Assembly (NCBI GenBank): GCA_023261595.1
Contig: JAHFOQ010000003.1
Location: 1-51,885, forward strand
Source: a bacterium
Lineage (GTDB): Bacteria > Patescibacteriota > Saccharimonadia > CAILAD01 > BJGX01
Reading direction: 5' to 3'
Length of the DNA: 51,885 bases
The notes below the pieces were generated by a model. That model searched no databases. It saw only the letters and a program-made list of their open reading frames with translations, and was not told the origin of the DNA. The translations under genes were made by a program, and so were the position numbers. Of the stretch, positions 1 to 51,885 are shown one piece after another (the first letter of the stretch is position 1; the number at the start of each line of letters is the position of its first letter).

Positions 1-1558
1 TTTGCCCAATTACATTTGCTTTTAAGCTTGCTTCAAGTTTCTTAAGAGCTTCAGTTTCTATCTTAATAAGCTTGGTAAGTGGAATGCCGGTGGTCTGATT
101 AATTACCACAGCAATGTCTTCAGCACTAATACTTATTTCTTTTTTCTTACCTTGTTTTTTATCAAGCTCTGCAATTTGCTTTTCTAATCTGCTCGCCTCG
201 GCCTTTAGTTTGGCAGCGTGCTCAAAGTCTTGATGATACACTGCATCATCTATCTTTGCGGTTAAAGTTTCGAGTTTCGCCTGCAATGTTCGTTGTGGTT
301 TGCTCGTACCTCCCTTGGCAATGCGTGCCTGTGCAGCCGCTTCGTCGATAAGATCGATAGCTTTGTCGGGCATAAATCTATCACTTACATACCGTTTAGC
401 CAGTTTTGCAGCTTGTTCGATAGCTTCATCCGAGATTACGACATGGTGGAATTCTTCGTAGCGTGGTCGCAAACCCTGTAAGATTTCGATAGTTTCGTCT
501 ATTGTTGCTTCTGGTACTTGTACTGGTTGAAAACGTCGCTCTAAAGCAGAATCTTTTTCGATGTACTTACGATATTCTTCGAGCGTGGTTGCGCCAATGG
601 TTTGTACCTCACCTCTCGCGAGAGCTGGTTTTAAAATGTTGGCTGCATCAATAGCCCCTTCTGCAGAGCCTGCCCCTACTACGTTATGAAGCTCATCGAT
701 AAACAAAATAACATCATCCGCACCAGAGGCTTCATCGATAATTTTCTTGAGTCGTTCTTCAAATTCACCCCGAAACTTGGTACCTGCAATAACCGATGCC
801 ATATCAAGCATCATAATTCTTTTACCAAGCAATAATTCGGGTACATCTTCTTCGACAACCTTGGTAGCCAAACCTTCAACAATAGCAGTTTTACCAACTC
901 CTGGTTCGCCAATTAAGACAGGGTTATTTTTTGTACGACGATTCAGGATTGAGATCATACGAGCCAGCTGCGCATCTCTTCCAACCATTGGGTCAAGCTT
1001 ACCATCGCGAGCTTTCTGAGTAAGATCAATACTAAAGTGATCAAGTGCAGGAGTCTTTGAGGCCTTACCTCCTTTTCCATTTGGTTCATTGTGCTGAGCA
1101 AACGTATGTGGCTGATTAGCGAGGCTGTTTTCGACATCAGCTCGTAGTTTACTTGGATCAATTTTTAGATCGTGCAAAATAGTCTGCGCCCGTGAGTTCT
1201 TTTGACTCAGGATTGCAAACAGAAGATGTTCGGTTCCCGCATACGCTTGGCCATACTCTTGAGCCATCCGCAAGGCTAAGGTAATAGTTTTCTTTGCGGT
1301 TTCTGACAGATCAACTACACCCTGAGGTGTTGAAGTTGGTTGCCCAAACAAGCCAGGATTTACTTTTTCGAGACTTACACCCGCTTCGGACAATAGCCGA
1401 GCACCAAGTGAATTTTGCGTTTTAACAATACCTAAGAGAAGATGTTCGGTTCCTACATAACTTGCTCCTGTCTGCAGTGCTAATTGGCCAGCAAACTGAA
1501 AAGCTAATTTTGAATTTTGGGTAAATCTTTCAAATACTTCCGGAAAATCTGTATCCAT
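1..1558 (-). CDS. clpC: ATP-dependent Clp protease ATP-binding subunit ClpC (3' end outside window)
   Basis: Hand translation from ATG 1558 (SD AGGAGG upstream): [17 protein letters not shown], two Clp_N repeats ([16 protein letters not shown]), [18 protein letters not shown] Walker A, LFIDELH Walker B. Missing from the ORF track because it runs off the edge. Confidence 0.95.
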
Positions 1559-1578
1559 AACATCCTCCTTCTATGGGG

Positions 1579-2787
1579 TTACTTATCTTCTTGCGGTTCG
1601 CTCTCTGTTTTTGTGTCTTCTGTATCTTCAGCTGGTTTATCAGTAGCTGAATCTTCTTCGGTAGCAGCACTGAGTAGTGAGTCTTCAAGATCTTTTGTAT
1701 TTACCTTCTTTGGTTCATCAACTGCATCTGCGGTTTCTTCTACATGTGCTTCGTCAGCTCCATCAATGTCTACGCTCCATCCGGTAAGCTTAGCGGCGAG
1801 ACGAACATTTTGTCCTGATTTACCAATTGCTAAGCTCAGCTGATCTTCTGGAACTTTTACCGTTGCTTTCTTTTCTTCTTCGTTAGTCTTTACTTCAATA
1901 ACTTTTGTAGGACTAAGGGCTGATGCAATATATTCTTTTGGATCTTCGCTAAACGGAATAATATCGATCTTTTCATCTCCAATTTCATTCATAACTGCTT
2001 GCACTCGAGATCCACGACCTCCAACGAATGTACCAACTGGATCAACGCCTTCAGTATTACTTTTAACTGCAATTTTTGTGCGAGCACCAGCTTCACGAGC
2101 GATATTAACAATCTCTACACTTCCGCCAGATATTTCAGGTACTTCCATCTCGAAGAGACGACGAATCATTTCTGGATGAGTACGGCTTACTACAATTTGT
2201 GGGCCTTTTAGTGTTTGTTCGACACGAACTACATATACCTTAATTCTCTGACCAGTGTAATAACGTTCATTCGGCAATTGATCATTTGGAAAAAGCACAC
2301 CTACCGCATGACCAAGATCAATATAAACATTTCCACGTTCTACTCTTTGCACTGTACTATTAATAATCTGACCTTCTTTGTCTGAGAATTCCGTAAACAC
2401 AACTTCTCGTTCAGCTTCGCGAATACGTTGCATAATTACTTGCTTAGCAGTCTGAGCGGCTACGCGACCAAAATCGGTATGTGTTTTTTCTTCGTACTCC
2501 ACCATTTCTCCAACTTTTACATCTGGATTAATCTTTTTGGCGTCTTCTAGTGTCATTTGGAGATCTTCAAAACCTTCATCAATCTTCTTCACCACCTCTT
2601 TGCTAATAAAAATACGTGCTGCTCCGGTACTTGGATCGAGTTCGGCACGAACTTCTTGGTCTTTGTCACCATAATCTTTTTTGTAGGCAGCAGCCATAGC
2701 AGCAGCAATAGCTTCTAGTACAGATTCTTTGCTGATGCCTTTTTCTTCACAGATTTGTTCGATGGCTGATATAAATTGGTTTTGCAT
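1579..2787 (-). CDS. nusA: Transcription termination/antitermination factor NusA
   Basis: FGRVAAQTAKQVIMQRIREAERE, S1 and KH domains, AREAGARTKIAV, SLAIGKSGQNVRLAAKLTGW; acidic C-terminal tail. Confidence 0.97.
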   Translation of the reverse strand: MQNQFISAIEQICEEKGISKESVLEAIAAAMAAAYKKDYGDKDQEVRAELDPSTGAARIFISKEVVKKIDEGFEDLQMTLEDAKKINPDVKVGEMVEYEEKTHTDFGRVAAQTAKQVIMQRIREAEREVVFTEFSDKEGQIINSTVQRVERGNVYIDLGHAVGVLFPNDQLPNERYYTGQRIKVYVVRVEQTLKGPQIVVSRTHPEMIRRLFEMEVPEISGGSVEIVNIAREAGARTKIAVKSNTEGVDPVGTFVGGRGSRVQAVMNEIGDEKIDIIPFSEDPKEYIASALSPTKVIEVKTNEEEKKATVKVPEDQLSLAIGKSGQNVRLAAKLTGWSVDIDGADEAHVEETADAVDEPKKVNTKDLEDSLLSAATEEDSATDKPAEDTEDTKTESEPQEDK

Positions 2788-2843
2788 AATGTTATTTGTC
2801 CTTTTCTATTCAATTGTTATTCAGTTGTAGTTAGCGTCTGAAC

Positions 2844-2887
2844 AATAAAGAGCCGGTTGTTTTTTGTTTTAAAACAGTTCCGACTCC
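2844..2887 (-). terminator. Putative leader terminator/attenuator in the nusA 5' UTR
   Basis: Minus strand GGAGTCGG-(23 nt)-CCGGCTCT followed by TTATT, between promoter and start codon. Confidence 0.5.
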
Positions 2888-2913
2888 TTTCTTAGTGTTC
2901 AAACTATGTCTAA

Positions 2914-2943
2914 ATTATATAAAAATTAGCACTCTAATGTCAA
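2914..2943 (-). promoter_or_regulatory. Sigma70-type promoter of nusA-clpC
   Basis: TTGACA (2943-2938), 18-nt spacer, TATAAT (2919-2914). Confidence 0.8.
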
Positions 2944-2952
2944 GAGTGCTAA
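2926..2952. promoter_or_regulatory. CIRCE element (HrcA operator)
   Basis: Exact consensus TTAGCACTC-N9-GAGTGCTAA. Confidence 0.95.
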
Positions 2953-2962
2953 CGAAGTTTTT

Positions 2963-3322
2963 TTAAATCTCAACATTTTGCAAATGATCGATTTCAGGAT
3001 TATTAATATCACCTGAAACAGTAATGACATCTAACCTTGGTTGTTGCCTGGCAAGTTCTTGGTTTTGGCTCAGCCAATATTCGGCAGATAGCTGCATCCG
3101 CCTAAATTTATCTGGAGTTATAGCCCCCACTGCACCACCAAAATCACTTCGGCGACGATATTTTACTTCAACAAATACTAGAGTAGTTTTGTTACTCGCA
3201 ATAATATCAATCTCACAAAACCGATCTTTATAATTGCGCTGTACTATTCTGTAGCCAATATCTACTAAATACTTACACGCAAGTGCTTCGGCATTATTTC
3301 CAACAAAAGTAGTATTCTTCAT
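2963..3322 (-). CDS. yraN: YraN family (UPF0102) endonuclease-like protein
   Basis: GNNAEALACKYL, EIDIIA, LVFVEVKYR, RLDVI motifs; downstream of rnhB as is usual. Confidence 0.9.
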   Translation of the reverse strand: MKNTTFVGNNAEALACKYLVDIGYRIVQRNYKDRFCEIDIIASNKTTLVFVEVKYRRRSDFGGAVGAITPDKFRRMQLSAEYWLSQNQELARQQPRLDVITVSGDINNPEIDHLQNVEI

Positions 3323-3344
3323 TTGTTATTATTATATTTATCAA

Positions 3345-3947
3345 TTAAATAAAGTTCGAGCAGAAGCTTTTTCGGTGTAGATCTGTAAGCCCATGTTTTC
3401 TAATAGCTTCTGTATGCACCTTCGTACCATACCCTACATTTGTCTCGTAACAATATTGTGGATACTGATCGCATAACCTATGCATGTATTCGTCACGTGC
3501 AACTTTTGCTAAAATACTCGCCGCAGCGACACACGCCACATCCCTATCAGCTTTAACTCGAGTTTGGCACATATCAAAATCTGCTAAATAATTCATTGAT
3601 CCGTCTAGAATTACCTGACTAACTTCTAAATTCATTTCTTCTAAAGCTCGTAAATATGCCTCGCGTAAGCTCCAAGCCAACCCAAATGTATCAATTTCGG
3701 TATTCGTTACCCAACCTAAACCATAACCTACGGCTTTTTCTTTTACTAAATAATCTAATTCTTCACGTCTATGCGCAGAGATTAATTTTGAATCACACAA
3801 CTTTAGGCGAGAATGTTTAGGTAAAATAACAACTCCCGCCACTAAAGGTCCTGCCAGTGCACCCCTGCCAACTTCATCAATCCCTGCTACTAATAACGCC
3901 CCATTTTTGCGAAGCAGATTCTCTGTTTTATAGCCTGCTGTTTGCAT
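3345..3947 (-). CDS. rnhB: Ribonuclease HII
   Basis: AGIDEVGRGALAGP, DSK, ILDG, AAASILAKVARD, GYGT, HRKSF. Confidence 0.97.
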   Translation of the reverse strand: MQTAGYKTENLLRKNGALLVAGIDEVGRGALAGPLVAGVVILPKHSRLKLCDSKLISAHRREELDYLVKEKAVGYGLGWVTNTEIDTFGLAWSLREAYLRALEEMNLEVSQVILDGSMNYLADFDMCQTRVKADRDVACVAAASILAKVARDEYMHRLCDQYPQYCYETNVGYGTKVHTEAIRKHGLTDLHRKSFCSNFI

Positions 3948-4001
3948 AGTTCTCCACTTATTTATCTGTATTATACGCCTTTTATTGTAGCAATGATTTA
4001 G

Positions 4002-4030
4002 TTGACGTATTTTAATAATAATGCTAAAAT
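4002..4030 (+). promoter_or_regulatory. Sigma70 promoter of ORFan cassette
   Basis: TTGACG-17-TAAAAT with extended -10 TG. Confidence 0.75.
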
Positions 4031-4079
4031 TTATCTGTTCGCAACCCGCCCGATAGCGGTGTACCCTACAGGAGAAAAG

Positions 4080-4466
4080 ATGGGATTAATAATCGTCGTA
4101 GATGATATTCGTTTGTCAGCTGACAAACGAGCAGTGCATTGTGGTAATACTGATACAGCAATTCAGCTATTCGAAGAATCGCTCAGTCGTGGCGAAGAGA
4201 TTGACCAACTCTGGCTTGATTATGACATGAGTGAAACTCGTGGTATAGGTTGGAGAACAACCATACCACTCGCTCATTGGTTAATTGAAAACCAACAGAG
4301 TCGTACTCCGTTGGTCATTCATCAAATTTTTGTTCATTCTCGCCATAATCATGCAAAAAATCTAATAGGACTACTTACCCCATACTTTGCAGTGAGTGGC
4401 GGTACATTGCCCGACTCTATGTGGTGGGAACAGCCTACAGAAGATGAAACAAGGGGGCAGGCATGA
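4080..4466 (+). CDS. Stand-alone receiver-like protein (cyclic-phosphate processing receiver / cREC type)
   Basis: Start reassigned to ATG 4080 after AGGAG. IIVVDDIR...IDQLWLDYDM...IFVHS resembles the DD-R / LDHDL / VHS-N signature of that family. Confidence 0.65.
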   Translation: MGLIIVVDDIRLSADKRAVHCGNTDTAIQLFEESLSRGEEIDQLWLDYDMSETRGIGWRTTIPLAHWLIENQQSRTPLVIHQIFVHSRHNHAKNLIGLLTPYFAVSGGTLPDSMWWEQPTEDETRGQA

Positions 4467-4726
4467 TTACCATTGGTTTTGTCACTTCAATCAAAGATCC
4501 GCTCAACACCTAACCTGCTGAAGAAGATCCTGACCGTGGATATGATGCTCTTCGTGTCTATACAGTCAGGGCTTACGAAGTAGCATCAATGGATAACAAC
4601 TGCATTGTGCTAAGACTTAAGGACAAAAGACATCAATCCACCAAACTGTTGGTGTTTCACGGTCCAAGCGATGAGATGGAACCTCTACTCGATTACGCCG
4701 ACAATCTACTCAAAAGAAGTGCGTAA
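4463..4726 (+). pseudogene. Small ORF interrupted by in-frame TAA at 4511-4513
   Basis: ATGA overlap with the upstream gene; MITIGFVTSIKDPLNT*PAEEDP...LLVFHGPSDEMEPLLDYADNLLKRSA* in one frame. Confidence 0.55.
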
Positions 4727-4799
4727 ACGATCAGTTGCAAAGCGGACAGATCAAGATCACCCTGATTGAACCAAACTGATAAAGAAAATTTCAGTTTAT

Positions 4800-4825
4800 A
4801 CCCCGACCACTGTCGGGGTTATTTA
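4800..4825 (+). terminator. Rho-independent terminator
   Basis: ACCCCGAC-CACT-GTCGGGGT then TATTT. Confidence 0.7.
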
Positions 4826-4829
4826 TATG

Positions 4830-4858
4830 TTGACTTTTTATAGTTTTTATGCTAATAT
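4830..4858 (+). promoter_or_regulatory. Sigma70 promoter of ORFan cassette
   Basis: TTGACT-17-TAATAT with extended -10 TG. Confidence 0.75.
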
Positions 4859-4902
4859 ACCTTTGTTCTAAGTCGCACATCCACATCTCCCCCGGAGGAA
4901 AC

Positions 4903-5433
4903 ATGATCAACCGAAGACAAGCTCGTTTCGACAGCAGTGGCCATGAGCACGAACCGCTCATCGACAAGGTGAGTGAACTTTGTGCCTTACGCAGTCTGAT
5001 CCAATATGAGTTGGGTTATGGTGGTGTCATAACCAATCTTTCCAGTAGCGAGGTTGAAGTTCGAACCAAGGTACTAAACAAGACCGACTTCACCATCTTC
5101 ACAGGAGAGCCTGAAGAGATGAAACGACTGGTTCGAGTTGCTGCCTTCCATTCCCAGATGCTTGCTCAGCTCAGCCCCTCCGCGTCGGCTGACGTAGTGC
5201 GCGAACTACTTGGTGATCAGGCAGGCAATCCGTTCCTGTTCACCAACCTGGCGCCGCTGGTCATAGGCAACTCTGCCAAGCTCACGTTCTGTGTAGCACT
5301 GGCAGAAGTTCCCGAAGAACGACTCGAGCAGTTCGCGCGCGTCGGCTGGGATGATCTGTTCGCCGCCTTCGAGATGGCCGAGGCCGATGGCCTCAGCTTC
5401 ATCGAAGTGTTCAACCTGCTCGTAGAGGCATAG
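4903..5433 (+). CDS. Hypothetical protein (ORFan, GC-richer than flanks)
   Basis: Start reassigned to ATG 4903 after GGAGG; open frame with its own promoter. Confidence 0.75.
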   Translation: MINRRQARFDSSGHEHEPLIDKVSELCALRSLIQYELGYGGVITNLSSSEVEVRTKVLNKTDFTIFTGEPEEMKRLVRVAAFHSQMLAQLSPSASADVVRELLGDQAGNPFLFTNLAPLVIGNSAKLTFCVALAEVPEERLEQFARVGWDDLFAAFEMAEADGLSFIEVFNLLVEA

Positions 5434-5485
5434 TGTTACAAAACATCTGAGAGTAAACAATGTAAATAATGTGCAATGAACAAAT

Positions 5486-5510
5486 AAGGCCCCGCTATTA
5501 GCGGGGCCTT
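5486..5510. terminator. Hairpin between convergent genes (likely rplS/bidirectional terminator)
   Basis: AAGGCCCCGC-TATTA-GCGGGGCCTT. Confidence 0.75.
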
Positions 5511-5529
5511 CATCTATATATAATTCTAA

Positions 5530-6222
5530 TTATTTCTTATCAGCTTTGTCTACACCTTGTTGAAATTCTTCAGCAGCTTCTTGCTGTTCATCGTTGCCAT
5601 CAGAATTTACTTTTTCATCGACTGGAGCATCTTTTGGTTCATTATCACTAGCAGGAGTGGCATCATCTTCTGCAGCTTTTTTGTCTTCAGACTGAGCAAC
5701 TTCTTCGGTGCTTTCTTCGACCTGTAGAGCTTCATCATTTTTAGCGTCTTTGTCTGCGGTAGCATCAATATCTTTTTTAATTTCAGCTTGTTCTTTTTGT
5801 GCTTCTTTAGTTTTACCTTCGTCTTCAGCAATTTGATTAGCAGTACGGTTATCTGCAACGTTAGTAGCTTCTTTATCGAAGCCCATTTCTGCCAAACGAG
5901 CAGATTTACCACTTCTATCTCGCATATAGCTTAGAAATGCTCGACGTACTTTACTACGTTTCACAACTTGAATCTTCTCTACATTAGGAGAATGTACCAA
6001 CCAGCTCTTTTCTACACCAATACCTGAGGCAATCTTACGAACAGTAATAATAGCTTGCAGGCTACCTGCTTTACTGTACCGAATAACAAGGCCTTCGAAT
6101 ACCTGAATACGGCTCTTTTTACCTTCGGTAATTCTCTGATGTACCCGAACAGTATCACCTGAGTGAATTTCTGGTAACTTGGCCTTTTTCTGGCTGGCTT
6201 CTAGGGTTGCGATAGGATTCAT
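5530..6222 (-). CDS. rplS: 50S ribosomal protein L19 with long acidic C-terminal extension
   Basis: GDTVRVHQRITEGKKSRIQVFEGLVI, TVRKIASGIGVEK, KVRRAFLSYMR; start taken as MNPIAT at 6222. Confidence 0.95.
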   Translation of the reverse strand: MNPIATLEASQKKAKLPEIHSGDTVRVHQRITEGKKSRIQVFEGLVIRYSKAGSLQAIITVRKIASGIGVEKSWLVHSPNVEKIQVVKRSKVRRAFLSYMRDRSGKSARLAEMGFDKEATNVADNRTANQIAEDEGKTKEAQKEQAEIKKDIDATADKDAKNDEALQVEESTEEVAQSEDKKAAEDDATPASDNEPKDAPVDEKVNSDGNDEQQEAAEEFQQGVDKADKK

Positions 6223-6318
6223 AACCCAAATAGTGTAGCACATCTGGTATACTCTGGCAATAGTATTTAGCCATCTGGTAATGTAGTGTTCTAACCAAAT
6301 TAAATTCTCTGTAATTAG

Positions 6319-6347
6319 TTGACTTTTTGCTGTTTTATTGATATAAT
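6319..6347 (+). promoter_or_regulatory. Sigma70 promoter of ORFan cassette
   Basis: TTGACT-17-TATAAT with extended -10 TG. Confidence 0.85.
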
Positions 6348-6395
6348 ACTGTAGTTCTCAATCGAGAAGATTGACAGTACCCGAAAGGTTCCCAG

Positions 6396-6824
6396 ATGAG
6401 CAATGGCATGCAGGTTCGAGTTCCGTACTCCCCACACAACCTCACGATGTGGGTAGATGAAACCAAGGAGAAAGCACCAAAGCTCCGGTTCAAACCTGGC
6501 ATGGTGTTCGTTTACGAAGGCGAGATCATCTTGGTGCAGGCTGCCTTCAGGTTGCAAAAGGATGACAGAGAGTGGCTGTACCAGTGCAATGTCCTCTCGC
6601 GAAGTGTAGATGAAGAAGCCAAGAGGCAGGCGCTATTGCGCGTTGCACACTATACACCACAGAGCGATCCTTCGCCGGTGGTGTACTGGTTGTTTCGTAA
6701 TTCGCTCGATGCCTTCACATATTTCGGTTATCTCCCGCACATCGGCGATGGTCGAATCCTCTCCAACAAAGAATTGATTCAGATGGGTGAGCGTCTCATC
6801 GAAACACCGGTACCTGTCGAGTAA
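6396..6824 (+). CDS. Hypothetical protein (ORFan)
   Basis: 142-aa ORF, GAAAGG SD, dedicated promoter. Confidence 0.75.
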   Translation: MSNGMQVRVPYSPHNLTMWVDETKEKAPKLRFKPGMVFVYEGEIILVQAAFRLQKDDREWLYQCNVLSRSVDEEAKRQALLRVAHYTPQSDPSPVVYWLFRNSLDAFTYFGYLPHIGDGRILSNKELIQMGERLIETPVPVE

Positions 6825-6941
6825 TTTAATACAGGGGGAGTTCACGCTCCCCCGTCCACCAGAATATTTGATATAATTCAAATATTATGGTGGGAATAAC
6901 ATCCCGCTTAGTACCTCACTCCCTACTCCAAAGGAGTAACA

Positions 6942-7289
6942 ATGGCTATCCAAGATAGATATGCCTATGTCGCAAGTGATGATCCATGGCTAGGTCGCCA
7001 AGCTGCGGCTTACCGTGCTCATCAAGCGAGTAGAGGCAAACAAGCTCGACGCCAGCGTGCGCTTATTCGTATCGAGACAAACTTGATCGAAAAACAAGCC
7101 GATCTTGCACTACTTGTGAATCGTTGCAATGAAATTATTCGAGAGCTCGATTCTGGAGAAATGTACCTTGCCGAGCGAGATTCTCTGCTGATTCGTATGC
7201 AAAGAGCGCAAGATGAAATTAAGCTCCTTCGCCAACAGATTAGTAGCTTGCAAAAAGAGGCACAAATTCTGCGTAGCAGACTCAGATAA
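6942..7289 (+). CDS. Hypothetical coiled-coil protein
   Basis: AGGAG SD; heptad-like Leu/Ile pattern; terminator follows. Confidence 0.7.
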   Translation: MAIQDRYAYVASDDPWLGRQAAAYRAHQASRGKQARRQRALIRIETNLIEKQADLALLVNRCNEIIRELDSGEMYLAERDSLLIRMQRAQDEIKLLRQQISSLQKEAQILRSRLR

Positions 7290-7303
7290 TTATGATATTT
7301 TTT

Positions 7304-7328
7304 ACCGAAGCGCTAGCTTCGGTTTTTT
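7304..7328 (+). terminator. Rho-independent terminator
   Basis: ACCGAAGC-GCTA-GCTTCGGT then T-tract. Confidence 0.8.
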
Positions 7329-7330
7329 AT

Positions 7331-10300
7331 TTACGAAGAAACGGGAGTTGGTTTTTTCTTAATGACCACATTCGTTTCTCCCACAATCTCAATCAGCCCC
7401 GCAATTAAGCTTTCTGATCCGTCAATTCCACCTGGTAAACGTAAGTTCTGAGCTGTAGCAGCGAAGTGAAGCATTATCGGCACACTACCTTTGTGCGCTT
7501 CTAAGTGTCGCTTAATACGTAGAAGCTTTTCTCCCTCTGTAGTAGATTGTAGGCTAATCGTAATACTTTCGATATTATCATTCGGCAAATCTTCTTGAGG
7601 AGTAGCACCCTCTATAGTTTGTTCAGGAGGTGGAAACATGCGAGCAGTTTCGGCTACCGTTGGTTTAACATTGTCGGCAAGAATTTTTAGTTCATCAACT
7701 AATTTACCTTCTCGATCTTTGGCATTAATTTTTCCGGTAATAAGTACTACACTATCTACGGCCAAGTGGTCTTTGCTTTTTTCCCATACACGCGGAAAAA
7801 CTACTACCTCTACATCACTATCGAGGGTTTCGAGTTGCACAAATGCCATTGCGTCATTGTTGCGGGTATATATTTGGCGCATTCCCGTTACAATACCTCC
7901 AATAGTAATTTCGGCACCATCGTCCATTTTCGAAAACTTAGCAATACTTTGTGTCTTAGATGTTAGATAATTACGAAAATCATCAAGCGGGTGACTACTT
8001 ACAAAAAGTCCCATGAGTTCTTTTTCCCACATAAGATGAGTACGTGGATCAACTTTGCCACTCGGTGGAACTAGACGAAGTGGTGGTGTATCTTCTGGTT
8101 TTCCCATCGAACCAAAAATATCTATTTGTCCACTGAGCGCATTTTTTTGTAGTCTACTTGCATAGCCGGTAATAATTTCGACACTTTCGAGTAGCGTATC
8201 TCTATCTCCCATGCCATCAAACGCACCACATTTTATTAGAGATTCCATAACTTTCTTATTAATCGCACTTGCATCGACTCTTTTACAAAAATCTTCTAAG
8301 TTTTTAAACCTACCACCCTCTTTACGAGCAGCCAAAATAATCTCAATTGGTGCAGAACCAACATTTTTTATTGCACCTAATCCAAATCGAATGTTTCCGG
8401 TTTCTGGTACTACTGCAAATTCAGCAAAACTTTCATTTATATCTGGTGGCAAAAGCTCGATTCCCATCTTGCGGCATTCGGTTACTTCAATAGCAATTCT
8501 GTCTAAATTTTCATGATCAGATGTAAGCAGAGCTGCCATAAAAGCTGAAGGATAATGCGCTTTTAAATACGCAGTCTGCACACTAATAAGCGCATAACAT
8601 GCTGCGTGAGATTTATTAAAACAATACGCCGCAAAGTCTTCAATACTCTTCCAGAGATCATTAATAAATTTCTCTTCTACTTTGCTTGTTTTAATTGCTC
8701 CTTCTACAAATTCTTGCTTCATCTTAGCAATAACTTCTGGTATTTTTTTACCAATCCCTTTACGTAAGGTGTCGGCTTGCCCACCAGTAAAGCCACTTAA
8801 GTCTTTTGCAATTTGCATAACCTGTTCTTGATACACAATAATTCCATAGGTGTTTTCGAGTGCATCTTGCATCTTTGGATGACCATAGGTAATAAGACTT
8901 GAGTTATGTTTTCTATTAATAAAATCTTCTATCCACTGCATTGGACCTGGTCGATACAGTGCAACCATTGCAATAATATCTTCAAATCTATCGGGCTTTA
9001 GATCACGAATATAGCGCTTCATTCCGGCTGATTCAAGCTGAAAAACACCAGTAGTATCACCTCGACTCAATAGTTCGTAAGTTTTTTTATCGTCTATTGG
9101 TATTTCATTCACATCTATGTCTTTGTTGTATACCTTTTTGATAATACGAAGAGTGTTTTTAATAACCGTTAGGTTAGAAAGGCCCAAGAAATCAAATTTT
9201 AAAAGTCCTAACTCTTCTATTGGATTCATGGAATATTGGGTTGCTACTCCACCCTTACTCGCACGTGTGAGTGGTACATATTCAACTAAATTTTCTGGAG
9301 CTATTACTACACCTGCGGCATGAGTACCGGCATTACGAATCGTCCCCTCCAGCTGCATAGCAATTTCTATAACTTCTTTCGCTTTTGGATTGTTCGTATA
9401 TTCTGCCTTTAATTCTGGATTGTCTACAATCGATTTCTTGAGCGGTACATGTCTTCCTTGAATAGGTGCCGGTATTACTTTAGCAATTGCATCAACTTCA
9501 CCGTACGGCAAACCAAGTACTCTCCCAGTATCACGCACAGCATTACGTGCAGCCATTACTCCAAAGGTAATAATCTGTGCTACTCGTTCTTGGCCATATT
9601 TTTCGGTAGCATAATTAATAACTTCTTCTCGCCTATCATCAGCGTAATCCATATCGATATCAGGCATACTTATACGATCAGGGTTTAAAAAACGTTCAAA
9701 AAGAAGATCGTATTTTAGCGGATCGAGTTCGGTAATAGCAGTAGCATAGGCAATGATACTTCCGGCTGCCGAACCACGACCTGGTCCACAAACAATACCT
9801 TGGGCTTTACTCCAATTTATTAAATCCGAAACTATCAGCATGTAGCCTTCATATCCCATATCACCAATTACACCTAGTTCGAATTCAATCCGTTCGAGTA
9901 CTTCTGCTGGAAGCTTGGGTTTAACTTTAGCCTCAGTAAGATTTTCTCCTTTCATGTCTGTGTAACGTTTTGCTGCACCAGCAAATACCATTTCTCGTAA
10001 AAGAGATTTTTCTGTTTTACCTTTTGGAACATCTGGAAAACGCGGGATTAAAATGCGACCGAGTTCAATTTCTATTTCGCAACGTTCTGCGATTTTTACG
10101 GTATTGCTCACCGCTTCTGGAACGTCTTTAAAAAACTCGGCAAAATGACTACCCGGTTGCACTGAAAGGTCCATTTCGAGCTTCATGCGTTTAACATCAT
10201 CTACCGTACTGCCGGTCTGTACACAAAGCAAGATATCATGTGCGTAGTGTTGATCAGAAACCGAGTAGTGAGAATCGCCGGTTGCTACTAAATTTAATTC

Positions 10301-10954
10301 TAGCTCTTTGGCAAGCTTCTTTATTCCCTCATTTACTTTCTGCTGAAATTCTTCGGTATGTGGCTGTAATTCTAAAAAGTAATTTTCCGAGCCAAATACA
10401 CCCTTATACCACTGTGCGGTTTTTTTTGCCTCTGCATAATTGTTATCAAGTATTTTGCTGCCTAGCTCACCACCTGCACACCCAGAGAGGACAATAATTC
10501 CTTCTTTATATTTTTCTAACAGATCATGATCAACACGTGGTTTATAGTAAAATCCTTCTAAGTTTGCTATCGTACTCAGCTTCATTAAATTTTTATACCC
10601 CTGCATGTTTTCGGCCAATAGGGTTAAGTGAAACGGTGTTCTGTCTTCGGCACTATTCTTATCTAAATGAGTTCGGGGTGCTACATACGTTTCGATGCCG
10701 ATAATAGGTTTAATACCCTTTTGTTTACAGGCTTTATAAAACTCAATTGCACCAGAAAGACTCCCATGGTCAGTTATTGCACAGGCATACTGACCTAAGC
10801 TTTCGATATGATCAACTAAATCTGGTACTTTTTGGAGACCATCGAGTAAACTATAGTGTGTGTGAGTATGTAAATGCACAAAATCAACAAAACCCTTTTC
10901 CGTGCGGGTTTTGTTAATTACTTCATTTTTACCTATCTCTATAGCGTCTGCCAT
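7331..10954 (-). CDS. dnaE: DNA polymerase III alpha subunit
   Basis: PHP domain HLHTHTHYSLLDG, GPGRGSAAGS, RISMPDIDMD, GLLKFDFLGL, FNKSHA; start MADAIE after GAGGAGG. Confidence 0.98.
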   Translation of the reverse strand: MADAIEIGKNEVINKTRTEKGFVDFVHLHTHTHYSLLDGLQKVPDLVDHIESLGQYACAITDHGSLSGAIEFYKACKQKGIKPIIGIETYVAPRTHLDKNSAEDRTPFHLTLLAENMQGYKNLMKLSTIANLEGFYYKPRVDHDLLEKYKEGIIVLSGCAGGELGSKILDNNYAEAKKTAQWYKGVFGSENYFLELQPHTEEFQQKVNEGIKKLAKELELNLVATGDSHYSVSDQHYAHDILLCVQTGSTVDDVKRMKLEMDLSVQPGSHFAEFFKDVPEAVSNTVKIAERCEIEIELGRILIPRFPDVPKGKTEKSLLREMVFAGAAKRYTDMKGENLTEAKVKPKLPAEVLERIEFELGVIGDMGYEGYMLIVSDLINWSKAQGIVCGPGRGSAAGSIIAYATAITELDPLKYDLLFERFLNPDRISMPDIDMDYADDRREEVINYATEKYGQERVAQIITFGVMAARNAVRDTGRVLGLPYGEVDAIAKVIPAPIQGRHVPLKKSIVDNPELKAEYTNNPKAKEVIEIAMQLEGTIRNAGTHAAGVVIAPENLVEYVPLTRASKGGVATQYSMNPIEELGLLKFDFLGLSNLTVIKNTLRIIKKVYNKDIDVNEIPIDDKKTYELLSRGDTTGVFQLESAGMKRYIRDLKPDRFEDIIAMVALYRPGPMQWIEDFINRKHNSSLITYGHPKMQDALENTYGIIVYQEQVMQIAKDLSGFTGGQADTLRKGIGKKIPEVIAKMKQEFVEGAIKTSKVEEKFINDLWKSIEDFAAYCFNKSHAACYALISVQTAYLKAHYPSAFMAALLTSDHENLDRIAIEVTECRKMGIELLPPDINESFAEFAVVPETGNIRFGLGAIKNVGSAPIEIILAARKEGGRFKNLEDFCKRVDASAINKKVMESLIKCGAFDGMGDRDTLLESVEIITGYASRLQKNALSGQIDIFGSMGKPEDTPPLRLVPPSGKVDPRTHLMWEKELMGLFVSSHPLDDFRNYLTSKTQSIAKFSKMDDGAEITIGGIVTGMRQIYTRNNDAMAFVQLETLDSDVEVVVFPRVWEKSKDHLAVDSVVLITGKINAKDREGKLVDELKILADNVKPTVAETARMFPPPEQTIEGATPQEDLPNDNIESITISLQSTTEGEKLLRIKRHLEAHKGSVPIMLHFAATAQNLRLPGGIDGSESLIAGLIEIVGETNVVIKKKPTPVSS

Positions 10955-11022
10955 TACCCTCCTCAATGTATATCTATTTTACCACGATCGGATTAGACAC
11001 GAACAAAGAGACGAGGTTAACA

Positions 11023-11286
11023 TTAATTTGTTTGTGTAGCTGCTCCAATTTGTTGTAAGATATGGCCGATATATGGTAACCCGCCAAAATATGTTACGAG
11101 AAATCCAATAATTACAATTGCAATCGCTGCACCAATAACACCAGCTAATCCACGTACAAAACCAGTTTGAAAATTTAGCCACCACAGCTTTTTCTTATTT
11201 CGTAGTAACTCATTTATTTCATTAAGCCCAAGACTCGAACTAAGTGCTTCAGCGTCTTGTTTGGTTTTTTCTTTTTGAGTCGTCAC
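11023..11286 (-). CDS. Small membrane protein (DUF5665-like)
   Basis: NFQTGFVRGLAGVIGA plus TM helix; GTG start. Confidence 0.65.
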   Translation of the reverse strand: MTTQKEKTKQDAEALSSSLGLNEINELLRNKKKLWWLNFQTGFVRGLAGVIGAAIAIVIIGFLVTYFGGLPYIGHILQQIGAATQTN

Positions 11287-11293
11287 TACTAAG

Positions 11294-11752
11294 CTATTTC
11301 TTAGTAGGTTTTTTTACTGGCCGTTTCGTTTTCTCGGCAGCACGTTCGTTGGCTCTTTGTATACGAGTAGCTTCTTTCTTACTTGTTTCATAGACTCGTT
11401 TTGATGATTCAGCAAGTTCTAGAGCTAATTCAGCAGCCTGATGTGTGAGTACTTTAGTTTCTTCTGCAGCAACTTTTCCAACTTTTTTAGAAGATTTAGA
11501 AAGTTCAGCACTTTTACGCGCAAGCTCTGCTGCAAGTTTTTCTGCTTGTTCAATCTTTTCTTTGGTAACTTTGTCGCCTGTTTTTTTTGCGGTATTAATT
11601 TTGGACTGAAGTTCAGCTTGTGCTTCTTCGCACCGTTTTTTTAGATCTTCTCTGGTTTCTTTACCACTTTTTGGCGCGAACAATAAAGCAGTCGTTCCGG
11701 CTACTAAACCGCCAATAATTACTCCTTTAATAAATCCTTTTTCTTTACTCAT
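11294..11752 (-). CDS. YtxH domain-containing protein
   Basis: GVIIGGLVAGTTALLFAPKSGKETREDLK signature. Confidence 0.9.
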   Translation of the reverse strand: MSKEKGFIKGVIIGGLVAGTTALLFAPKSGKETREDLKKRCEEAQAELQSKINTAKKTGDKVTKEKIEQAEKLAAELARKSAELSKSSKKVGKVAAEETKVLTHQAAELALELAESSKRVYETSKKEATRIQRANERAAEKTKRPVKKPTKK

Positions 11753-12014
11753 CGCTTTTCTTCTTTTTTCCTTTAAAAGCACCGTGCAGGTACTTTTCTA
11801 TCATAACTGCAACAATACCAGGATTAACTACGGTACGACGAACTTCATCGACTAATTCAGAAGCAGAATCAGCACTTTCTTGCACTTTCGTAGCAGCAAT
11901 TCTGACTTGCTTAAGTGCCTTTACTAACATAACTAAGAAAATTACTGTATAAATTATCAGAATAATAAGAGCGATCGAAACTAAAGTAATAAGTACTATC
12001 AATAATGTGTTCAT
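11745..12014 (-). CDS. Small membrane protein (DUF948/YoxC-like)
   Basis: N-terminal TM plus coiled coil; adjacent to the YtxH gene. Confidence 0.6.
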   Translation of the reverse strand: MNTLLIVLITLVSIALIILIIYTVIFLVMLVKALKQVRIAATKVQESADSASELVDEVRRTVVNPGIVAVMIEKYLHGAFKGKKKKSDE

Positions 12015-12076
12015 TTGTGCTCCTCACTAACGTTAAGTATATCTTTATACTACCACTTATATAGAGAAAAGCAAAA

Positions 12077-12703
12077 TTATTTATGATGTTTGTTTATCTT
12101 ATAATGTATTGCCTGGAGCACGTCAGCACGTTGCATATGTTCATATGTTGCTTCGTCACGTTCGAGCAATATCCATTCATTGTCATCTACGACTGCATTA
12201 GGTACTACATGTAGATTGCCTTGTTTATCAATAATCCTTGTTTTCTTTACATCCATTTCAAGTATATATCCCTCAGCACGTTCATCTTTCGCACCAACAA
12301 TTACTTTATCGCCAATTCGAAAATCATGATCACTACTAAGTTGTAAACCAGACAGAAGATCTTTTACTGTTGGTGTTATTCCTTGTGATATACCAAATGA
12401 AAACGCCGCAGCTAACGCACCAACCGTCAGTGCTATATTGGTGAGTCCAAGAATTTGCAATGTTCCAATACCAAGTAAAACCCATAATATACTTTGTACT
12501 ATTATTTGTAATATCTCTTTTAAACCGAAAGAAAATTTTACATAACCAAGAATGCGCTCAAATAAATATGAGAGTAACCGAATAAGAATAACACCAATAA
12601 TTGCAAACAATACAGCTCGAATAACTCTTGGTCCGAACGAAACAAAACCAGTACTTAACTGCTCGAGTGCACTTTGCGTATTTATAAAAACAAAATTATT
12701 CAT
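12077..12703 (-). CDS. Small-conductance mechanosensitive channel (MscS family)
   Basis: Three TMs, KDLLSGL...FRIGDKV...VPN. Confidence 0.85.
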   Translation of the reverse strand: MNNFVFINTQSALEQLSTGFVSFGPRVIRAVLFAIIGVILIRLLSYLFERILGYVKFSFGLKEILQIIVQSILWVLLGIGTLQILGLTNIALTVGALAAAFSFGISQGITPTVKDLLSGLQLSSDHDFRIGDKVIVGAKDERAEGYILEMDVKKTRIIDKQGNLHVVPNAVVDDNEWILLERDEATYEHMQRADVLQAIHYKINKHHK

Positions 12704-12715
12704 TGGGGGATATTA

Positions 12716-14155
12716 TTACTGTTCTTGTAATAATTTTAGCACAAGAGCATTGGCCTTGCCGGGATTTGCCTGACCTTTTGTGGCCGCCATAACTTGACCC
12801 ACAAAGAATCCAGCTGCTTTTTCATTACCCGATTTATAATCGGCCACAGCCTGAGGATTTTTCTCTATAATTGCTAAAATTATGTTTTCAATTTCAGAAT
12901 CGTCACTCATCTGTGTAAGACCTTTTTGAGATATAATTTCATTTGGTTTTTGTCCAGCAATTACATCGGTAAAAATTTCTTTTGCAGTTTTAGAAGAAAT
13001 ACTTCCGTCTTCGATTAATTTAATCAAATCAGCCAAATGTTCACCGGTAAGTTTTGAATCAGATTCGCTATGTTCACTCTTCCAGGCCTGATAATCACCA
13101 ACCAACCAGTTAACTATCTTCTTCTCGAGCTTTGGATTAGCAATACTGTTTTTGGCATCATAAAAGATTGTACGAGTCTGAACTTGACCAACCAAAATAT
13201 CTTGTTCGTCTGCATTCAGACCAAGCTGTAATAACTCTCTGCGAACATTAATTGGTAGAACCGTTTGTTTAATTTCATCTTGAACTGAATTAATAAATTC
13301 TTCTCTCAAATTAATAGGAGGGATGTCTGGCTCTGGAAAATATCGATAATCATTTGCTTCTTCTTTACTGCGTTGAGACACCGTTTGGCTCTTTGCGTCG
13401 TTCCAACCACGGGTTTCTTGGATTATTTTCTCACCACTCTCTAAAACCTCTATCTGACGCGCAATTTCGTACTTGAGTGATCGCTCGGCATTACGAAAAG
13501 AGTTGAGATTTTTTAGTTCTGTTCGAGTGCCCAGCTCATCAGTGTCACTCACCGAAACATTTAAATCAAATTTAAAGTTACCATGTTCCATATCACCGTC
13601 ACTTACTCCTAAAGTAGTGGCAATCGCATATATTTCTTGCAGATATCGTTTTGCTTCAACCGGACTATGCATATCTGGTTCTGAAACGATTTCTACAAGT
13701 GGTGTGCCAGCTCGATTAAAATCTACCAGACTATAATCTTTACCGGCCGGATGAGTTGATTTCCCGGCATCTTCTTCTAGGTGAGCATGGTGAATACCAA
13801 CCTTTTTAAATTCGTTATCAACAAGTATTTCAATATGCCCCTCTCCAATGATTGGTTCGCGCATTTGGGTAATCTGGTATCCTTTTGGACTATCTGGATA
13901 AAAATAGTTCTTTCTATCAAAACTCGTAGTATCGGCTATTTTTGCATTTAAGCCGTAGCCAAGACGAATTGCCAATTCTACTGCGCCTTTATTTACTACT
14001 GGTAGGCTACCTGGAAAAGCTAAACAAACAGGACACACATTGGTATTAGGTTTGGCGCTGCGACTATTATTATCGCAACCGCAAAACATTTTACTCTTAG
14101 TAGCAAGCTGGACATGAATTTCTATACCGATAGTTGGAGTGTATTGTTTTGACAC
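12716..14155 (-). CDS. gatB: Asp/Glu-tRNA amidotransferase subunit B
   Basis: IGIEIHVQL, FDRKNYFYPD, HLEEDAGK, DFNRAGTPLVEIVSEPD, DYRYFPEPD, C-terminal Yqey domain. Confidence 0.98.
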   Translation of the reverse strand: MSKQYTPTIGIEIHVQLATKSKMFCGCDNNSRSAKPNTNVCPVCLAFPGSLPVVNKGAVELAIRLGYGLNAKIADTTSFDRKNYFYPDSPKGYQITQMREPIIGEGHIEILVDNEFKKVGIHHAHLEEDAGKSTHPAGKDYSLVDFNRAGTPLVEIVSEPDMHSPVEAKRYLQEIYAIATTLGVSDGDMEHGNFKFDLNVSVSDTDELGTRTELKNLNSFRNAERSLKYEIARQIEVLESGEKIIQETRGWNDAKSQTVSQRSKEEANDYRYFPEPDIPPINLREEFINSVQDEIKQTVLPINVRRELLQLGLNADEQDILVGQVQTRTIFYDAKNSIANPKLEKKIVNWLVGDYQAWKSEHSESDSKLTGEHLADLIKLIEDGSISSKTAKEIFTDVIAGQKPNEIISQKGLTQMSDDSEIENIILAIIEKNPQAVADYKSGNEKAAGFFVGQVMAATKGQANPGKANALVLKLLQEQ

Positions 14156-14625
14156 TACAGACTTACTCCTAAATCTCGTATTGCTTGGCCAAGATCGGCA
14201 ATTGCTTGTTTAAACTGTGGTGCCACAACATCGTGTTGAATTTCGTGTGCCATTTGGTTACGCAGTTTGTGTGCTGTCCAGACTGCATTTACATTATTAA
14301 ATGCCGATCCTCCACTCTTTAGGCGTTCTCCCATTGTTTCGCCCGAGAAACCTTTTTGGATCATTACATAATCAAGTAATTTATCAGCTTCTATGAGTGC
14401 ATTCTTTAAACCAGCCGCGCCAGAGTTTTGCATAGCACTAATTTCATTCCATTTGTTTTTTACGAGCTCACCATCTACCCCACCATTGGTTGAATTCTTT
14501 TCTGATTTTATACCGTTTACCTTATTTGGATTGAATGTTCTCTTATCAGTAGCTTTGCTCTTCATGAAGAAATAGATAAGCAAGCTAATAACTACTACTG
14601 CAACTATTAATGAAATATAGCTCAT
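14155..14625 (-). CDS. Membrane-anchored hypothetical protein with HEPN-like RxxxxH motif
   Basis: N-terminal TM; ALIEADKLLD...GERLK...AHKLRNQMAHE. Confidence 0.7.
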   Translation of the reverse strand: MSYISLIVAVVVISLLIYFFMKSKATDKRTFNPNKVNGIKSEKNSTNGGVDGELVKNKWNEISAMQNSGAAGLKNALIEADKLLDYVMIQKGFSGETMGERLKSGGSAFNNVNAVWTAHKLRNQMAHEIQHDVVAPQFKQAIADLGQAIRDLGVSL

Positions 14626-16043
14626 AATTTCGGTCTCCTTTGATGCCAGTCAGAATTTGCTTGAATTTGTTTTGCAAGTGCGAGTACTGTAGTATCTTCT
14701 CCCTGTCGTCCGATTATGTGTAATCCAAGCGGAAGTTTTGTTGCTTCATCAAACCCAATAGGAATACTAATTGCCGGAACTCCAGCAAGATTACTAGATA
14801 CCGTTAAGATATCTTCTTTATACATTTGTAGTGGATCTGTCTTTGCCCCGAATGCAAATGCCGGACTCAGCGTAGTAGGGGTAACTATTACATCGCACAT
14901 TTTAAACAATTCATTGAATTGCTTACATAATAACGTTCTTACCTGCATTGCTTTTTCATAATACGCATCATAATACCCGGCCGAAAGAGAATACGTACCG
15001 ATCATATTTCGTCGTTTCACCTCTGGTCCAAAAAATTCATCCCGGGTTTTGGTATATGTTTCGTTGAGACTGGTAGCTTTTGCACGGGCGCCATACCGTA
15101 TACCATCATATCGTTCTAAATTACTACTAATTTCTGATGGTACTAAGACATAATATGCTGCTAGAGCAAGCTCGCTATCTGGTAATTCTATTTCTTTTAC
15201 TGTGTGGCCGACTGAGGTAAGTAGGTCATTTGCAGTCTGCATGCTATCGCCGTCATATTCCTTTGCAATACCTACTGTAAGATTTTCTATTGTGTTCTCA
15301 TCGCTACTGTTAGATTCAATAGTGGTTGAGTCCATACTATCTTTACCTTCAATTGTGTGTAGGACTATCTCAGCGTCTTCGGCATTACGCGTAATTGGAC
15401 CAATACAATCAAAGCTACTCGCCATTGCAACTACTCCATACCGACTGACTCGACCATACGTGGGCTTAAATCCGATTACACCGCAATAACTCGCTGGTTG
15501 GCGAATAGAACCGCCTGTATCGGTGCCTAAACTAAAAATTCCAAAATCTGCCGCTACGGCCGCCGCACTACCTCCACTACTCCCACCAGGAACATGATTT
15601 TTATTCCACGGATTCGCAGTTTTTTTATAAGCTGAGTTTTCGGTACTTCCACCATGTGCAAACTCATCTTGATTGACTTTAGCAATCAAGATTGCGCCAG
15701 ATGATTTAAGTTTATTTATAGCAGTGGCAGAGTGTGGCGGAATAAAGTTACGAAGAATTTTACTTGCTGCCGTAGTAGGTACACCAGCAGTTAAAAACAT
15801 ATCCTTTGCCGTATATGGAATTCCTTCAAGCAAACCAATCTCTTCACCTCGGGCAATTTTGGCATCAACTTTTTCTGCTTGTTTAAGAGCATTTTTCTTT
15901 CGAACAAACAGACAAGCATTAATCTTGTCATCGTACTTTGCTATGCGATCTAAATAGTATTGTACGAGTTCCTTTGCACTCACTTGTTTGTTTATAAGTA
16001 AATCGTGTGCCTGCTTTATAGATAAATATTCAAGTGTTGCCAT
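14622..16043 (-). CDS. gatA: Asp/Glu-tRNA amidotransferase subunit A
   Basis: Amidase signature PGGSSGGSAAAVAA, LGTDTGGSIRQPA, SNLERYDGIRYG. Confidence 0.98.
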   Translation of the reverse strand: MATLEYLSIKQAHDLLINKQVSAKELVQYYLDRIAKYDDKINACLFVRKKNALKQAEKVDAKIARGEEIGLLEGIPYTAKDMFLTAGVPTTAASKILRNFIPPHSATAINKLKSSGAILIAKVNQDEFAHGGSTENSAYKKTANPWNKNHVPGGSSGGSAAAVAADFGIFSLGTDTGGSIRQPASYCGVIGFKPTYGRVSRYGVVAMASSFDCIGPITRNAEDAEIVLHTIEGKDSMDSTTIESNSSDENTIENLTVGIAKEYDGDSMQTANDLLTSVGHTVKEIELPDSELALAAYYVLVPSEISSNLERYDGIRYGARAKATSLNETYTKTRDEFFGPEVKRRNMIGTYSLSAGYYDAYYEKAMQVRTLLCKQFNELFKMCDVIVTPTTLSPAFAFGAKTDPLQMYKEDILTVSSNLAGVPAISIPIGFDEATKLPLGLHIIGRQGEDTTVLALAKQIQANSDWHQRRPKL

Positions 16044-16333
16044 TATAAAACCTTTGGCACCTTTATGTAGCCATTTTCTTGTTCTGGTGCATTCGCTAAG
16101 AGCTGTTCACGAGTTAACTGACAGTTTTGTACCTTGTCTTCTCGCCAAACATCGCTCAGGCCAGTTACTTGGTTGGTAGGTTCAATGTCTTCTGTATCTG
16201 TGGTCTGAATCGTTTCGACAAAATCTAAAATACTGCTTGTCTGTGTTGTAAGCGAGTTCACTTCTTTTTCGCTTAACCCAATTCGCGCGAGTCGCGCCAC
16301 ATGTTCTATTTCTTGTTTAGAGATCTGTGCCAT
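16043..16333 (-). CDS. gatC: Asp/Glu-tRNA amidotransferase subunit C
   Basis: HVARLARI, REDKV, LANAP, YIKVPKVL. Confidence 0.95.
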   Translation of the reverse strand: MAQISKQEIEHVARLARIGLSEKEVNSLTTQTSSILDFVETIQTTDTEDIEPTNQVTGLSDVWREDKVQNCQLTREQLLANAPEQENGYIKVPKVL

Positions 16334-16374
16334 TTGTCTTATTATACCTGATAAATTGTTTACAAAAAAGCAGC

Positions 16375-16403
16375 AAAAAAGGCGCTTCCCCCTTGGCGCC
16401 TTT
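16375..16403 (-). terminator. Terminator downstream of ligA
   Basis: Minus strand AAAGGCGC-loop-GCGCCTTT then T-tract. Confidence 0.65.
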
Positions 16404-16466
16404 CCTGCTGAATTTCATTATAGCGCATTGCCCCCAGGGCTACGCAAGCATTGCTATTTTACTTTC

Positions 16467-19204
<2,738 letters not shown>

Positions 19205-19278
19205 ACTTCTATTATAGTCGAGTTACGAGCAAACAAAAACCACACGTTACATGTGGCTCATGTTTATTGATAGATTTT

Positions 19279-19845
19279 CTAGAAACTTACGTCTGGAGCT
19301 TTCTTTATAGCTTCTTTTTCGCGCTCAGCAACATCATAAAAATCTCTTGGTTTAAAACCGAGCATGTTTCCGATCATATTCGTTGGAAAAACCTGTAACT
19401 TCATATTAAATGCACGAATGTTTCCATTGTAAAAGCGTCGACTGGCTTGAATCTTATCTTCTGTATCGGTAAGTTCTGATTGTAATTGCAAGAAGTTTTC
19501 GTTTGCCTTAAGGTCTGGATAATTCTCAGTGACGGCAAATAAACTTTTTAGTGTAGATGAAAGCATATTTTCGGCTTCTGCACGTTGTGCAAGGTCACCA
19601 GCAGGTGCCTTCATAACCGCCGCACGGGCTTTCGTTACTTCTTCTAAAGTCCCTTTTTCGTGTTTAGCATAGCCTTTAACCGTTTCTACTAAGTTTGGAA
19701 TCAGGTCCAAGCGACGTTTTTCTTGTACAGTAATGTCACTTAATGATTCATCGGCACGTACACGTGCACGAACCAAGCCGTTGTAGGTTAGCCATAACCA
19801 TAGCAGAATTAATATAACTAGTCCTAAAATAATCCAAATAATCAT
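19279..19845 (-). CDS. lemA: LemA family protein
   Basis: RRLDLIPNLVETVKGYAKHE, ENYPDLKANENF, SRRFYN, FPTN. Confidence 0.95.
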   Translation of the reverse strand: MIIWIILGLVILILLWLWLTYNGLVRARVRADESLSDITVQEKRRLDLIPNLVETVKGYAKHEKGTLEEVTKARAAVMKAPAGDLAQRAEAENMLSSTLKSLFAVTENYPDLKANENFLQLQSELTDTEDKIQASRRFYNGNIRAFNMKLQVFPTNMIGNMLGFKPRDFYDVAEREKEAIKKAPDVSF

Positions 19846-19882
19846 CAGTTACTCCTTTTACTTTTCTTATATATTAACATAT

Positions 19883-20188
19883 TTAGTCCTGAAATTGTCT
19901 GGTTTTTAGGAGGTCGTCTAAAACATCTAGTTCGAGTGGGGCTTCTACTGATTCGACGAATTGTTTATTTGTAGATGTTTTGCTTGTTTCTCTCATCATT
20001 TTCTGCCAGGCTTCTTTATTGGGCCATCGAGCATATGCAATAAAAGTACCATCATTTAGTTTATGTAGGCTTGAACCAAAAGAACCACGTTCTTCATATA
20101 TTTTGGTTGTACCCTTATGCCATACCTCTAAAAACTCCTTTTCATTACTATTTTCAAGAAGCCTCCAATGATAGACAACCGCAAACAT
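19883..20188 (-). CDS. Antibiotic biosynthesis monooxygenase (ABM)-like protein
   Basis: MFAVVYHW...GSFGSSLHK...FIAYARWP pattern. Confidence 0.6.
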   Translation of the reverse strand: MFAVVYHWRLLENSNEKEFLEVWHKGTTKIYEERGSFGSSLHKLNDGTFIAYARWPNKEAWQKMMRETSKTSTNKQFVESVEAPLELDVLDDLLKTRQFQD

Positions 20189-20848
20189 TTATTTTTTCTC
20201 CGCAGTACAAAGATGTCGATATACGTACATATGTGCCATTACTGTGACAGGTAGAGTAATAACTAGACCAAGAAAAAGCGTAAAGATTGTTGCTAAATTG
20301 ATTAACCCAAGAACAATTCCGAAGCCCAGCAGCCACCATTTATGTCCGTAGGTGATTTTACCACTTTCTTTTAATGCTTCGACGGGTTGAAGTTTTTTAT
20401 CTACTACCAGGTTAAGGGTAAATTGGTATTTTATCGCCCAATAGATGCCGGGAATAATAAGAAGTAATAATCCACCGACAATAATAAGGCCAACCAGAAT
20501 TGATGCACCTAAATATGTCCAAAAGACATTTTCTGAATTAAATAATTGTGCAAATTCGGCAGGCTTATCGTCGATCGTATTAAGCTGAATGCGAATTAAT
20601 CCGATACCCGTCAGTATCTGTAGCCAGTACTGCAAGATAAGTAACCCCAAACTTACTAAGGTTACAACTGCAATTGTAGTAGTATTATGTGAACCTTGAA
20701 TCAAAGAACTGGCTAAATTTCTCATAGATGATGGAATCCCTACCAGAATTCCAGCAACAACGAGTGAACCAAGTATTAAGCCAAATCTAGAAAAAGCTTT
20801 GTCCCAGCCAATTTTGAGAGCCGAACCAATTGTTAGTTGTGATTGCAT
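20189..20848 (-). CDS. Integral membrane protein (DUF975-like)
   Basis: GLLLLIIPGIY...EALKESGKIT.GHKW motif, multiple TMs. Confidence 0.7.
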   Translation of the reverse strand: MQSQLTIGSALKIGWDKAFSRFGLILGSLVVAGILVGIPSSMRNLASSLIQGSHNTTTIAVVTLVSLGLLILQYWLQILTGIGLIRIQLNTIDDKPAEFAQLFNSENVFWTYLGASILVGLIIVGGLLLLIIPGIYWAIKYQFTLNLVVDKKLQPVEALKESGKITYGHKWWLLGFGIVLGLINLATIFTLFLGLVITLPVTVMAHMYVYRHLCTAEKK

Positions 20849-20959
20849 AATGTCTCCTAATTATTTTTGTAATATTACTTTTGCTTAATAGCATAAGCCA
20901 ACCACAAAAAAATAACAAATTTTAATAAGAAAAAACGGCTTATACAAACCGTTTTTTCT

Positions 20960-21036
20960 TGGTGGGTGATGAGGGACTCGAACCCCCGACATCCTCGGTG
21001 TAAACGAGACGCTCTAGCCAACTGAGCTAATCACCC
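20960..21036 (-). tRNA. tRNA-Val(TAC)
   Basis: Cloverleaf GGGTGAT...TT TAC AC...TTCGAGT...CCA. Confidence 0.97.
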
Positions 21037-21038
21037 AT

Positions 21039-21115
21039 TGGTGCGGGTAGGGAGACTCTAACTCCCGGCCTCATCCTTGGCAAGGATGCGCTCTAAACAA
21101 CTGAGCTATACCCGC
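21039..21115 (-). tRNA. tRNA-Gly(GCC), non-canonical D/T loops
   Basis: GCGGGTA stem, CATCC-TTGCCAA-GGATG anticodon arm, T-loop TTAGAGT, A-CCA end. Confidence 0.93.
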
Positions 21116-21140
21116 TTATGTAACTTTTCTTGCAATGACG

Positions 21141-21216
21141 TGGTGGCGAGACTCGGAATCGAACCGAGGACACGAGGCTCTTCAGGCCACTGCTCTACCA
21201 ACTGAGCTATCTCGCC
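21141..21216 (-). tRNA. tRNA-Phe(GAA)
   Basis: GGCGAGA stem, CT GAA GA loop, TTCGATT, CCA. Confidence 0.96.
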
Positions 21217-21338
21217 TCGCTTCCGAGGAAAAGTTTTCAAGTAACGTTGAATATGATAGCAAATTTTACCACATTTTTCCACCCCTTTCTCTAAGGAAGA
21301 GAAACAGGTATAATATGCAAAGTTCCCCAAACCGAAAC

Positions 21339-21412
21339 GGCGCGTTGGCCGAGTAGTTAGGCAAAGGTCTGCAAAACCTTGTACACCGGTGCGAATCCGG
21401 TACGCGCCTCCA
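21339..21412 (+). tRNA. tRNA-Cys(GCA)
   Basis: GGCGCGT stem, CT GCA AA loop, T-loop TGCGAAT, T-CCA end. Confidence 0.93.
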
Positions 21413-21417
21413 TAAAC

Positions 21418-21505
21418 GGGCGGGTGGTGGAATTGGTATACACGACAGACTTAAAATCTGTTGCCTATATATGGCTTGCGGGTTCAAGTCCCGCCTCGCC
21501 CACCA
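21418..21505 (+). tRNA. tRNA-Leu(TAA)
   Basis: ACAGA-CTTAAAA-TCTGT arm, long variable arm, A-CCA. Confidence 0.96.
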
Positions 21506-21548
21506 TAAAAAGATCTCTTCTAGAGGTCTTTTTTGTTATACTACATAA

Positions 21549-22391
21549 ATGAGTGCAAAAATTATTGATGGACGCAAAATAGCCCAAGAAATCGCAAATG
21601 ACTTAATAGCAGAAGTAAGTAGCCTTTCAACCAGGGGGACTGTTCCAAAGCTTGTCATTATTGGTATTAATCCTGACAAACGTGCACAGGTATATATTCG
21701 AATGAAGCAACGAAGAGCTGAAGAGGTCGGTATAACAACAGAATTTATTGATATAGCAGATAAAACCCCAGTTGAACAACAGAAATTTGTTTCCAATTTA
21801 GGCGAAGACACAACCGTACACGGAATTATTCTGCAACTCCCGCTTATGGGTTGGTATGATGTTCAGGATCTACTAGATTGTATTCCGGCCAATAAAGACG
21901 TAGATGGTTTAACAAGTATTAATCAAGACTTGCTAGAAACAGGAAACCCAAAATTTATTCCTGCCACACCCCTTGGAGTAATCGAGATATTAAAACAATC
22001 TCATATTTCTATAAACGACAAGACAGTTTGTGTAATTGGTCGAAGTAATTTAGTAGGTAAACCTTTGGCTGTTTTGTTTAAGCAAGCAGGTGCTAAAGTT
22101 TTAGTCGGACATAGACAGGTGGAAAATCTCACCAACTTAACTCGCCAGGCAGATATTGTAGTTGCTGCAGCTGGGTCACCTGGTTTAATTACTTCTGAGA
22201 TGATACAAAATCATGCTGTAGTGATTGATGTAGGAATTAATGAAATAGACGGTAAACTTCAGGGTGATGTAGATTTTGAAAGTGTGAAAAACAAAGCAAG
22301 TATTATCTCACCCGTTCCTGGCGGAGTTGGGCCTATGACAGTTGTTATGTTACTCAGCAATGTTGTAAAAGCAGCAAAAAGCTCTACCTAA
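21549..22391 (+). CDS. folD: Bifunctional methylene-THF dehydrogenase/cyclohydrolase
   Basis: IIDGR, HGIILQLPL, KDVDG, PATPLG, GRSNLVGKP, SPVPGGVGPMT. Confidence 0.97.
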   Translation: MSAKIIDGRKIAQEIANDLIAEVSSLSTRGTVPKLVIIGINPDKRAQVYIRMKQRRAEEVGITTEFIDIADKTPVEQQKFVSNLGEDTTVHGIILQLPLMGWYDVQDLLDCIPANKDVDGLTSINQDLLETGNPKFIPATPLGVIEILKQSHISINDKTVCVIGRSNLVGKPLAVLFKQAGAKVLVGHRQVENLTNLTRQADIVVAAAGSPGLITSEMIQNHAVVIDVGINEIDGKLQGDVDFESVKNKASIISPVPGGVGPMTVVMLLSNVVKAAKSST

Positions 22392-22409
22392 AAAGTAGAG
22401 CTATAACTA

Positions 22410-22640
22410 TCACCGAGAAAAGTTTCTTCGTACTGCCACGTCCATTAATCCTTCCGTAGCAACTTCAACCTCAATTAGCATTTCCTTAAAGATATCCGGC
22501 CATATTAGCTCAAATATTTCTTCTGCCAAAGCTACAGGATCAACAGGTGCATATGAATTTTTTATAGTACGTATCATCTTGGGGCCAATTTCATCCCAAA
22601 CTCTTTCTTTAATATTTTGTTCGATTGAGATGGGCATCAT
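22410..22640 (-). CDS. Small hypothetical protein
   Basis: 76-aa ORF with GGAGG SD. Confidence 0.6.
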   Translation of the reverse strand: MMPISIEQNIKERVWDEIGPKMIRTIKNSYAPVDPVALAEEIFELIWPDIFKEMLIEVEVATEGLMDVAVRRNFSR

Positions 22641-22686
22641 TTGCCTCCGTCGTCTGTGGTTGCAGGTAGTTAACTATTGGATTTCA

Positions 22687-23106
22687 TTATGAGTTGTAAA
22701 TATTCAGAAATAACCGAGTTAACTCCTCGAATACTTCCTTAGAGAATCCAGTTCTCTCTATGCAACCATTTAATCTCTTCTCTGCTAAAGCCGAGTCAAG
22801 ACCGAACACATAACTACCATCAACAGGAACACGTAAGTACATTGCACCGTTAATGTGCCATTCTCTCAATGAATCACGTGCGGTTTGACTGTCACCATGC
22901 AATGGATGTTGCACTATGTAAAACCCACAAGTTGTATTGGAGCTGACACAAATGTCATTGACTCGTTTATAAACTGCGACACATGCTTCATCGTATCGTT
23001 TTCTTAGACTAAGGTCTGTATAACCCTTAAGTATAAGAAGAGAGAATATTGCATCAAAAATGTCATGCTGGAGAATTTCAACTTCTGCTCGATCGCTTGT
23101 TGTCAT
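22687..23106 (-). CDS. Hypothetical protein downstream of tRNA-Leu(GAG)
   Basis: Start taken as MTTSDR at 23106 after AGGA. Confidence 0.6.
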   Translation of the reverse strand: MTTSDRAEVEILQHDIFDAIFSLLILKGYTDLSLRKRYDEACVAVYKRVNDICVSSNTTCGFYIVQHPLHGDSQTARDSLREWHINGAMYLRVPVDGSYVFGLDSALAEKRLNGCIERTGFSKEVFEELTRLFLNIYNS

Positions 23107-23196
23107 CACTATCCTACTCTCTTTATAGATATAGGTACCAAGCGGTATTATATACCTATACACAATCACCCACAATCAAAATTGATTAGGGGTGAT

Positions 23197-23283
23197 TGGT
23201 GCGGACGAGAAGACTCGAACTTCCACAGCCTTTCGGCCACAAGCCCCTCAAGCTTGCGTGTCTACCAGTTCCACCACGTCCGC
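23197..23283 (-). tRNA. tRNA-Leu(GAG)
   Basis: CAAGC-TTGAGGG-GCTTG arm, long variable arm, TTCGAGT, A-CCA. Confidence 0.96.
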
Positions 23284-23367
23284 AAATTATTTATAAGTAC
23301 TTCAACCAATGCATAGCTTCGACAGAACAGGGATAATTGTACCAGATTTCAGATAAGTTTTCGAGTA

Positions 23368-25005
23368 TTAGTGGTTATACGACCCAGGCATATGATCGTC
23401 GAGGTGCTTCATTGAATATTCTTTGCGCATTTTTACCATTGCATCTTCGCGAGTCACATCAATTTTTACCCCAGGATTTAAAAAGTGTAGCGGATCAAAT
23501 AAGTCTTTTATTTCTTCGAAAATCTTGTAGATTTTTTCACCAAACATTTCTTTTAAGTATACTCCACGCATAATACCGTCATTATGTTCTCCACTATTGC
23601 TTCCGCCATATTTTTTTATAAGCGCATAAAACTTATCCGAAAGATCAAAGACTCTAGCTCTATCGCGTAAATTTTTTAGATCCATAAATGGCTGAATATG
23701 AAAATGCCCATTCCCCGCATGCCCCCAAACAGCTACATTTATTTTTTCTTTTTCAAACAGTTCGTATGCATCTTTTAAAAACTCAGTAAGTTTTTCTGAA
23801 GGAACAATACCATCTTCTATAATTGGAAGCGCTTTTTTCGGGCCATCTACCTTCCAAATAACTGCTGCAGCTCCACGTCGTATGCGCCATAAATCGTCTT
23901 GCTGGTGCTTATCAACTGCTACACGAGTACTAGCAGCGTAATGTTCTAATATTTTCATTGCTTGCTTGCCTTTTCGTTTGCGTGTACCCGGCTTAATATC
24001 GTCCAATTCGCATAATAAAACAATCTCCGGAATGTTCTCTTCTGAAACGAGACCCTTTAGGGATTCTGGTTTATTCTTTTTAAGAAATTCAAGTAGGTTT
24101 TTATCCACCACCTCTAGAGCACTCGGATCAAGTTTGAGTAAATGCTGAACCGCTTCAGAAGCTTTATGAATACTATCAAAATATCCTGCCATTAACATTA
24201 AGTCTGGATTATATGGAGCAGTACGAAACGTCGCTTCGGTAACAATACCAAGTGTACCTTGACTGCCCACGATCAACTGACTCAAATCAAAGCTACCATC
24301 CTTTCCTTTCACATCCCAAATATCATACCCTGCGGAGTTTTTACTTACTTTTGGACGTGTTGTAAGGATTTCTTCCCAATTATCAGAAATAATTTTATCA
24401 AGCTCACGATATAAATGACCCTCAAAATCGGGTTGTTGTTTTTTCTTTTTTAATTCTTTTTTACTTAATCGATAAGTACTTACAACATCACCGTTACTTA
24501 ACACAACTCGTAGTCCATTTACCCAATGTCGTGTTGTACCATATTTAACTGATTTTTCACCAGCGGCATTATTTGCAACTGCGCCACCAATACTCGAAAA
24601 ATCAATGCTAGCAGGGTAAGGGGGGAGATAGTGCAAATGACTATGCAAAACGGTCTGCAATGTAGCATAAGGCATACCGGGCTGTACAGTAACACTGTTT
24701 TTCTGAATATCAACCAAGGCCTTCATGTGGGCTGGAAACGCAAGGATTGCACCAGACCCAAGTGCTCCACCACTCTGATCCGTTCCCTTCCCTCGAGCTG
24801 TAAGTCCGACAACCTTCCCTTCTTGGGCTTGCCAGTTTAAAAACTTAACCGAATTCACTACATCCATTTCATCACGAGGGTAAATAACAAATTCTGGTTT
24901 TATAGTAAAAATACTTCCATCGGTCGAGAAATATTCTCGGGCTGTTTCTGATGCAGTTACTTCACCACTTATTTGGCTCGCAAGATCTTTTAGTAGGCCT
25001 TTCAT
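23368..25005 (-). CDS. FAD-linked oxidase (GlcD/D-2-hydroxyacid dehydrogenase-like)
   Basis: ARGKGTDQSG, IGGAVANNAAG, GSQGTLGIVTE, GHAGNGHFHI, SGEHNDG, LNPG; start taken as MKGLLK. Confidence 0.9.
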   Translation of the reverse strand: MKGLLKDLASQISGEVTASETAREYFSTDGSIFTIKPEFVIYPRDEMDVVNSVKFLNWQAQEGKVVGLTARGKGTDQSGGALGSGAILAFPAHMKALVDIQKNSVTVQPGMPYATLQTVLHSHLHYLPPYPASIDFSSIGGAVANNAAGEKSVKYGTTRHWVNGLRVVLSNGDVVSTYRLSKKELKKKKQQPDFEGHLYRELDKIISDNWEEILTTRPKVSKNSAGYDIWDVKGKDGSFDLSQLIVGSQGTLGIVTEATFRTAPYNPDLMLMAGYFDSIHKASEAVQHLLKLDPSALEVVDKNLLEFLKKNKPESLKGLVSEENIPEIVLLCELDDIKPGTRKRKGKQAMKILEHYAASTRVAVDKHQQDDLWRIRRGAAAVIWKVDGPKKALPIIEDGIVPSEKLTEFLKDAYELFEKEKINVAVWGHAGNGHFHIQPFMDLKNLRDRARVFDLSDKFYALIKKYGGSNSGEHNDGIMRGVYLKEMFGEKIYKIFEEIKDLFDPLHFLNPGVKIDVTREDAMVKMRKEYSMKHLDDHMPGSYNH

Positions 25006-25104
25006 ATGTAACAAGCATAACAATTTTACTGACTATTTCAAAGCGTTGTTTGATATTTTCTTTAAAAAGTATTACTATAAAACATAAGTAGTATCATTTC
25101 TATT

Positions 25105-25974
25105 ATGGCAAATAAAGCAAAAACACACACAAGTTCAAAAAGATTTGCAAAAGCAAAGCAAAATAAATTCTTAATCGCTGCACTTGTACTCGTATTCTTA
25201 GTTGCTGGTGTTTTCTTAATTTACAACAGCTTTGCTAGTGGAATTCCCGTGTTTCGTACCGATCCAGATTATTGGCGTCCTCGTATTGGTAAATGTGAAT
25301 CTGGTAACTTTTATCAAAACAAGAAAAACCCAACTCACTTTGGAGCATTTCAGTTCGATCTTGGAACATGGCGTGGAGCCGTTGGCGCAGAGCTTGCAGC
25401 CCAATATCCAAACCCTGCAGATGCTCCGCCAGCCATTCAAGATTTAGCTTTTAATAATACCTTTGCCCGTCGTGGTACACAGCCATGGAACGCTAGTTAT
25501 CATTGCTGGATTAAAGGTGCAACTGTACCGGGAGCAGTCGAAGATCAGATAAGTAGTTTTGTTGCTACACCTGCAATTACACCGGTTACACCACCGGCTC
25601 GTCCGTTTGGTATCACATCTGGAAGTTATAATGTTGTGGTAAATGGTCGAGTTACATTAAATGATCAACCCATACTAAATGTCGTTTTAGCAACCTGTAG
25701 TGGCGATCGTACCGTTACAACCGATGCCGATGGAAGATATAGTTTTGCAGCACCGGTTAATACGAACTTTTGTATCCGACCCGTAAGTGGTATTCCTGCT
25801 GGCGCACAACTAACACGAATTGCAAATAATGTAGAACACGCCACAGATAGTACTTTCGAAAATCAGATTGCTGGAGTAGATTGTTATAAGCAATTCTGGT
25901 GCTTCTTAAGTCCAAGTTATACCTGGGATAGAAGTAGAGATTCAGGATATAACTTCTTCTATACAAAACCCTAG
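25105..25974 (+). CDS. Secreted/anchored Rpf-like transglycosylase domain protein with C-terminal Ig-like domain
   Basis: TM/signal; W.PRIGKCESG...FGAFQFDLGTW...PADAPPAIQD...GTQPW; then VNGRV...TTDADGRYSF. Confidence 0.8.
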   Translation: MANKAKTHTSSKRFAKAKQNKFLIAALVLVFLVAGVFLIYNSFASGIPVFRTDPDYWRPRIGKCESGNFYQNKKNPTHFGAFQFDLGTWRGAVGAELAAQYPNPADAPPAIQDLAFNNTFARRGTQPWNASYHCWIKGATVPGAVEDQISSFVATPAITPVTPPARPFGITSGSYNVVVNGRVTLNDQPILNVVLATCSGDRTVTTDADGRYSFAAPVNTNFCIRPVSGIPAGAQLTRIANNVEHATDSTFENQIAGVDCYKQFWCFLSPSYTWDRSRDSGYNFFYTKP

Positions 25975-26001
25975 GTTCGCTGTAATAAATTAATCTCGTC
26001 A

Positions 26002-26091
26002 ATTTGCTCAATCGGACTAACCTTAGGTTTCAATTCCTCACCCAATTCCACAACAGAAAGTCCCATGCGGGACTTCTTGTTTTAGTGTGGA
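26002..26091. repeat. 90-bp direct repeat, copy A (tRNA-Leu 3'-derived)
   Basis: Ungapped match to 26903-26992, 82/90 identical by hand alignment. Confidence 0.95.
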
Positions 26092-26198
26092 ATTACAGAA
26101 TTTACTTAAACTTTTTGATGCGCTTGTGAATGGTCTATTGCTAGGCGCGCCTACCATTCGGTCAGTAACTTATATGAGAACGAGGTGATCTAATGATA

Positions 26199-26798
26199 TT
26201 ATTCACCGACATTCCCTGTTTTAATTGTTCCCGCACGCGCGTACCGGGCGACCATAACGCCTTTCTTACCAACGTGATTTTCAATGAGTTTAAATGTTCT
26301 TGGAGCTTCACAACCATTAAAAAGTTTTTTTCCTTTTCCGAGAATAATCGGATAAGTCATAAGACAGAGTTCATCTACAAGTTCATTTGCAAGGAGTAAT
26401 TGCACCAACTTACTACTACCCCACACGTGGAGGTCAGGACCATTTGATTTCTTCAACTTTGTGATATCTTTCACGTTTCGCAGAAAAGTGGTATTTTGCC
26501 AGGAAGTTTCTGTCTTCGTAGCAGATAAAACATACTTCATATTGTCATTTATAAATGGCCAAACCTCACCGTGCTTGGGCCAATAATGAGACCAGATCTC
26601 AAATGTATATCCTCCTAGTAAGTATTCAACATTAGCCTTGAGTGCTGGACCAGTTACCAATCCTGCCGCATCATCGTCCATAAATGGCGCTTGCCAACCT
26701 CCGAATTCGAATTTAGCTGTCGGGTCTTCCTCTTGACCGCCTGGTGCCTGCATGACACCATCAATCGTTACAAATTCTTGGACAATAATTTTTCGCAT
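26199..26798 (-). CDS. Dihydrofolate reductase family (RibD C-terminal-like) protein
   Basis: MRKIIVQEFVTIDGVMQAPG, WGSSKLVQ, LVDE...YPIILGKGKKLF; start after AAGGAG. Confidence 0.9.
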   Translation of the reverse strand: MRKIIVQEFVTIDGVMQAPGGQEEDPTAKFEFGGWQAPFMDDDAAGLVTGPALKANVEYLLGGYTFEIWSHYWPKHGEVWPFINDNMKYVLSATKTETSWQNTTFLRNVKDITKLKKSNGPDLHVWGSSKLVQLLLANELVDELCLMTYPIILGKGKKLFNGCEAPRTFKLIENHVGKKGVMVARYARAGTIKTGNVGE

Positions 26799-26829
26799 AC
26801 TACCACTCCTTTTATAAAACCATAATATC

Positions 26830-26854
26830 AAAAAAAGACCTTGCGGTCTCTTTT
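26830..26854 (-). terminator. GCAA-tetraloop terminator
   Basis: Minus strand GAGACC-GCAA-GGTCTT then T-tract. Confidence 0.75.
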
Positions 26855-26868
26855 AATGTGTTAATGGT

Positions 26869-26886
26869 TAGTACGGATGAGAGGAC
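26869..26886 (-). repeat. Duplicated 3' end of tRNA-Leu(CAG) (att-like)
   Basis: tagtacggatgagaggac vs tggtgcggatgagaggac (26984-27001), 16/18 identical. Confidence 0.85.
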
Positions 26887-26902
26887 AGCGCCAGATTTTC
26901 GC

Positions 26903-26992
26903 ATTTGCTCAATCAGACTAACCTTGGGTTTCAAGTCCTCACCCATTTCCAAAACAGAAAGTCCCTTGCGGGACTTCTTGTTTTGGTGCGGA
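26903..26992. repeat. 90-bp direct repeat, copy B, overlapping the tRNA 3' tip
   Basis: Matches copy A; contains the GTCCC-GCAA-GGGAC hairpin (minus strand). Confidence 0.95.
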
Positions 26993-27069
26993 TGAGAGGA
27001 CTTGAACCTCCACGGGATTGCTCCCACTAGAACCTGAATCTAGCGTGTATACCATTTCACCACATCCGC
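26984..27069 (-). tRNA. tRNA-Leu(CAG)
   Basis: CTAGA-TTCAGGT-TCTAG arm, long variable arm, TTCAAGT, A-CCA. Confidence 0.96.
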
Positions 27070-27102
27070 TCACTTTGTGATTATATCAAATGTATTCTCT
27101 TA

Positions 27103-28842
27103 CTATTTTGTTTTAGCTTTTGGTTGCAATGTTGTATTTAGATACCATTTTTGTACATCATAAAATCTATCGCTCGGTTCAGAAATCTTCTGTGCAGAAA
27201 ATCCATGTAGCGTATCGCTCTGTGCGTAATTATAAAACGGTGTATACAGTATAATCGCAGGTAAATCTTTACTCCAGGCCTGCAAAAAGGCAGCATAGCG
27301 TGTTTGTCGATAATCAGCATCTTTAGCAATTCTTCCGGCCTCGAGCTGCTTATCTACTTCAGGATTGCTATAATTACTTACATTAAGGCCCGGGTCAGTT
27401 ACTTGACTAGAATGCCAATAGCTATACACATCAGAATCGATACCTAAATCTTGACCATATAAAAGTACATCGTAATTACGCGGGCGAATAGCAGTTTGTT
27501 GGAGAGTGCCGAGGTCCATTTCATTAACTTCTACCTTAATACCTAATTTTTCCCATTGTGTTTTTAAGGCCTCCGCCACTTCGGCATAACTAGAATTCTT
27601 TAAGGTTGCGATGGTAATAGTAGTGTTATTTGTATTAGCTTGACCAATTTTCTGCATAAGATCTTTTGCAGCGGATAGATTATAGTCATAGCGTGGTGCA
27701 TTTGCATCAAAACCACTATAACCGGCTAGAATAGGATATGGAACTGCAATGGCTTGATTATGAAGTTGATTACTAACGAGTGATTTCTTATCAGTTGCAT
27801 ATGCAAGAGCTTGTCGCATTCGCGGATCAGATAATTCGGGAGATTTCATATTAAAGAATGCCCCTGCATACGCTGGCATATTTAGGTGATGAATCGTAAC
27901 ACTATCTATCTTACTTACTTTTTCAAACTGCTGAGTATTACCTATCGCGAACCCCATTATTTGCTGTTTAGCATATCCATCAACATAATCATTCGAAGAT
28001 GGATATTCAACAAAATTAAACTTAGTAATATTCGGCGCGCCAAAATAATATTTTTTGTTAGCTAACAATTCTATGGTTTGTAGATGAGGATCAAGCTGTG
28101 GCAAAATGTACGGTCCTGTTCCTACCGGTTTTTGATTAAACTCATGTGTTTTAAGGAGATTTGGTCTAACATTTTCGAGCAAATGTTTTGGTAATATTCC
28201 CAGGGTAGCATTACTAAGAAATGGCCCATAACTCGTTGGCAATGTAAAAACGATGGTTAATGGATCTATAACCTGATATCGAACATTACTCCAGTTTGCA
28301 GATTCTCCACTACGGGTGTCGGGATTTTGAACTCGAGCAATGGTAAATGCTACATCTTCTGCGGTAAATTTAGTACCATCATGCCACACAACATTTGGAC
28401 GTAGATGGAACGTATAGGTCTTTTTGTCAGAACTAATATCCCAACTTGAGGCAAGGTCGCCTTCTATCTGTCGATTACTATTTACACGCGTAAGGCCCGA
28501 AAAAACAAGACGACTAACGTCACTGCTGCCTGGATTGTCAGTAAACAATGGATTAACGGTAACAACCTTATTACTAATTGCTTCTGCATATGTTCCGCCA
28601 GAGAGTGGTGCTGCAACAAGATAATGTGAATTTGCTGAAGAAATTTGACCTACTATTCCCCAAATACTTACCGTAACAACAAGAATCATGCAGATTATCA
28701 TCCAACGAACTTCACCAAGTTTTTTCCATCCCCCCACAAGATGTCGGTTTAAATAATTACGAAACCAAACTTCCCATATATGAAAACTCCGCTTAAAGCG
28801 GCGTAAGCTCCGATTAGTTTTAAATTTTAGATAAGAGCCCAT
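27103..28842 (-). CDS. ABC transporter substrate-binding protein, family 5 (peptide/nickel)
   Basis: DLASSWDIS.D.KTYTFHLR..V.WHDG..FTAEDV.FT, PVGTGPY. Confidence 0.92.
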   Translation of the reverse strand: MGSYLKFKTNRSLRRFKRSFHIWEVWFRNYLNRHLVGGWKKLGEVRWMIICMILVVTVSIWGIVGQISSANSHYLVAAPLSGGTYAEAISNKVVTVNPLFTDNPGSSDVSRLVFSGLTRVNSNRQIEGDLASSWDISSDKKTYTFHLRPNVVWHDGTKFTAEDVAFTIARVQNPDTRSGESANWSNVRYQVIDPLTIVFTLPTSYGPFLSNATLGILPKHLLENVRPNLLKTHEFNQKPVGTGPYILPQLDPHLQTIELLANKKYYFGAPNITKFNFVEYPSSNDYVDGYAKQQIMGFAIGNTQQFEKVSKIDSVTIHHLNMPAYAGAFFNMKSPELSDPRMRQALAYATDKKSLVSNQLHNQAIAVPYPILAGYSGFDANAPRYDYNLSAAKDLMQKIGQANTNNTTITIATLKNSSYAEVAEALKTQWEKLGIKVEVNEMDLGTLQQTAIRPRNYDVLLYGQDLGIDSDVYSYWHSSQVTDPGLNVSNYSNPEVDKQLEAGRIAKDADYRQTRYAAFLQAWSKDLPAIILYTPFYNYAQSDTLHGFSAQKISEPSDRFYDVQKWYLNTTLQPKAKTK

Positions 28843-28848
28843 TGGTTT

Positions 28849-29067
28849 TTAGCGGACAACAAGTAGACCAACTAGACTTGCAACAAAACCAGTCGCTAGC
28901 GCTACTGTAAGATAAAATAATACGCGTTCAGCTCCGCGTTTTGTTCGGTAAAACCCACTGTCTCCGCCAAAAGCACTGCCCAAACCAGAACCTTGGTTTT
29001 GCAAAAGAATAACAATAATTAGCAGTGTGCTAGTTATGATTGTGGTTATGATTAATGCTGATCTCAT
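28849..29067 (-). CDS. secG: Preprotein translocase subunit SecG
   Basis: ILLQNQGSGLGSAFGG...RTKRGAE, two TMs. Confidence 0.93.
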   Translation of the reverse strand: MRSALIITTIITSTLLIIVILLQNQGSGLGSAFGGDSGFYRTKRGAERVLFYLTVALATGFVASLVGLLVVR

Positions 29068-29423
29068 ACTTGTTCCTCTTTTAAAATAAATAAATCAATG
29101 CAATAGTTAGCGAGCCAAACGATTATTACTGCTCCAATTGCTGCCCATATGCTGTGTAGCTGAAAGGGTGGATAAATTTTGGTGGTAATCCATAACATTA
29201 GAGCGTTTACAATTAATGTAAATATTCCAAGTGTCAGTACAATTGCAGGAAGACTGATTATAACAACTAATGGCCTAATAAGAGCATTTACTACGCCGAA
29301 AATTAGACTGGCGATTAAGAGAATAATCAATCGATTCTGATAATCGACCCCAGGAATAAGTAGGCTTGCTAAAAATAGACCTACGCCATTTCCAATCCAG
29401 CTCCATATAAATCGTTTTAACAC
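29064..29423 (-). CDS. Phage holin family (YvlD-like) 4-TM protein
   Basis: NALIRP....SLP...LTLGIFTLIVNA. Confidence 0.88.
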   Translation of the reverse strand: MLKRFIWSWIGNGVGLFLASLLIPGVDYQNRLIILLIASLIFGVVNALIRPLVVIISLPAIVLTLGIFTLIVNALMLWITTKIYPPFQLHSIWAAIGAVIIVWLANYCIDLFILKEEQV

Positions 29424-29483
29424 TTCGTTATTTTACCATAACAGACGGGTTTTTCCGAGAGTTTTGCATAAGTTTTCTCGAGT

Positions 29484-30944
29484 CTACTCGGGTGTAGTAT
29501 GTTTTGTTTGCTCGAGAATCTTTGCAGTTAATTTCGGTCCAATAAAGTCTGAAATATCTTTTTCTGTAGCATCCATTACCGCACGTGCACTACCAAAATG
29601 TCGAATAAGTTTCTTCCTAGTAATTGGACCAATCCCTGCAATGTCTTCAAGTGCTGAGCTGCTGGTGCGCTTTTTTCGGACAAGGGTGTGATAACTCACT
29701 GCAAAACGATGAGCTTCATCGCGAATTCTCTGTAATAAATGAAGTAGAGGTGTACCTGGATCAAAATTTGTGAGAAAGAACTCTCCCTCCCTCCTACTTT
29801 TCGAACTAGCATTTTCTTTTGCATCATCAATATGCTGTACGATTGTTTCGTAACGCTTCGCAAGGCCAACAACTGGTACGGTAATACCATCATGAGCCAA
29901 TTGCTGACGAGCAGCACTGAGCTGTCCTTTTCCGCCATCTACAATAATTAAATCGGGTTTACCCCATTTGTTATTACGCGACGAGAATCTTCGTTGTAAT
30001 GTCTCGGCCATCATTGCAAAGTCATTAGGCCCTTTGGTACGCATTTTAAAGTGACGATACTCCTTATTGTCTGGGACACCGTCAGTAAACACTATCATAC
30101 TACTTACTGCGTCTCCACCAGCAAAATTTGAGATATCATAACATTCGATTCTACGAGGAGTTTTACGTAATCCGAGCAACTGGGCTAATTCAATTAATGC
30201 ACTATCCAGCGTAAGATCGAATGTTTCTTCTCGACCAAATACGATTTTTGTATGTAATGACTTTATCGCTAAATATTGGTTACGAACACCTGCAGCGGTT
30301 TCATAGTCTTTCGTTTTAGCCAAACGTTTCATCTCTTTTTCTAATTCTTTTAAAAGAGTGTCTGTCTTACCTTCAAAGATCAACATTAATCGTTTAATAC
30401 CTCGTCGATATTCTTCTTGGCTCATATCTGGCAAGGGTGCTACCCCAATTTGGTATTCAAGTTTTGATAACTTAGTTTGCTTCGGTTTTGTATAGTATGG
30501 AAAAATCTTTCGCATGTAGCGCAAAGCTTGTTTTACTTGATATCCAGAAACAAAAGGGCCAAAATATTTACTTTTATCTCCGACTGGTCTTCGTACTAAC
30601 GTGATGTAGGGATATTCTTCTTGCAAAGCAACTTTTATATAAATAAAGTTTTTATCATCGCGAAGCTCGATATTGTAGAGTGGTTTATGCCTTTTAATAA
30701 ACTCAGCCTCTAAAAAAAGTGCTTCAATTTCGGAATCTGTTTCTATCCAGTCAACAACAGCGATATTGCTAACAAGTATAGGAGTTTTTACATCTCGATG
30801 TTTCTTCTGAAAATAACTATTAACCCTACGTTTCAGAATAGATGCTTTACCGATGTAGATTATCTTTCCTGTTGCATCTCGAAAGAAATATACTCCGGGT
30901 TTTGCAGGAAGTTGTTTTAATTTTTCTTGTAGGGATGTCTTCAT
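29484..30944 (-). CDS. uvrC: Excinuclease ABC subunit C (compact)
   Basis: GIY-YIG (PGVYFF..IIYIGKA), UVR domain, RIECYDISN, PDLIIVDGGKGQL, RIRDEAHRFA, HhH. Confidence 0.96.
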   Translation of the reverse strand: MKTSLQEKLKQLPAKPGVYFFRDATGKIIYIGKASILKRRVNSYFQKKHRDVKTPILVSNIAVVDWIETDSEIEALFLEAEFIKRHKPLYNIELRDDKNFIYIKVALQEEYPYITLVRRPVGDKSKYFGPFVSGYQVKQALRYMRKIFPYYTKPKQTKLSKLEYQIGVAPLPDMSQEEYRRGIKRLMLIFEGKTDTLLKELEKEMKRLAKTKDYETAAGVRNQYLAIKSLHTKIVFGREETFDLTLDSALIELAQLLGLRKTPRRIECYDISNFAGGDAVSSMIVFTDGVPDNKEYRHFKMRTKGPNDFAMMAETLQRRFSSRNNKWGKPDLIIVDGGKGQLSAARQQLAHDGITVPVVGLAKRYETIVQHIDDAKENASSKSRREGEFFLTNFDPGTPLLHLLQRIRDEAHRFAVSYHTLVRKKRTSSSALEDIAGIGPITRKKLIRHFGSARAVMDATEKDISDFIGPKLTAKILEQTKHTTPE

Positions 30945-30967
30945 CCCCTTATTATAGCCTTATTACA

Positions 30968-32074
30968 CTATTTTTTTGGAGGTTTTGGTTGTTTCTTATG
31001 AGTAGATTTAGGCTGTGTTTTCTTTACAGGGTGTGGCGCTTGAGCAGATGAACTATGAGTCTGTGTTGAATTATCTACAGAATTTTGGTTTGTTTTTTGC
31101 GCGAGTTTAATAATATGTTGGTTGTATCGTCTAATTAACCATCGAATAATGAAGAACAAAATTACAATGATAAGCAGTACAAGTAAGATAAGTTTATATG
31201 GAATTACCCAGAAAGTAGTTACTGTTTCGAGTGGAGTTGAGTTAACACCATACGTCAGTTTCATTTTGGCAGTATAACGCCCAAACATCCACTTAGAATT
31301 AAGTGTTTCTTGGAATCGACGAATACTTTGTGGCAAGATACTGCGCGGAGGATCCTGTGGATTAGCTGGATCACCATTAACTCGTAATGTACCAGCGTTA
31401 CGCCCAAGCATATCAGTTACTTCAATAGTGCCAGTTGGTTTAACATGAATGTTCCCATCGTTTCGAAGACGCTCTACAAAACTAATTGGACCAGTTTCAA
31501 AAAATGATGATTTTGCAAAGCTTGGAGTCGCACTATAATATTCCACTACATTCACTTTTTCTTCAACTGCTCCGCCAATACGCATTAAAACAAGAGAACC
31601 AATACTTGCAGAAATTGCTACACCGGTTTCTTGTATCTCTGGAGCCTGGCCAGTAAATCGAAATACTGCATAGTGTCCACCTGGCTCGGCATCGGCAGGT
31701 ACATTTACTTGGAATTGAACGAGTTTACTTTCTTTACTACCTAATACAAAAGGTGGTGGTGCCACTACCCAACTATGTAATGTGTAGCTCGTTTCTTGGG
31801 TATAATCAAAGATAATGTTTGGTTCACCCGTTTCATTCTTTGAACCAAAGTCATTAATCTGACTTTTAATAAGTAGATCACCGCTAGATATATTCGTAAG
31901 TTTTATAGTTGCTATGGCAGTTTTACCAGGTTCACCTTGAAGCTCCAGGACCGGAGGAGAAATAGAAAGAGCCTGACCATTTTCTGCCTTGGCAGGAACA
32001 GGTACACTTAACTGAGCCAGTAGCACGACTAGCATTCCTAGAGAGAAAATAGTTCTGATAAGTCGTGTTCGCAT
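30968..32074 (-). CDS. DUF916/DUF3324 (WxL-interacting protein)-like membrane-anchored two-domain protein
   Basis: Signal peptide; LSISPP..EL...PG....IKLTN; VPADAEPGGHYA; LRNDGNIHVKP.G; ILPQS.R; FGRYTAK; FWVIP + TM + basic tail. Confidence 0.75.
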   Translation of the reverse strand: MRTRLIRTIFSLGMLVVLLAQLSVPVPAKAENGQALSISPPVLELQGEPGKTAIATIKLTNISSGDLLIKSQINDFGSKNETGEPNIIFDYTQETSYTLHSWVVAPPPFVLGSKESKLVQFQVNVPADAEPGGHYAVFRFTGQAPEIQETGVAISASIGSLVLMRIGGAVEEKVNVVEYYSATPSFAKSSFFETGPISFVERLRNDGNIHVKPTGTIEVTDMLGRNAGTLRVNGDPANPQDPPRSILPQSIRRFQETLNSKWMFGRYTAKMKLTYGVNSTPLETVTTFWVIPYKLILLVLLIIVILFFIIRWLIRRYNQHIIKLAQKTNQNSVDNSTQTHSSSAQAPHPVKKTQPKSTHKKQPKPPKK

Positions 32075-32103
32075 ATAGGTATTATATCTAACTTATTATA
32101 GTT

Positions 32104-32119
32104 TGTGAATTATATTACA
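32104..32119. promoter_or_regulatory. Candidate Crp-family box upstream of the DUF916-like gene
   Basis: TGTGA-N6-TTACA, one mismatch from TGTGA-N6-TCACA. Confidence 0.5.
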
Positions 32120-32124
32120 GAATT

Positions 32125-33213
32125 CTAGAATGTTGCGGTACATACATAGGTTAATACTGTAGTGTAAGTACCCGGTGCTTGGGTTCCAGAAACATTAGCC
32201 AAGTAAGACACGGTAAAGAGTCTAAAGCCATCGGCTGAACCTTGCGAGACGGCATTGGTTGCAGCACCTGCTGTAAATGAATACTGGTTCGTAGTATTTA
32301 ACGCAGTGACCGGGTTAGCACTACCCGCCCCTGCTGGGTTGGCACCGAATGAGCTTGGTACGGTGTTGGCAACCATATTCATACCAAATTGCGAGGTACC
32401 CTGAGTAGGCGAGGTTGCTGCCGCACCAATAGAAGCTATCGTGTTACCACCAGAAGTCGGCAAGATACCATTGTAGGTAATAACATAGCCAGTTGAGGCG
32501 TTCGTAGTAACTCCAATTTGAGAGGTACCAGTACCAGATGTACTTGGAGTAAGGGTGCCAAGCGATACACTCGAACCCGTAGCACTTGCACAACTCGAAC
32601 TGGTAATACCTGATGTACCAGTACAGAAAGTGAGCGATTCATCGACCGAAGCAGTAACGGTAATTGCATTAGCGGTAGAAACTGCAATAACGCCTGTATC
32701 AAGAGCATTTGTCCAAGCAGTATCAGAATAGGTGGTCATACGAAGATAAAAAGTGGTATTCGTAGTCGAAGGGTTGGTTACAGCCGTCCAGGGTACTGAT
32801 ACAACTCCAGATGGAGCTACCGCATTAGTCTGAGTAATACGTAATTTGCCAGCTGTAGCAGTATTGTTCGTCCAGCCAGTGTTGGTACCTAAACCAGTTG
32901 TAACACCAGTTGTAGACGAGCCAACACTCGTAAAACCAGCGGGGGTAGAACAAGCACCAGAGGCAGTTGTACAAGCGACGAGTTCAAGTGACTGAACAGC
33001 AGTAGCAGTTGGTAATGCGGCAGTACTGAGAGTATATGTAGTAGACGCGGAGGCAGCAGAACTACCGAGCGTTACTTTACGACTGGTAATTTGAGCGGCT
33101 TGTGTAGTTCCGCTTAAGGCAAATGGCATTATTATTGTTGTAACGGCAAAAACAACAGCTATTACAGACCGGGCGCGTTCCTCTATTTTATTCAACATAC
33201 TTTTATTATTCAC
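32125..33213 (-). CDS. Secreted Thr/Ser-rich WxL/pilin-like subunit, paralog 1
   Basis: Signal peptide ending TQA-AQIT; two beta domains with Cys pairs; C-terminus PGTYTTVLTYVCTATF; AAGGAG SD. Confidence 0.8.
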   Translation of the reverse strand: MNNKSMLNKIEERARSVIAVVFAVTTIIMPFALSGTTQAAQITSRKVTLGSSAASASTTYTLSTAALPTATAVQSLELVACTTASGACSTPAGFTSVGSSTTGVTTGLGTNTGWTNNTATAGKLRITQTNAVAPSGVVSVPWTAVTNPSTTNTTFYLRMTTYSDTAWTNALDTGVIAVSTANAITVTASVDESLTFCTGTSGITSSSCASATGSSVSLGTLTPSTSGTGTSQIGVTTNASTGYVITYNGILPTSGGNTIASIGAAATSPTQGTSQFGMNMVANTVPSSFGANPAGAGSANPVTALNTTNQYSFTAGAATNAVSQGSADGFRLFTVSYLANVSGTQAPGTYTTVLTYVCTATF

Positions 33214-33314
33214 TTCTTACTCCTTAATTATACTGCTCTTAGTTTTTGTAGTTTTTAATAATCTTTCTAAATGTAGCATAAGCATTTTAATAAAGTCAAT
33301 TTTCGTAAGTTATT

Positions 33315-34418
33315 TTAAAATGTTGCTGTACATACATAGGTAATAGTGGTGCTATAGCTACCCGGTGCTTGGGTTCCAGAAATATTCGCTAAATAAGAGA
33401 CGGTGAAGAGACGGAAGCCATCGGCTGATCCTTGCGAGACTGCATTCGTTGCAGCACCTGCTGTATATGAATACTGGTTAGTGCTGTTTAATGCAGTAAC
33501 TGGGTTAGCACTACCCGCGCCTGCTGGGTTGGCACCGAAGGTGGTAGGTACGGTATTGGCCTTCATATTCATACCGAATTGTGAGGTTCCTTGGGTGGGT
33601 GTAGTAGCCGAAGCTCCGATTGATGCAATCGTATTACCCCCAGAAGTTGGCAAGATACCATTATAAGTAATAACATAACCAGTTGCGGCATTCGTGGTAA
33701 CACCAATTTGAGAAGTACCAGTACCTGATGTTGCTGTTGTAAGTGTGCCGAGTGCTACGCTCGAACCTGTGGCACCAGCACAACTCGAACTGGTAATACC
33801 AGAGGTCCCAGTACAGAAAGTTAAAAGTTCATCGACTGAAGCAGTAACGGTAATTGCATTGGCTGTAGAGACGGCAATGGTACCGGTATCTAATGGTGTG
33901 GTCCAGGCAGCATCAGAATACGTTGTCATTCTAAGATAAAATGTTGTATTCGTTGCAGTTGGATTTGTCACCCCACCCCAGCTAATTGCTACTGCTCCAG
34001 AAGGAGTGGTTGCATTGGCGGCATTCAGTATTCTTAAACTACCTGCAGTAGCAGTGTTAACCGTCCAGCCAGAACCCGCTCCAACACCAGAAGGTTGAGC
34101 AACCAGAGTCGAAGAAGAGTTAACAAACCCCGACGGTGTAGAACAAGCGCCCGAGGCAGTTGTACAAGCAGTAAGACTCACAGACTTTATAGCTGTGCCT
34201 GTTGTTGGGAGAGCTGCGGTTACAAGATCGTACTGTACACTCGCAGCAGCTCCAGCAGAATTAGAAAGAGTAACTTTACGGCCGGTAATTTGAGCGGCTT
34301 GCGCCATATTAGCCCAAGCAAACGGTGAAATAATTGCCGTCAATACAAAAAATATCAACAATAGTATAGATGATCTTTGTTGCCGTACTGCATGATTATG
34401 AGTAAACATGGTCTTCAA
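33315..34418 (-). CDS. Secreted WxL/pilin-like subunit, paralog 2
   Basis: Closely similar to 32125-33213; ends PGSYSTTITYVCTATF; start uncertain (TTG 34418 or ATG 34409). Confidence 0.8.
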   Translation of the reverse strand: MKTMFTHNHAVRQQRSSILLLIFFVLTAIISPFAWANMAQAAQITGRKVTLSNSAGAAASVQYDLVTAALPTTGTAIKSVSLTACTTASGACSTPSGFVNSSSTLVAQPSGVGAGSGWTVNTATAGSLRILNAANATTPSGAVAISWGGVTNPTATNTTFYLRMTTYSDAAWTTPLDTGTIAVSTANAITVTASVDELLTFCTGTSGITSSSCAGATGSSVALGTLTTATSGTGTSQIGVTTNAATGYVITYNGILPTSGGNTIASIGASATTPTQGTSQFGMNMKANTVPTTFGANPAGAGSANPVTALNSTNQYSYTAGAATNAVSQGSADGFRLFTVSYLANISGTQAPGSYSTTITYVCTATF

Positions 34419-34509
34419 ATTAGTAACTTTCTTTTCATATTTAAACTTTTAATTATTAAAAGAATTAGGTTATAAAACTATAATACCATAACAATTATTA
34501 TTTATGTTA

Positions 34510-35256
34510 TTAATATGTGCCAACGACAATGAATGTCTGGCTTCCACTATAACTACCACCAGGAGTCGCAATGGCGATATTTGCTATGTAAGAAATAGTA
34601 AAATCTGTTCGTCCTGAGGTTTTAGTAGCATTAGCAATCGTGTTACCCGAAACATATTTGTATTGATTCGTAGTATTGTAGCCAGTTGCAGCAGTACCAT
34701 AGCTGAATGAACTACTTGGTACCTGTACGGGTGCAGCGCCAAATGTGGTTGGTGAAGTATTAGCGGCTAAATTTATACCGAATTGTTCCGTTCCAGCCGC
34801 AGATGCTGTTGGTGAAGATAGAGCGGTCAGATTATGAGCACCATTATTAGGGCTATTCCCAATAACCTGAACAATATATCCATAGCTTGTGTAATTTAAG
34901 ACGCTAAAAGTAGCTGTACCTGTAGCTGTCGAACCAGTTGTAAGAGTTCCAAGTGATACACTCGAGGTATTAACAATAAATGATAAGTTGGGATCGTTCG
35001 TCGTTGTATATCCAGATTGGGTTTGATATGCCGTGCCGGCTGCATCACCTACTCCTACCGCCCCTATACTATCTTGTGACTGATAGCTTGCCGAGGACGA
35101 ATCGATAACTCCTCCTGCACCAAAAAAATCTTCTTGTATTTGAAAGCTCGACGAACTTGCAGCCATTAAGGCCAGTGGTTGCATACCATACACTACTACC
35201 GAGAAAACGAATACCACTACAATACGCAAGATTTTAGTAAATATATTTATAGACAT
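34510..35256 (-). CDS. Secreted WxL/pilin-like minor subunit
   Basis: Shares the C-domain motifs SSVSLGTL, QFG.N..ANT.P.TFGA, N.TNQY, SY.ANI; ends GSYSGSQTFIVVGTY; start reassigned to ATG 35256. Confidence 0.75.
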   Translation of the reverse strand: MSINIFTKILRIVVVFVFSVVVYGMQPLALMAASSSSFQIQEDFFGAGGVIDSSSASYQSQDSIGAVGVGDAAGTAYQTQSGYTTTNDPNLSFIVNTSSVSLGTLTTGSTATGTATFSVLNYTSYGYIVQVIGNSPNNGAHNLTALSSPTASAAGTEQFGINLAANTSPTTFGAAPVQVPSSSFSYGTAATGYNTTNQYKYVSGNTIANATKTSGRTDFTISYIANIAIATPGGSYSGSQTFIVVGTY

Positions 35257-35303
35257 CCCATCATTATAATTCATTGCTACTGCTTATGCTATAATCATCA
35301 TAA

Positions 35304-36221
35304 ATGAACAAATCGATACGCCACTCGATTCAAACGTTATTTGTTTTCCTGCTTGTTGGATTATGTGTTCTTCCCTACACATCATATGCAGCTATTCAAA
35401 CTCAGTCGGGCTCAGTAAGTATAAATAGTATTGTTCCAGGCCCACCTCCTTCTACCCCTCCAACTATTGATACACCTACACAAGGGCAAAACTTTGATAC
35501 AAAAAATATATCTGTTGGTGGTGGATGCATTTCTAGTTTACTTGTAAAAGTATTTGATAATAATGTATTTGCCGGTTCAACATTATGTCAAAATGACGGT
35601 ACTTGGAGCTTGCTCGTCGACCTTAATATTGGACGGAATGACTTAATTGCTCGACAATATGACACGCTAAATCAATCGAGCCCTGATTCTGACACGGTAA
35701 CTATGTACTATGTTCCTCCTTCAATAGCTCCAGTTATTCCAGGCGATTCCACCACTCCTCAGATTCAGGTAGCAGAGTTCGAGTTAAGAATTAATTACGA
35801 CTACACTGTAGTAGGTATTTTTCCGGGGCAACCATTTCGATTACCTATAAGTTTCTATGGTGGTACTCCTCCTTATGCCGTAAGTATAGACTGGGGAGAT
35901 GGTTCGACAAATCTATATAGTCGAGGAACAGAGAAAGAGTTTATAACTGAACATACTTATAAAGACCCTGGTTATAAAACCGTTACAATTCGGGTTACTG
36001 ATGCGCTTGGTAACACTGCCTATGTTCAGTTTGTTATTGTCGTGAATGGTAAAGTAACTTCTCCGTTTAATCTTTCTTTACTACAGGGTGGAAGAATAGC
36101 GATTGCTTGGCCAGTCATTGCTCTTACCATTGGTTTAGGTACTGGGATGGCTGGAGGTATTTTATTTGAACGTCACTACCTTGTTCGAAAACGATCCAAG
36201 AAAACTAACAGAAAAAAATAG
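35304..36221 (+). CDS. Membrane-anchored Ig-like/PKD domain protein
   Basis: Signal peptide, Pro-rich linker, Ig-like domain, GGTPPYAVSIDWGDG...HTY..PG...VTD PKD motif, C-terminal TM and basic tail. Confidence 0.85.
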   Translation: MNKSIRHSIQTLFVFLLVGLCVLPYTSYAAIQTQSGSVSINSIVPGPPPSTPPTIDTPTQGQNFDTKNISVGGGCISSLLVKVFDNNVFAGSTLCQNDGTWSLLVDLNIGRNDLIARQYDTLNQSSPDSDTVTMYYVPPSIAPVIPGDSTTPQIQVAEFELRINYDYTVVGIFPGQPFRLPISFYGGTPPYAVSIDWGDGSTNLYSRGTEKEFITEHTYKDPGYKTVTIRVTDALGNTAYVQFVIVVNGKVTSPFNLSLLQGGRIAIAWPVIALTIGLGTGMAGGILFERHYLVRKRSKKTNRKK

Positions 36222-36279
36222 CAATTATCTATATTTAATATTTCACTATATAATATATCTATAGTAATAGGGGCTCGTA

Positions 36280-36954
36280 TTGGCAAAGACAATTTCAGCA
36301 TGGCAAAAGCTCGAGCGTGTGTTTATTGAGCATAGCAATATTCAAAGATTTCATAAATCTGAAGTAATCGTAACTCAAGGCGAATCAATGAACAATGTGT
36401 ATATGGTTCGTGAAGGACTTGTTCGTAATTATGATATTAACGATGCTGGTCAAGAGAGTACTATTTCTTTCTTAAACCGGTATAATATATTTCCTCTTTC
36501 ATGGTTACAATCAAGTGAAGACCACAAATCATTATTTTATTATGAATCTTTTAGAGATACTACCTGTTATATAGCCAATCACAGCGAAATACTTAAGTAC
36601 GTTTATAATGATAAAGAAATACTCACTTTTTTAACTCAAACAGTAAACCGAGCATATATGAACCATAGTGGAAGAATACTAAACCTTATGCACTCTCGGT
36701 TACATGAAAAGATAGAATATGCGCTATACTATCTAGCGATACGTCTCGGAGAAAAAGAAAACAGTATCTATACTATTCCCTACTCATTCAGTCATGAAGA
36801 CATTGCGAAACTGGTTGGTGCAAGCCGTGAAGCCGTCTCGCTCGAGATTGCACAATTTAAAAAAAGTGGACTTTACACTAAAGTGGACCATTGTATAAAG
36901 GTGGATATCTCTAAATTTGACTATGAAAACTACGCAAAGCAGTTTGAAGTTTAG
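36280..36954 (+). CDS. Crp/Fnr family transcriptional regulator
   Basis: cNMP-binding-like N-domain (QGE...VYMVREGLVR), HTH SHEDIAKLVGASREAVS; TTG start. Confidence 0.92.
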   Translation: MAKTISAWQKLERVFIEHSNIQRFHKSEVIVTQGESMNNVYMVREGLVRNYDINDAGQESTISFLNRYNIFPLSWLQSSEDHKSLFYYESFRDTTCYIANHSEILKYVYNDKEILTFLTQTVNRAYMNHSGRILNLMHSRLHEKIEYALYYLAIRLGEKENSIYTIPYSFSHEDIAKLVGASREAVSLEIAQFKKSGLYTKVDHCIKVDISKFDYENYAKQFEV

Positions 36955-37028
36955 ACCCTAACAGATAAGAATAAATATTTTGCGACATAAGCAAAATTAA
37001 TAATTTTCCATGTTTTTATACGTTGTTT

Positions 37029-37070
37029 TGTAATGGTTATTACAGAATTAAACCTCTTATACTGTATAAT
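37029..37070 (+). promoter_or_regulatory. Candidate class II Crp-family activated promoter of the giant adhesin
   Basis: Palindrome TGTAAT-GGTT-ATTACA (37029-37044), 20 nt before TATAAT (37065-37070); no consensus -35. Confidence 0.6.
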
Positions 37071-37107
37071 AATAACCACAAGCTTTAAATATATAAGAGG
37101 GTGATTT

Positions 37108-40100
37108 TTGCAGATAAAGGCCAAAACCTGGATTTCCAGAAATAAGCTGTCATACTTCAGCTCTCATAAAGCCAGTTTTATAATTGGTTTATTTGTCGTA
37201 TTTGCTGTTTTATCAACGCTTATTTATACAAATTATTCCCCTAAGAAAGCACAAGCAGCTGCGGGTATAAACGAACAACTTAACTATCAAGCCCGATTAC
37301 TTGATAGCACCGGTGCAGTTGTAGCTGACGGTACCTACAATATGGAATTCAAAATTTATCAAGATGGTACCGGCTGTGTAAGTGGTGGTTCTCCCCCTTG
37401 TAGCGGTACCCTTAAGTGGACAGAAACTCGCACTAGTACCAATAAAGTTACCGTAAAAAATGGTTATTTCTCGGTTAACTTAGGTTCGGTTACCGCTTTT
37501 AGTACTAGTGTAGACTGGAACCAAGATACACTCTGGTTGAGTATAAACATCGGCGGTACTGGCTCTCCAAGCTGGGATGGTGAAATGACACCTTTCCGTC
37601 GCCTTGCTGCTGTACCGTATGCTATGAATGCCAAACAACTTGGAGGGCTCGATTATTCACGCTTTGTTCAACTCGCTCCTACTGCAGTACAGGTGGATAG
37701 CGGAACACTTAGCTCAATTTTTATAAACAAGACCGGTGCAAGTGGCAATATTTTGCAGCTACAAAAAAATGGTACAAACGTACTTACCCTTGATAATGCT
37801 GGTGTGGTAAATTCAAGCTATACTTCCACTTCTTCCACTGCGGGATTAGAGATTGGTTCAATTTGGACCAACACCGATACAGGAGCTGTTACCACAGGGA
37901 CCGACGATACCAGAGGTATGCTTGTAAGTGTGTCGAGAACAGGAGGTAGCGGATCTGCAGTACTTAATACATATGGTGTTTATGGACTTGCACAAGGTGA
38001 CACTGGTGGGACAAGTACTGTAATAGGGGTGGCTGGAATCGCTGTATCTGGAGATGTAAATTATGGAGTAACAGGACTAACACTTGTTACTGGTAGCGGT
38101 CAAACAGAGGCAGTTGGTGTATTTGGAAGTATTGCATCTTTTGCAGGCTTTACCGGAACACAAACAACCACGAATGCTCTGAAAGCCCTAGTTGATATAA
38201 GTACTGCAGGAACTTATACTACTGCTTCTGGTCTTTCAATTGAAACATCAACACTTAGTGGTGGTGGCACTATTGGTACAAATTATGGTGCATGGATAAA
38301 AACTCAGACAGTAGGTACAACAAATTATGGTCTGCGAGTAGATACTGCTGCAGGTGCAGGCACAAACCAAACTGTCTGGATTGCCGGCAATGATGCAAGC
38401 GCCACAACTGCAGCTAAAGGTATCGCATTTGGCAGTACCAAAGATGTTACTTTGTATCGTGGAGGTGCAACTACACTCCAGACCGATGGTTCATTTTTAA
38501 CGGGTGGACGTGTTGCAGTAAATTCAATCGGTTCACCAGGAACAAATGAAATATTTCGAGTCAATACTCCAAACACGGTAGATAATTCAACCATAGCAAT
38601 TATTACCAATACCGGTACAAATACAAATAAAGTACTTACCTTGCAAGGAGTAGCAGGGCAATTTGCAGCATATCTATCTAACCAAACCAGTGCTGGTACT
38701 ACTTTATCTAGTATTGATCTTCTTGGTAGTTTTCGTGCACCTTCTGGTACCAATACGACTCCTGGGTTAACTTTTCAAGCAGAAAATACTTTAGGCCTGT
38801 ATCGTGTTTCATCTGGTGTACTCGGTATTACTGCCAATGCAGACGTTGCACAATTTAGCTCAACCGGTCAAACACTTACCGGTGATTTTACTTTTACTAC
38901 TGGTGCAACTCGTACAATTAGTCTTGGTACCTCAACTACTGGCACTGGTAATACTCTCACAATTCAGGGAGCGACCGGGCTAGCGGCTGGACCAAATGCC
39001 GGTGGTATTGTTTCTCTAACTGGGGGAACCGGTGGTTCTTCAACCGGGCTTGGGTCTGGTGGTGCCGGTGGTGCAGTTAATATATCTGGTGGTGCAACGT
39101 ATAGTAATAACTGGGTTGGTTCAGTAGGTGGAGCAGTAAATATAAGTGGAGCTACGCCAATTGCATCTGTTGTTGCAACAAGTTCTACGGGCGGTGCACT
39201 AGTGCTTACTGCTGGCACCGGTGGTGCAGCGAGTGGCTTTGCATCATCTGGCGGGGGTGCTGGTGGTGCTGTATCTATCACTTCAGGTAGCGGTGGGGCT
39301 GCAGGTGGTGGCGGAGACAAAACTGGTGGTAATGGCGCCGGAATTACCCTAACTGCTGGAAGTGGCGGTGTAAGTATAGGGACTAACGCAAACTCTAATG
39401 GTGGAAGTATTACCTTCCAAGGCGGTAGTGCTGGTACCGGAGGTGGTGGTGCTGCAGGTACACCCGGGAATATCAATCTTCAGGTAGCAACCAACGGAAA
39501 TATTAATGTTGGCGCGAATGCGGTTGCCCAAACGGTAAATATCGGTAATGGTACTGGGGCTACTGCAGTTTCGGTATTATGCGGAAGTGGTGCCTGTGGG
39601 TTTGGTAATAATGGTGTTGCACACAGCACTATTATTGGTAGCACAACTGGTGGTTCTATTACCTACATTCAAACCGGCACGGCTGGTCTAAATATTGCCA
39701 ATGATGGAGTATCAAACACTGTACAAATTGGTAATGCTAATACTGCTTCTTCTCAAACAATAAATATAGGTAATAATGCAAATGCCAGCGGTATAAGTGT
39801 ATTAAATATAGGTTCAGGCCAAAGCTCGAGTGCAACAACTATTCAAGCAGGTTCTGGCGGTTTATTCTTGGGTACTGCTGGCATCTCTAATACCATTCAA
39901 ATTGGTAATACAACTGGTGCTGTAGCTCAAACTATCAATTTTGGTACCAATAGTACTGGTAGTTCTACAACGAACATCAACATCGGTTCGAGCATTGCAG
40001 GTACCACAGCAATTACAGGACCTACTACCATTACTGGACGTACATCTGGTGCATTAGATACACTAACTGTCAGTAATTCCACAAGTACAGGTTCTATAGC

Positions 40101-43100
40101 AATCTTTAAAGACGGTTCTACAGCTGTTATGACAATCGCAGACGGTGGTGGAATACTTTTGCAAAACCAAACCAACTCAGCGGCTGGCTTACAAGTAAAA
40201 GACAGTAGTACTGAAGTTCTCTTTAGTGTTGATACGACTGCTCGTGGTGCTGGTGGCGGAAACTTAGTAAAAATCGGAAATAGCACCGGTACAGATACAG
40301 CAACTACTATTCTTAAATTAGATGCCGCAACTGCGGTACCAACAACTAATCTTGCTGCATTAAATGGCGGTATGTTCTATAACTCTACAACTAATAAAAT
40401 AAGTGTTATAGAAAATGGTACGGTAAAAGTATTATGTAATACTACCGATGCAGGATGTGGTGCAGGTGGTGCTACTACCCTTCAAAGTGCTTACGATGCA
40501 ACATCCGGAAATACTATTACTACAACAGACGGGCGTAATATCGCCTTTACCTTTGCTGACACAACTACAGATTCTAGTTTTATCGTAAACCTCCAGTGTG
40601 TTACTTCTTGTAGTACAAATGGTGTGTTTGCAGTGCAGTCTGCAGGTACTAATGTATTTACAGTATCTCCTAATGGCGGGCGTGCGACCTTCAGAAACGT
40701 TACTGACTCTACTACCGGGCTTCAAATACTGGATGCCGATGGCGGCACACCGATATTTAATGTAGATACTACAAATGAAAGAGTTGGTATAGGTACTGCA
40801 GCACCAAACGCGATTTTTGAAGTTATTGGAACAGCAACTACTGGACCGGTTGTTAGTACTACTGCAAGCATAGTTGGAACTTCTGGTATTTTTGCTGCGG
40901 GGACAAATATGTCTACTACTGCTTCTCCCTCTGGCCTATCAAGCATTGGTTATTACTTCGGTATCTACAACTCAGTAGATTCTGGATCGAGCAATGTTGA
41001 TTCATCTATTTTAACAAGTATTGCAACACAGGCAATCTACAACGGCGGTGATACACTAGCAGGATTAGAAGGGATTAGGGTATATCTAGAAAATGGCACC
41101 GGTACGATAACTACCTCGACTGGAATATATGTATCGACCGGGAGTAATAGCGGGACAATTACCACACAATACGGCATCCTTGTAGCTTCACAGGGAGGTG
41201 GAAGTAGTAGTTATGGAATAGCTATCGATACAGCAGGTACTCAATCACTATGGCTACAAGGTAATGGAGGAACAGCAGCTACTGGTATTGGATTCGGTAC
41301 ATCGAATGACACAAATCTGTATCGATCTGATGCTAATCTATTAAGGTCTGATGATTCCTTGCATATAGTAAATAGAGTTCAAATAGGTTTAGATGCAAAT
41401 GTAGGTACTATTGCCCAGTGTAATGCACTTATAGGATTTGGTGATTGTAGTAATGGTATAGAAGTAGCAATAGCTAGCACGGAAACTACAAATGTAACAT
41501 ATGGTGCAAGCTTTATCGCTGCTATTTCCCCTTCTGGTGCAACAAATACTGCTGGCAATAAAGGCAGCAATAATGTTTTAGCATTAGTGGGTACACAGTC
41601 ATTTAGTGGTAACAACATTGGTACTGACAGTATTGCAGTTAATGGCACTACAGCAGGTACAGTAACTATGCTGAATGGTGCGAATGGTTTTGCAACTCAA
41701 ACAGGAGCAGGTAGTACCGTAACTACAGCAACAGGTGTCAGAGCGGGTGTTTCTCAAACCGCAGGTACTCTTACGACAGGTATCGCATTAGATGTTCTAG
41801 CAGCAACTGGAACAATATCTGGTAGTAACTACGGAATAATTGTTCGTAATCAAACAGCCGGTGCTACTGACTACGGAATATACATAGAAGATGCTGCCAA
41901 CTATAGCTTAGTACTTGCTTCGAACGATGGTGATGCTGCGAGTGGTATTTCTTTTGGTAGTGTAGCAAGTACACCAGATACTAATTTGTATCGTGGTGCA
42001 GCCAATCAACTTAACACTGATGATGCCTTAAAAATTGGTACTCAAGCAGCAATAGGCTCGGGCGCGAGTATAGCTGCTGGTACTGCACTCTATGTAAACG
42101 AAACCTTCAATAATACATCTGGTGGTGTACAAGGCCAAGAAAATAGAATATTTATTAATGCTGCTTCAGCTTCATCTGCAATTGTTCTCGCAAGCAATTC
42201 TAATTTAACTGTTCAAGGTACCGCGATCAATTATACTGGTACATACCTAGCTGGTAGTGGTGGGACAGTTAATGTTGATACCACTGGTACTGTATCTACA
42301 GCCTTAGGCTCAGCAGGTATTGTAAGTAATCGTCAAGGTGGGACAATTGCAGCTGCGCATGCCCAAAACGGTCTTGTTGTCAACTCTGCCGGTGGTACGA
42401 TTACTGCCGCAACTGCTCTTTGGGGTCAAATACAGAATAACAGTACTGGGACAATTACCGATGGGGCTGGACTCTGGATAGCAGCTTCAACTAATACTAG
42501 CGGCACACTAACAAGAAACTACGGCATATATATAGAAAACCAAACTGCAGGTACTACTGACTATGGGATCGTAATAGAAGATGCCGCAAACTACAGTCTT
42601 TTGCTTGCCTCCAATGACGGTGATGCAGCAAGTGGTATTTCTTTTGGTAGTGTAGCAAGTACTCCAGACACCAATCTGTACCGATCTGCCGCTAATCAAC
42701 TTAAGACCGATGATAACTTCTTAGTACAAACCGCTATCAATTCAACCAATGCTTTTGCAGTAAATAATGCGTCTGGGCTAAATTTGTTAAAAATAGATAA
42801 TAGTAGTAGCAACCCTAGTAATTTGGTGACTAACCCAAGTTTTGAGACCAACACAACTGGTTGGACTGGGCGTACTGGCTGTACACTTACACAAGATACA
42901 TCTAACTTCTATAATGGTGCAGCATCCGGGCTCTGTACAAATACTGCTACTACCAATGCAGGTATGAACTACCCTGTAGCACTTAGTAGTACTACTAGCT
43001 ATAACGTAATTGTGTACGTCAAAACCAATGGCCTACCAATAAGCACCTTAGAAATAGGCCGGGCCGATAATGGTGCCAGTGATACTGCTTGTCTTACTGC

Positions 43101-45873
43101 CCAATCAGTTAATTCAAATGGATGGACAAGATTTAGCTGCTCGTTCACCACCGGTACTACCTCTGGAAGCCCGTATATATATGTAAAACAAACCGATGGC
43201 GTAGCTCGCAACATATACGTAGATGCCGTTGTGTTGCAAACAAGCAGCAATGCCGACTCTATTAATTACCGTGATGGAAAGATTAGCTTTGGTACTAACG
43301 CCATTACTTCTCCACTTGTATTACAAAATGTTCAAAATTCTTCAACTGCTTTTACGGTGAATAACTCAAATGGTGGGCAAGTATTTGGGGTTGATACTAC
43401 CGATCAAAACCAAATTGCCAATCCTAGCTTTGAGGTAAATACTACTGGCTGGGCAGCCAAGGGTGCGGCTACTATTGTTCGTAGCACCTCTCAACAAAAC
43501 TATGGCAATGCCTCACTACTTGTTACTACGACAGCTGCGGCTAATGATGGAGCTCAGTATACATTGCCCAACCCTATACAAGTAGGTCAGCAAGTAACTC
43601 TTTCTGGGTATATTAGACTGAATGCTACTGCCTTTGGCGCTGGTACATTAGTTGGTGGTTATGTAAATGGTAGCGGTGATACTACTTGTGTGCTTGCTCC
43701 AGCAATTTCTGCAACCGTACCGGGTACTACGGGCTGGACGCGCTTTACCTGTACATTTACTGTTGCTACCACCCAAGCTACAGCAGTGTTCTTAAAACAA
43801 ACTGATTCTGTGGCTCGTAGCTTTTACATCGATGCTACTCAACTAGAGAATGGTGCAACTACTACTGCGTATGGTCTTGGACGCATCTCTCTAAGTGGCG
43901 AAGTAATTAACCCTACTACTTTCCGTAATCAAGCTGATACTACCACTGCTTTCCAAGTAGTAAATGCAGCTAATACTACCACGCTCTTTAATATAGATAC
44001 ACTTAATAGTAATGTTGCAATAACTAGTACCGCTACTACCTCTTCGGCTTTAACACTAACAGCAAACAGCTTAACGACCGGTAAGGGTATCGATATTACT
44101 TCTACAAGTGCTACTACTTTAAGTTCAGGAGCACTTATTGGCGTAACAGCTAACTCGGCTACGACTGCAACAGGTGGTTTAGTACAAATAAATGCCAATG
44201 CCCTTACTACGGGCGTAGGGCTTAATCTTACCTCTACTAATACCACCACACTATCAACTGGTGCATTGTTTAGAATTACGGCAAATAGCCTTACAACTGG
44301 TGGTAATGCAGGTGGTGTTGCTCAGATACAGATGAATGCTGCAACAACTGCTAGAGGGCTAAGTATTACATCTACCAGTGCTGGATTAACTTCTGGATCG
44401 CTCTTATATATAAGTACTAGCACTACTGGTGCGGTAGCTACAAATGGCGTTGTGTCGATTAATGCCAGTGGTGCGTATAGCTCAACCTCTAATGCAGGTT
44501 TACTAAATGTTGCTGCTAATGCCACCCTAACAGGTACGCTGGCAAACTTCTCGGCCACCGCACTTACCTCTGGTGTTGCTATTAATGTAGCGGGCCCTAC
44601 TAGCGGATCAACGTTTACTGGGTCATTATTTAACGCATCGACTGCTACTACTGGCGCAGCCAGCAATGGTTTTGTACGCTTCAACTTCTCAGCTGCACAT
44701 ACTGGCAATGGTTTCCAGATAGATGATGCTACAGCTACCGGTACTGGTATGGCAATTAATGCTACTGCTCTTACCTCGGGTACTGGCCTTAATATTGCCG
44801 GCCCTACTAGCGGATCAACATTAACCGGTACACTACTGAATATATCAACAGCCACCACAGGTGCCGCTACCAACGGCTTTGCGCGCTTCAACTTTACTGG
44901 CGCACACACTGGTGTAGGATTCCAGCTCGATGATACGGCTACCACTACCGGTACGGCTATGGCAATAAATGTAACTGGGCTTACTACTGGCACAGGGCTG
45001 AAGATAGCCAATACAACAAGCATATCTAGCGCTGACAACTTAGTGATTCTTACCGGCGGTAATAACGCGGGTGCAGAAACTGGTACACACATTCAGTTCC
45101 AGCGTGCAGACGGTACGGTAATAGGTAGTATTGCCCAAAATGCTGCTACAACTGTTGCCTACAACACCACTTCTGATGCTCGGCTAAAAGAAAATATTAC
45201 TGACACCCACTACGATCTTAATACTGTGTTGGCATTAAAAATTCACGATTACGATTACTTAGCTGACCCTAACCACACACAACTTACTGGTCTTATTGCT
45301 CAAGAATTATATACTCTGTACCCTGGTGCAGTTACCGTTGGCACAGATGCTGTTGACGACCAGGGCAGGCTTACTAATCCATGGTCGATAGATTATGGTA
45401 AACTTACTCCTTTATTAGCCAAAGGTCTACAAGATCTTAATGGCAAGGTAGATGCCTTAGATGCTAAAGTAAATGCTCAACAAGTATCCCAAGGCGTGTT
45501 TAATGGTGGGCTTGTTACTGGCAACATAGAGTTTCAGGCTAACGCAACTTTCGATGCAATTGCTACCTTTAAGGGACAGGCTGTATTTGCTGGTGGTGCT
45601 ACCTTTAATGGCACTGCTACCTTTAACGATAAGATAGTAGTCAGTAGCAATACTGCAGGTACTGTTAAGCTACTAGCTGGGCAAACAAAAGTATCTATTC
45701 AATTTAGCAAACCTTATACTGCTCCACCAATAATCAATGCCACTCCTATAGGTATTATTGCTCCTAAATATGGAGTAACAAATATTACGAAGGACGGATT
45801 TGATATAGACATTGATCCTGCTCAACCAACTGATACACAGTTTAACTGGTTTGCTGTAGAAACGAATCCTTAA
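37108..45873 (+). CDS. Giant mosaic fibre adhesin with S74 intramolecular chaperone domain
   Basis: 2921 aa. N-terminal TM/signal; LNYQARL...GYFSVNLG...LAAVPYA domain; Gly-rich segment; DTNLYR repeats; two NPSFE..TTGW CBM4/9-like domains; TSDARLKENI...GLIAQE...IDYGKLTP; extra C-terminal beta domain. Confidence 0.85.
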   Translation: MQIKAKTWISRNKLSYFSSHKASFIIGLFVVFAVLSTLIYTNYSPKKAQAAAGINEQLNYQARLLDSTGAVVADGTYNMEFKIYQDGTGCVSGGSPPCSGTLKWTETRTSTNKVTVKNGYFSVNLGSVTAFSTSVDWNQDTLWLSINIGGTGSPSWDGEMTPFRRLAAVPYAMNAKQLGGLDYSRFVQLAPTAVQVDSGTLSSIFINKTGASGNILQLQKNGTNVLTLDNAGVVNSSYTSTSSTAGLEIGSIWTNTDTGAVTTGTDDTRGMLVSVSRTGGSGSAVLNTYGVYGLAQGDTGGTSTVIGVAGIAVSGDVNYGVTGLTLVTGSGQTEAVGVFGSIASFAGFTGTQTTTNALKALVDISTAGTYTTASGLSIETSTLSGGGTIGTNYGAWIKTQTVGTTNYGLRVDTAAGAGTNQTVWIAGNDASATTAAKGIAFGSTKDVTLYRGGATTLQTDGSFLTGGRVAVNSIGSPGTNEIFRVNTPNTVDNSTIAIITNTGTNTNKVLTLQGVAGQFAAYLSNQTSAGTTLSSIDLLGSFRAPSGTNTTPGLTFQAENTLGLYRVSSGVLGITANADVAQFSSTGQTLTGDFTFTTGATRTISLGTSTTGTGNTLTIQGATGLAAGPNAGGIVSLTGGTGGSSTGLGSGGAGGAVNISGGATYSNNWVGSVGGAVNISGATPIASVVATSSTGGALVLTAGTGGAASGFASSGGGAGGAVSITSGSGGAAGGGGDKTGGNGAGITLTAGSGGVSIGTNANSNGGSITFQGGSAGTGGGGAAGTPGNINLQVATNGNINVGANAVAQTVNIGNGTGATAVSVLCGSGACGFGNNGVAHSTIIGSTTGGSITYIQTGTAGLNIANDGVSNTVQIGNANTASSQTINIGNNANASGISVLNIGSGQSSSATTIQAGSGGLFLGTAGISNTIQIGNTTGAVAQTINFGTNSTGSSTTNINIGSSIAGTTAITGPTTITGRTSGALDTLTVSNSTSTGSIAIFKDGSTAVMTIADGGGILLQNQTNSAAGLQVKDSSTEVLFSVDTTARGAGGGNLVKIGNSTGTDTATTILKLDAATAVPTTNLAALNGGMFYNSTTNKISVIENGTVKVLCNTTDAGCGAGGATTLQSAYDATSGNTITTTDGRNIAFTFADTTTDSSFIVNLQCVTSCSTNGVFAVQSAGTNVFTVSPNGGRATFRNVTDSTTGLQILDADGGTPIFNVDTTNERVGIGTAAPNAIFEVIGTATTGPVVSTTASIVGTSGIFAAGTNMSTTASPSGLSSIGYYFGIYNSVDSGSSNVDSSILTSIATQAIYNGGDTLAGLEGIRVYLENGTGTITTSTGIYVSTGSNSGTITTQYGILVASQGGGSSSYGIAIDTAGTQSLWLQGNGGTAATGIGFGTSNDTNLYRSDANLLRSDDSLHIVNRVQIGLDANVGTIAQCNALIGFGDCSNGIEVAIASTETTNVTYGASFIAAISPSGATNTAGNKGSNNVLALVGTQSFSGNNIGTDSIAVNGTTAGTVTMLNGANGFATQTGAGSTVTTATGVRAGVSQTAGTLTTGIALDVLAATGTISGSNYGIIVRNQTAGATDYGIYIEDAANYSLVLASNDGDAASGISFGSVASTPDTNLYRGAANQLNTDDALKIGTQAAIGSGASIAAGTALYVNETFNNTSGGVQGQENRIFINAASASSAIVLASNSNLTVQGTAINYTGTYLAGSGGTVNVDTTGTVSTALGSAGIVSNRQGGTIAAAHAQNGLVVNSAGGTITAATALWGQIQNNSTGTITDGAGLWIAASTNTSGTLTRNYGIYIENQTAGTTDYGIVIEDAANYSLLLASNDGDAASGISFGSVASTPDTNLYRSAANQLKTDDNFLVQTAINSTNAFAVNNASGLNLLKIDNSSSNPSNLVTNPSFETNTTGWTGRTGCTLTQDTSNFYNGAASGLCTNTATTNAGMNYPVALSSTTSYNVIVYVKTNGLPISTLEIGRADNGASDTACLTAQSVNSNGWTRFSCSFTTGTTSGSPYIYVKQTDGVARNIYVDAVVLQTSSNADSINYRDGKISFGTNAITSPLVLQNVQNSSTAFTVNNSNGGQVFGVDTTDQNQIANPSFEVNTTGWAAKGAATIVRSTSQQNYGNASLLVTTTAAANDGAQYTLPNPIQVGQQVTLSGYIRLNATAFGAGTLVGGYVNGSGDTTCVLAPAISATVPGTTGWTRFTCTFTVATTQATAVFLKQTDSVARSFYIDATQLENGATTTAYGLGRISLSGEVINPTTFRNQADTTTAFQVVNAANTTTLFNIDTLNSNVAITSTATTSSALTLTANSLTTGKGIDITSTSATTLSSGALIGVTANSATTATGGLVQINANALTTGVGLNLTSTNTTTLSTGALFRITANSLTTGGNAGGVAQIQMNAATTARGLSITSTSAGLTSGSLLYISTSTTGAVATNGVVSINASGAYSSTSNAGLLNVAANATLTGTLANFSATALTSGVAINVAGPTSGSTFTGSLFNASTATTGAASNGFVRFNFSAAHTGNGFQIDDATATGTGMAINATALTSGTGLNIAGPTSGSTLTGTLLNISTATTGAATNGFARFNFTGAHTGVGFQLDDTATTTGTAMAINVTGLTTGTGLKIANTTSISSADNLVILTGGNNAGAETGTHIQFQRADGTVIGSIAQNAATTVAYNTTSDARLKENITDTHYDLNTVLALKIHDYDYLADPNHTQLTGLIAQELYTLYPGAVTVGTDAVDDQGRLTNPWSIDYGKLTPLLAKGLQDLNGKVDALDAKVNAQQVSQGVFNGGLVTGNIEFQANATFDAIATFKGQAVFAGGATFNGTATFNDKIVVSSNTAGTVKLLAGQTKVSIQFSKPYTAPPIINATPIGIIAPKYGVTNITKDGFDIDIDPAQPTDTQFNWFAVETNP
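41828..42714 (+). repeat. Internal duplication in the adhesin gene
   Basis: NYGI...IEDAANYSL.LASNDGDAASGISFGSVASTPDTNLYR occurs twice; 32 bp identical at 41941-41972 and 42631-42662. Confidence 0.9.
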
Positions 45874-45879
45874 CATTAC

Positions 45880-45907
45880 TTGACATACATTTTTAGTGTT
45901 GTACAAT
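45880..45907 (+). promoter_or_regulatory. Sigma70 promoter of ORFan cassette
   Basis: TTGACA-16-TACAAT. Confidence 0.7.
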
Positions 45908-45949
45908 AAGGGTGTAATTGTACCCCCTATACCTCTAAAGGAGGTGAAA

Positions 45950-46237
45950 ATGAGCTTTTGTGAGGCTCTCATTCAGGCACATTCAGACGAATCGACCGAA
46001 CCCGCACTCGTAGCAGATATTCTCTATCTCCTCGATACGTGGCAGAAAATCGAGTCGCTCTCGAATGGTTCGGCTGAACAGCTCAAGTGTATCAACAAGG
46101 CACGTGGGTTGGTCGACGACCTGCGTACAAACTGGCATCTCAGCAACGATGAGATAATCGAACTCGATGAACACACCGCTGAGTTTCGTCAGTGGCTTGA
46201 GCCCCCGTCCATGCAGGAACACCAAGAAGCCAGCTAA
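45950..46237 (+). CDS. Small acidic hypothetical protein (ORFan)
   Basis: AAAGGAGGTG SD before ATG 45950. Confidence 0.75.
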   Translation: MSFCEALIQAHSDESTEPALVADILYLLDTWQKIESLSNGSAEQLKCINKARGLVDDLRTNWHLSNDEIIELDEHTAEFRQWLEPPSMQEHQEAS

Positions 46238-46273
46238 CACGAGGCAAAGCCCATGCCCCCTTTCAACAAATCA

Positions 46274-46313
46274 GAGTCCTAGGTGTTGCAGTAACTTGCT
46301 ACACCTAGGACTC
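46274..46313. repeat. 13-bp perfect inverted repeat
   Basis: GAGTCCTAGGTGT-N14-ACACCTAGGACTC. Confidence 0.85.
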
Positions 46314-46367
46314 CGCATAAAAACTAAGAGTATTTCCCGCAAGGGATTTATTTTTTTATTTACGGGC

Positions 46368-49190
46368 TTATTTTTTTAGTAAACGGGCCAAGTAATAACC
46401 GGTGTGACTATTTGTTATTTTAGCGATTTGCTCTGGAGTACCTTCACCTACAATAGTTCCTCCTCCGCTTCCGCCTTCTGGACCAAGATCAATAATCCAA
46501 TCAGCACTTTTAATAACATCTAAATTGTGTTCGATAATTAGTACTGAATTACCCATTGCTACTAATGCATTAAGCACCTCTAGGAGTTTTGCAACGTCTT
46601 CAAAGTGTAAGCCAGTTGTGGGTTCGTCGAGGATATAAAGTGTACGTCCTGTTGCTCTGCGGGCTAACTCGGCTGCAAGTTTAATTCGTTGTGCCTCACC
46701 GCCAGAAAGTGTAGTAGCAGGCTGACCAAGTTTAATATAGCCAAGCCCTACACTATGCAAGGTTTCGAGCTTACGAGAAATAGCCGGAATATTTGCAAAA
46801 AATTTGGCACCTTCTTCTACCGTCATTTCTAACACGTCTGATATATTTTTACCTTTATAGACTATCTCGAGTGCTTCGCGATTATACCGTTTACCATTAC
46901 AAACATCACATGTAACATACACATCTGGTAAAAAATGCATTTCAATTTTTATAATTCCATCACCTTTACAGTTTTCACAACGTCCGCCTTTTACATTAAA
47001 GCTAAATCGTCCTGAACTATAGCCACGTATCTTTGCTTCTGGCACCATTGCAAATAAATCTCGAATATCATTAAATGCCCCTGTGTATGTGGCTGGGTTA
47101 GAACGTGGCGTACGGCCAATTGGGCTTTGATTGATATCAATCACTTTATCGAGGTGCTCCATACCACGAATTTCTTTAAATTTTCCGGTTGGCTCTTGGC
47201 TCCGATGATATTCTTGAGAAAGTTTACGAGCCAAAATATCATTAATTAAGCTCGACTTACCACTACCCGATACTCCACTTACTACGGTCATTACACCGAG
47301 TGGAATTTTAACCGAAACATCTTTTAGATTATGTTCGGTAGCACCAACAATTTCTAAGTACCGGCCGTCTGATTTACGTCGTTTCTGTGGCACTGCCACA
47401 ACTTTTTTACCTGAAAGATATTGTCCGGTAAGTGAATTTTTATTCTTCGCTACTTCGCTCGGTGTACCAATAGCAACAACTTCACCACCATGTTCGCCGG
47501 CCAGTGGACCAATATCTACTACGTAGTCAGCCGCCAAAATTGTGTCTTCGTCGTGTTCTACTACAATTACGGTGTTCCCTACATCGCGCAAACGGCGCAG
47601 TGTTTCGATGAGCTTATCATTATCACGTTGATGTAAACCAATAGAAGGTTCGTCGAGAATATACAGCACTCCCATTAGGCTTGATCCAATCTGGGTTGCC
47701 AATCGAATACGCTGGGCTTCGCCACCGGCTAGTGTATTTGCACTACGTTCGAGCGTTAGGTATCCCAAACCAACATCAAAGAGAAAACTCAAGCGTGCTT
47801 CAATTTCCTTAAGAATTTGCTTCGCAATAATTGTTTGTTGTGCGTCGAGCTTTAAGTTTTTAAAATAATCAAATGCATCAGCTACTGTTAGCTCAGTTAC
47901 ATCTGCAATTGATTGACCAGCAATAGTTATAGCAAGCACTTCTGGTTTTAATCGTTTGCCACCACAACTTTCACATAGCTGAGTAGTCATGTATTTTTCA
48001 ATTTCACGTTTTACAAAGTCGCTATCAGATTCGCGATAGCGGCGCTGCATATTTGGAATAACTCCTTCAAACTTTGTTTTGTAGGTTCTGCCACCGGGGC
48101 CAGGTACACCAATAACTTCTTCGCCAGTACCATAAAATAAGATCTTTTTATCTCTTTCACTTAAGTCTGCTACCGGAACATCTAGTCGGAATTTATGAGC
48201 CTTTGCGACAGATTCGAGCAACTTGGTATACCAACTCATTCGTTGTGTGGTACGACTCCATGGTCGAATTGCACCTTCTAAAATACTGAGTTTTGTATTT
48301 GGCACAATTAAGTCGGGGTCAACAATTAATAACGATCCAAGCCCCATACAATTTGTACAAGCACCGTGCGGAGAGTTAAAACTAAACAGGCGTGGCTCTA
48401 TTTCTGGCAATGCAAAAGCTGAATCAGTAGTTGTGTAGTGTTCAGAAAATAATTGCTCTTCGTTGGTGTCATAATTAATAACATTAATTACTCCTTCACC
48501 AAGGTGTAAGGCAGCCTCTACGGCTTCTACAAGTCGCTGTGGGTTTTCGGTATCGACACTTAATCTGTCTACCGCAATCTCGATAGTATGCTTCTTTTGT
48601 TTGTCTAAATCTGGAACTTCATCAATTTCAATTAACTTACCATCCAGCCGAACGCGAGTATATCCAGCCTTACGAGCTTCATCGAGCAAATGACGATGTT
48701 CGCCTTTTTTATCTTTAACAATAGGTGCCAAGATAATAATTTTGCTCTCTTTTGGATAGTTTTTAATTGTATCAACAATTTGTTGTGGAGTTTGTTTACT
48801 TAGCACTTCACCTGTATTCGGATCGTGCGGAATGCCTACACGAGCATAGAGCAACCGGAGATAATCGTAAATTTCTGTAACTGTTGCTACGGTAGAACGT
48901 GGATTGCGAGAAGAAGATTTTTGATCGATCGAGATTGCTGGGCTTAAGCCTTCTATCTGATCAACATCTGGTTTTTCCATTAAACCTAAGAATTGTCGTG
49001 CATATGCGCTGAGAGATTCTACATACCGTCGCTGACCTTCGGCATAGATAGTATCGAATGCGAGAGATGATTTGCCAGAACCAGAGAGTCCGGTAATTAC
49101 AACCAGCTTGTCGCGTGGTATGGTGAGATCGATATTTTTTAAGTTGTGCTCTCGAGCACCTTTAATAACTATCTTGTCATGCATACTCAT
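46368..49190 (-). CDS. uvrA: Excinuclease ABC subunit A
   Basis: [18 protein letters not shown], two ABC cassettes, [16 protein letters not shown]...CDVC. Confidence 0.98.
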
Positions 49191-49324
49191 TCAATCCTTT
49201 CGTCGAATTTCGACGTAATTCAAGGTTCAATTGTACTCCCTCTGTCAATATTATTCAAGTAGTTACACCTGTTCCTCCTGAGATAATTCAGGTAAAATAA
49301 TAAGCATAACTAAAAAGGAAAACT

Positions 49325-49684
49325 ATGGCAGAAGCACCACGAATAGGCGACCCGAATGATATTAATGCTGGCATAGGCCAAGCAGCATACGAAAGTGCAA
49401 AAAAAGAAATACCAACGGCATACGGGCGAGCTCAGGCTATTGAACCAGGTACACCATCAGCAGACATGATTACTCATGTACCAAGCCAAGAAGAATTAGT
49501 TGCTCAAAAAAATGAGACTTTTGATGCAGAACTAAACCGCATGCAAAATGGTTTAAAAAATTTAAGTGAATACACTGTACCGCATGCCGATGTAGTTCAT
49601 CTTGAACATGTTAAAAAGAATCTAGAGGAATATTTACACTCTCTTGCTAAGATTATCGAAGCTAAAAAAGCAGGTCAGTACTAG
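49325..49684 (+). CDS. Hypothetical protein (ORFan)
   Basis: 119-aa ORF, AAGGA SD, TAAAAT upstream. Confidence 0.65.
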   Translation: MAEAPRIGDPNDINAGIGQAAYESAKKEIPTAYGRAQAIEPGTPSADMITHVPSQEELVAQKNETFDAELNRMQNGLKNLSEYTVPHADVVHLEHVKKNLEEYLHSLAKIIEAKKAGQY

Positions 49685-49687
49685 ACA

Positions 49688-50638
49688 TTATTGGTTAGCT
49701 TGATATTCACGTGCCAGAGCCATAACTGCCTTCCGAGCAGCCTCGCTCATCTGAGACTGTAAAGCTACTTTAAGCTGATCAGCAATAATCGCTAAACTTG
49801 CAGAGTCTGTCACATCACCTCCGGCTACGCCATAACCATCTATTTCTCTAGCCCGTATATAGTATCCATCAGTAGCAGTCGCCCCTTTGAGTTCTTTATG
49901 TGCCACTAGTGCGTCAAGTCGAAATTTATGCCCTTGTACAGTAAATTCAACAGAGGTTAAATCAGTATTTGGCTCGTGAATTTCTGGTTCGCTGTCGTTA
50001 AACATTTGTTGCAGCACTACAATTTCAGCCGCTGGCAATCCATTTTGCAATGCAAATTCTCTCAGCTGCTGATTACGTTCTGTATTTCCCAGCTCAGTGC
50101 CATCTTCTTTTATGCGTATATAGACTCCAGCTATTTTTCCTTTTTCCACATTTACTTGATTGTAATTATCGGTTCGAGTTTCTTCTAGAACACGTCGTGG
50201 ACTAGGAATGACCGCTTGCCTATCCATATCGTTAAGACCCGAATCATACGACCATGCTCCTAAGACAGCTTCATTTTCTGAAGGCGGTTCGATGATAAGC
50301 CCAGACATACCCTCAAACGTCCAAAGATGAGCTTGGTCTATTAGGCTTGTATTGAGAGGTCTGTCGGTCAAAGTAAATTCACCTAAGCCCAGTTGATTTA
50401 CTCTATCCTGAATGTCGAGTGGTGCATGAACCATAAAAGCAAAGTACTCCGTCGGTTCATATCGGCGAGACTCGGGTTTGGTCATATACTCACTGTAAGA
50501 TTCTTTTTTTTCTTTCTCCATATCTGCTCTACCATTCTCCATCCCAGACTTCAACTCGGCATACAGATTACGACGTTCATTATGATGATAAGTGCTATCA
50601 CCAGTTTCGGTCGAATCTTGAATGGACTGCTCGCTCAT
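49688..50638 (-). CDS. Hypothetical protein translationally coupled to uvrB
   Basis: 316-aa ORF with ATGA overlap at the uvrB stop. Confidence 0.75.
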
Positions 50639-51885
50639 TTCTTCCCTATTCTCTTACTACCTACTATTTCTTTAATATCTTCTATCTGATCTCTTAGTTC
50701 TGCAGCCTTTTCAAACTGCAGGTTCGCGGCTGCCAATTCCATCTGTTCATTTAATTGTTTGGTTAGAAATACCAATTCGTCTTTTGGAATTTTACTAAAG
50801 TCTATGTTGGCAACATCTGTTGTTTCTGCTTCGGTTTGTTGGTGCATCGTTTCGGCCAGGGCTTTTTCTACCGTACGCGGTGTAATGCCATGTTTTTTGT
50901 TATATGCTTCTTGCACTGCGCGACGTTCGGTAGTAATTTTTATAGCTCTCTCCATTGAGCCAGTTACTTTATCGGCATACATTATTACTTTTCCTTCTTG
51001 ATGTCTGGCGGCTCGACCAATTGTCTGAATAAGTGAAGTTTCTGAACGTAAAAATCCTTCTTTATCAGCATCGATAATAGCAACAAGGCTCACCTCTGGT
51101 AGATCTAAACCTTCGCGCAATAGATTAATACCTACCAAAACGTCATACACACCTAATCGCAGATCGCGCAAAATATCGGTACGTTCAAACGTATCTACAT
51201 CACTATGTAAATATTGTACTTTTATGCCAATTTCTAATAAATACTCAGTTAGGTCTTCTGCAATTCTCTTAGTTAGTGTAGTAACAAGTGTGCGTTGGCC
51301 ATTTTTGGTTCTTTCTCGAATTTCGGCGATAAGATCGTCTACCTGATGATCACTTGGTCGAACTTCTATAATTGGGTCGAGTAATCCAGTTGGGCGAATA
51401 ATTTGTTGTACTTTTGTTTTACTTCGACTAAGTTCGTATTCGCTTGGTGTTGCAGAAACGTAAATAACTTTATTAATATGTCGTTCAAACTCGGTAAAGT
51501 TTAGTGGTCGGTTATCGAGAGCGGAAGGCAAACGGAATCCATGCTCTATAAGCGTTTCTTTGCGTGCTTTGTCTCCGTTAAACATTCCTCCAACTTGCGG
51601 GATGGTAATATGACTTTCATCAACAAACATTAAATAATCATCAGGAAAATAATCGAGCAATGTAGCAGGCTGTGAACCCGGCTCTCTATTAGTAAGGTAA
51701 CGTGAATAGTTTTCAATTCCTTTAACGAATCCAGTCTGTTCCATAATTTCTACATCGTACTGTACCCTACTTTCTAACCTTTGAGCTTCGAGTAACTTAT
51801 CTTGGCTCTTAAACCACGCCACCCGTTCTTCGGCTTCTTCTTTTATCTGCACTATTGCGCGTTGCAACTGTTCTTTCGGTGTAAC
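50635..51885 (-). CDS. uvrB: Excinuclease ABC subunit B (5' part outside window)
   Basis: [50 protein letters not shown]-terminal UVR domain. Confidence 0.98.

Follow-up and report, generated by a model that had tools for sequence, protein, structure and literature searches.

Genomic islands and prophages that insert by means of tyrosine integrases occupy tRNA genes at recognised sublocations, in the T-loop or at the 3' end. Integron cassettes are defined around a different core motif, GTTRRRY. Free-standing GIY-YIG homing endonuclease genes include the Seg type of phage T4, and homing does not normally duplicate the target. An account of streptococcal ICE/IME systems defines cis-mobilisable elements (CIMEs) and sets out a model of tandem accretion at tRNA 3' ends (PMC5704250). 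As described there, CIMEs lack genes for recombination, have repeats of the target's 3' end as their bounds, stack in tandem and can hold cargo between the repeats, and in each of these respects they resemble the locus analysed here (PMC5704250).

The locus lies in a 0.8-Mb Saccharibacteria genome assembled from metagenomic data (42 contigs, 41 tRNA genes); 'the window' below means the whole stretch of 51,885 nucleotides that was analysed. On the minus strand, 3' of tRNA-Leu(CAG), there are three modules: a structured non-coding unit of 115 nt (unit A, or mini-element A), then a RibD_C cassette of ∼0.8 kb, and then a shortened second unit (B). Their positions are given in Table 1. We favour, with a probability of roughly 0.55, a reading in which three non-autonomous modules would have been inserted one after another at the 3' end of the tRNA gene, giving a stack. 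The locus thereby suggests a route, so far undescribed, by which DNA is added at tRNA genes with no integrase resident there.

Table 1. Features at the tRNA-Leu(CAG) locus, in positions of the window.
Feature	Position	Strand	Basis
Flanking gene, transglycosylase-like domain, convergent	25105..25974	+	Pfam; syntenic in congener
Mini-element B: hairpin, mirrored tail, core	26002..26082	-	Repeat D1
Tail copy 3, decayed tip closing the cassette	26083..26100	-	Sequence, relatives
RibD_C cassette 3' module, including palindrome 26126-26169 (I1)	26101..26198	-	Repeat scan
RibD_C-family ('dihydrofolate reductase family') gene, 199 aa + stop, cargo	26199..26798	-	Pfam PF01872
RibD_C cassette 5' module	26799..26868	-	Shared with homologue loci; terminator scan
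Tail copy 2, direct copy of tRNA positions ∼59-76	26869..26886	-	Repeat D2
Mini-element A, 115 nt	26869..26983	-	Sequence, fold, covariation
Mirrored tRNA tail in mini-element A	26927-26951	-	Visible in sequence
Hairpin A, GCAA loop	26949..26986	-	Inverted repeat I3 (26949-26965 / 26970-26986), folds, terminator scan
tRNA-Leu(CAG), anchor	26984..27069	-	ARAGORN; Rfam tRNA 56.5 bits
Flanking gene, solute-binding protein family 5	27103..28842	-	Pfam; syntenic in congener

The repeated 'tail' is the last 18 nt of tRNA-Leu(CAG), from the end of the T-loop to CCA; the gene itself is identical to that of the congener at 86/86 positions. Mini-element A is made up, in order, of a hairpin, a mirrored and degenerate tRNA tail and T-arm, a palindromic core, a covarying stem-loop and a direct tail copy. 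At the start of the hairpin A stem, CCA from the tRNA itself pairs with TGG, and in the terminator scan the hairpin is terminator-like, with a U-rich 3' side. Tail copy 2 is identical to the tRNA tail at 16/18 positions (as repeat D2, 26868-26886 against 26983-27001, 89%), and in the search for tail copies it gave a direct hit at +93. Directly 3' of it begins the 5' module of the cassette, which contains a terminator-like hairpin (26836-26849, upstream of the RibD_C ORF, from the terminator scan) and a promoter-like stretch. Tail copy 3 matches the tRNA tail at about 10/18 positions by manual count, and in relatives its intact form ends '...TCCGCACCA'. In the fold of unit B this decayed tip pairs with the far side of the hairpin. 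Mini-element B itself lacks the 3' half of the stem-loop and has no tail copy of its own; it is identical to A at 75/81 positions and to the congener's element at 67/80. The two units share a direct repeat of 90 nt, D1 (26002-26091 and 26903-26992), with 82/90 positions (91%) identical. An earlier, sequence-only reading had listed the tRNA, the GCAA hairpin, an inverted tail, a direct tail copy, a terminator, a DHFR-like gene and a second unit that opens on a decayed tail tip, and all of these were confirmed. Its description of the repeats as tRNA-derived and att-like is borne out by the tRNA tail and its two displaced copies, which provide the bounds expected of a CIME.

Comparison with congeners reveals differences in what lies behind the same tRNA genes. 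At the syntenic Leu(CAG) locus of G001 there is one element and the RibD_C gene is absent, while in G002 a new element with a different hairpin sits between the tRNA and the old element. Downstream of tRNA-Arg(CCT), G001 has the sequence that in the host genome comes after the tail copy, an empty site, and the same clean empty site relative to the host genome is found at tRNA-Arg(GCG) in both G001 and G002. These empty sites at the two Arg tRNAs therefore define the inserted piece as hairpin, body and tail copy.

The same build, with a hairpin abutting CCA, a mirrored tail, a folded body and a direct tail copy, is present at 5/41 tRNA genes of the host genome, so that analogous units stand at four other tRNAs. 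With one mismatch tolerated, a 12-mer of the tail is found again in the 450 nt downstream of 6/41 tRNAs, compared with 1/41 upstream and 6/2050 random windows, and this downstream recurrence is beyond chance. One of the six, a tRNA-Lys 'tail copy' on contig C6, was dropped as a duplicate across a run of N. Tail copies lose identity with distance from the tRNA (16/18 and then about 10/18 at Leu(CAG)), and the same gradient of decay is seen at tRNA-Ala in the host genome and at tRNA-Ser in the relative L145. The length of the tail repeat varies from 15 to 29 nt, and the body, which is conserved, folded and 90-150 nt long, occupies the T-loop of an incomplete tRNA copy. Among the loci listed, a related body lies 74-89 nt 3' of at least 11 tRNA species in the order, a figure drawn from 14 hairpin-type matches analysed among 30 loci that were listed by a loose-pattern scan of 60 genomes. 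In 8/11 of these tRNA species an exact 13-mer of the tRNA's own tail comes after the body. The loose pattern matched 48/60 genomes and its reversed control 19/60, and thus the matches include some due to chance. There are also loci of a 'tRNA + hairpin only' type (L011, and G002 at Leu-TAG), and the element at L212 bears the tail of a tRNA other than the one upstream of it.

The exact 17-nt core motif of the host elements occurs in 2/301 genomes of the phylum, host included; it depends on the local T-arm, making it a poor probe that says nothing about the spread of the architecture. Two core motifs, scanned against viral contigs, matched 10 and 2 loci; the hairpin-mirror-body-tail build is present at none of them, and by a rough estimate these numbers are about those expected by chance for 16-18 specified bases. 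Rfam 15 covariance models, applied to positions 20000-30000 with E up to 1, matched only tRNAs. Full-text literature, with subscription journals outside the scope, gave no description of such elements in Saccharibacteria or Patescibacteria. Reading the mirrored copy as a tRNA-like minihelix was rejected, the acceptor-stem half of this copy being degenerate even where the tail copy is perfect.

The ORF at 26199-26831 matches Pfam RibD_C with 54 bits against a gathering cut-off of 24.1, and the start is likely to lie at 26798 since close homologues have 199 aa. These homologues are 75-91% identical and are named from Saccharimonadales; no NCBIfam model matched the protein with E up to 1e-5. Within the order the gene is found in 4/60 genomes, host included, and in neither congener. 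The ends of the cassette are kept across varied genomic contexts in other Saccharibacteria. Among 18 close-homologue loci, the 5' module abuts '...GCACCA' in 10, with the host locus counted, and the 3' module is kept in 8; in L053 the latter is downstream of a different gene. Where the 3' module is present, the last bases of the cassette are '...CGCACC(A)', intact or decayed. Elsewhere the cassette sits 3' of tRNA-Gly(GCC), the tail of which shares its final 8 nt, CCGCACCA, with that of tRNA-Leu(CAG). The same design of cassette and flanking repeats occurs in L048, from an unrelated assembly, and in relatives the accessory cargo neighbouring the cassette includes glyoxalase, DUF1801 and YCII genes. 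The gene is a separate module, with its own ends and tip and found elsewhere, so that its position between the two units is probably incidental, the outcome of stacking at a single hot spot for insertion. The sequence-only reading had taken the two 90-nt units as the ends of one 'capture unit' around an inserted gene. The absence of the gene from the congener's syntenic locus supports insertion; bracketing by a capture unit was not upheld, the units belonging to an independent family of mini-elements that is cargo-free at most loci.

Several classes of enzyme were sought. As had been noted from the sequence, the window holds no recombinase: Pfam links none of its 43 ORFs of at least 80 aa to a family of recombinases or transposases. 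A search of the genome for a distant tyrosine recombinase, also proposed at that time, gave one Xer-type enzyme and nothing else; exactly one Phage_integrase match was likewise found in 27/32 family genomes. Other sources of mobility were rejected. For IS200/IS605 or RAYT, Y1_Tnp is present in 3/32 family genomes and absent from the host genome; for a serine integrase, the host genome has no Resolvase match above cut-off. A tail of 18 nt equals the footprint of a retroviral-type primer, and an origin by reverse transcription was set aside, with no RVT_1 match in the host genome. In the relatives L143 and L145, small GIY-YIG genes occupy the same slots and are flanked by tRNA tails. These proteins have 85-148 aa without a recognised DNA-binding domain; the small GIY-YIG copies of the host genome lie on contig C20, with none at the Leu(CAG) locus.

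These results set the locus apart from each of the described systems, while retaining features of several. The CIME-like absence of integration and transfer genes holds here, the sole ORF between the repeats being RibD_C, and a related ICE, IME or phage with an integrase of the same specificity was not found in the collections searched: the host genome and 27/32 family genomes have no integrase beyond the single match, and the viral-contig scans gave no element-like locus. The modules also differ from CIMEs in being 95-150 nt long, with a folded body and a mirrored tail, and in that one family serves many tRNA species. With integron cassettes they share small single-gene units in one orientation, arrays at a fixed site and, in relatives, neighbouring cargo of a similar accessory type, and they may also share a recombination-site-like 3' end and a short common core. 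The 3' module has a palindrome (its DNA fold is not above shuffles) and a conserved end, and GCACCA stands at both junctions. However, the core is not that of integrons but the tRNA tip CCGCACCA, the anchor is a tRNA gene, and the RibD_C cassette carries a terminator and a promoter-like module of its own. An integron integrase (IntI) beside the array is absent from the window, and the sole tyrosine recombinase of the host scores 159.5 bits against a cut-off of 265, below both cut-offs for integron integrases. Like tRNA-integrated islands, the insert rebuilds the tRNA, leaves a displaced tail copy at the far end and has a repeat that starts from the T-loop or T-stem. Unlike them, the modules are a hundredfold smaller, no integrase gene is found among the ORFs at the locus, and the mirrored tail and the body within a partial T-arm have no counterpart. 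The tail-bounded slots of relatives recall free-standing GIY-YIG homing endonuclease genes, where the target is also a conserved gene that stays functional, but a nuclease ORF, present in the arrays of L143 and L145, is absent at Leu(CAG). REP/RAYT and palindrome-associated IS200/IS605 derivatives are similarly short, hairpin-rich, non-coding and multi-copy, whereas the elements here are tied to tRNA ends and copy them. As for MITEs, a target-site duplication of fixed length is absent (the repeats span 15-29 nt), the inverted ends are only tRNA-derived, and neither Y1_Tnp in the host genome nor a transposase family among the window ORFs offers a cognate enzyme.

A mechanism for successive insertion can be suggested from this anatomy. 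Each module would carry, or be closed by, a copy of the last 15-29 nt of the tRNA, and so insertion would leave the tRNA intact and a tail copy behind. Later insertions would enter next to the tRNA and displace earlier modules outward, so that the age of a module would increase with its distance from the tRNA, and recombination would most likely be confined to the tRNA tail. Catalysis may be provided in trans by an enzyme not encoded at the locus, either the host Xer or the small GIY-YIG nucleases in the slots of relatives. Alternatively, DNA taken up by the cell might be integrated by RecA-type recombination, with the tRNA and the tail copy serving as the two flanking homology arms. The sequence-only reading had likewise suggested mobilisation in trans, and the mirrored copy might also pair with the pre-tRNA. 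In G025 the tRNA's own tail forms a G.U pair with the 5' strand and the displaced copy pairs perfectly, as if the tail nearest the tRNA had come in with the element. Some observations argue against insertion. A deletion of 35 nt must be assumed for unit B, which would have lost its 3' part; simple insertion or excision at the tails would not produce the loci with tRNA and hairpin only; and the foreign tail of L212 and the rarity of the 17-nt motif are counted on the same side. Excised circles or empty sites had been proposed as a check, and neither these nor an insertion event was seen in contigs from four sequencing runs, in which the stretch is partly uncovered; together with the lack of an enzyme tied to the elements, this also weighs against insertion. 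One joint in these data 'goes back 902' (depth 2.7, short side 35 nt) and lies wholly within the repeat, where a circle or tandem looks the same as mis-placement between units A and B.

Could the repeats have been created by the assembly? A repeat period of 901 nt might come from mis-joined metagenome reads in a genome of many contigs, repeats are prone to mis-assembly, and one scaffold gap elsewhere duplicates a tRNA-Lys gene. This is scarcely credible here: the units differ at 8/90 positions, contigs of two other samples span both the junction from tRNA through unit A to the tail copy (26858-27044) and that from the 3' module through the tip to unit B (26052-26182), and L048 repeats the design. 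An origin without any mobility also deserves consideration, in which template switching during replication, at the terminator hairpin, made a local sense-antisense-sense duplication of the tRNA 3' end and unequal crossing-over then duplicated the unit around a gene acquired by an unrelated transfer. Two such switches would yield the observed arrangement, in which the 3' third of the tRNA stands in direct, inverted and direct order about a palindromic hairpin, and the junction of mirrored and direct T-arms is a near-perfect snap-back palindrome. We consider this very unlikely, as it leaves unexplained the non-tRNA body shared by many different tRNAs, the arrival of hairpin and body together at sites that are hairpin-free when empty, and the conserved ends of RibD_C cassettes in other contexts. 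Scars of phages or islands that were integrated at tRNA genes by tyrosine integrases and then nearly all lost, leaving CIME-like attL/attR remnants, would account for direct repeats that begin in the T-loop or T-stem and for tandem arrays with the newest module nearest the tRNA and no integrase inside. That history is improbable, given the Xer-only host and the single matches in most family genomes, and given viral contigs in which neither scan found an element-like locus. Furthermore, independent scars would not share a covarying body of 90-150 nt over 11 tRNA species, and a body that interrupts a partial tRNA copy in the T-loop is unlike an att site.

The mini-element may instead be, above all, a functional structured RNA made from the tRNA transcript or its 3' trailer, with the tail and mirrored tail as parts of its fold. 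Folding of mini-element A gives a z-score of -5.96 on the tRNA-sense strand and -3.83 on the other. Helix 3 covaries, with a U.G pair in 5/7 sequences that works only on the tRNA-sense strand, and the type-2 body has compensatory changes in 11/19 predicted pairs. The element is 85% identical to that of the congener, compared with 76-80% for the flanking genes. This combination of conservation and covariation is at least as compatible with a selected function as it is with a selfish insert. Possible roles might include tRNA 3' processing, or action as a decoy or sponge. Against this, the element is wholly missing at orthologous tRNAs of the congeners, occurs in tandem with decaying outer copies and has no Rfam match. 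The helix closed with the tail shows only decay, with zero compensatory change, and the Leu-type hairpin A resembles an intrinsic terminator that would end transcription before the body. We regard RNA function as an unlikely primary explanation, and to a similar degree doubt its corollary that the duplication around the RibD_C gene arose by a secondary rearrangement through homologous recombination.

Returning to stacked insertion, a broader proposal is that Saccharibacteria, and perhaps Patescibacteria at large, possess a cassette system that is anchored at tRNA genes and works without a dedicated integrase; this is put forward tentatively, as a possibility that we hold with some doubt. A module ending in a tRNA-tail copy would have tRNA homology on both sides, so that any genome taking up its DNA could acquire it behind that tRNA. 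This might be assisted by cuts from host Xer or from the small GIY-YIG nucleases found in these slots. On this view the minimal selfish form would be represented by the structured mini-element, with genes such as RibD_C as hitch-hikers.

Ultra-small Patescibacteria have few recognisable mobile elements. The locus and its relatives present recurrent and precise addition of non-coding units and single genes behind tRNA genes, in genomes where Xer is the only tyrosine recombinase. If the unit is a functional RNA, it would represent a widespread RNA family that is associated with tRNA 3' ends and lacks annotation. If the mechanism of insertion is confirmed, these modules would form a new class of tRNA-targeted element that explains hot spots of accessory genes in these bacteria, and they might serve as natural landing sites for genetic tools in bacteria that are very hard to manipulate. 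If the cassette system is real, it would provide integron-like gene gain for ultra-small, naturally competent symbionts.

Read on the minus strand, the features that the sequence-only reading had described behind tRNA-Leu(CAG) were all confirmed at their coordinates; they are collected below with the modules delimited here. The ORF between the two long repeats encodes a RibD_C-family protein, the start of which is probably at 26798 because close homologues are 199 aa long. As had been stated, there is no recombinase in the window: none of its 43 ORFs of at least 80 aa matches a recombinase or transposase family. Elsewhere in the window, a giant ORF of 2921 aa encodes a carbohydrate-binding module and an endosialidase-chaperone (Peptidase_S74) domain near the C-terminus.

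Features of the tRNA-Leu(CAG) locus and two further genes of the window
Feature	Position	Strand	Remark
tRNA-Leu(CAG)	26984-27069	minus	
90-nt direct repeat	26002-26091 / 26903-26992		82/90 identical
Mini-element, unit A	26869-26983		
GCAA-loop hairpin			inverted repeat I3; terminator-like in terminator scan
Mirrored tail	26927-26951		visible in sequence
Copy of tRNA 3' end	26868-26886		19 nt
RibD_C cassette, 5' module	26799-26868		
RibD_C gene	26199-26798		
RibD_C cassette, 3' module	26101-26198		
Decayed tail copy	26083-26100		decayed tip closing the cassette
Mini-element, unit B	26002-26082		truncated
FolD gene	21549-22388	plus	
Giant ORF	37108-45870	plus	2921 aa

The genome under study (0.8 Mb, 42 contigs) has 41 tRNA genes by ARAGORN, and at six of these the last 12 or more nt of the tRNA recur within 450 nt downstream, against 1/41 in an upstream control and 6/2050 in random windows. 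One of the six was dropped: an identical tRNA-Lys(TTT) pair on either side of an N run (contig C6:13373-13670) spans a scaffold gap; this duplication stems from scaffolding and is not biological. The five real cases (Leu-CAG, Leu-TAG, Arg-GCG, Arg-CCT, and, with a tandem pair of elements, Ala-GGC) have a single build in common. In tRNA sense, a hairpin comes after the tRNA, and its stem opens with the CCA of the tRNA itself. Next is a degenerate mirror image of the acceptor 3' strand and T-arm; at a short palindrome it joins the T-stem 5' strand, copied in direct orientation. A folded body follows, and the unit closes with a direct tail copy running from the T-loop end or the T-stem 3' strand through to CCA. 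Given this shared order, a partial direct copy of the tRNA looks interrupted in the T-loop by the body. The feature at tRNA-Leu(CAG) is real and non-random. Its repeats are tRNA-derived, as first proposed, and the same build occurs at four other tRNAs of the genome.

Comparison at the same tRNAs in relatives, as the sequence-only reading had advised, revealed varying content. In the congener G001, the syntenic locus (solute-binding gene, tRNA-Leu(CAG), transglycosylase-like gene) holds one mini-element, without the RibD_C gene and without a second unit. Empty sites were found at tRNA-Arg(CCT) in G001 and at tRNA-Arg(GCG) in both G001 and a second congener, G002; the next sequence there is what follows the tail copy in the genome under study, and therefore hairpin, mirror, body, and tail copy are the exact extra piece. 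In G002, a new element with a different hairpin lies between the tRNA and an older, decayed element. In a further relative, G025, the acceptor 5' strand is matched perfectly by the displaced copy, whereas its pairing with the tRNA's own tail includes a G.U pair.

A loose pattern for a second, longer body type, found behind tRNA-Ala in the genome under study, matched 48 of 60 genomes of the order (19/60 for a reversed-pattern control). From 30 of the loci matching it, 14 hairpin-type matches were analysed: 11 sit 74-89 nt behind a same-strand tRNA, representing 11 different tRNA species, and an exact 13-mer of the same tRNA's tail comes next in eight of these 11. The exact core motif of the genome under study is rare outside its lineage (2/301 genomes of the phylum). 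An element after tRNA-Ala(GGC) in G014 (L212:1451-1593) has a mirror copy that fits tRNA-Ala and a closing tail like that of tRNA-Arg(CCT); the sequence beyond is similar to what lies downstream of tRNA-Arg(CCT) in G021. This combination suggests that elements at different tRNAs have recombined. In G021 itself, ARAGORN finds no tRNA at the expected tRNA-Leu(CAG) position (L010:1612-1681, minus strand); the first 7 nt of the tRNA run straight into the element core, which is followed by a perfect tail that includes CCA and then by a second element. The arrangement looks like a loss of the tRNA body, bounded by the acceptor 5' strand on one side and the mirrored copy on the other.

Both strands of the Leu-type element fold well, with RNA z-scores of -5.96 (tRNA-sense strand) and -3.83 (other strand) and DNA z-scores of -4.97 and -5.29; the mini-element has no match in Rfam. 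When seven Leu-type elements, drawn from five genomes, are aligned, covariation is seen in the internal stem-loop (AU, CG, and UA at one pair), a U.G pair in five of the seven is viable solely on the tRNA-sense strand, and the helix between mirror copy and tail copy shows decay only. The second body type has compensatory changes at 11/19 predicted pairs across 15 aligned copies. In unit B, the tail tip is altered along with the far side of the hairpin (26042-26058) and a 9-bp stem extension is retained in the DNA fold, which may be a compensatory change. The covariation of internal helices in both body types argues for a selected function of the mini-element instead of a plain insert, as do the existence of loci with tRNA and hairpin only and its 85% identity with that of G001, compared with 76% and 80% for the two flanking genes. 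A selected RNA/DNA structure and a selfish insert are compatible, not exclusive, readings.

The two units had been taken as paired ends of one cassette; instead, the RibD_C gene is a module of its own with its own conserved 5' and 3' ends. It occurs in four of 60 genomes of the order, including this one (best match in the other three, 53% identical), and in neither congener; homologues 75-91% identical are common in other Saccharimonadales, and the sources named for the closest of them assign the genome under study to the Saccharibacteria / Saccharimonadales. Of 18 loci (this one and 17 with close homologues), 10 have the 5' module, in which a short leader is combined with a terminator-like hairpin and a promoter-like stretch, and eight have the 3' module, a palindrome with a conserved end. 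The former always starts immediately 3' of '...GCACCA' and the latter ends in '...CGCACC(A)'. The upstream sequence varies from locus to locus: the tRNA-Leu tail here, a tRNA-Gly(GCC) tail copy behind a mini-element in L050, the 3' module of a different gene in L053, and other tail-like ends in several loci, with further junctions of a tail-like end and the conserved leader in L055, L056, L061, and L063. In L048, the gene lies between 75-nt repeats consisting of the mini-element 3' part and tail. The last 8 nt are identical in tRNA-Gly(GCC) and tRNA-Leu(CAG), and thus provide a simple path for a move between these anchors. The RibD_C cassette uses the same tail-bounded slots and appears to have moved between tRNA-Gly and tRNA-Leu.

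A scan of 61 neighbouring ORFs in 13 of the 17 other RibD_C loci revealed small accessory genes and no recombinase. In L047-L063, from other Saccharibacteria, RibD_C stands among such genes in the same orientation (CsoR-type repressor with DUF305 and DUF4396, glyoxalases, DUF1801, YCII, HAD), and these loci look like accessory-gene arrays. The window also encodes FolD (methylene-tetrahydrofolate dehydrogenase/cyclohydrolase), at a distance of 4 kb from the acquired RibD_C gene and beside a cluster of five tRNA genes.

The distant tyrosine recombinase that mobilisation in trans had called for was sought throughout the genome, and the sole Phage_integrase match is Xer-type by NCBIfam scores; RVT_1 gave no match there and Resolvase nothing above cut-off. 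Exactly one Phage_integrase match is found in 27 of 32 family genomes, and Y1 transposase in three of the 32 and not in this genome. Small GIY-YIG ORFs (<150 aa) make up 26/55 of the GIY-YIG matches listed in the family. Among 16 inspected loci, five include a tRNA, four have tail duplicates, and in seven exact direct repeats of at least 13 nt flank the ORF. The order in L143 is tRNA-Gln, mini-element, tail, GIY-YIG gene, tail, mini-element; in L145, it is tRNA-Ser, GIY-YIG gene, and three more tail copies. In the latter locus (1000-1830, G017, tRNA-Ser(CGA)), the GIY-YIG gene and each of two further non-coding cassettes open with a 13-nt sequence and close with its reverse complement, so that every tail copy lies in the loop of a potential hairpin. 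The genome under study has small GIY-YIG copies on contig C20, flanked by an apparent tRNA-Asn 5' end. At C20:1-420 (L040), the gene (85-aa frame) lies in a tandem repeat of ~292 nt at the contig start, each copy preceded by a stretch opening like the tRNA-Asn 5' end; the same 13-mer flanks the GIY-YIG gene in G023 (L144).

The match of the tail copies decays from 16/18 to about 10/18, and other arrays have a like gradient; this fits insertion beside the tRNA, each older module being displaced outward. Units A and B agree at 75/81 positions, above their identity to the G001 unit (69/80 and 67/80, respectively). Two histories fit. Unit B may be an old resident, beside which first the RibD_C cassette and later a sister copy of this unit would have been inserted; or a block of unit A, tail, and cassette could have arrived at once from a close relative. 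Under either history, about 35 nt are gone from the 3' end of unit B. Joining could be site-specific or aided by a nuclease, or it could be plain homologous recombination after DNA uptake; in this last case, the whole tRNA would be the left homology arm and the tail copy the right arm. The most likely reading of the locus is that insertion modules with tRNA tails have been stacked here by a putative enzyme, and the mechanism stands a fair chance of being new in kind.

A literature search found no description of such tRNA-tail elements. The nearest described systems are cis-mobilisable elements and accretion at tRNA genes (PMC5704250), integron cassettes, and integrase-borne tRNA islands; for each of these, at least one defining feature is lacking here. 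The locus is rated as a new variant of tRNA-targeted integrative elements. What is new are the empty-site comparisons and a protein-coding cassette with conserved ends in tail-bounded slots.

Follow-up and report, generated by a model that had tools for sequence, protein, structure and literature searches.

The 2921-aa protein encoded at positions 37108-45873 (+) of the window (the whole 51,885-nt stretch of DNA analyzed here) is, judging from conserved gene order, a component of the Pam pilus operon and the conserved partner downstream of pamR. Our preferred reading, which we hold with slightly better than even confidence, is that it is a secreted, very long, modular surface fiber of a Saccharibacteria (CPR) episymbiont, linked to the Pam operon and with proposed roles in docking and host binding; it is likely a host-attachment protein. 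The ORF, which a preliminary description of this DNA had already reported at this length, is uninterrupted, with a TTG start, 0 internal stops and, on reading the sequence, an RBS of the GAGGG type 6-7 nt 5' of the start codon. It is placed between uvrC and uvrA, with uvrB, dnaE, ligA, gatA/B and tRNAs also in its flanks, and its GC content resembles that of the surrounding DNA. The genome is 0.8 Mb in size and the closest loci carry the names Candidatus Saccharibacteria/Saccharimonadales, in keeping with the earlier suggestion of an epibiont. Independent contigs from the probable source run (groundwater) contain the gene in pieces, without conflict and without bridging the repeated modules described below; because the contigs break near these modules, their exact copy number is given by this assembly alone. 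No RNA runs containing this DNA were listed among the sequencing runs searched, and a promoter/terminator scan was uninformative, since it returned fewer promoter-like sites than shuffled sequences did.

Upstream of the fiber gene lies a Pam pilus cluster. Its minus-strand genes encode two Pam pilins (32125..33213, 362 aa, CPR_Pam_pilin_C E 4.8e-39, 133.8 bits; and 33315..34418, 367 aa, E 1.2e-37, 129.3 bits; cut-off 55 for both) and PamT, the proposed pilus tip subunit (34510..35274, 254 aa; CPR_pilus_PamT E 1.7e-90, 302.7 bits, cut-off 240). On the same strand, a 368-aa protein (30968..32074) is a candidate membrane-anchored pilus chaperone of the PamC/PamD type by its architecture. It has a signal peptide ahead of a beta-rich body, then a C-terminal TM helix with a basic tail; its hydrophobic segments span aa 4-30 and aa 284-318, an arrangement that fits PamC/D as described in the available text of PMC13278184. 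It had no match in Pfam or the PHROGs and only sub-threshold matches in NCBIfam; a homolog lies ~2.2 kb upstream of the fiber gene in 53 of the 57 loci with at least 6 kb of upstream DNA. PamR is encoded on the plus strand (35304..36221, 305 aa; CPR_pilus_PamR E 1.3e-75) and, with 254.1 bits, falls short of the equivalog cut-off (300); it is an RbmA-like protein that has a PKD/FnIII-type domain (Pfam PKD) and a C-terminal TM segment (aa 265-289). Between pamR and the fiber gene sits a gene for a Crp/FNR-type regulator (36280..36954, +; Pfam cNMP_binding, HTH_Crp_2 and Crp), and a match to this Crp-like protein in this position was found only at loci L010-L012.

This gene order is widely kept. 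Among the 79 loci in which a gene with the fiber's N-terminal domain (N-domain) is preceded by at least 1.5 kb of DNA, 68 have a same-strand PamR homolog with its start 0.8-1.5 kb upstream; of the other 11, three have an intervening Crp-like gene, one lies behind another fiber gene and seven are without PamR. In the class, the Pam pilus operon usually ends with the fiber gene, directly after pamR. PamR-fiber pairs stand without nearby pilins in two loci. Across 301 genomes of the class, a sample that includes related, non-independent genomes, the N-domain was present in 125 (~40%) and PamR in 146, with both in 121, the N-domain alone in 4, PamR alone in 25 and neither in 151. In more distant families of the class, the best N-domain and PamR matches are far apart or on different contigs (e.g., G294, G155 and G264). 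N-domain copies number up to nine per genome, reached in G084 beside a single PamR match. Co-location of the fiber with Pam genes can also reflect co-regulation only. The Pam pilus context was absent from the preliminary description.

The fiber begins with a leader (37108..37257, +) that has a basic n-region, a hydrophobic segment (aa 17-44) with a 19-residue core and, 10 residues behind this core, an A-x-A site (A-Q-A, aa 48-50). A50 is retained in 91% of 77 aligned homologs, the remainder of the leader being unconserved, and neighboring Pam proteins show similar sites (A-x-A followed by a further A). The leader is probably a Sec signal peptide, with a predicted cut after aa 50. It is followed by the family-defining N-domain (aa 51-232; 37258..37803, +), which we delimited by an alignment (A1) of 79 sequences with 47-88% identity to the window protein: near-invariant columns, 14 of them invariant, extend over aa ~48-232, and conservation is absent beyond aa ~232. 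An AF2 model of the N-domain (mean pLDDT 77, confident for model residues 10-125) suggests a 7-strand Ig-like beta-sandwich at aa ~54-169, followed by a conserved segment (aa 170-214) modeled with low confidence. Foldseek returned 0 matches to this model at E<=1e-3; with VIA the best Z was 6.5, to generic Ig/FnIII sandwiches, and no specific fold relative was found; a PDB sequence search with the N-domain profile gave no meaningful match. The signal-type leader and conserved-looking N-domain of the preliminary description were both recovered.

The N-domain defines a very large family: one search gave 1,003 proteins, and at E<=1e-3 there are 11,551 clusters by their representatives. It is located at the N-terminus in each of the 150 best matches, which are between 215 and 5,771 aa long. 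Two homologs from the same genus (2,018 and 2,294 aa) share the N-domain at 79-82%, some modules at 36-43% and, in both, the terminal knob at 64%, and nothing else. An S74 ending, found in 3 of 59 relatives, is a minority feature. The family is CPR-wide and consists of a ~180-residue N-domain behind a signal peptide, with bodies and tips that are exchanged freely, which bears out the mosaic architecture proposed earlier.

The body of the window protein is built from several kinds of module. GI.FG...LYR motifs at aa 438, 1393, 1613 and 1843 mark four ~140-aa modules with pairwise identities of 37-79% (56-79% for copies 3 vs 4), the first at ~aa 350-495 (38155..38592, +; motif GIAFG...LYR) and the others at aa 1314-1452, 1517-1675 and 1745-1900 (41047..42807, +). 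These internal repeats were found by chunked self-BLAST, as self-BLAST of the whole protein returned the identity match alone. A Gly-rich stretch (aa 601-800; 38908..39507, +) contains 26 Gly per 100 residues at aa 601-700 and 36 at aa 701-800. Pfam CBM_4_9 (PF02018; E 1.5e-18, 67.9 bits vs cut-off 25.9) matches two stretches, aa 1904-2027 (42817..43188, +) and aa 2105-2245 (43420..43842, +), the second of which also matches the xylanase CBM chain 4xuo_A (E 5.1e-5, aa 2105-2245). Thr/Ala/Ser-rich tandem repeats of ~70 aa follow at aa 2429-2638 (44392..45021, +), with 57-70% identity by chunked BLAST; Tandem Repeats Finder reported 0 repeats on the DNA because these repeats are too diverged at that level. 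The four modules, the Gly-rich segment, the two CBM4/9-like domains, the ~70-aa repeat (previously placed near 44550-44970) and the S74 motif had all been noticed in the preliminary description, and all are present. In the ESM Atlas, the repeated module gave a weak HylP hyaluronidase lead (score 0.86, below the tool's mark of 0.9), and the other look-ups gave unnamed clusters alone.

The S74 intramolecular-chaperone/self-cleavage module (aa ~2661-2792; 45088..45483, +) was identified by Peptidase_S74 (PF13884; E 5.6e-10, 39.8 bits vs cut-off 22, aa 2689-2742) and by SDARLK at aa 2689-2694, which matches the S74 catalytic motif SDxxxK (PMC10769870). The monomer model of this part has low confidence and places a long helix at aa ~2763-2790. 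PF13884 and SDxxxK are shared with phage S74 fibers and spikes (K1F endosialidase, T5 pb1), but in both of the phage genes inspected only 3-7 codons separate the end of the match from the stop, whereas the window protein continues for another ~130 residues, such that the S74 module does not form its extreme C-terminus. The phage proteins also differ at the other end, where they have a virion attachment domain and the fiber has a cellular secretion and anchor domain. The 233 residues after Ser2689 include a separate, H-type-lectin-like knob (aa 2846-2921; 45643..45870, +), preceded by short beta-helix turns. A lectin-like knob beyond S74 is an unusual arrangement. The AF2 model of the knob, with a mean pLDDT per 10-residue block of 87-96 over residues 211-280, suggests a fold shared with the C-domains of phage tailspikes and pyocin fibers and with H-type lectins: VIA gave Z 9.0 for the LKA1 gp49 C-domain, 8.0 for Helix pomatia agglutinin (2ccv; rmsd 1.9 A over 69 residues) and 7.6 for the R2 pyocin fiber foot (6cl6), and Foldseek matches had E values of 8.6e-5 to 2e-3. 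The likeness to the R-type pyocin foot and H-type lectins is one of fold, over the last ~75 residues; identity is 16-21% only, and Pfam H_lectin (PF09458) scored 16.4 bits, below its cut-off of 24. PDB sequence searches with the C-terminal profile and with the S74 stretch gave no meaningful match.

Kinship to phages is limited to the S74 module. This module matches 207 phage records, which match that part only, and is 38-40% identical to tail-fiber ends of cyanophages and pelagiphages, whereas the N-domain has 0 matches in 50,697 phage records, suggesting that the anchor part is of cellular origin. The earlier view of a domesticated tail fiber thus holds for the S74 module and not for the N-domain. 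That the gene is instead a prophage remnant or cargo, i.e., encodes a true phage tail fiber, would agree with the S74 identities and with a weak PHROG tail-fiber match (E 0.0064). We consider this extremely improbable and set a prophage origin aside: scanning 39 window ORFs against the PHROGs gave housekeeping look-alikes only, with nothing from a capsid, portal, terminase or tail set; housekeeping genes flank the fiber gene; its GC content does not stand out; and 68 of 79 loci preserve its position behind pamR. The gene therefore lies outside any prophage, as previously stated.

Two other explanations of the fiber merit consideration. It could be a stand-alone surface fiber, held by an uncleaved N-terminal signal anchor or by cell-wall binding, that merely shares the Pam neighborhood or its regulation and acts independently of Pam pili. 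The long hydrophobic core, with its A-x-A site 10 residues behind, is compatible with such an anchor; two further S74 fibers in the same genome are clearly TM-anchored and are without the N-domain; and a TATAAT box and RBS in the 153-nt gap before the gene may represent a promoter of its own. Sequence kinship to Pam subunits was also not found: hhalign gave the N-domain a probability of 0.2% against Pam pilins and 0.8% against PamR, and NCBIfam detected no CPR_Pam_pilin_C domain in the fiber. (Given the lack of a pilin domain and of profile similarity, we likewise rejected the fiber as a donor-strand pilin-type subunit.) A complex prediction for the PamR ectodomain (aa 29-262) and the N-domain scored 0.00 and was informative neither way. 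We nonetheless regard independence from Pam as rather unlikely, because A50 is kept in an otherwise unconserved leader, because the N-domain is conserved beyond the needs of a spacer (47-88% identity, vs 24-75% for PamR across the same loci), and because the pamR-fiber order recurs and PamR is present in 121 of the 125 N-domain genomes.

CBM_4_9 domains commonly accompany glycoside hydrolases, and the fiber could accordingly be a tailspike-like depolymerase, in which the CBMs feed polysaccharide of the host's cell wall or capsule to an unrecognized glycan-cleaving site in a beta-helical body and whose main role is opening the host envelope, not adhesion. The C-terminal model does match the C-domains of depolymerase tailspikes (LKA1 gp49, Sf6 and K64-1 S2-4), and the HylP lead points in the same direction. 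However, the tailspike matches are confined to the terminal knob and include no catalytic beta-helix, and Pfam, NCBIfam and PDB sequence searches found no catalytic family in the whole fiber, making a depolymerase quite improbable.

Under our preferred reading of a Pam-linked host-binding fiber, we infer export, cleavage, trimerization, docking partner and ligand. The fiber would be exported by Sec and its leader cut after aa 50, and the N-domain would dock it to a conserved partner in the Pam apparatus, for which the genomic data point foremost to membrane-anchored PamR, with the pilus itself as the alternative. The S74 module would nucleate trimer folding of a beta-helical shaft and then self-cleave at Ser2689, and the two CBM_4_9 domains, with the repeat-built tip or the lectin-like knob, would bind host-envelope polysaccharides, such that host specificity is proposed to be set by the variable part. 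Because S74 is not terminal, self-cleavage would shed the knob too, which fits poorly with the knob as the receptor-binding tip. A more speculative version, which we think unlikely, is that the N-domain is a universal plug by which interchangeable phage-like fibers are mounted on one membrane-anchored socket (PamR or the Pam pilus base) in wall-bearing ultrasmall bacteria, and that fibers of the S74 subgroup carry a lectin-like cap shed by self-cleavage, unmasking the real binding tip or freeing a soluble lectin. If true, a new kind of surface display would determine the host range of CPR episymbionts.

In the literature searched, the adhesins of CPR bacteria and Saccharibacteria are type IV pilus minor pilins only, and host-glycan receptors are established for the Saccharibacteria adhesins PilX1 and PilX2, in the available part of bioRxiv 10.64898/2026.10.06.756255. 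The present data tie a fast-swapping, phage-like fiber family to another pilus operon, one specific to CPR bacteria. With its presence in ~40% of the class genomes sampled, the family is a concrete candidate for determining host range. One sentence in the available text of Troman et al. (2026, bioRxiv 10.64898/2026.03.03.709456 = PMC13278184) mentions a 'tail fibre-like protein' co-localized with pam operons. It occupies the same place, in or beside the Pam pilus operon of Saccharimonadia, and, matched by position, very probably belongs to the same gene family as the fiber; that text assigns it no domains, family definition or role. Judged by titles and abstract openings, PMC13278184 alone mentions such a protein in the literature on Saccharibacteria and tail fibers. 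The window contributes a clear example of the S74 type, in which two CBMs are present, and puts numbers on the linkage to pamR.

The fiber family parallels phage receptor-binding proteins and, most closely in organization, the MAT fibers of Bdellovibrio bacteriovorus, which also lives on other bacteria. According to the accessible sections of Caulton et al. (2024, PMC10769870), MAT fibers (e.g., Bd3182, of the S74 subgroup) likewise have a signal peptide followed by a conserved beta-rich N-domain that, like that of the fiber, has no solved relative; they are long, have swapped tips, include S74 and non-S74 subgroups and form multi-copy families. The two families are thus organized alike, a likeness that speaks to organization and not to descent. 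MAT fibers belong to a different phylum with a different cell envelope, and those sections describe no link to a pilus operon. In contrast to MAT fibers, the fiber family has an N-domain of ~180 aa and rarely an S74 module (3/59), and in the window protein a lectin-like knob lies behind S74.

The fibre gene is an uninterrupted ORF of 2,921 codons (37108-45873, + strand) with a TTG start. Read from the sequence, a ribosome-binding site of the GAGGG type precedes it by 6-7 nt, and the 153-nt gap before the gene contains a TATAAT box at 37065-37070. The encoded protein contains 16% Thr, 14% Gly, 12% Ala, 10% Ser and 8% Asn. Every element listed in the preliminary description was found: a leader with a hydrophobic segment (aa 17-44), the conserved N-terminal domain (N-domain), a Gly-rich stretch (26 Gly per 100 residues at aa 601-700 and 36 at aa 701-800), a ~140-residue module that occurs four times and always ends in GI.FG...LYR (motifs at aa 438, 1393, 1613 and 1843), two CBM_4_9 domains (Pfam, 67.9 bits versus a cut-off of 25.9), the second of which also resembles the CBM chain of a xylanase, ~70-aa tandem repeats that are 57-70% identical (aa 2429-2638), and an S74 motif. 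The latter corresponds to a Pfam Peptidase_S74 module above cut-off (39.8 versus 22 bits) with SDARLK at aa 2689-2694. Independent contigs from the probable source run break around module copies 3 and 4, which are nearly identical (41970-42633), and the assembly across these two copies is to be taken as provisional.

The proposal that the fibre is encoded outside any prophage held. The window is contig 16 of 42 of a 798-kb genome that is 93% complete, and the block containing the fibre and the Pam pilus genes is flanked by uvrC (29484-30944) on one side and uvrA/uvrB (46368-51867) on the other; dnaE, ligA, gatA/B, nusA and seven tRNA genes are also present in the window. GC content is uniform over the fibre region, and a PHROGs scan of the 39 window ORFs matched only housekeeping look-alikes. 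One of the proteins matched, of 188 aa and LemA/MamQ-like (19279-19845), hit (E 4.8e-22) a PHROG annotated as "virion structural protein", a misleading label that we do not read as a sign of a prophage. The nearest loci in other genomes are named Candidatus Saccharibacteria or Saccharimonadales, and a groundwater metagenome was the sole sequencing run found to contain the window DNA. Uvr neighbours were seen only in loci from the same genus (uvrC and uvrA in L011, uvrA only in L010), indicating that the pam and fibre operon occupies other chromosomal sites in other lineages. Directly 3' of the fibre gene is an acidic 113-aa ORF (45896-46237) with no family match, which occupies the same place in L011 with 56% identity.

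The genes 5' of the fibre encode a Pam pilus, described in 2026 in Ca. Mycosynbacter amalyticus as a donor-strand-exchange filament for which PamT is the proposed tip and PamR the proposed membrane-anchored terminator (PMC13278184). Two pilins (32125-33213 and 33315-34418, both - strand) match NCBIfam CPR_Pam_pilin_C with E about 1e-38, PamT (34510-35274, - strand) scores 302.7 bits against an NCBIfam cut-off of 240, and PamR (35304-36221, + strand) scores 254 bits, under the equivalog cut-off of 300. A 368-aa chaperone-like protein (30968-32074, - strand) combines a signal peptide with a body rich in beta structure and a TM helix at the C-terminus, a layout that agrees with the PamC/PamD chaperones as described in the accessible portion of that report (PMC13278184). 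The block encoding pilins, PamT and chaperone (30968-35274) lies in the opposite orientation to pamR and the fibre gene (35304-45873), with the divergent pamT and pamR ORFs 29 nt apart. Between pamR and the fibre gene is a gene for a Crp/FNR-type regulator (36280-36954, + strand), matched at this position, among 80 related loci, only in L010-L012, the nearest relatives of the window; it appears to be genus-specific, and in the other loci pamR is immediately next to the fibre gene.

Linkage of the N-domain gene to pamR is strong. A search of species-representative genomes with the N-domain yielded 80 loci, whose flanks we then searched with the window Pam proteins. Upstream DNA of 1.5 kb or more was available for 79 of 81 N-domain genes, and 68 of these 79 had a PamR homologue on their own strand that started 0.8-1.5 kb before the gene. 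In three more (L010-L012), PamR was found at -1.9 kb with an intervening Crp-like gene, as in the window, and one was the second of two fibre genes in tandem; no PamR was found upstream of the remaining seven. The tandem pair, in L020, consists of one pamR followed by N-domain fibres of 1138 aa, with S74, and 840 aa (L020:3361 and L020:7038). Where upstream DNA extended for 6 kb or more (57 genes), 54 genes had pilin or PamT homologues and 53 a chaperone-like gene; all pilin and PamT matches were on the fibre strand in 46 of the 54 loci, and the commonest gene order was pilins, chaperone, pamR, fibre. Two loci (L047 and L051) have PamR directly before the fibre gene and no pilin genes nearby. 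In a sample of 301 genomes from the class, 125 were matched by the N-domain profile and 146 by the PamR model, with both in 121, N-domain only in 4, PamR only in 25 and neither in 151, counts that we give as a pattern rather than a statistic because related genomes are not independent. In distant families of the class (e.g., genomes G294, G155 and G264), the best N-domain and PamR matches are far apart or on separate contigs.

The N-domain is the invariant part of the protein. Conservation begins at an A-x-A site (Ala50, kept in 91% of 77 sequences) and breaks off completely near aa 232; between these points, many columns exceed 95%. In an alignment of 79 sequences, N-domain identity to the window ranges from 47 to 88% and 14 columns are invariant, and PamR of the same loci is less conserved (24-75% identity). 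A word-indexed search returned 1,003 N-domain proteins of 274-2,000 aa, most without any precomputed Pfam domain and others carrying S74, CBM_4_9, Kelch sets or PF22237. An HMM scan of 1.84 billion representatives gave 11,551 matches at E<=1e-3, of which 3,648 reached E<=1e-10 and 1,021 reached E<=1e-30; each of the best 150, 215 to 5,771 aa long, has the domain at its N-terminus. Copy number rises to nine per genome in the class (one in the window's genome), and, phylum-wide, weaker matches occurred in 78 of 301 sampled genomes, a count that takes in the window's genome and one unpublished genome. A model built from the alignment (mean pLDDT 77) contains a confident seven-strand beta-sandwich (aa ~54-169) followed by a conserved, poorly modelled segment (aa 170-214). 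Foldseek found no relative of this model at E<=1e-3, VIA placed it among generic Ig/FnIII sandwiches with no specific relative (best Z 6.5), and the N-domain had no sequence relative in the PDB; profile comparisons with Pam pilins and with PamR showed no similarity either.

The origin of the fibre had been called tail-fibre-like, which stands for the S74 module and not for the N-domain. A C-terminal query matched 207 phage records at 38-40% identity over query residues 22-153 only, corresponding to the S74 module, whereas tblastn with the N-domain against 50,697 phage records gave no match. Kinship with phages is partial: the S74 module is phage-like and the N-domain cellular.

In the best-supported reading, the fibre would be exported by Sec, its invariant N-domain would dock to some conserved Pam component, and its variable body and tip, including the two CBMs, would bind polysaccharides of the host envelope; the S74 module would chaperone trimerisation and, as a protease, cleave itself. 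The strongest candidate docking partner is PamR, since no adjacency is more stable than that of pamR and the fibre gene. Domain content, family and genomic linkage are directly supported; we infer export, cleavage, trimerisation, partner and ligand from the named families. The fibre belongs to a known, uncharacterised kind: the concept of mosaic adhesive trimer (MAT) fibres is already in print, as is a "tail fibre-like protein" central in the pamA neighbourhood network, which, in the accessible portion of the report, receives one sentence and nothing more (PMC13278184). What the window adds are the counts for linkage to pamR, the cellular origin of the N-domain versus the phage-like origin of S74, the genus-specific Crp-type regulator at the pamR-fibre junction, and an odd ending in which S74 is followed by a knob.

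Beyond the N-domain, the proteins are mosaics. Two same-genus homologues (2,018 and 2,294 aa) share with the fibre the N-domain (79-82% identity), some repeated modules (36-43%) and the last ~125 residues (64% in both), and nothing else. Pfam analysis of the C-terminal 450 residues in 59 full-length relatives identified S74 in three, CBM_4_9 in six, other families in four, a weak Peptidase_G2 autochaperone in one, a weak H_lectin in one and none in 44. The fibre therefore belongs to a minority S74 subgroup, a division resembling that of Bdellovibrio MAT fibres as far as the accessible text describes them (PMC10769870). A model of the C-terminal 282 residues (20-sequence alignment, mean pLDDT 67, S74 part poor) has a long helix (aa ~2763-2790), short beta-helix turns and a very confident terminal knob (aa ~2846-2921). 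By VIA, the knob matches the C-terminal domain of phage LKA1 tailspike gp49 (Z 9.0), the cyanophage Pam1 tailspike (Z 8.6), Discoidin I (Z 8.2), Helix pomatia agglutinin (Z 8.0, rmsd 1.9 Å over 69 residues) and the R2 pyocin fibre foot (Z 7.6); Foldseek concurs (E 8.6e-5 to 2e-3), and the Pfam H_lectin score is under cut-off.

In both phage genes inspected, the S74 match stops 3-7 codons before the stop codon, unlike in the window fibre, where about 130 residues follow. Cleavage at Ser2689 would release the knob together with the chaperone. The knob is the ending of 17 of 60 relatives, mostly without S74, and the S74-then-knob arrangement may represent a cap that is shed, or else a nucleus for folding which relatives lacking S74 retain. 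The window's genome holds two more S74 fibres, open frames of 850 aa (C40:7624-10173, + strand) and 680 aa (C23:1173-3212, - strand), both with a cytoplasmic N-terminus and plain TM anchor in place of the N-domain. The former ends in the same knob (36% identity to the window fibre over aa 2682-2918) and the latter in a coiled coil and Pro-rich tail. In a 3342-aa relative, a weak match to Peptidase_G2, the phi29 gp12-type autochaperone, precedes the same knob (L033:18569-19918), suggesting that the self-processing modules preceding the knob may differ between relatives.
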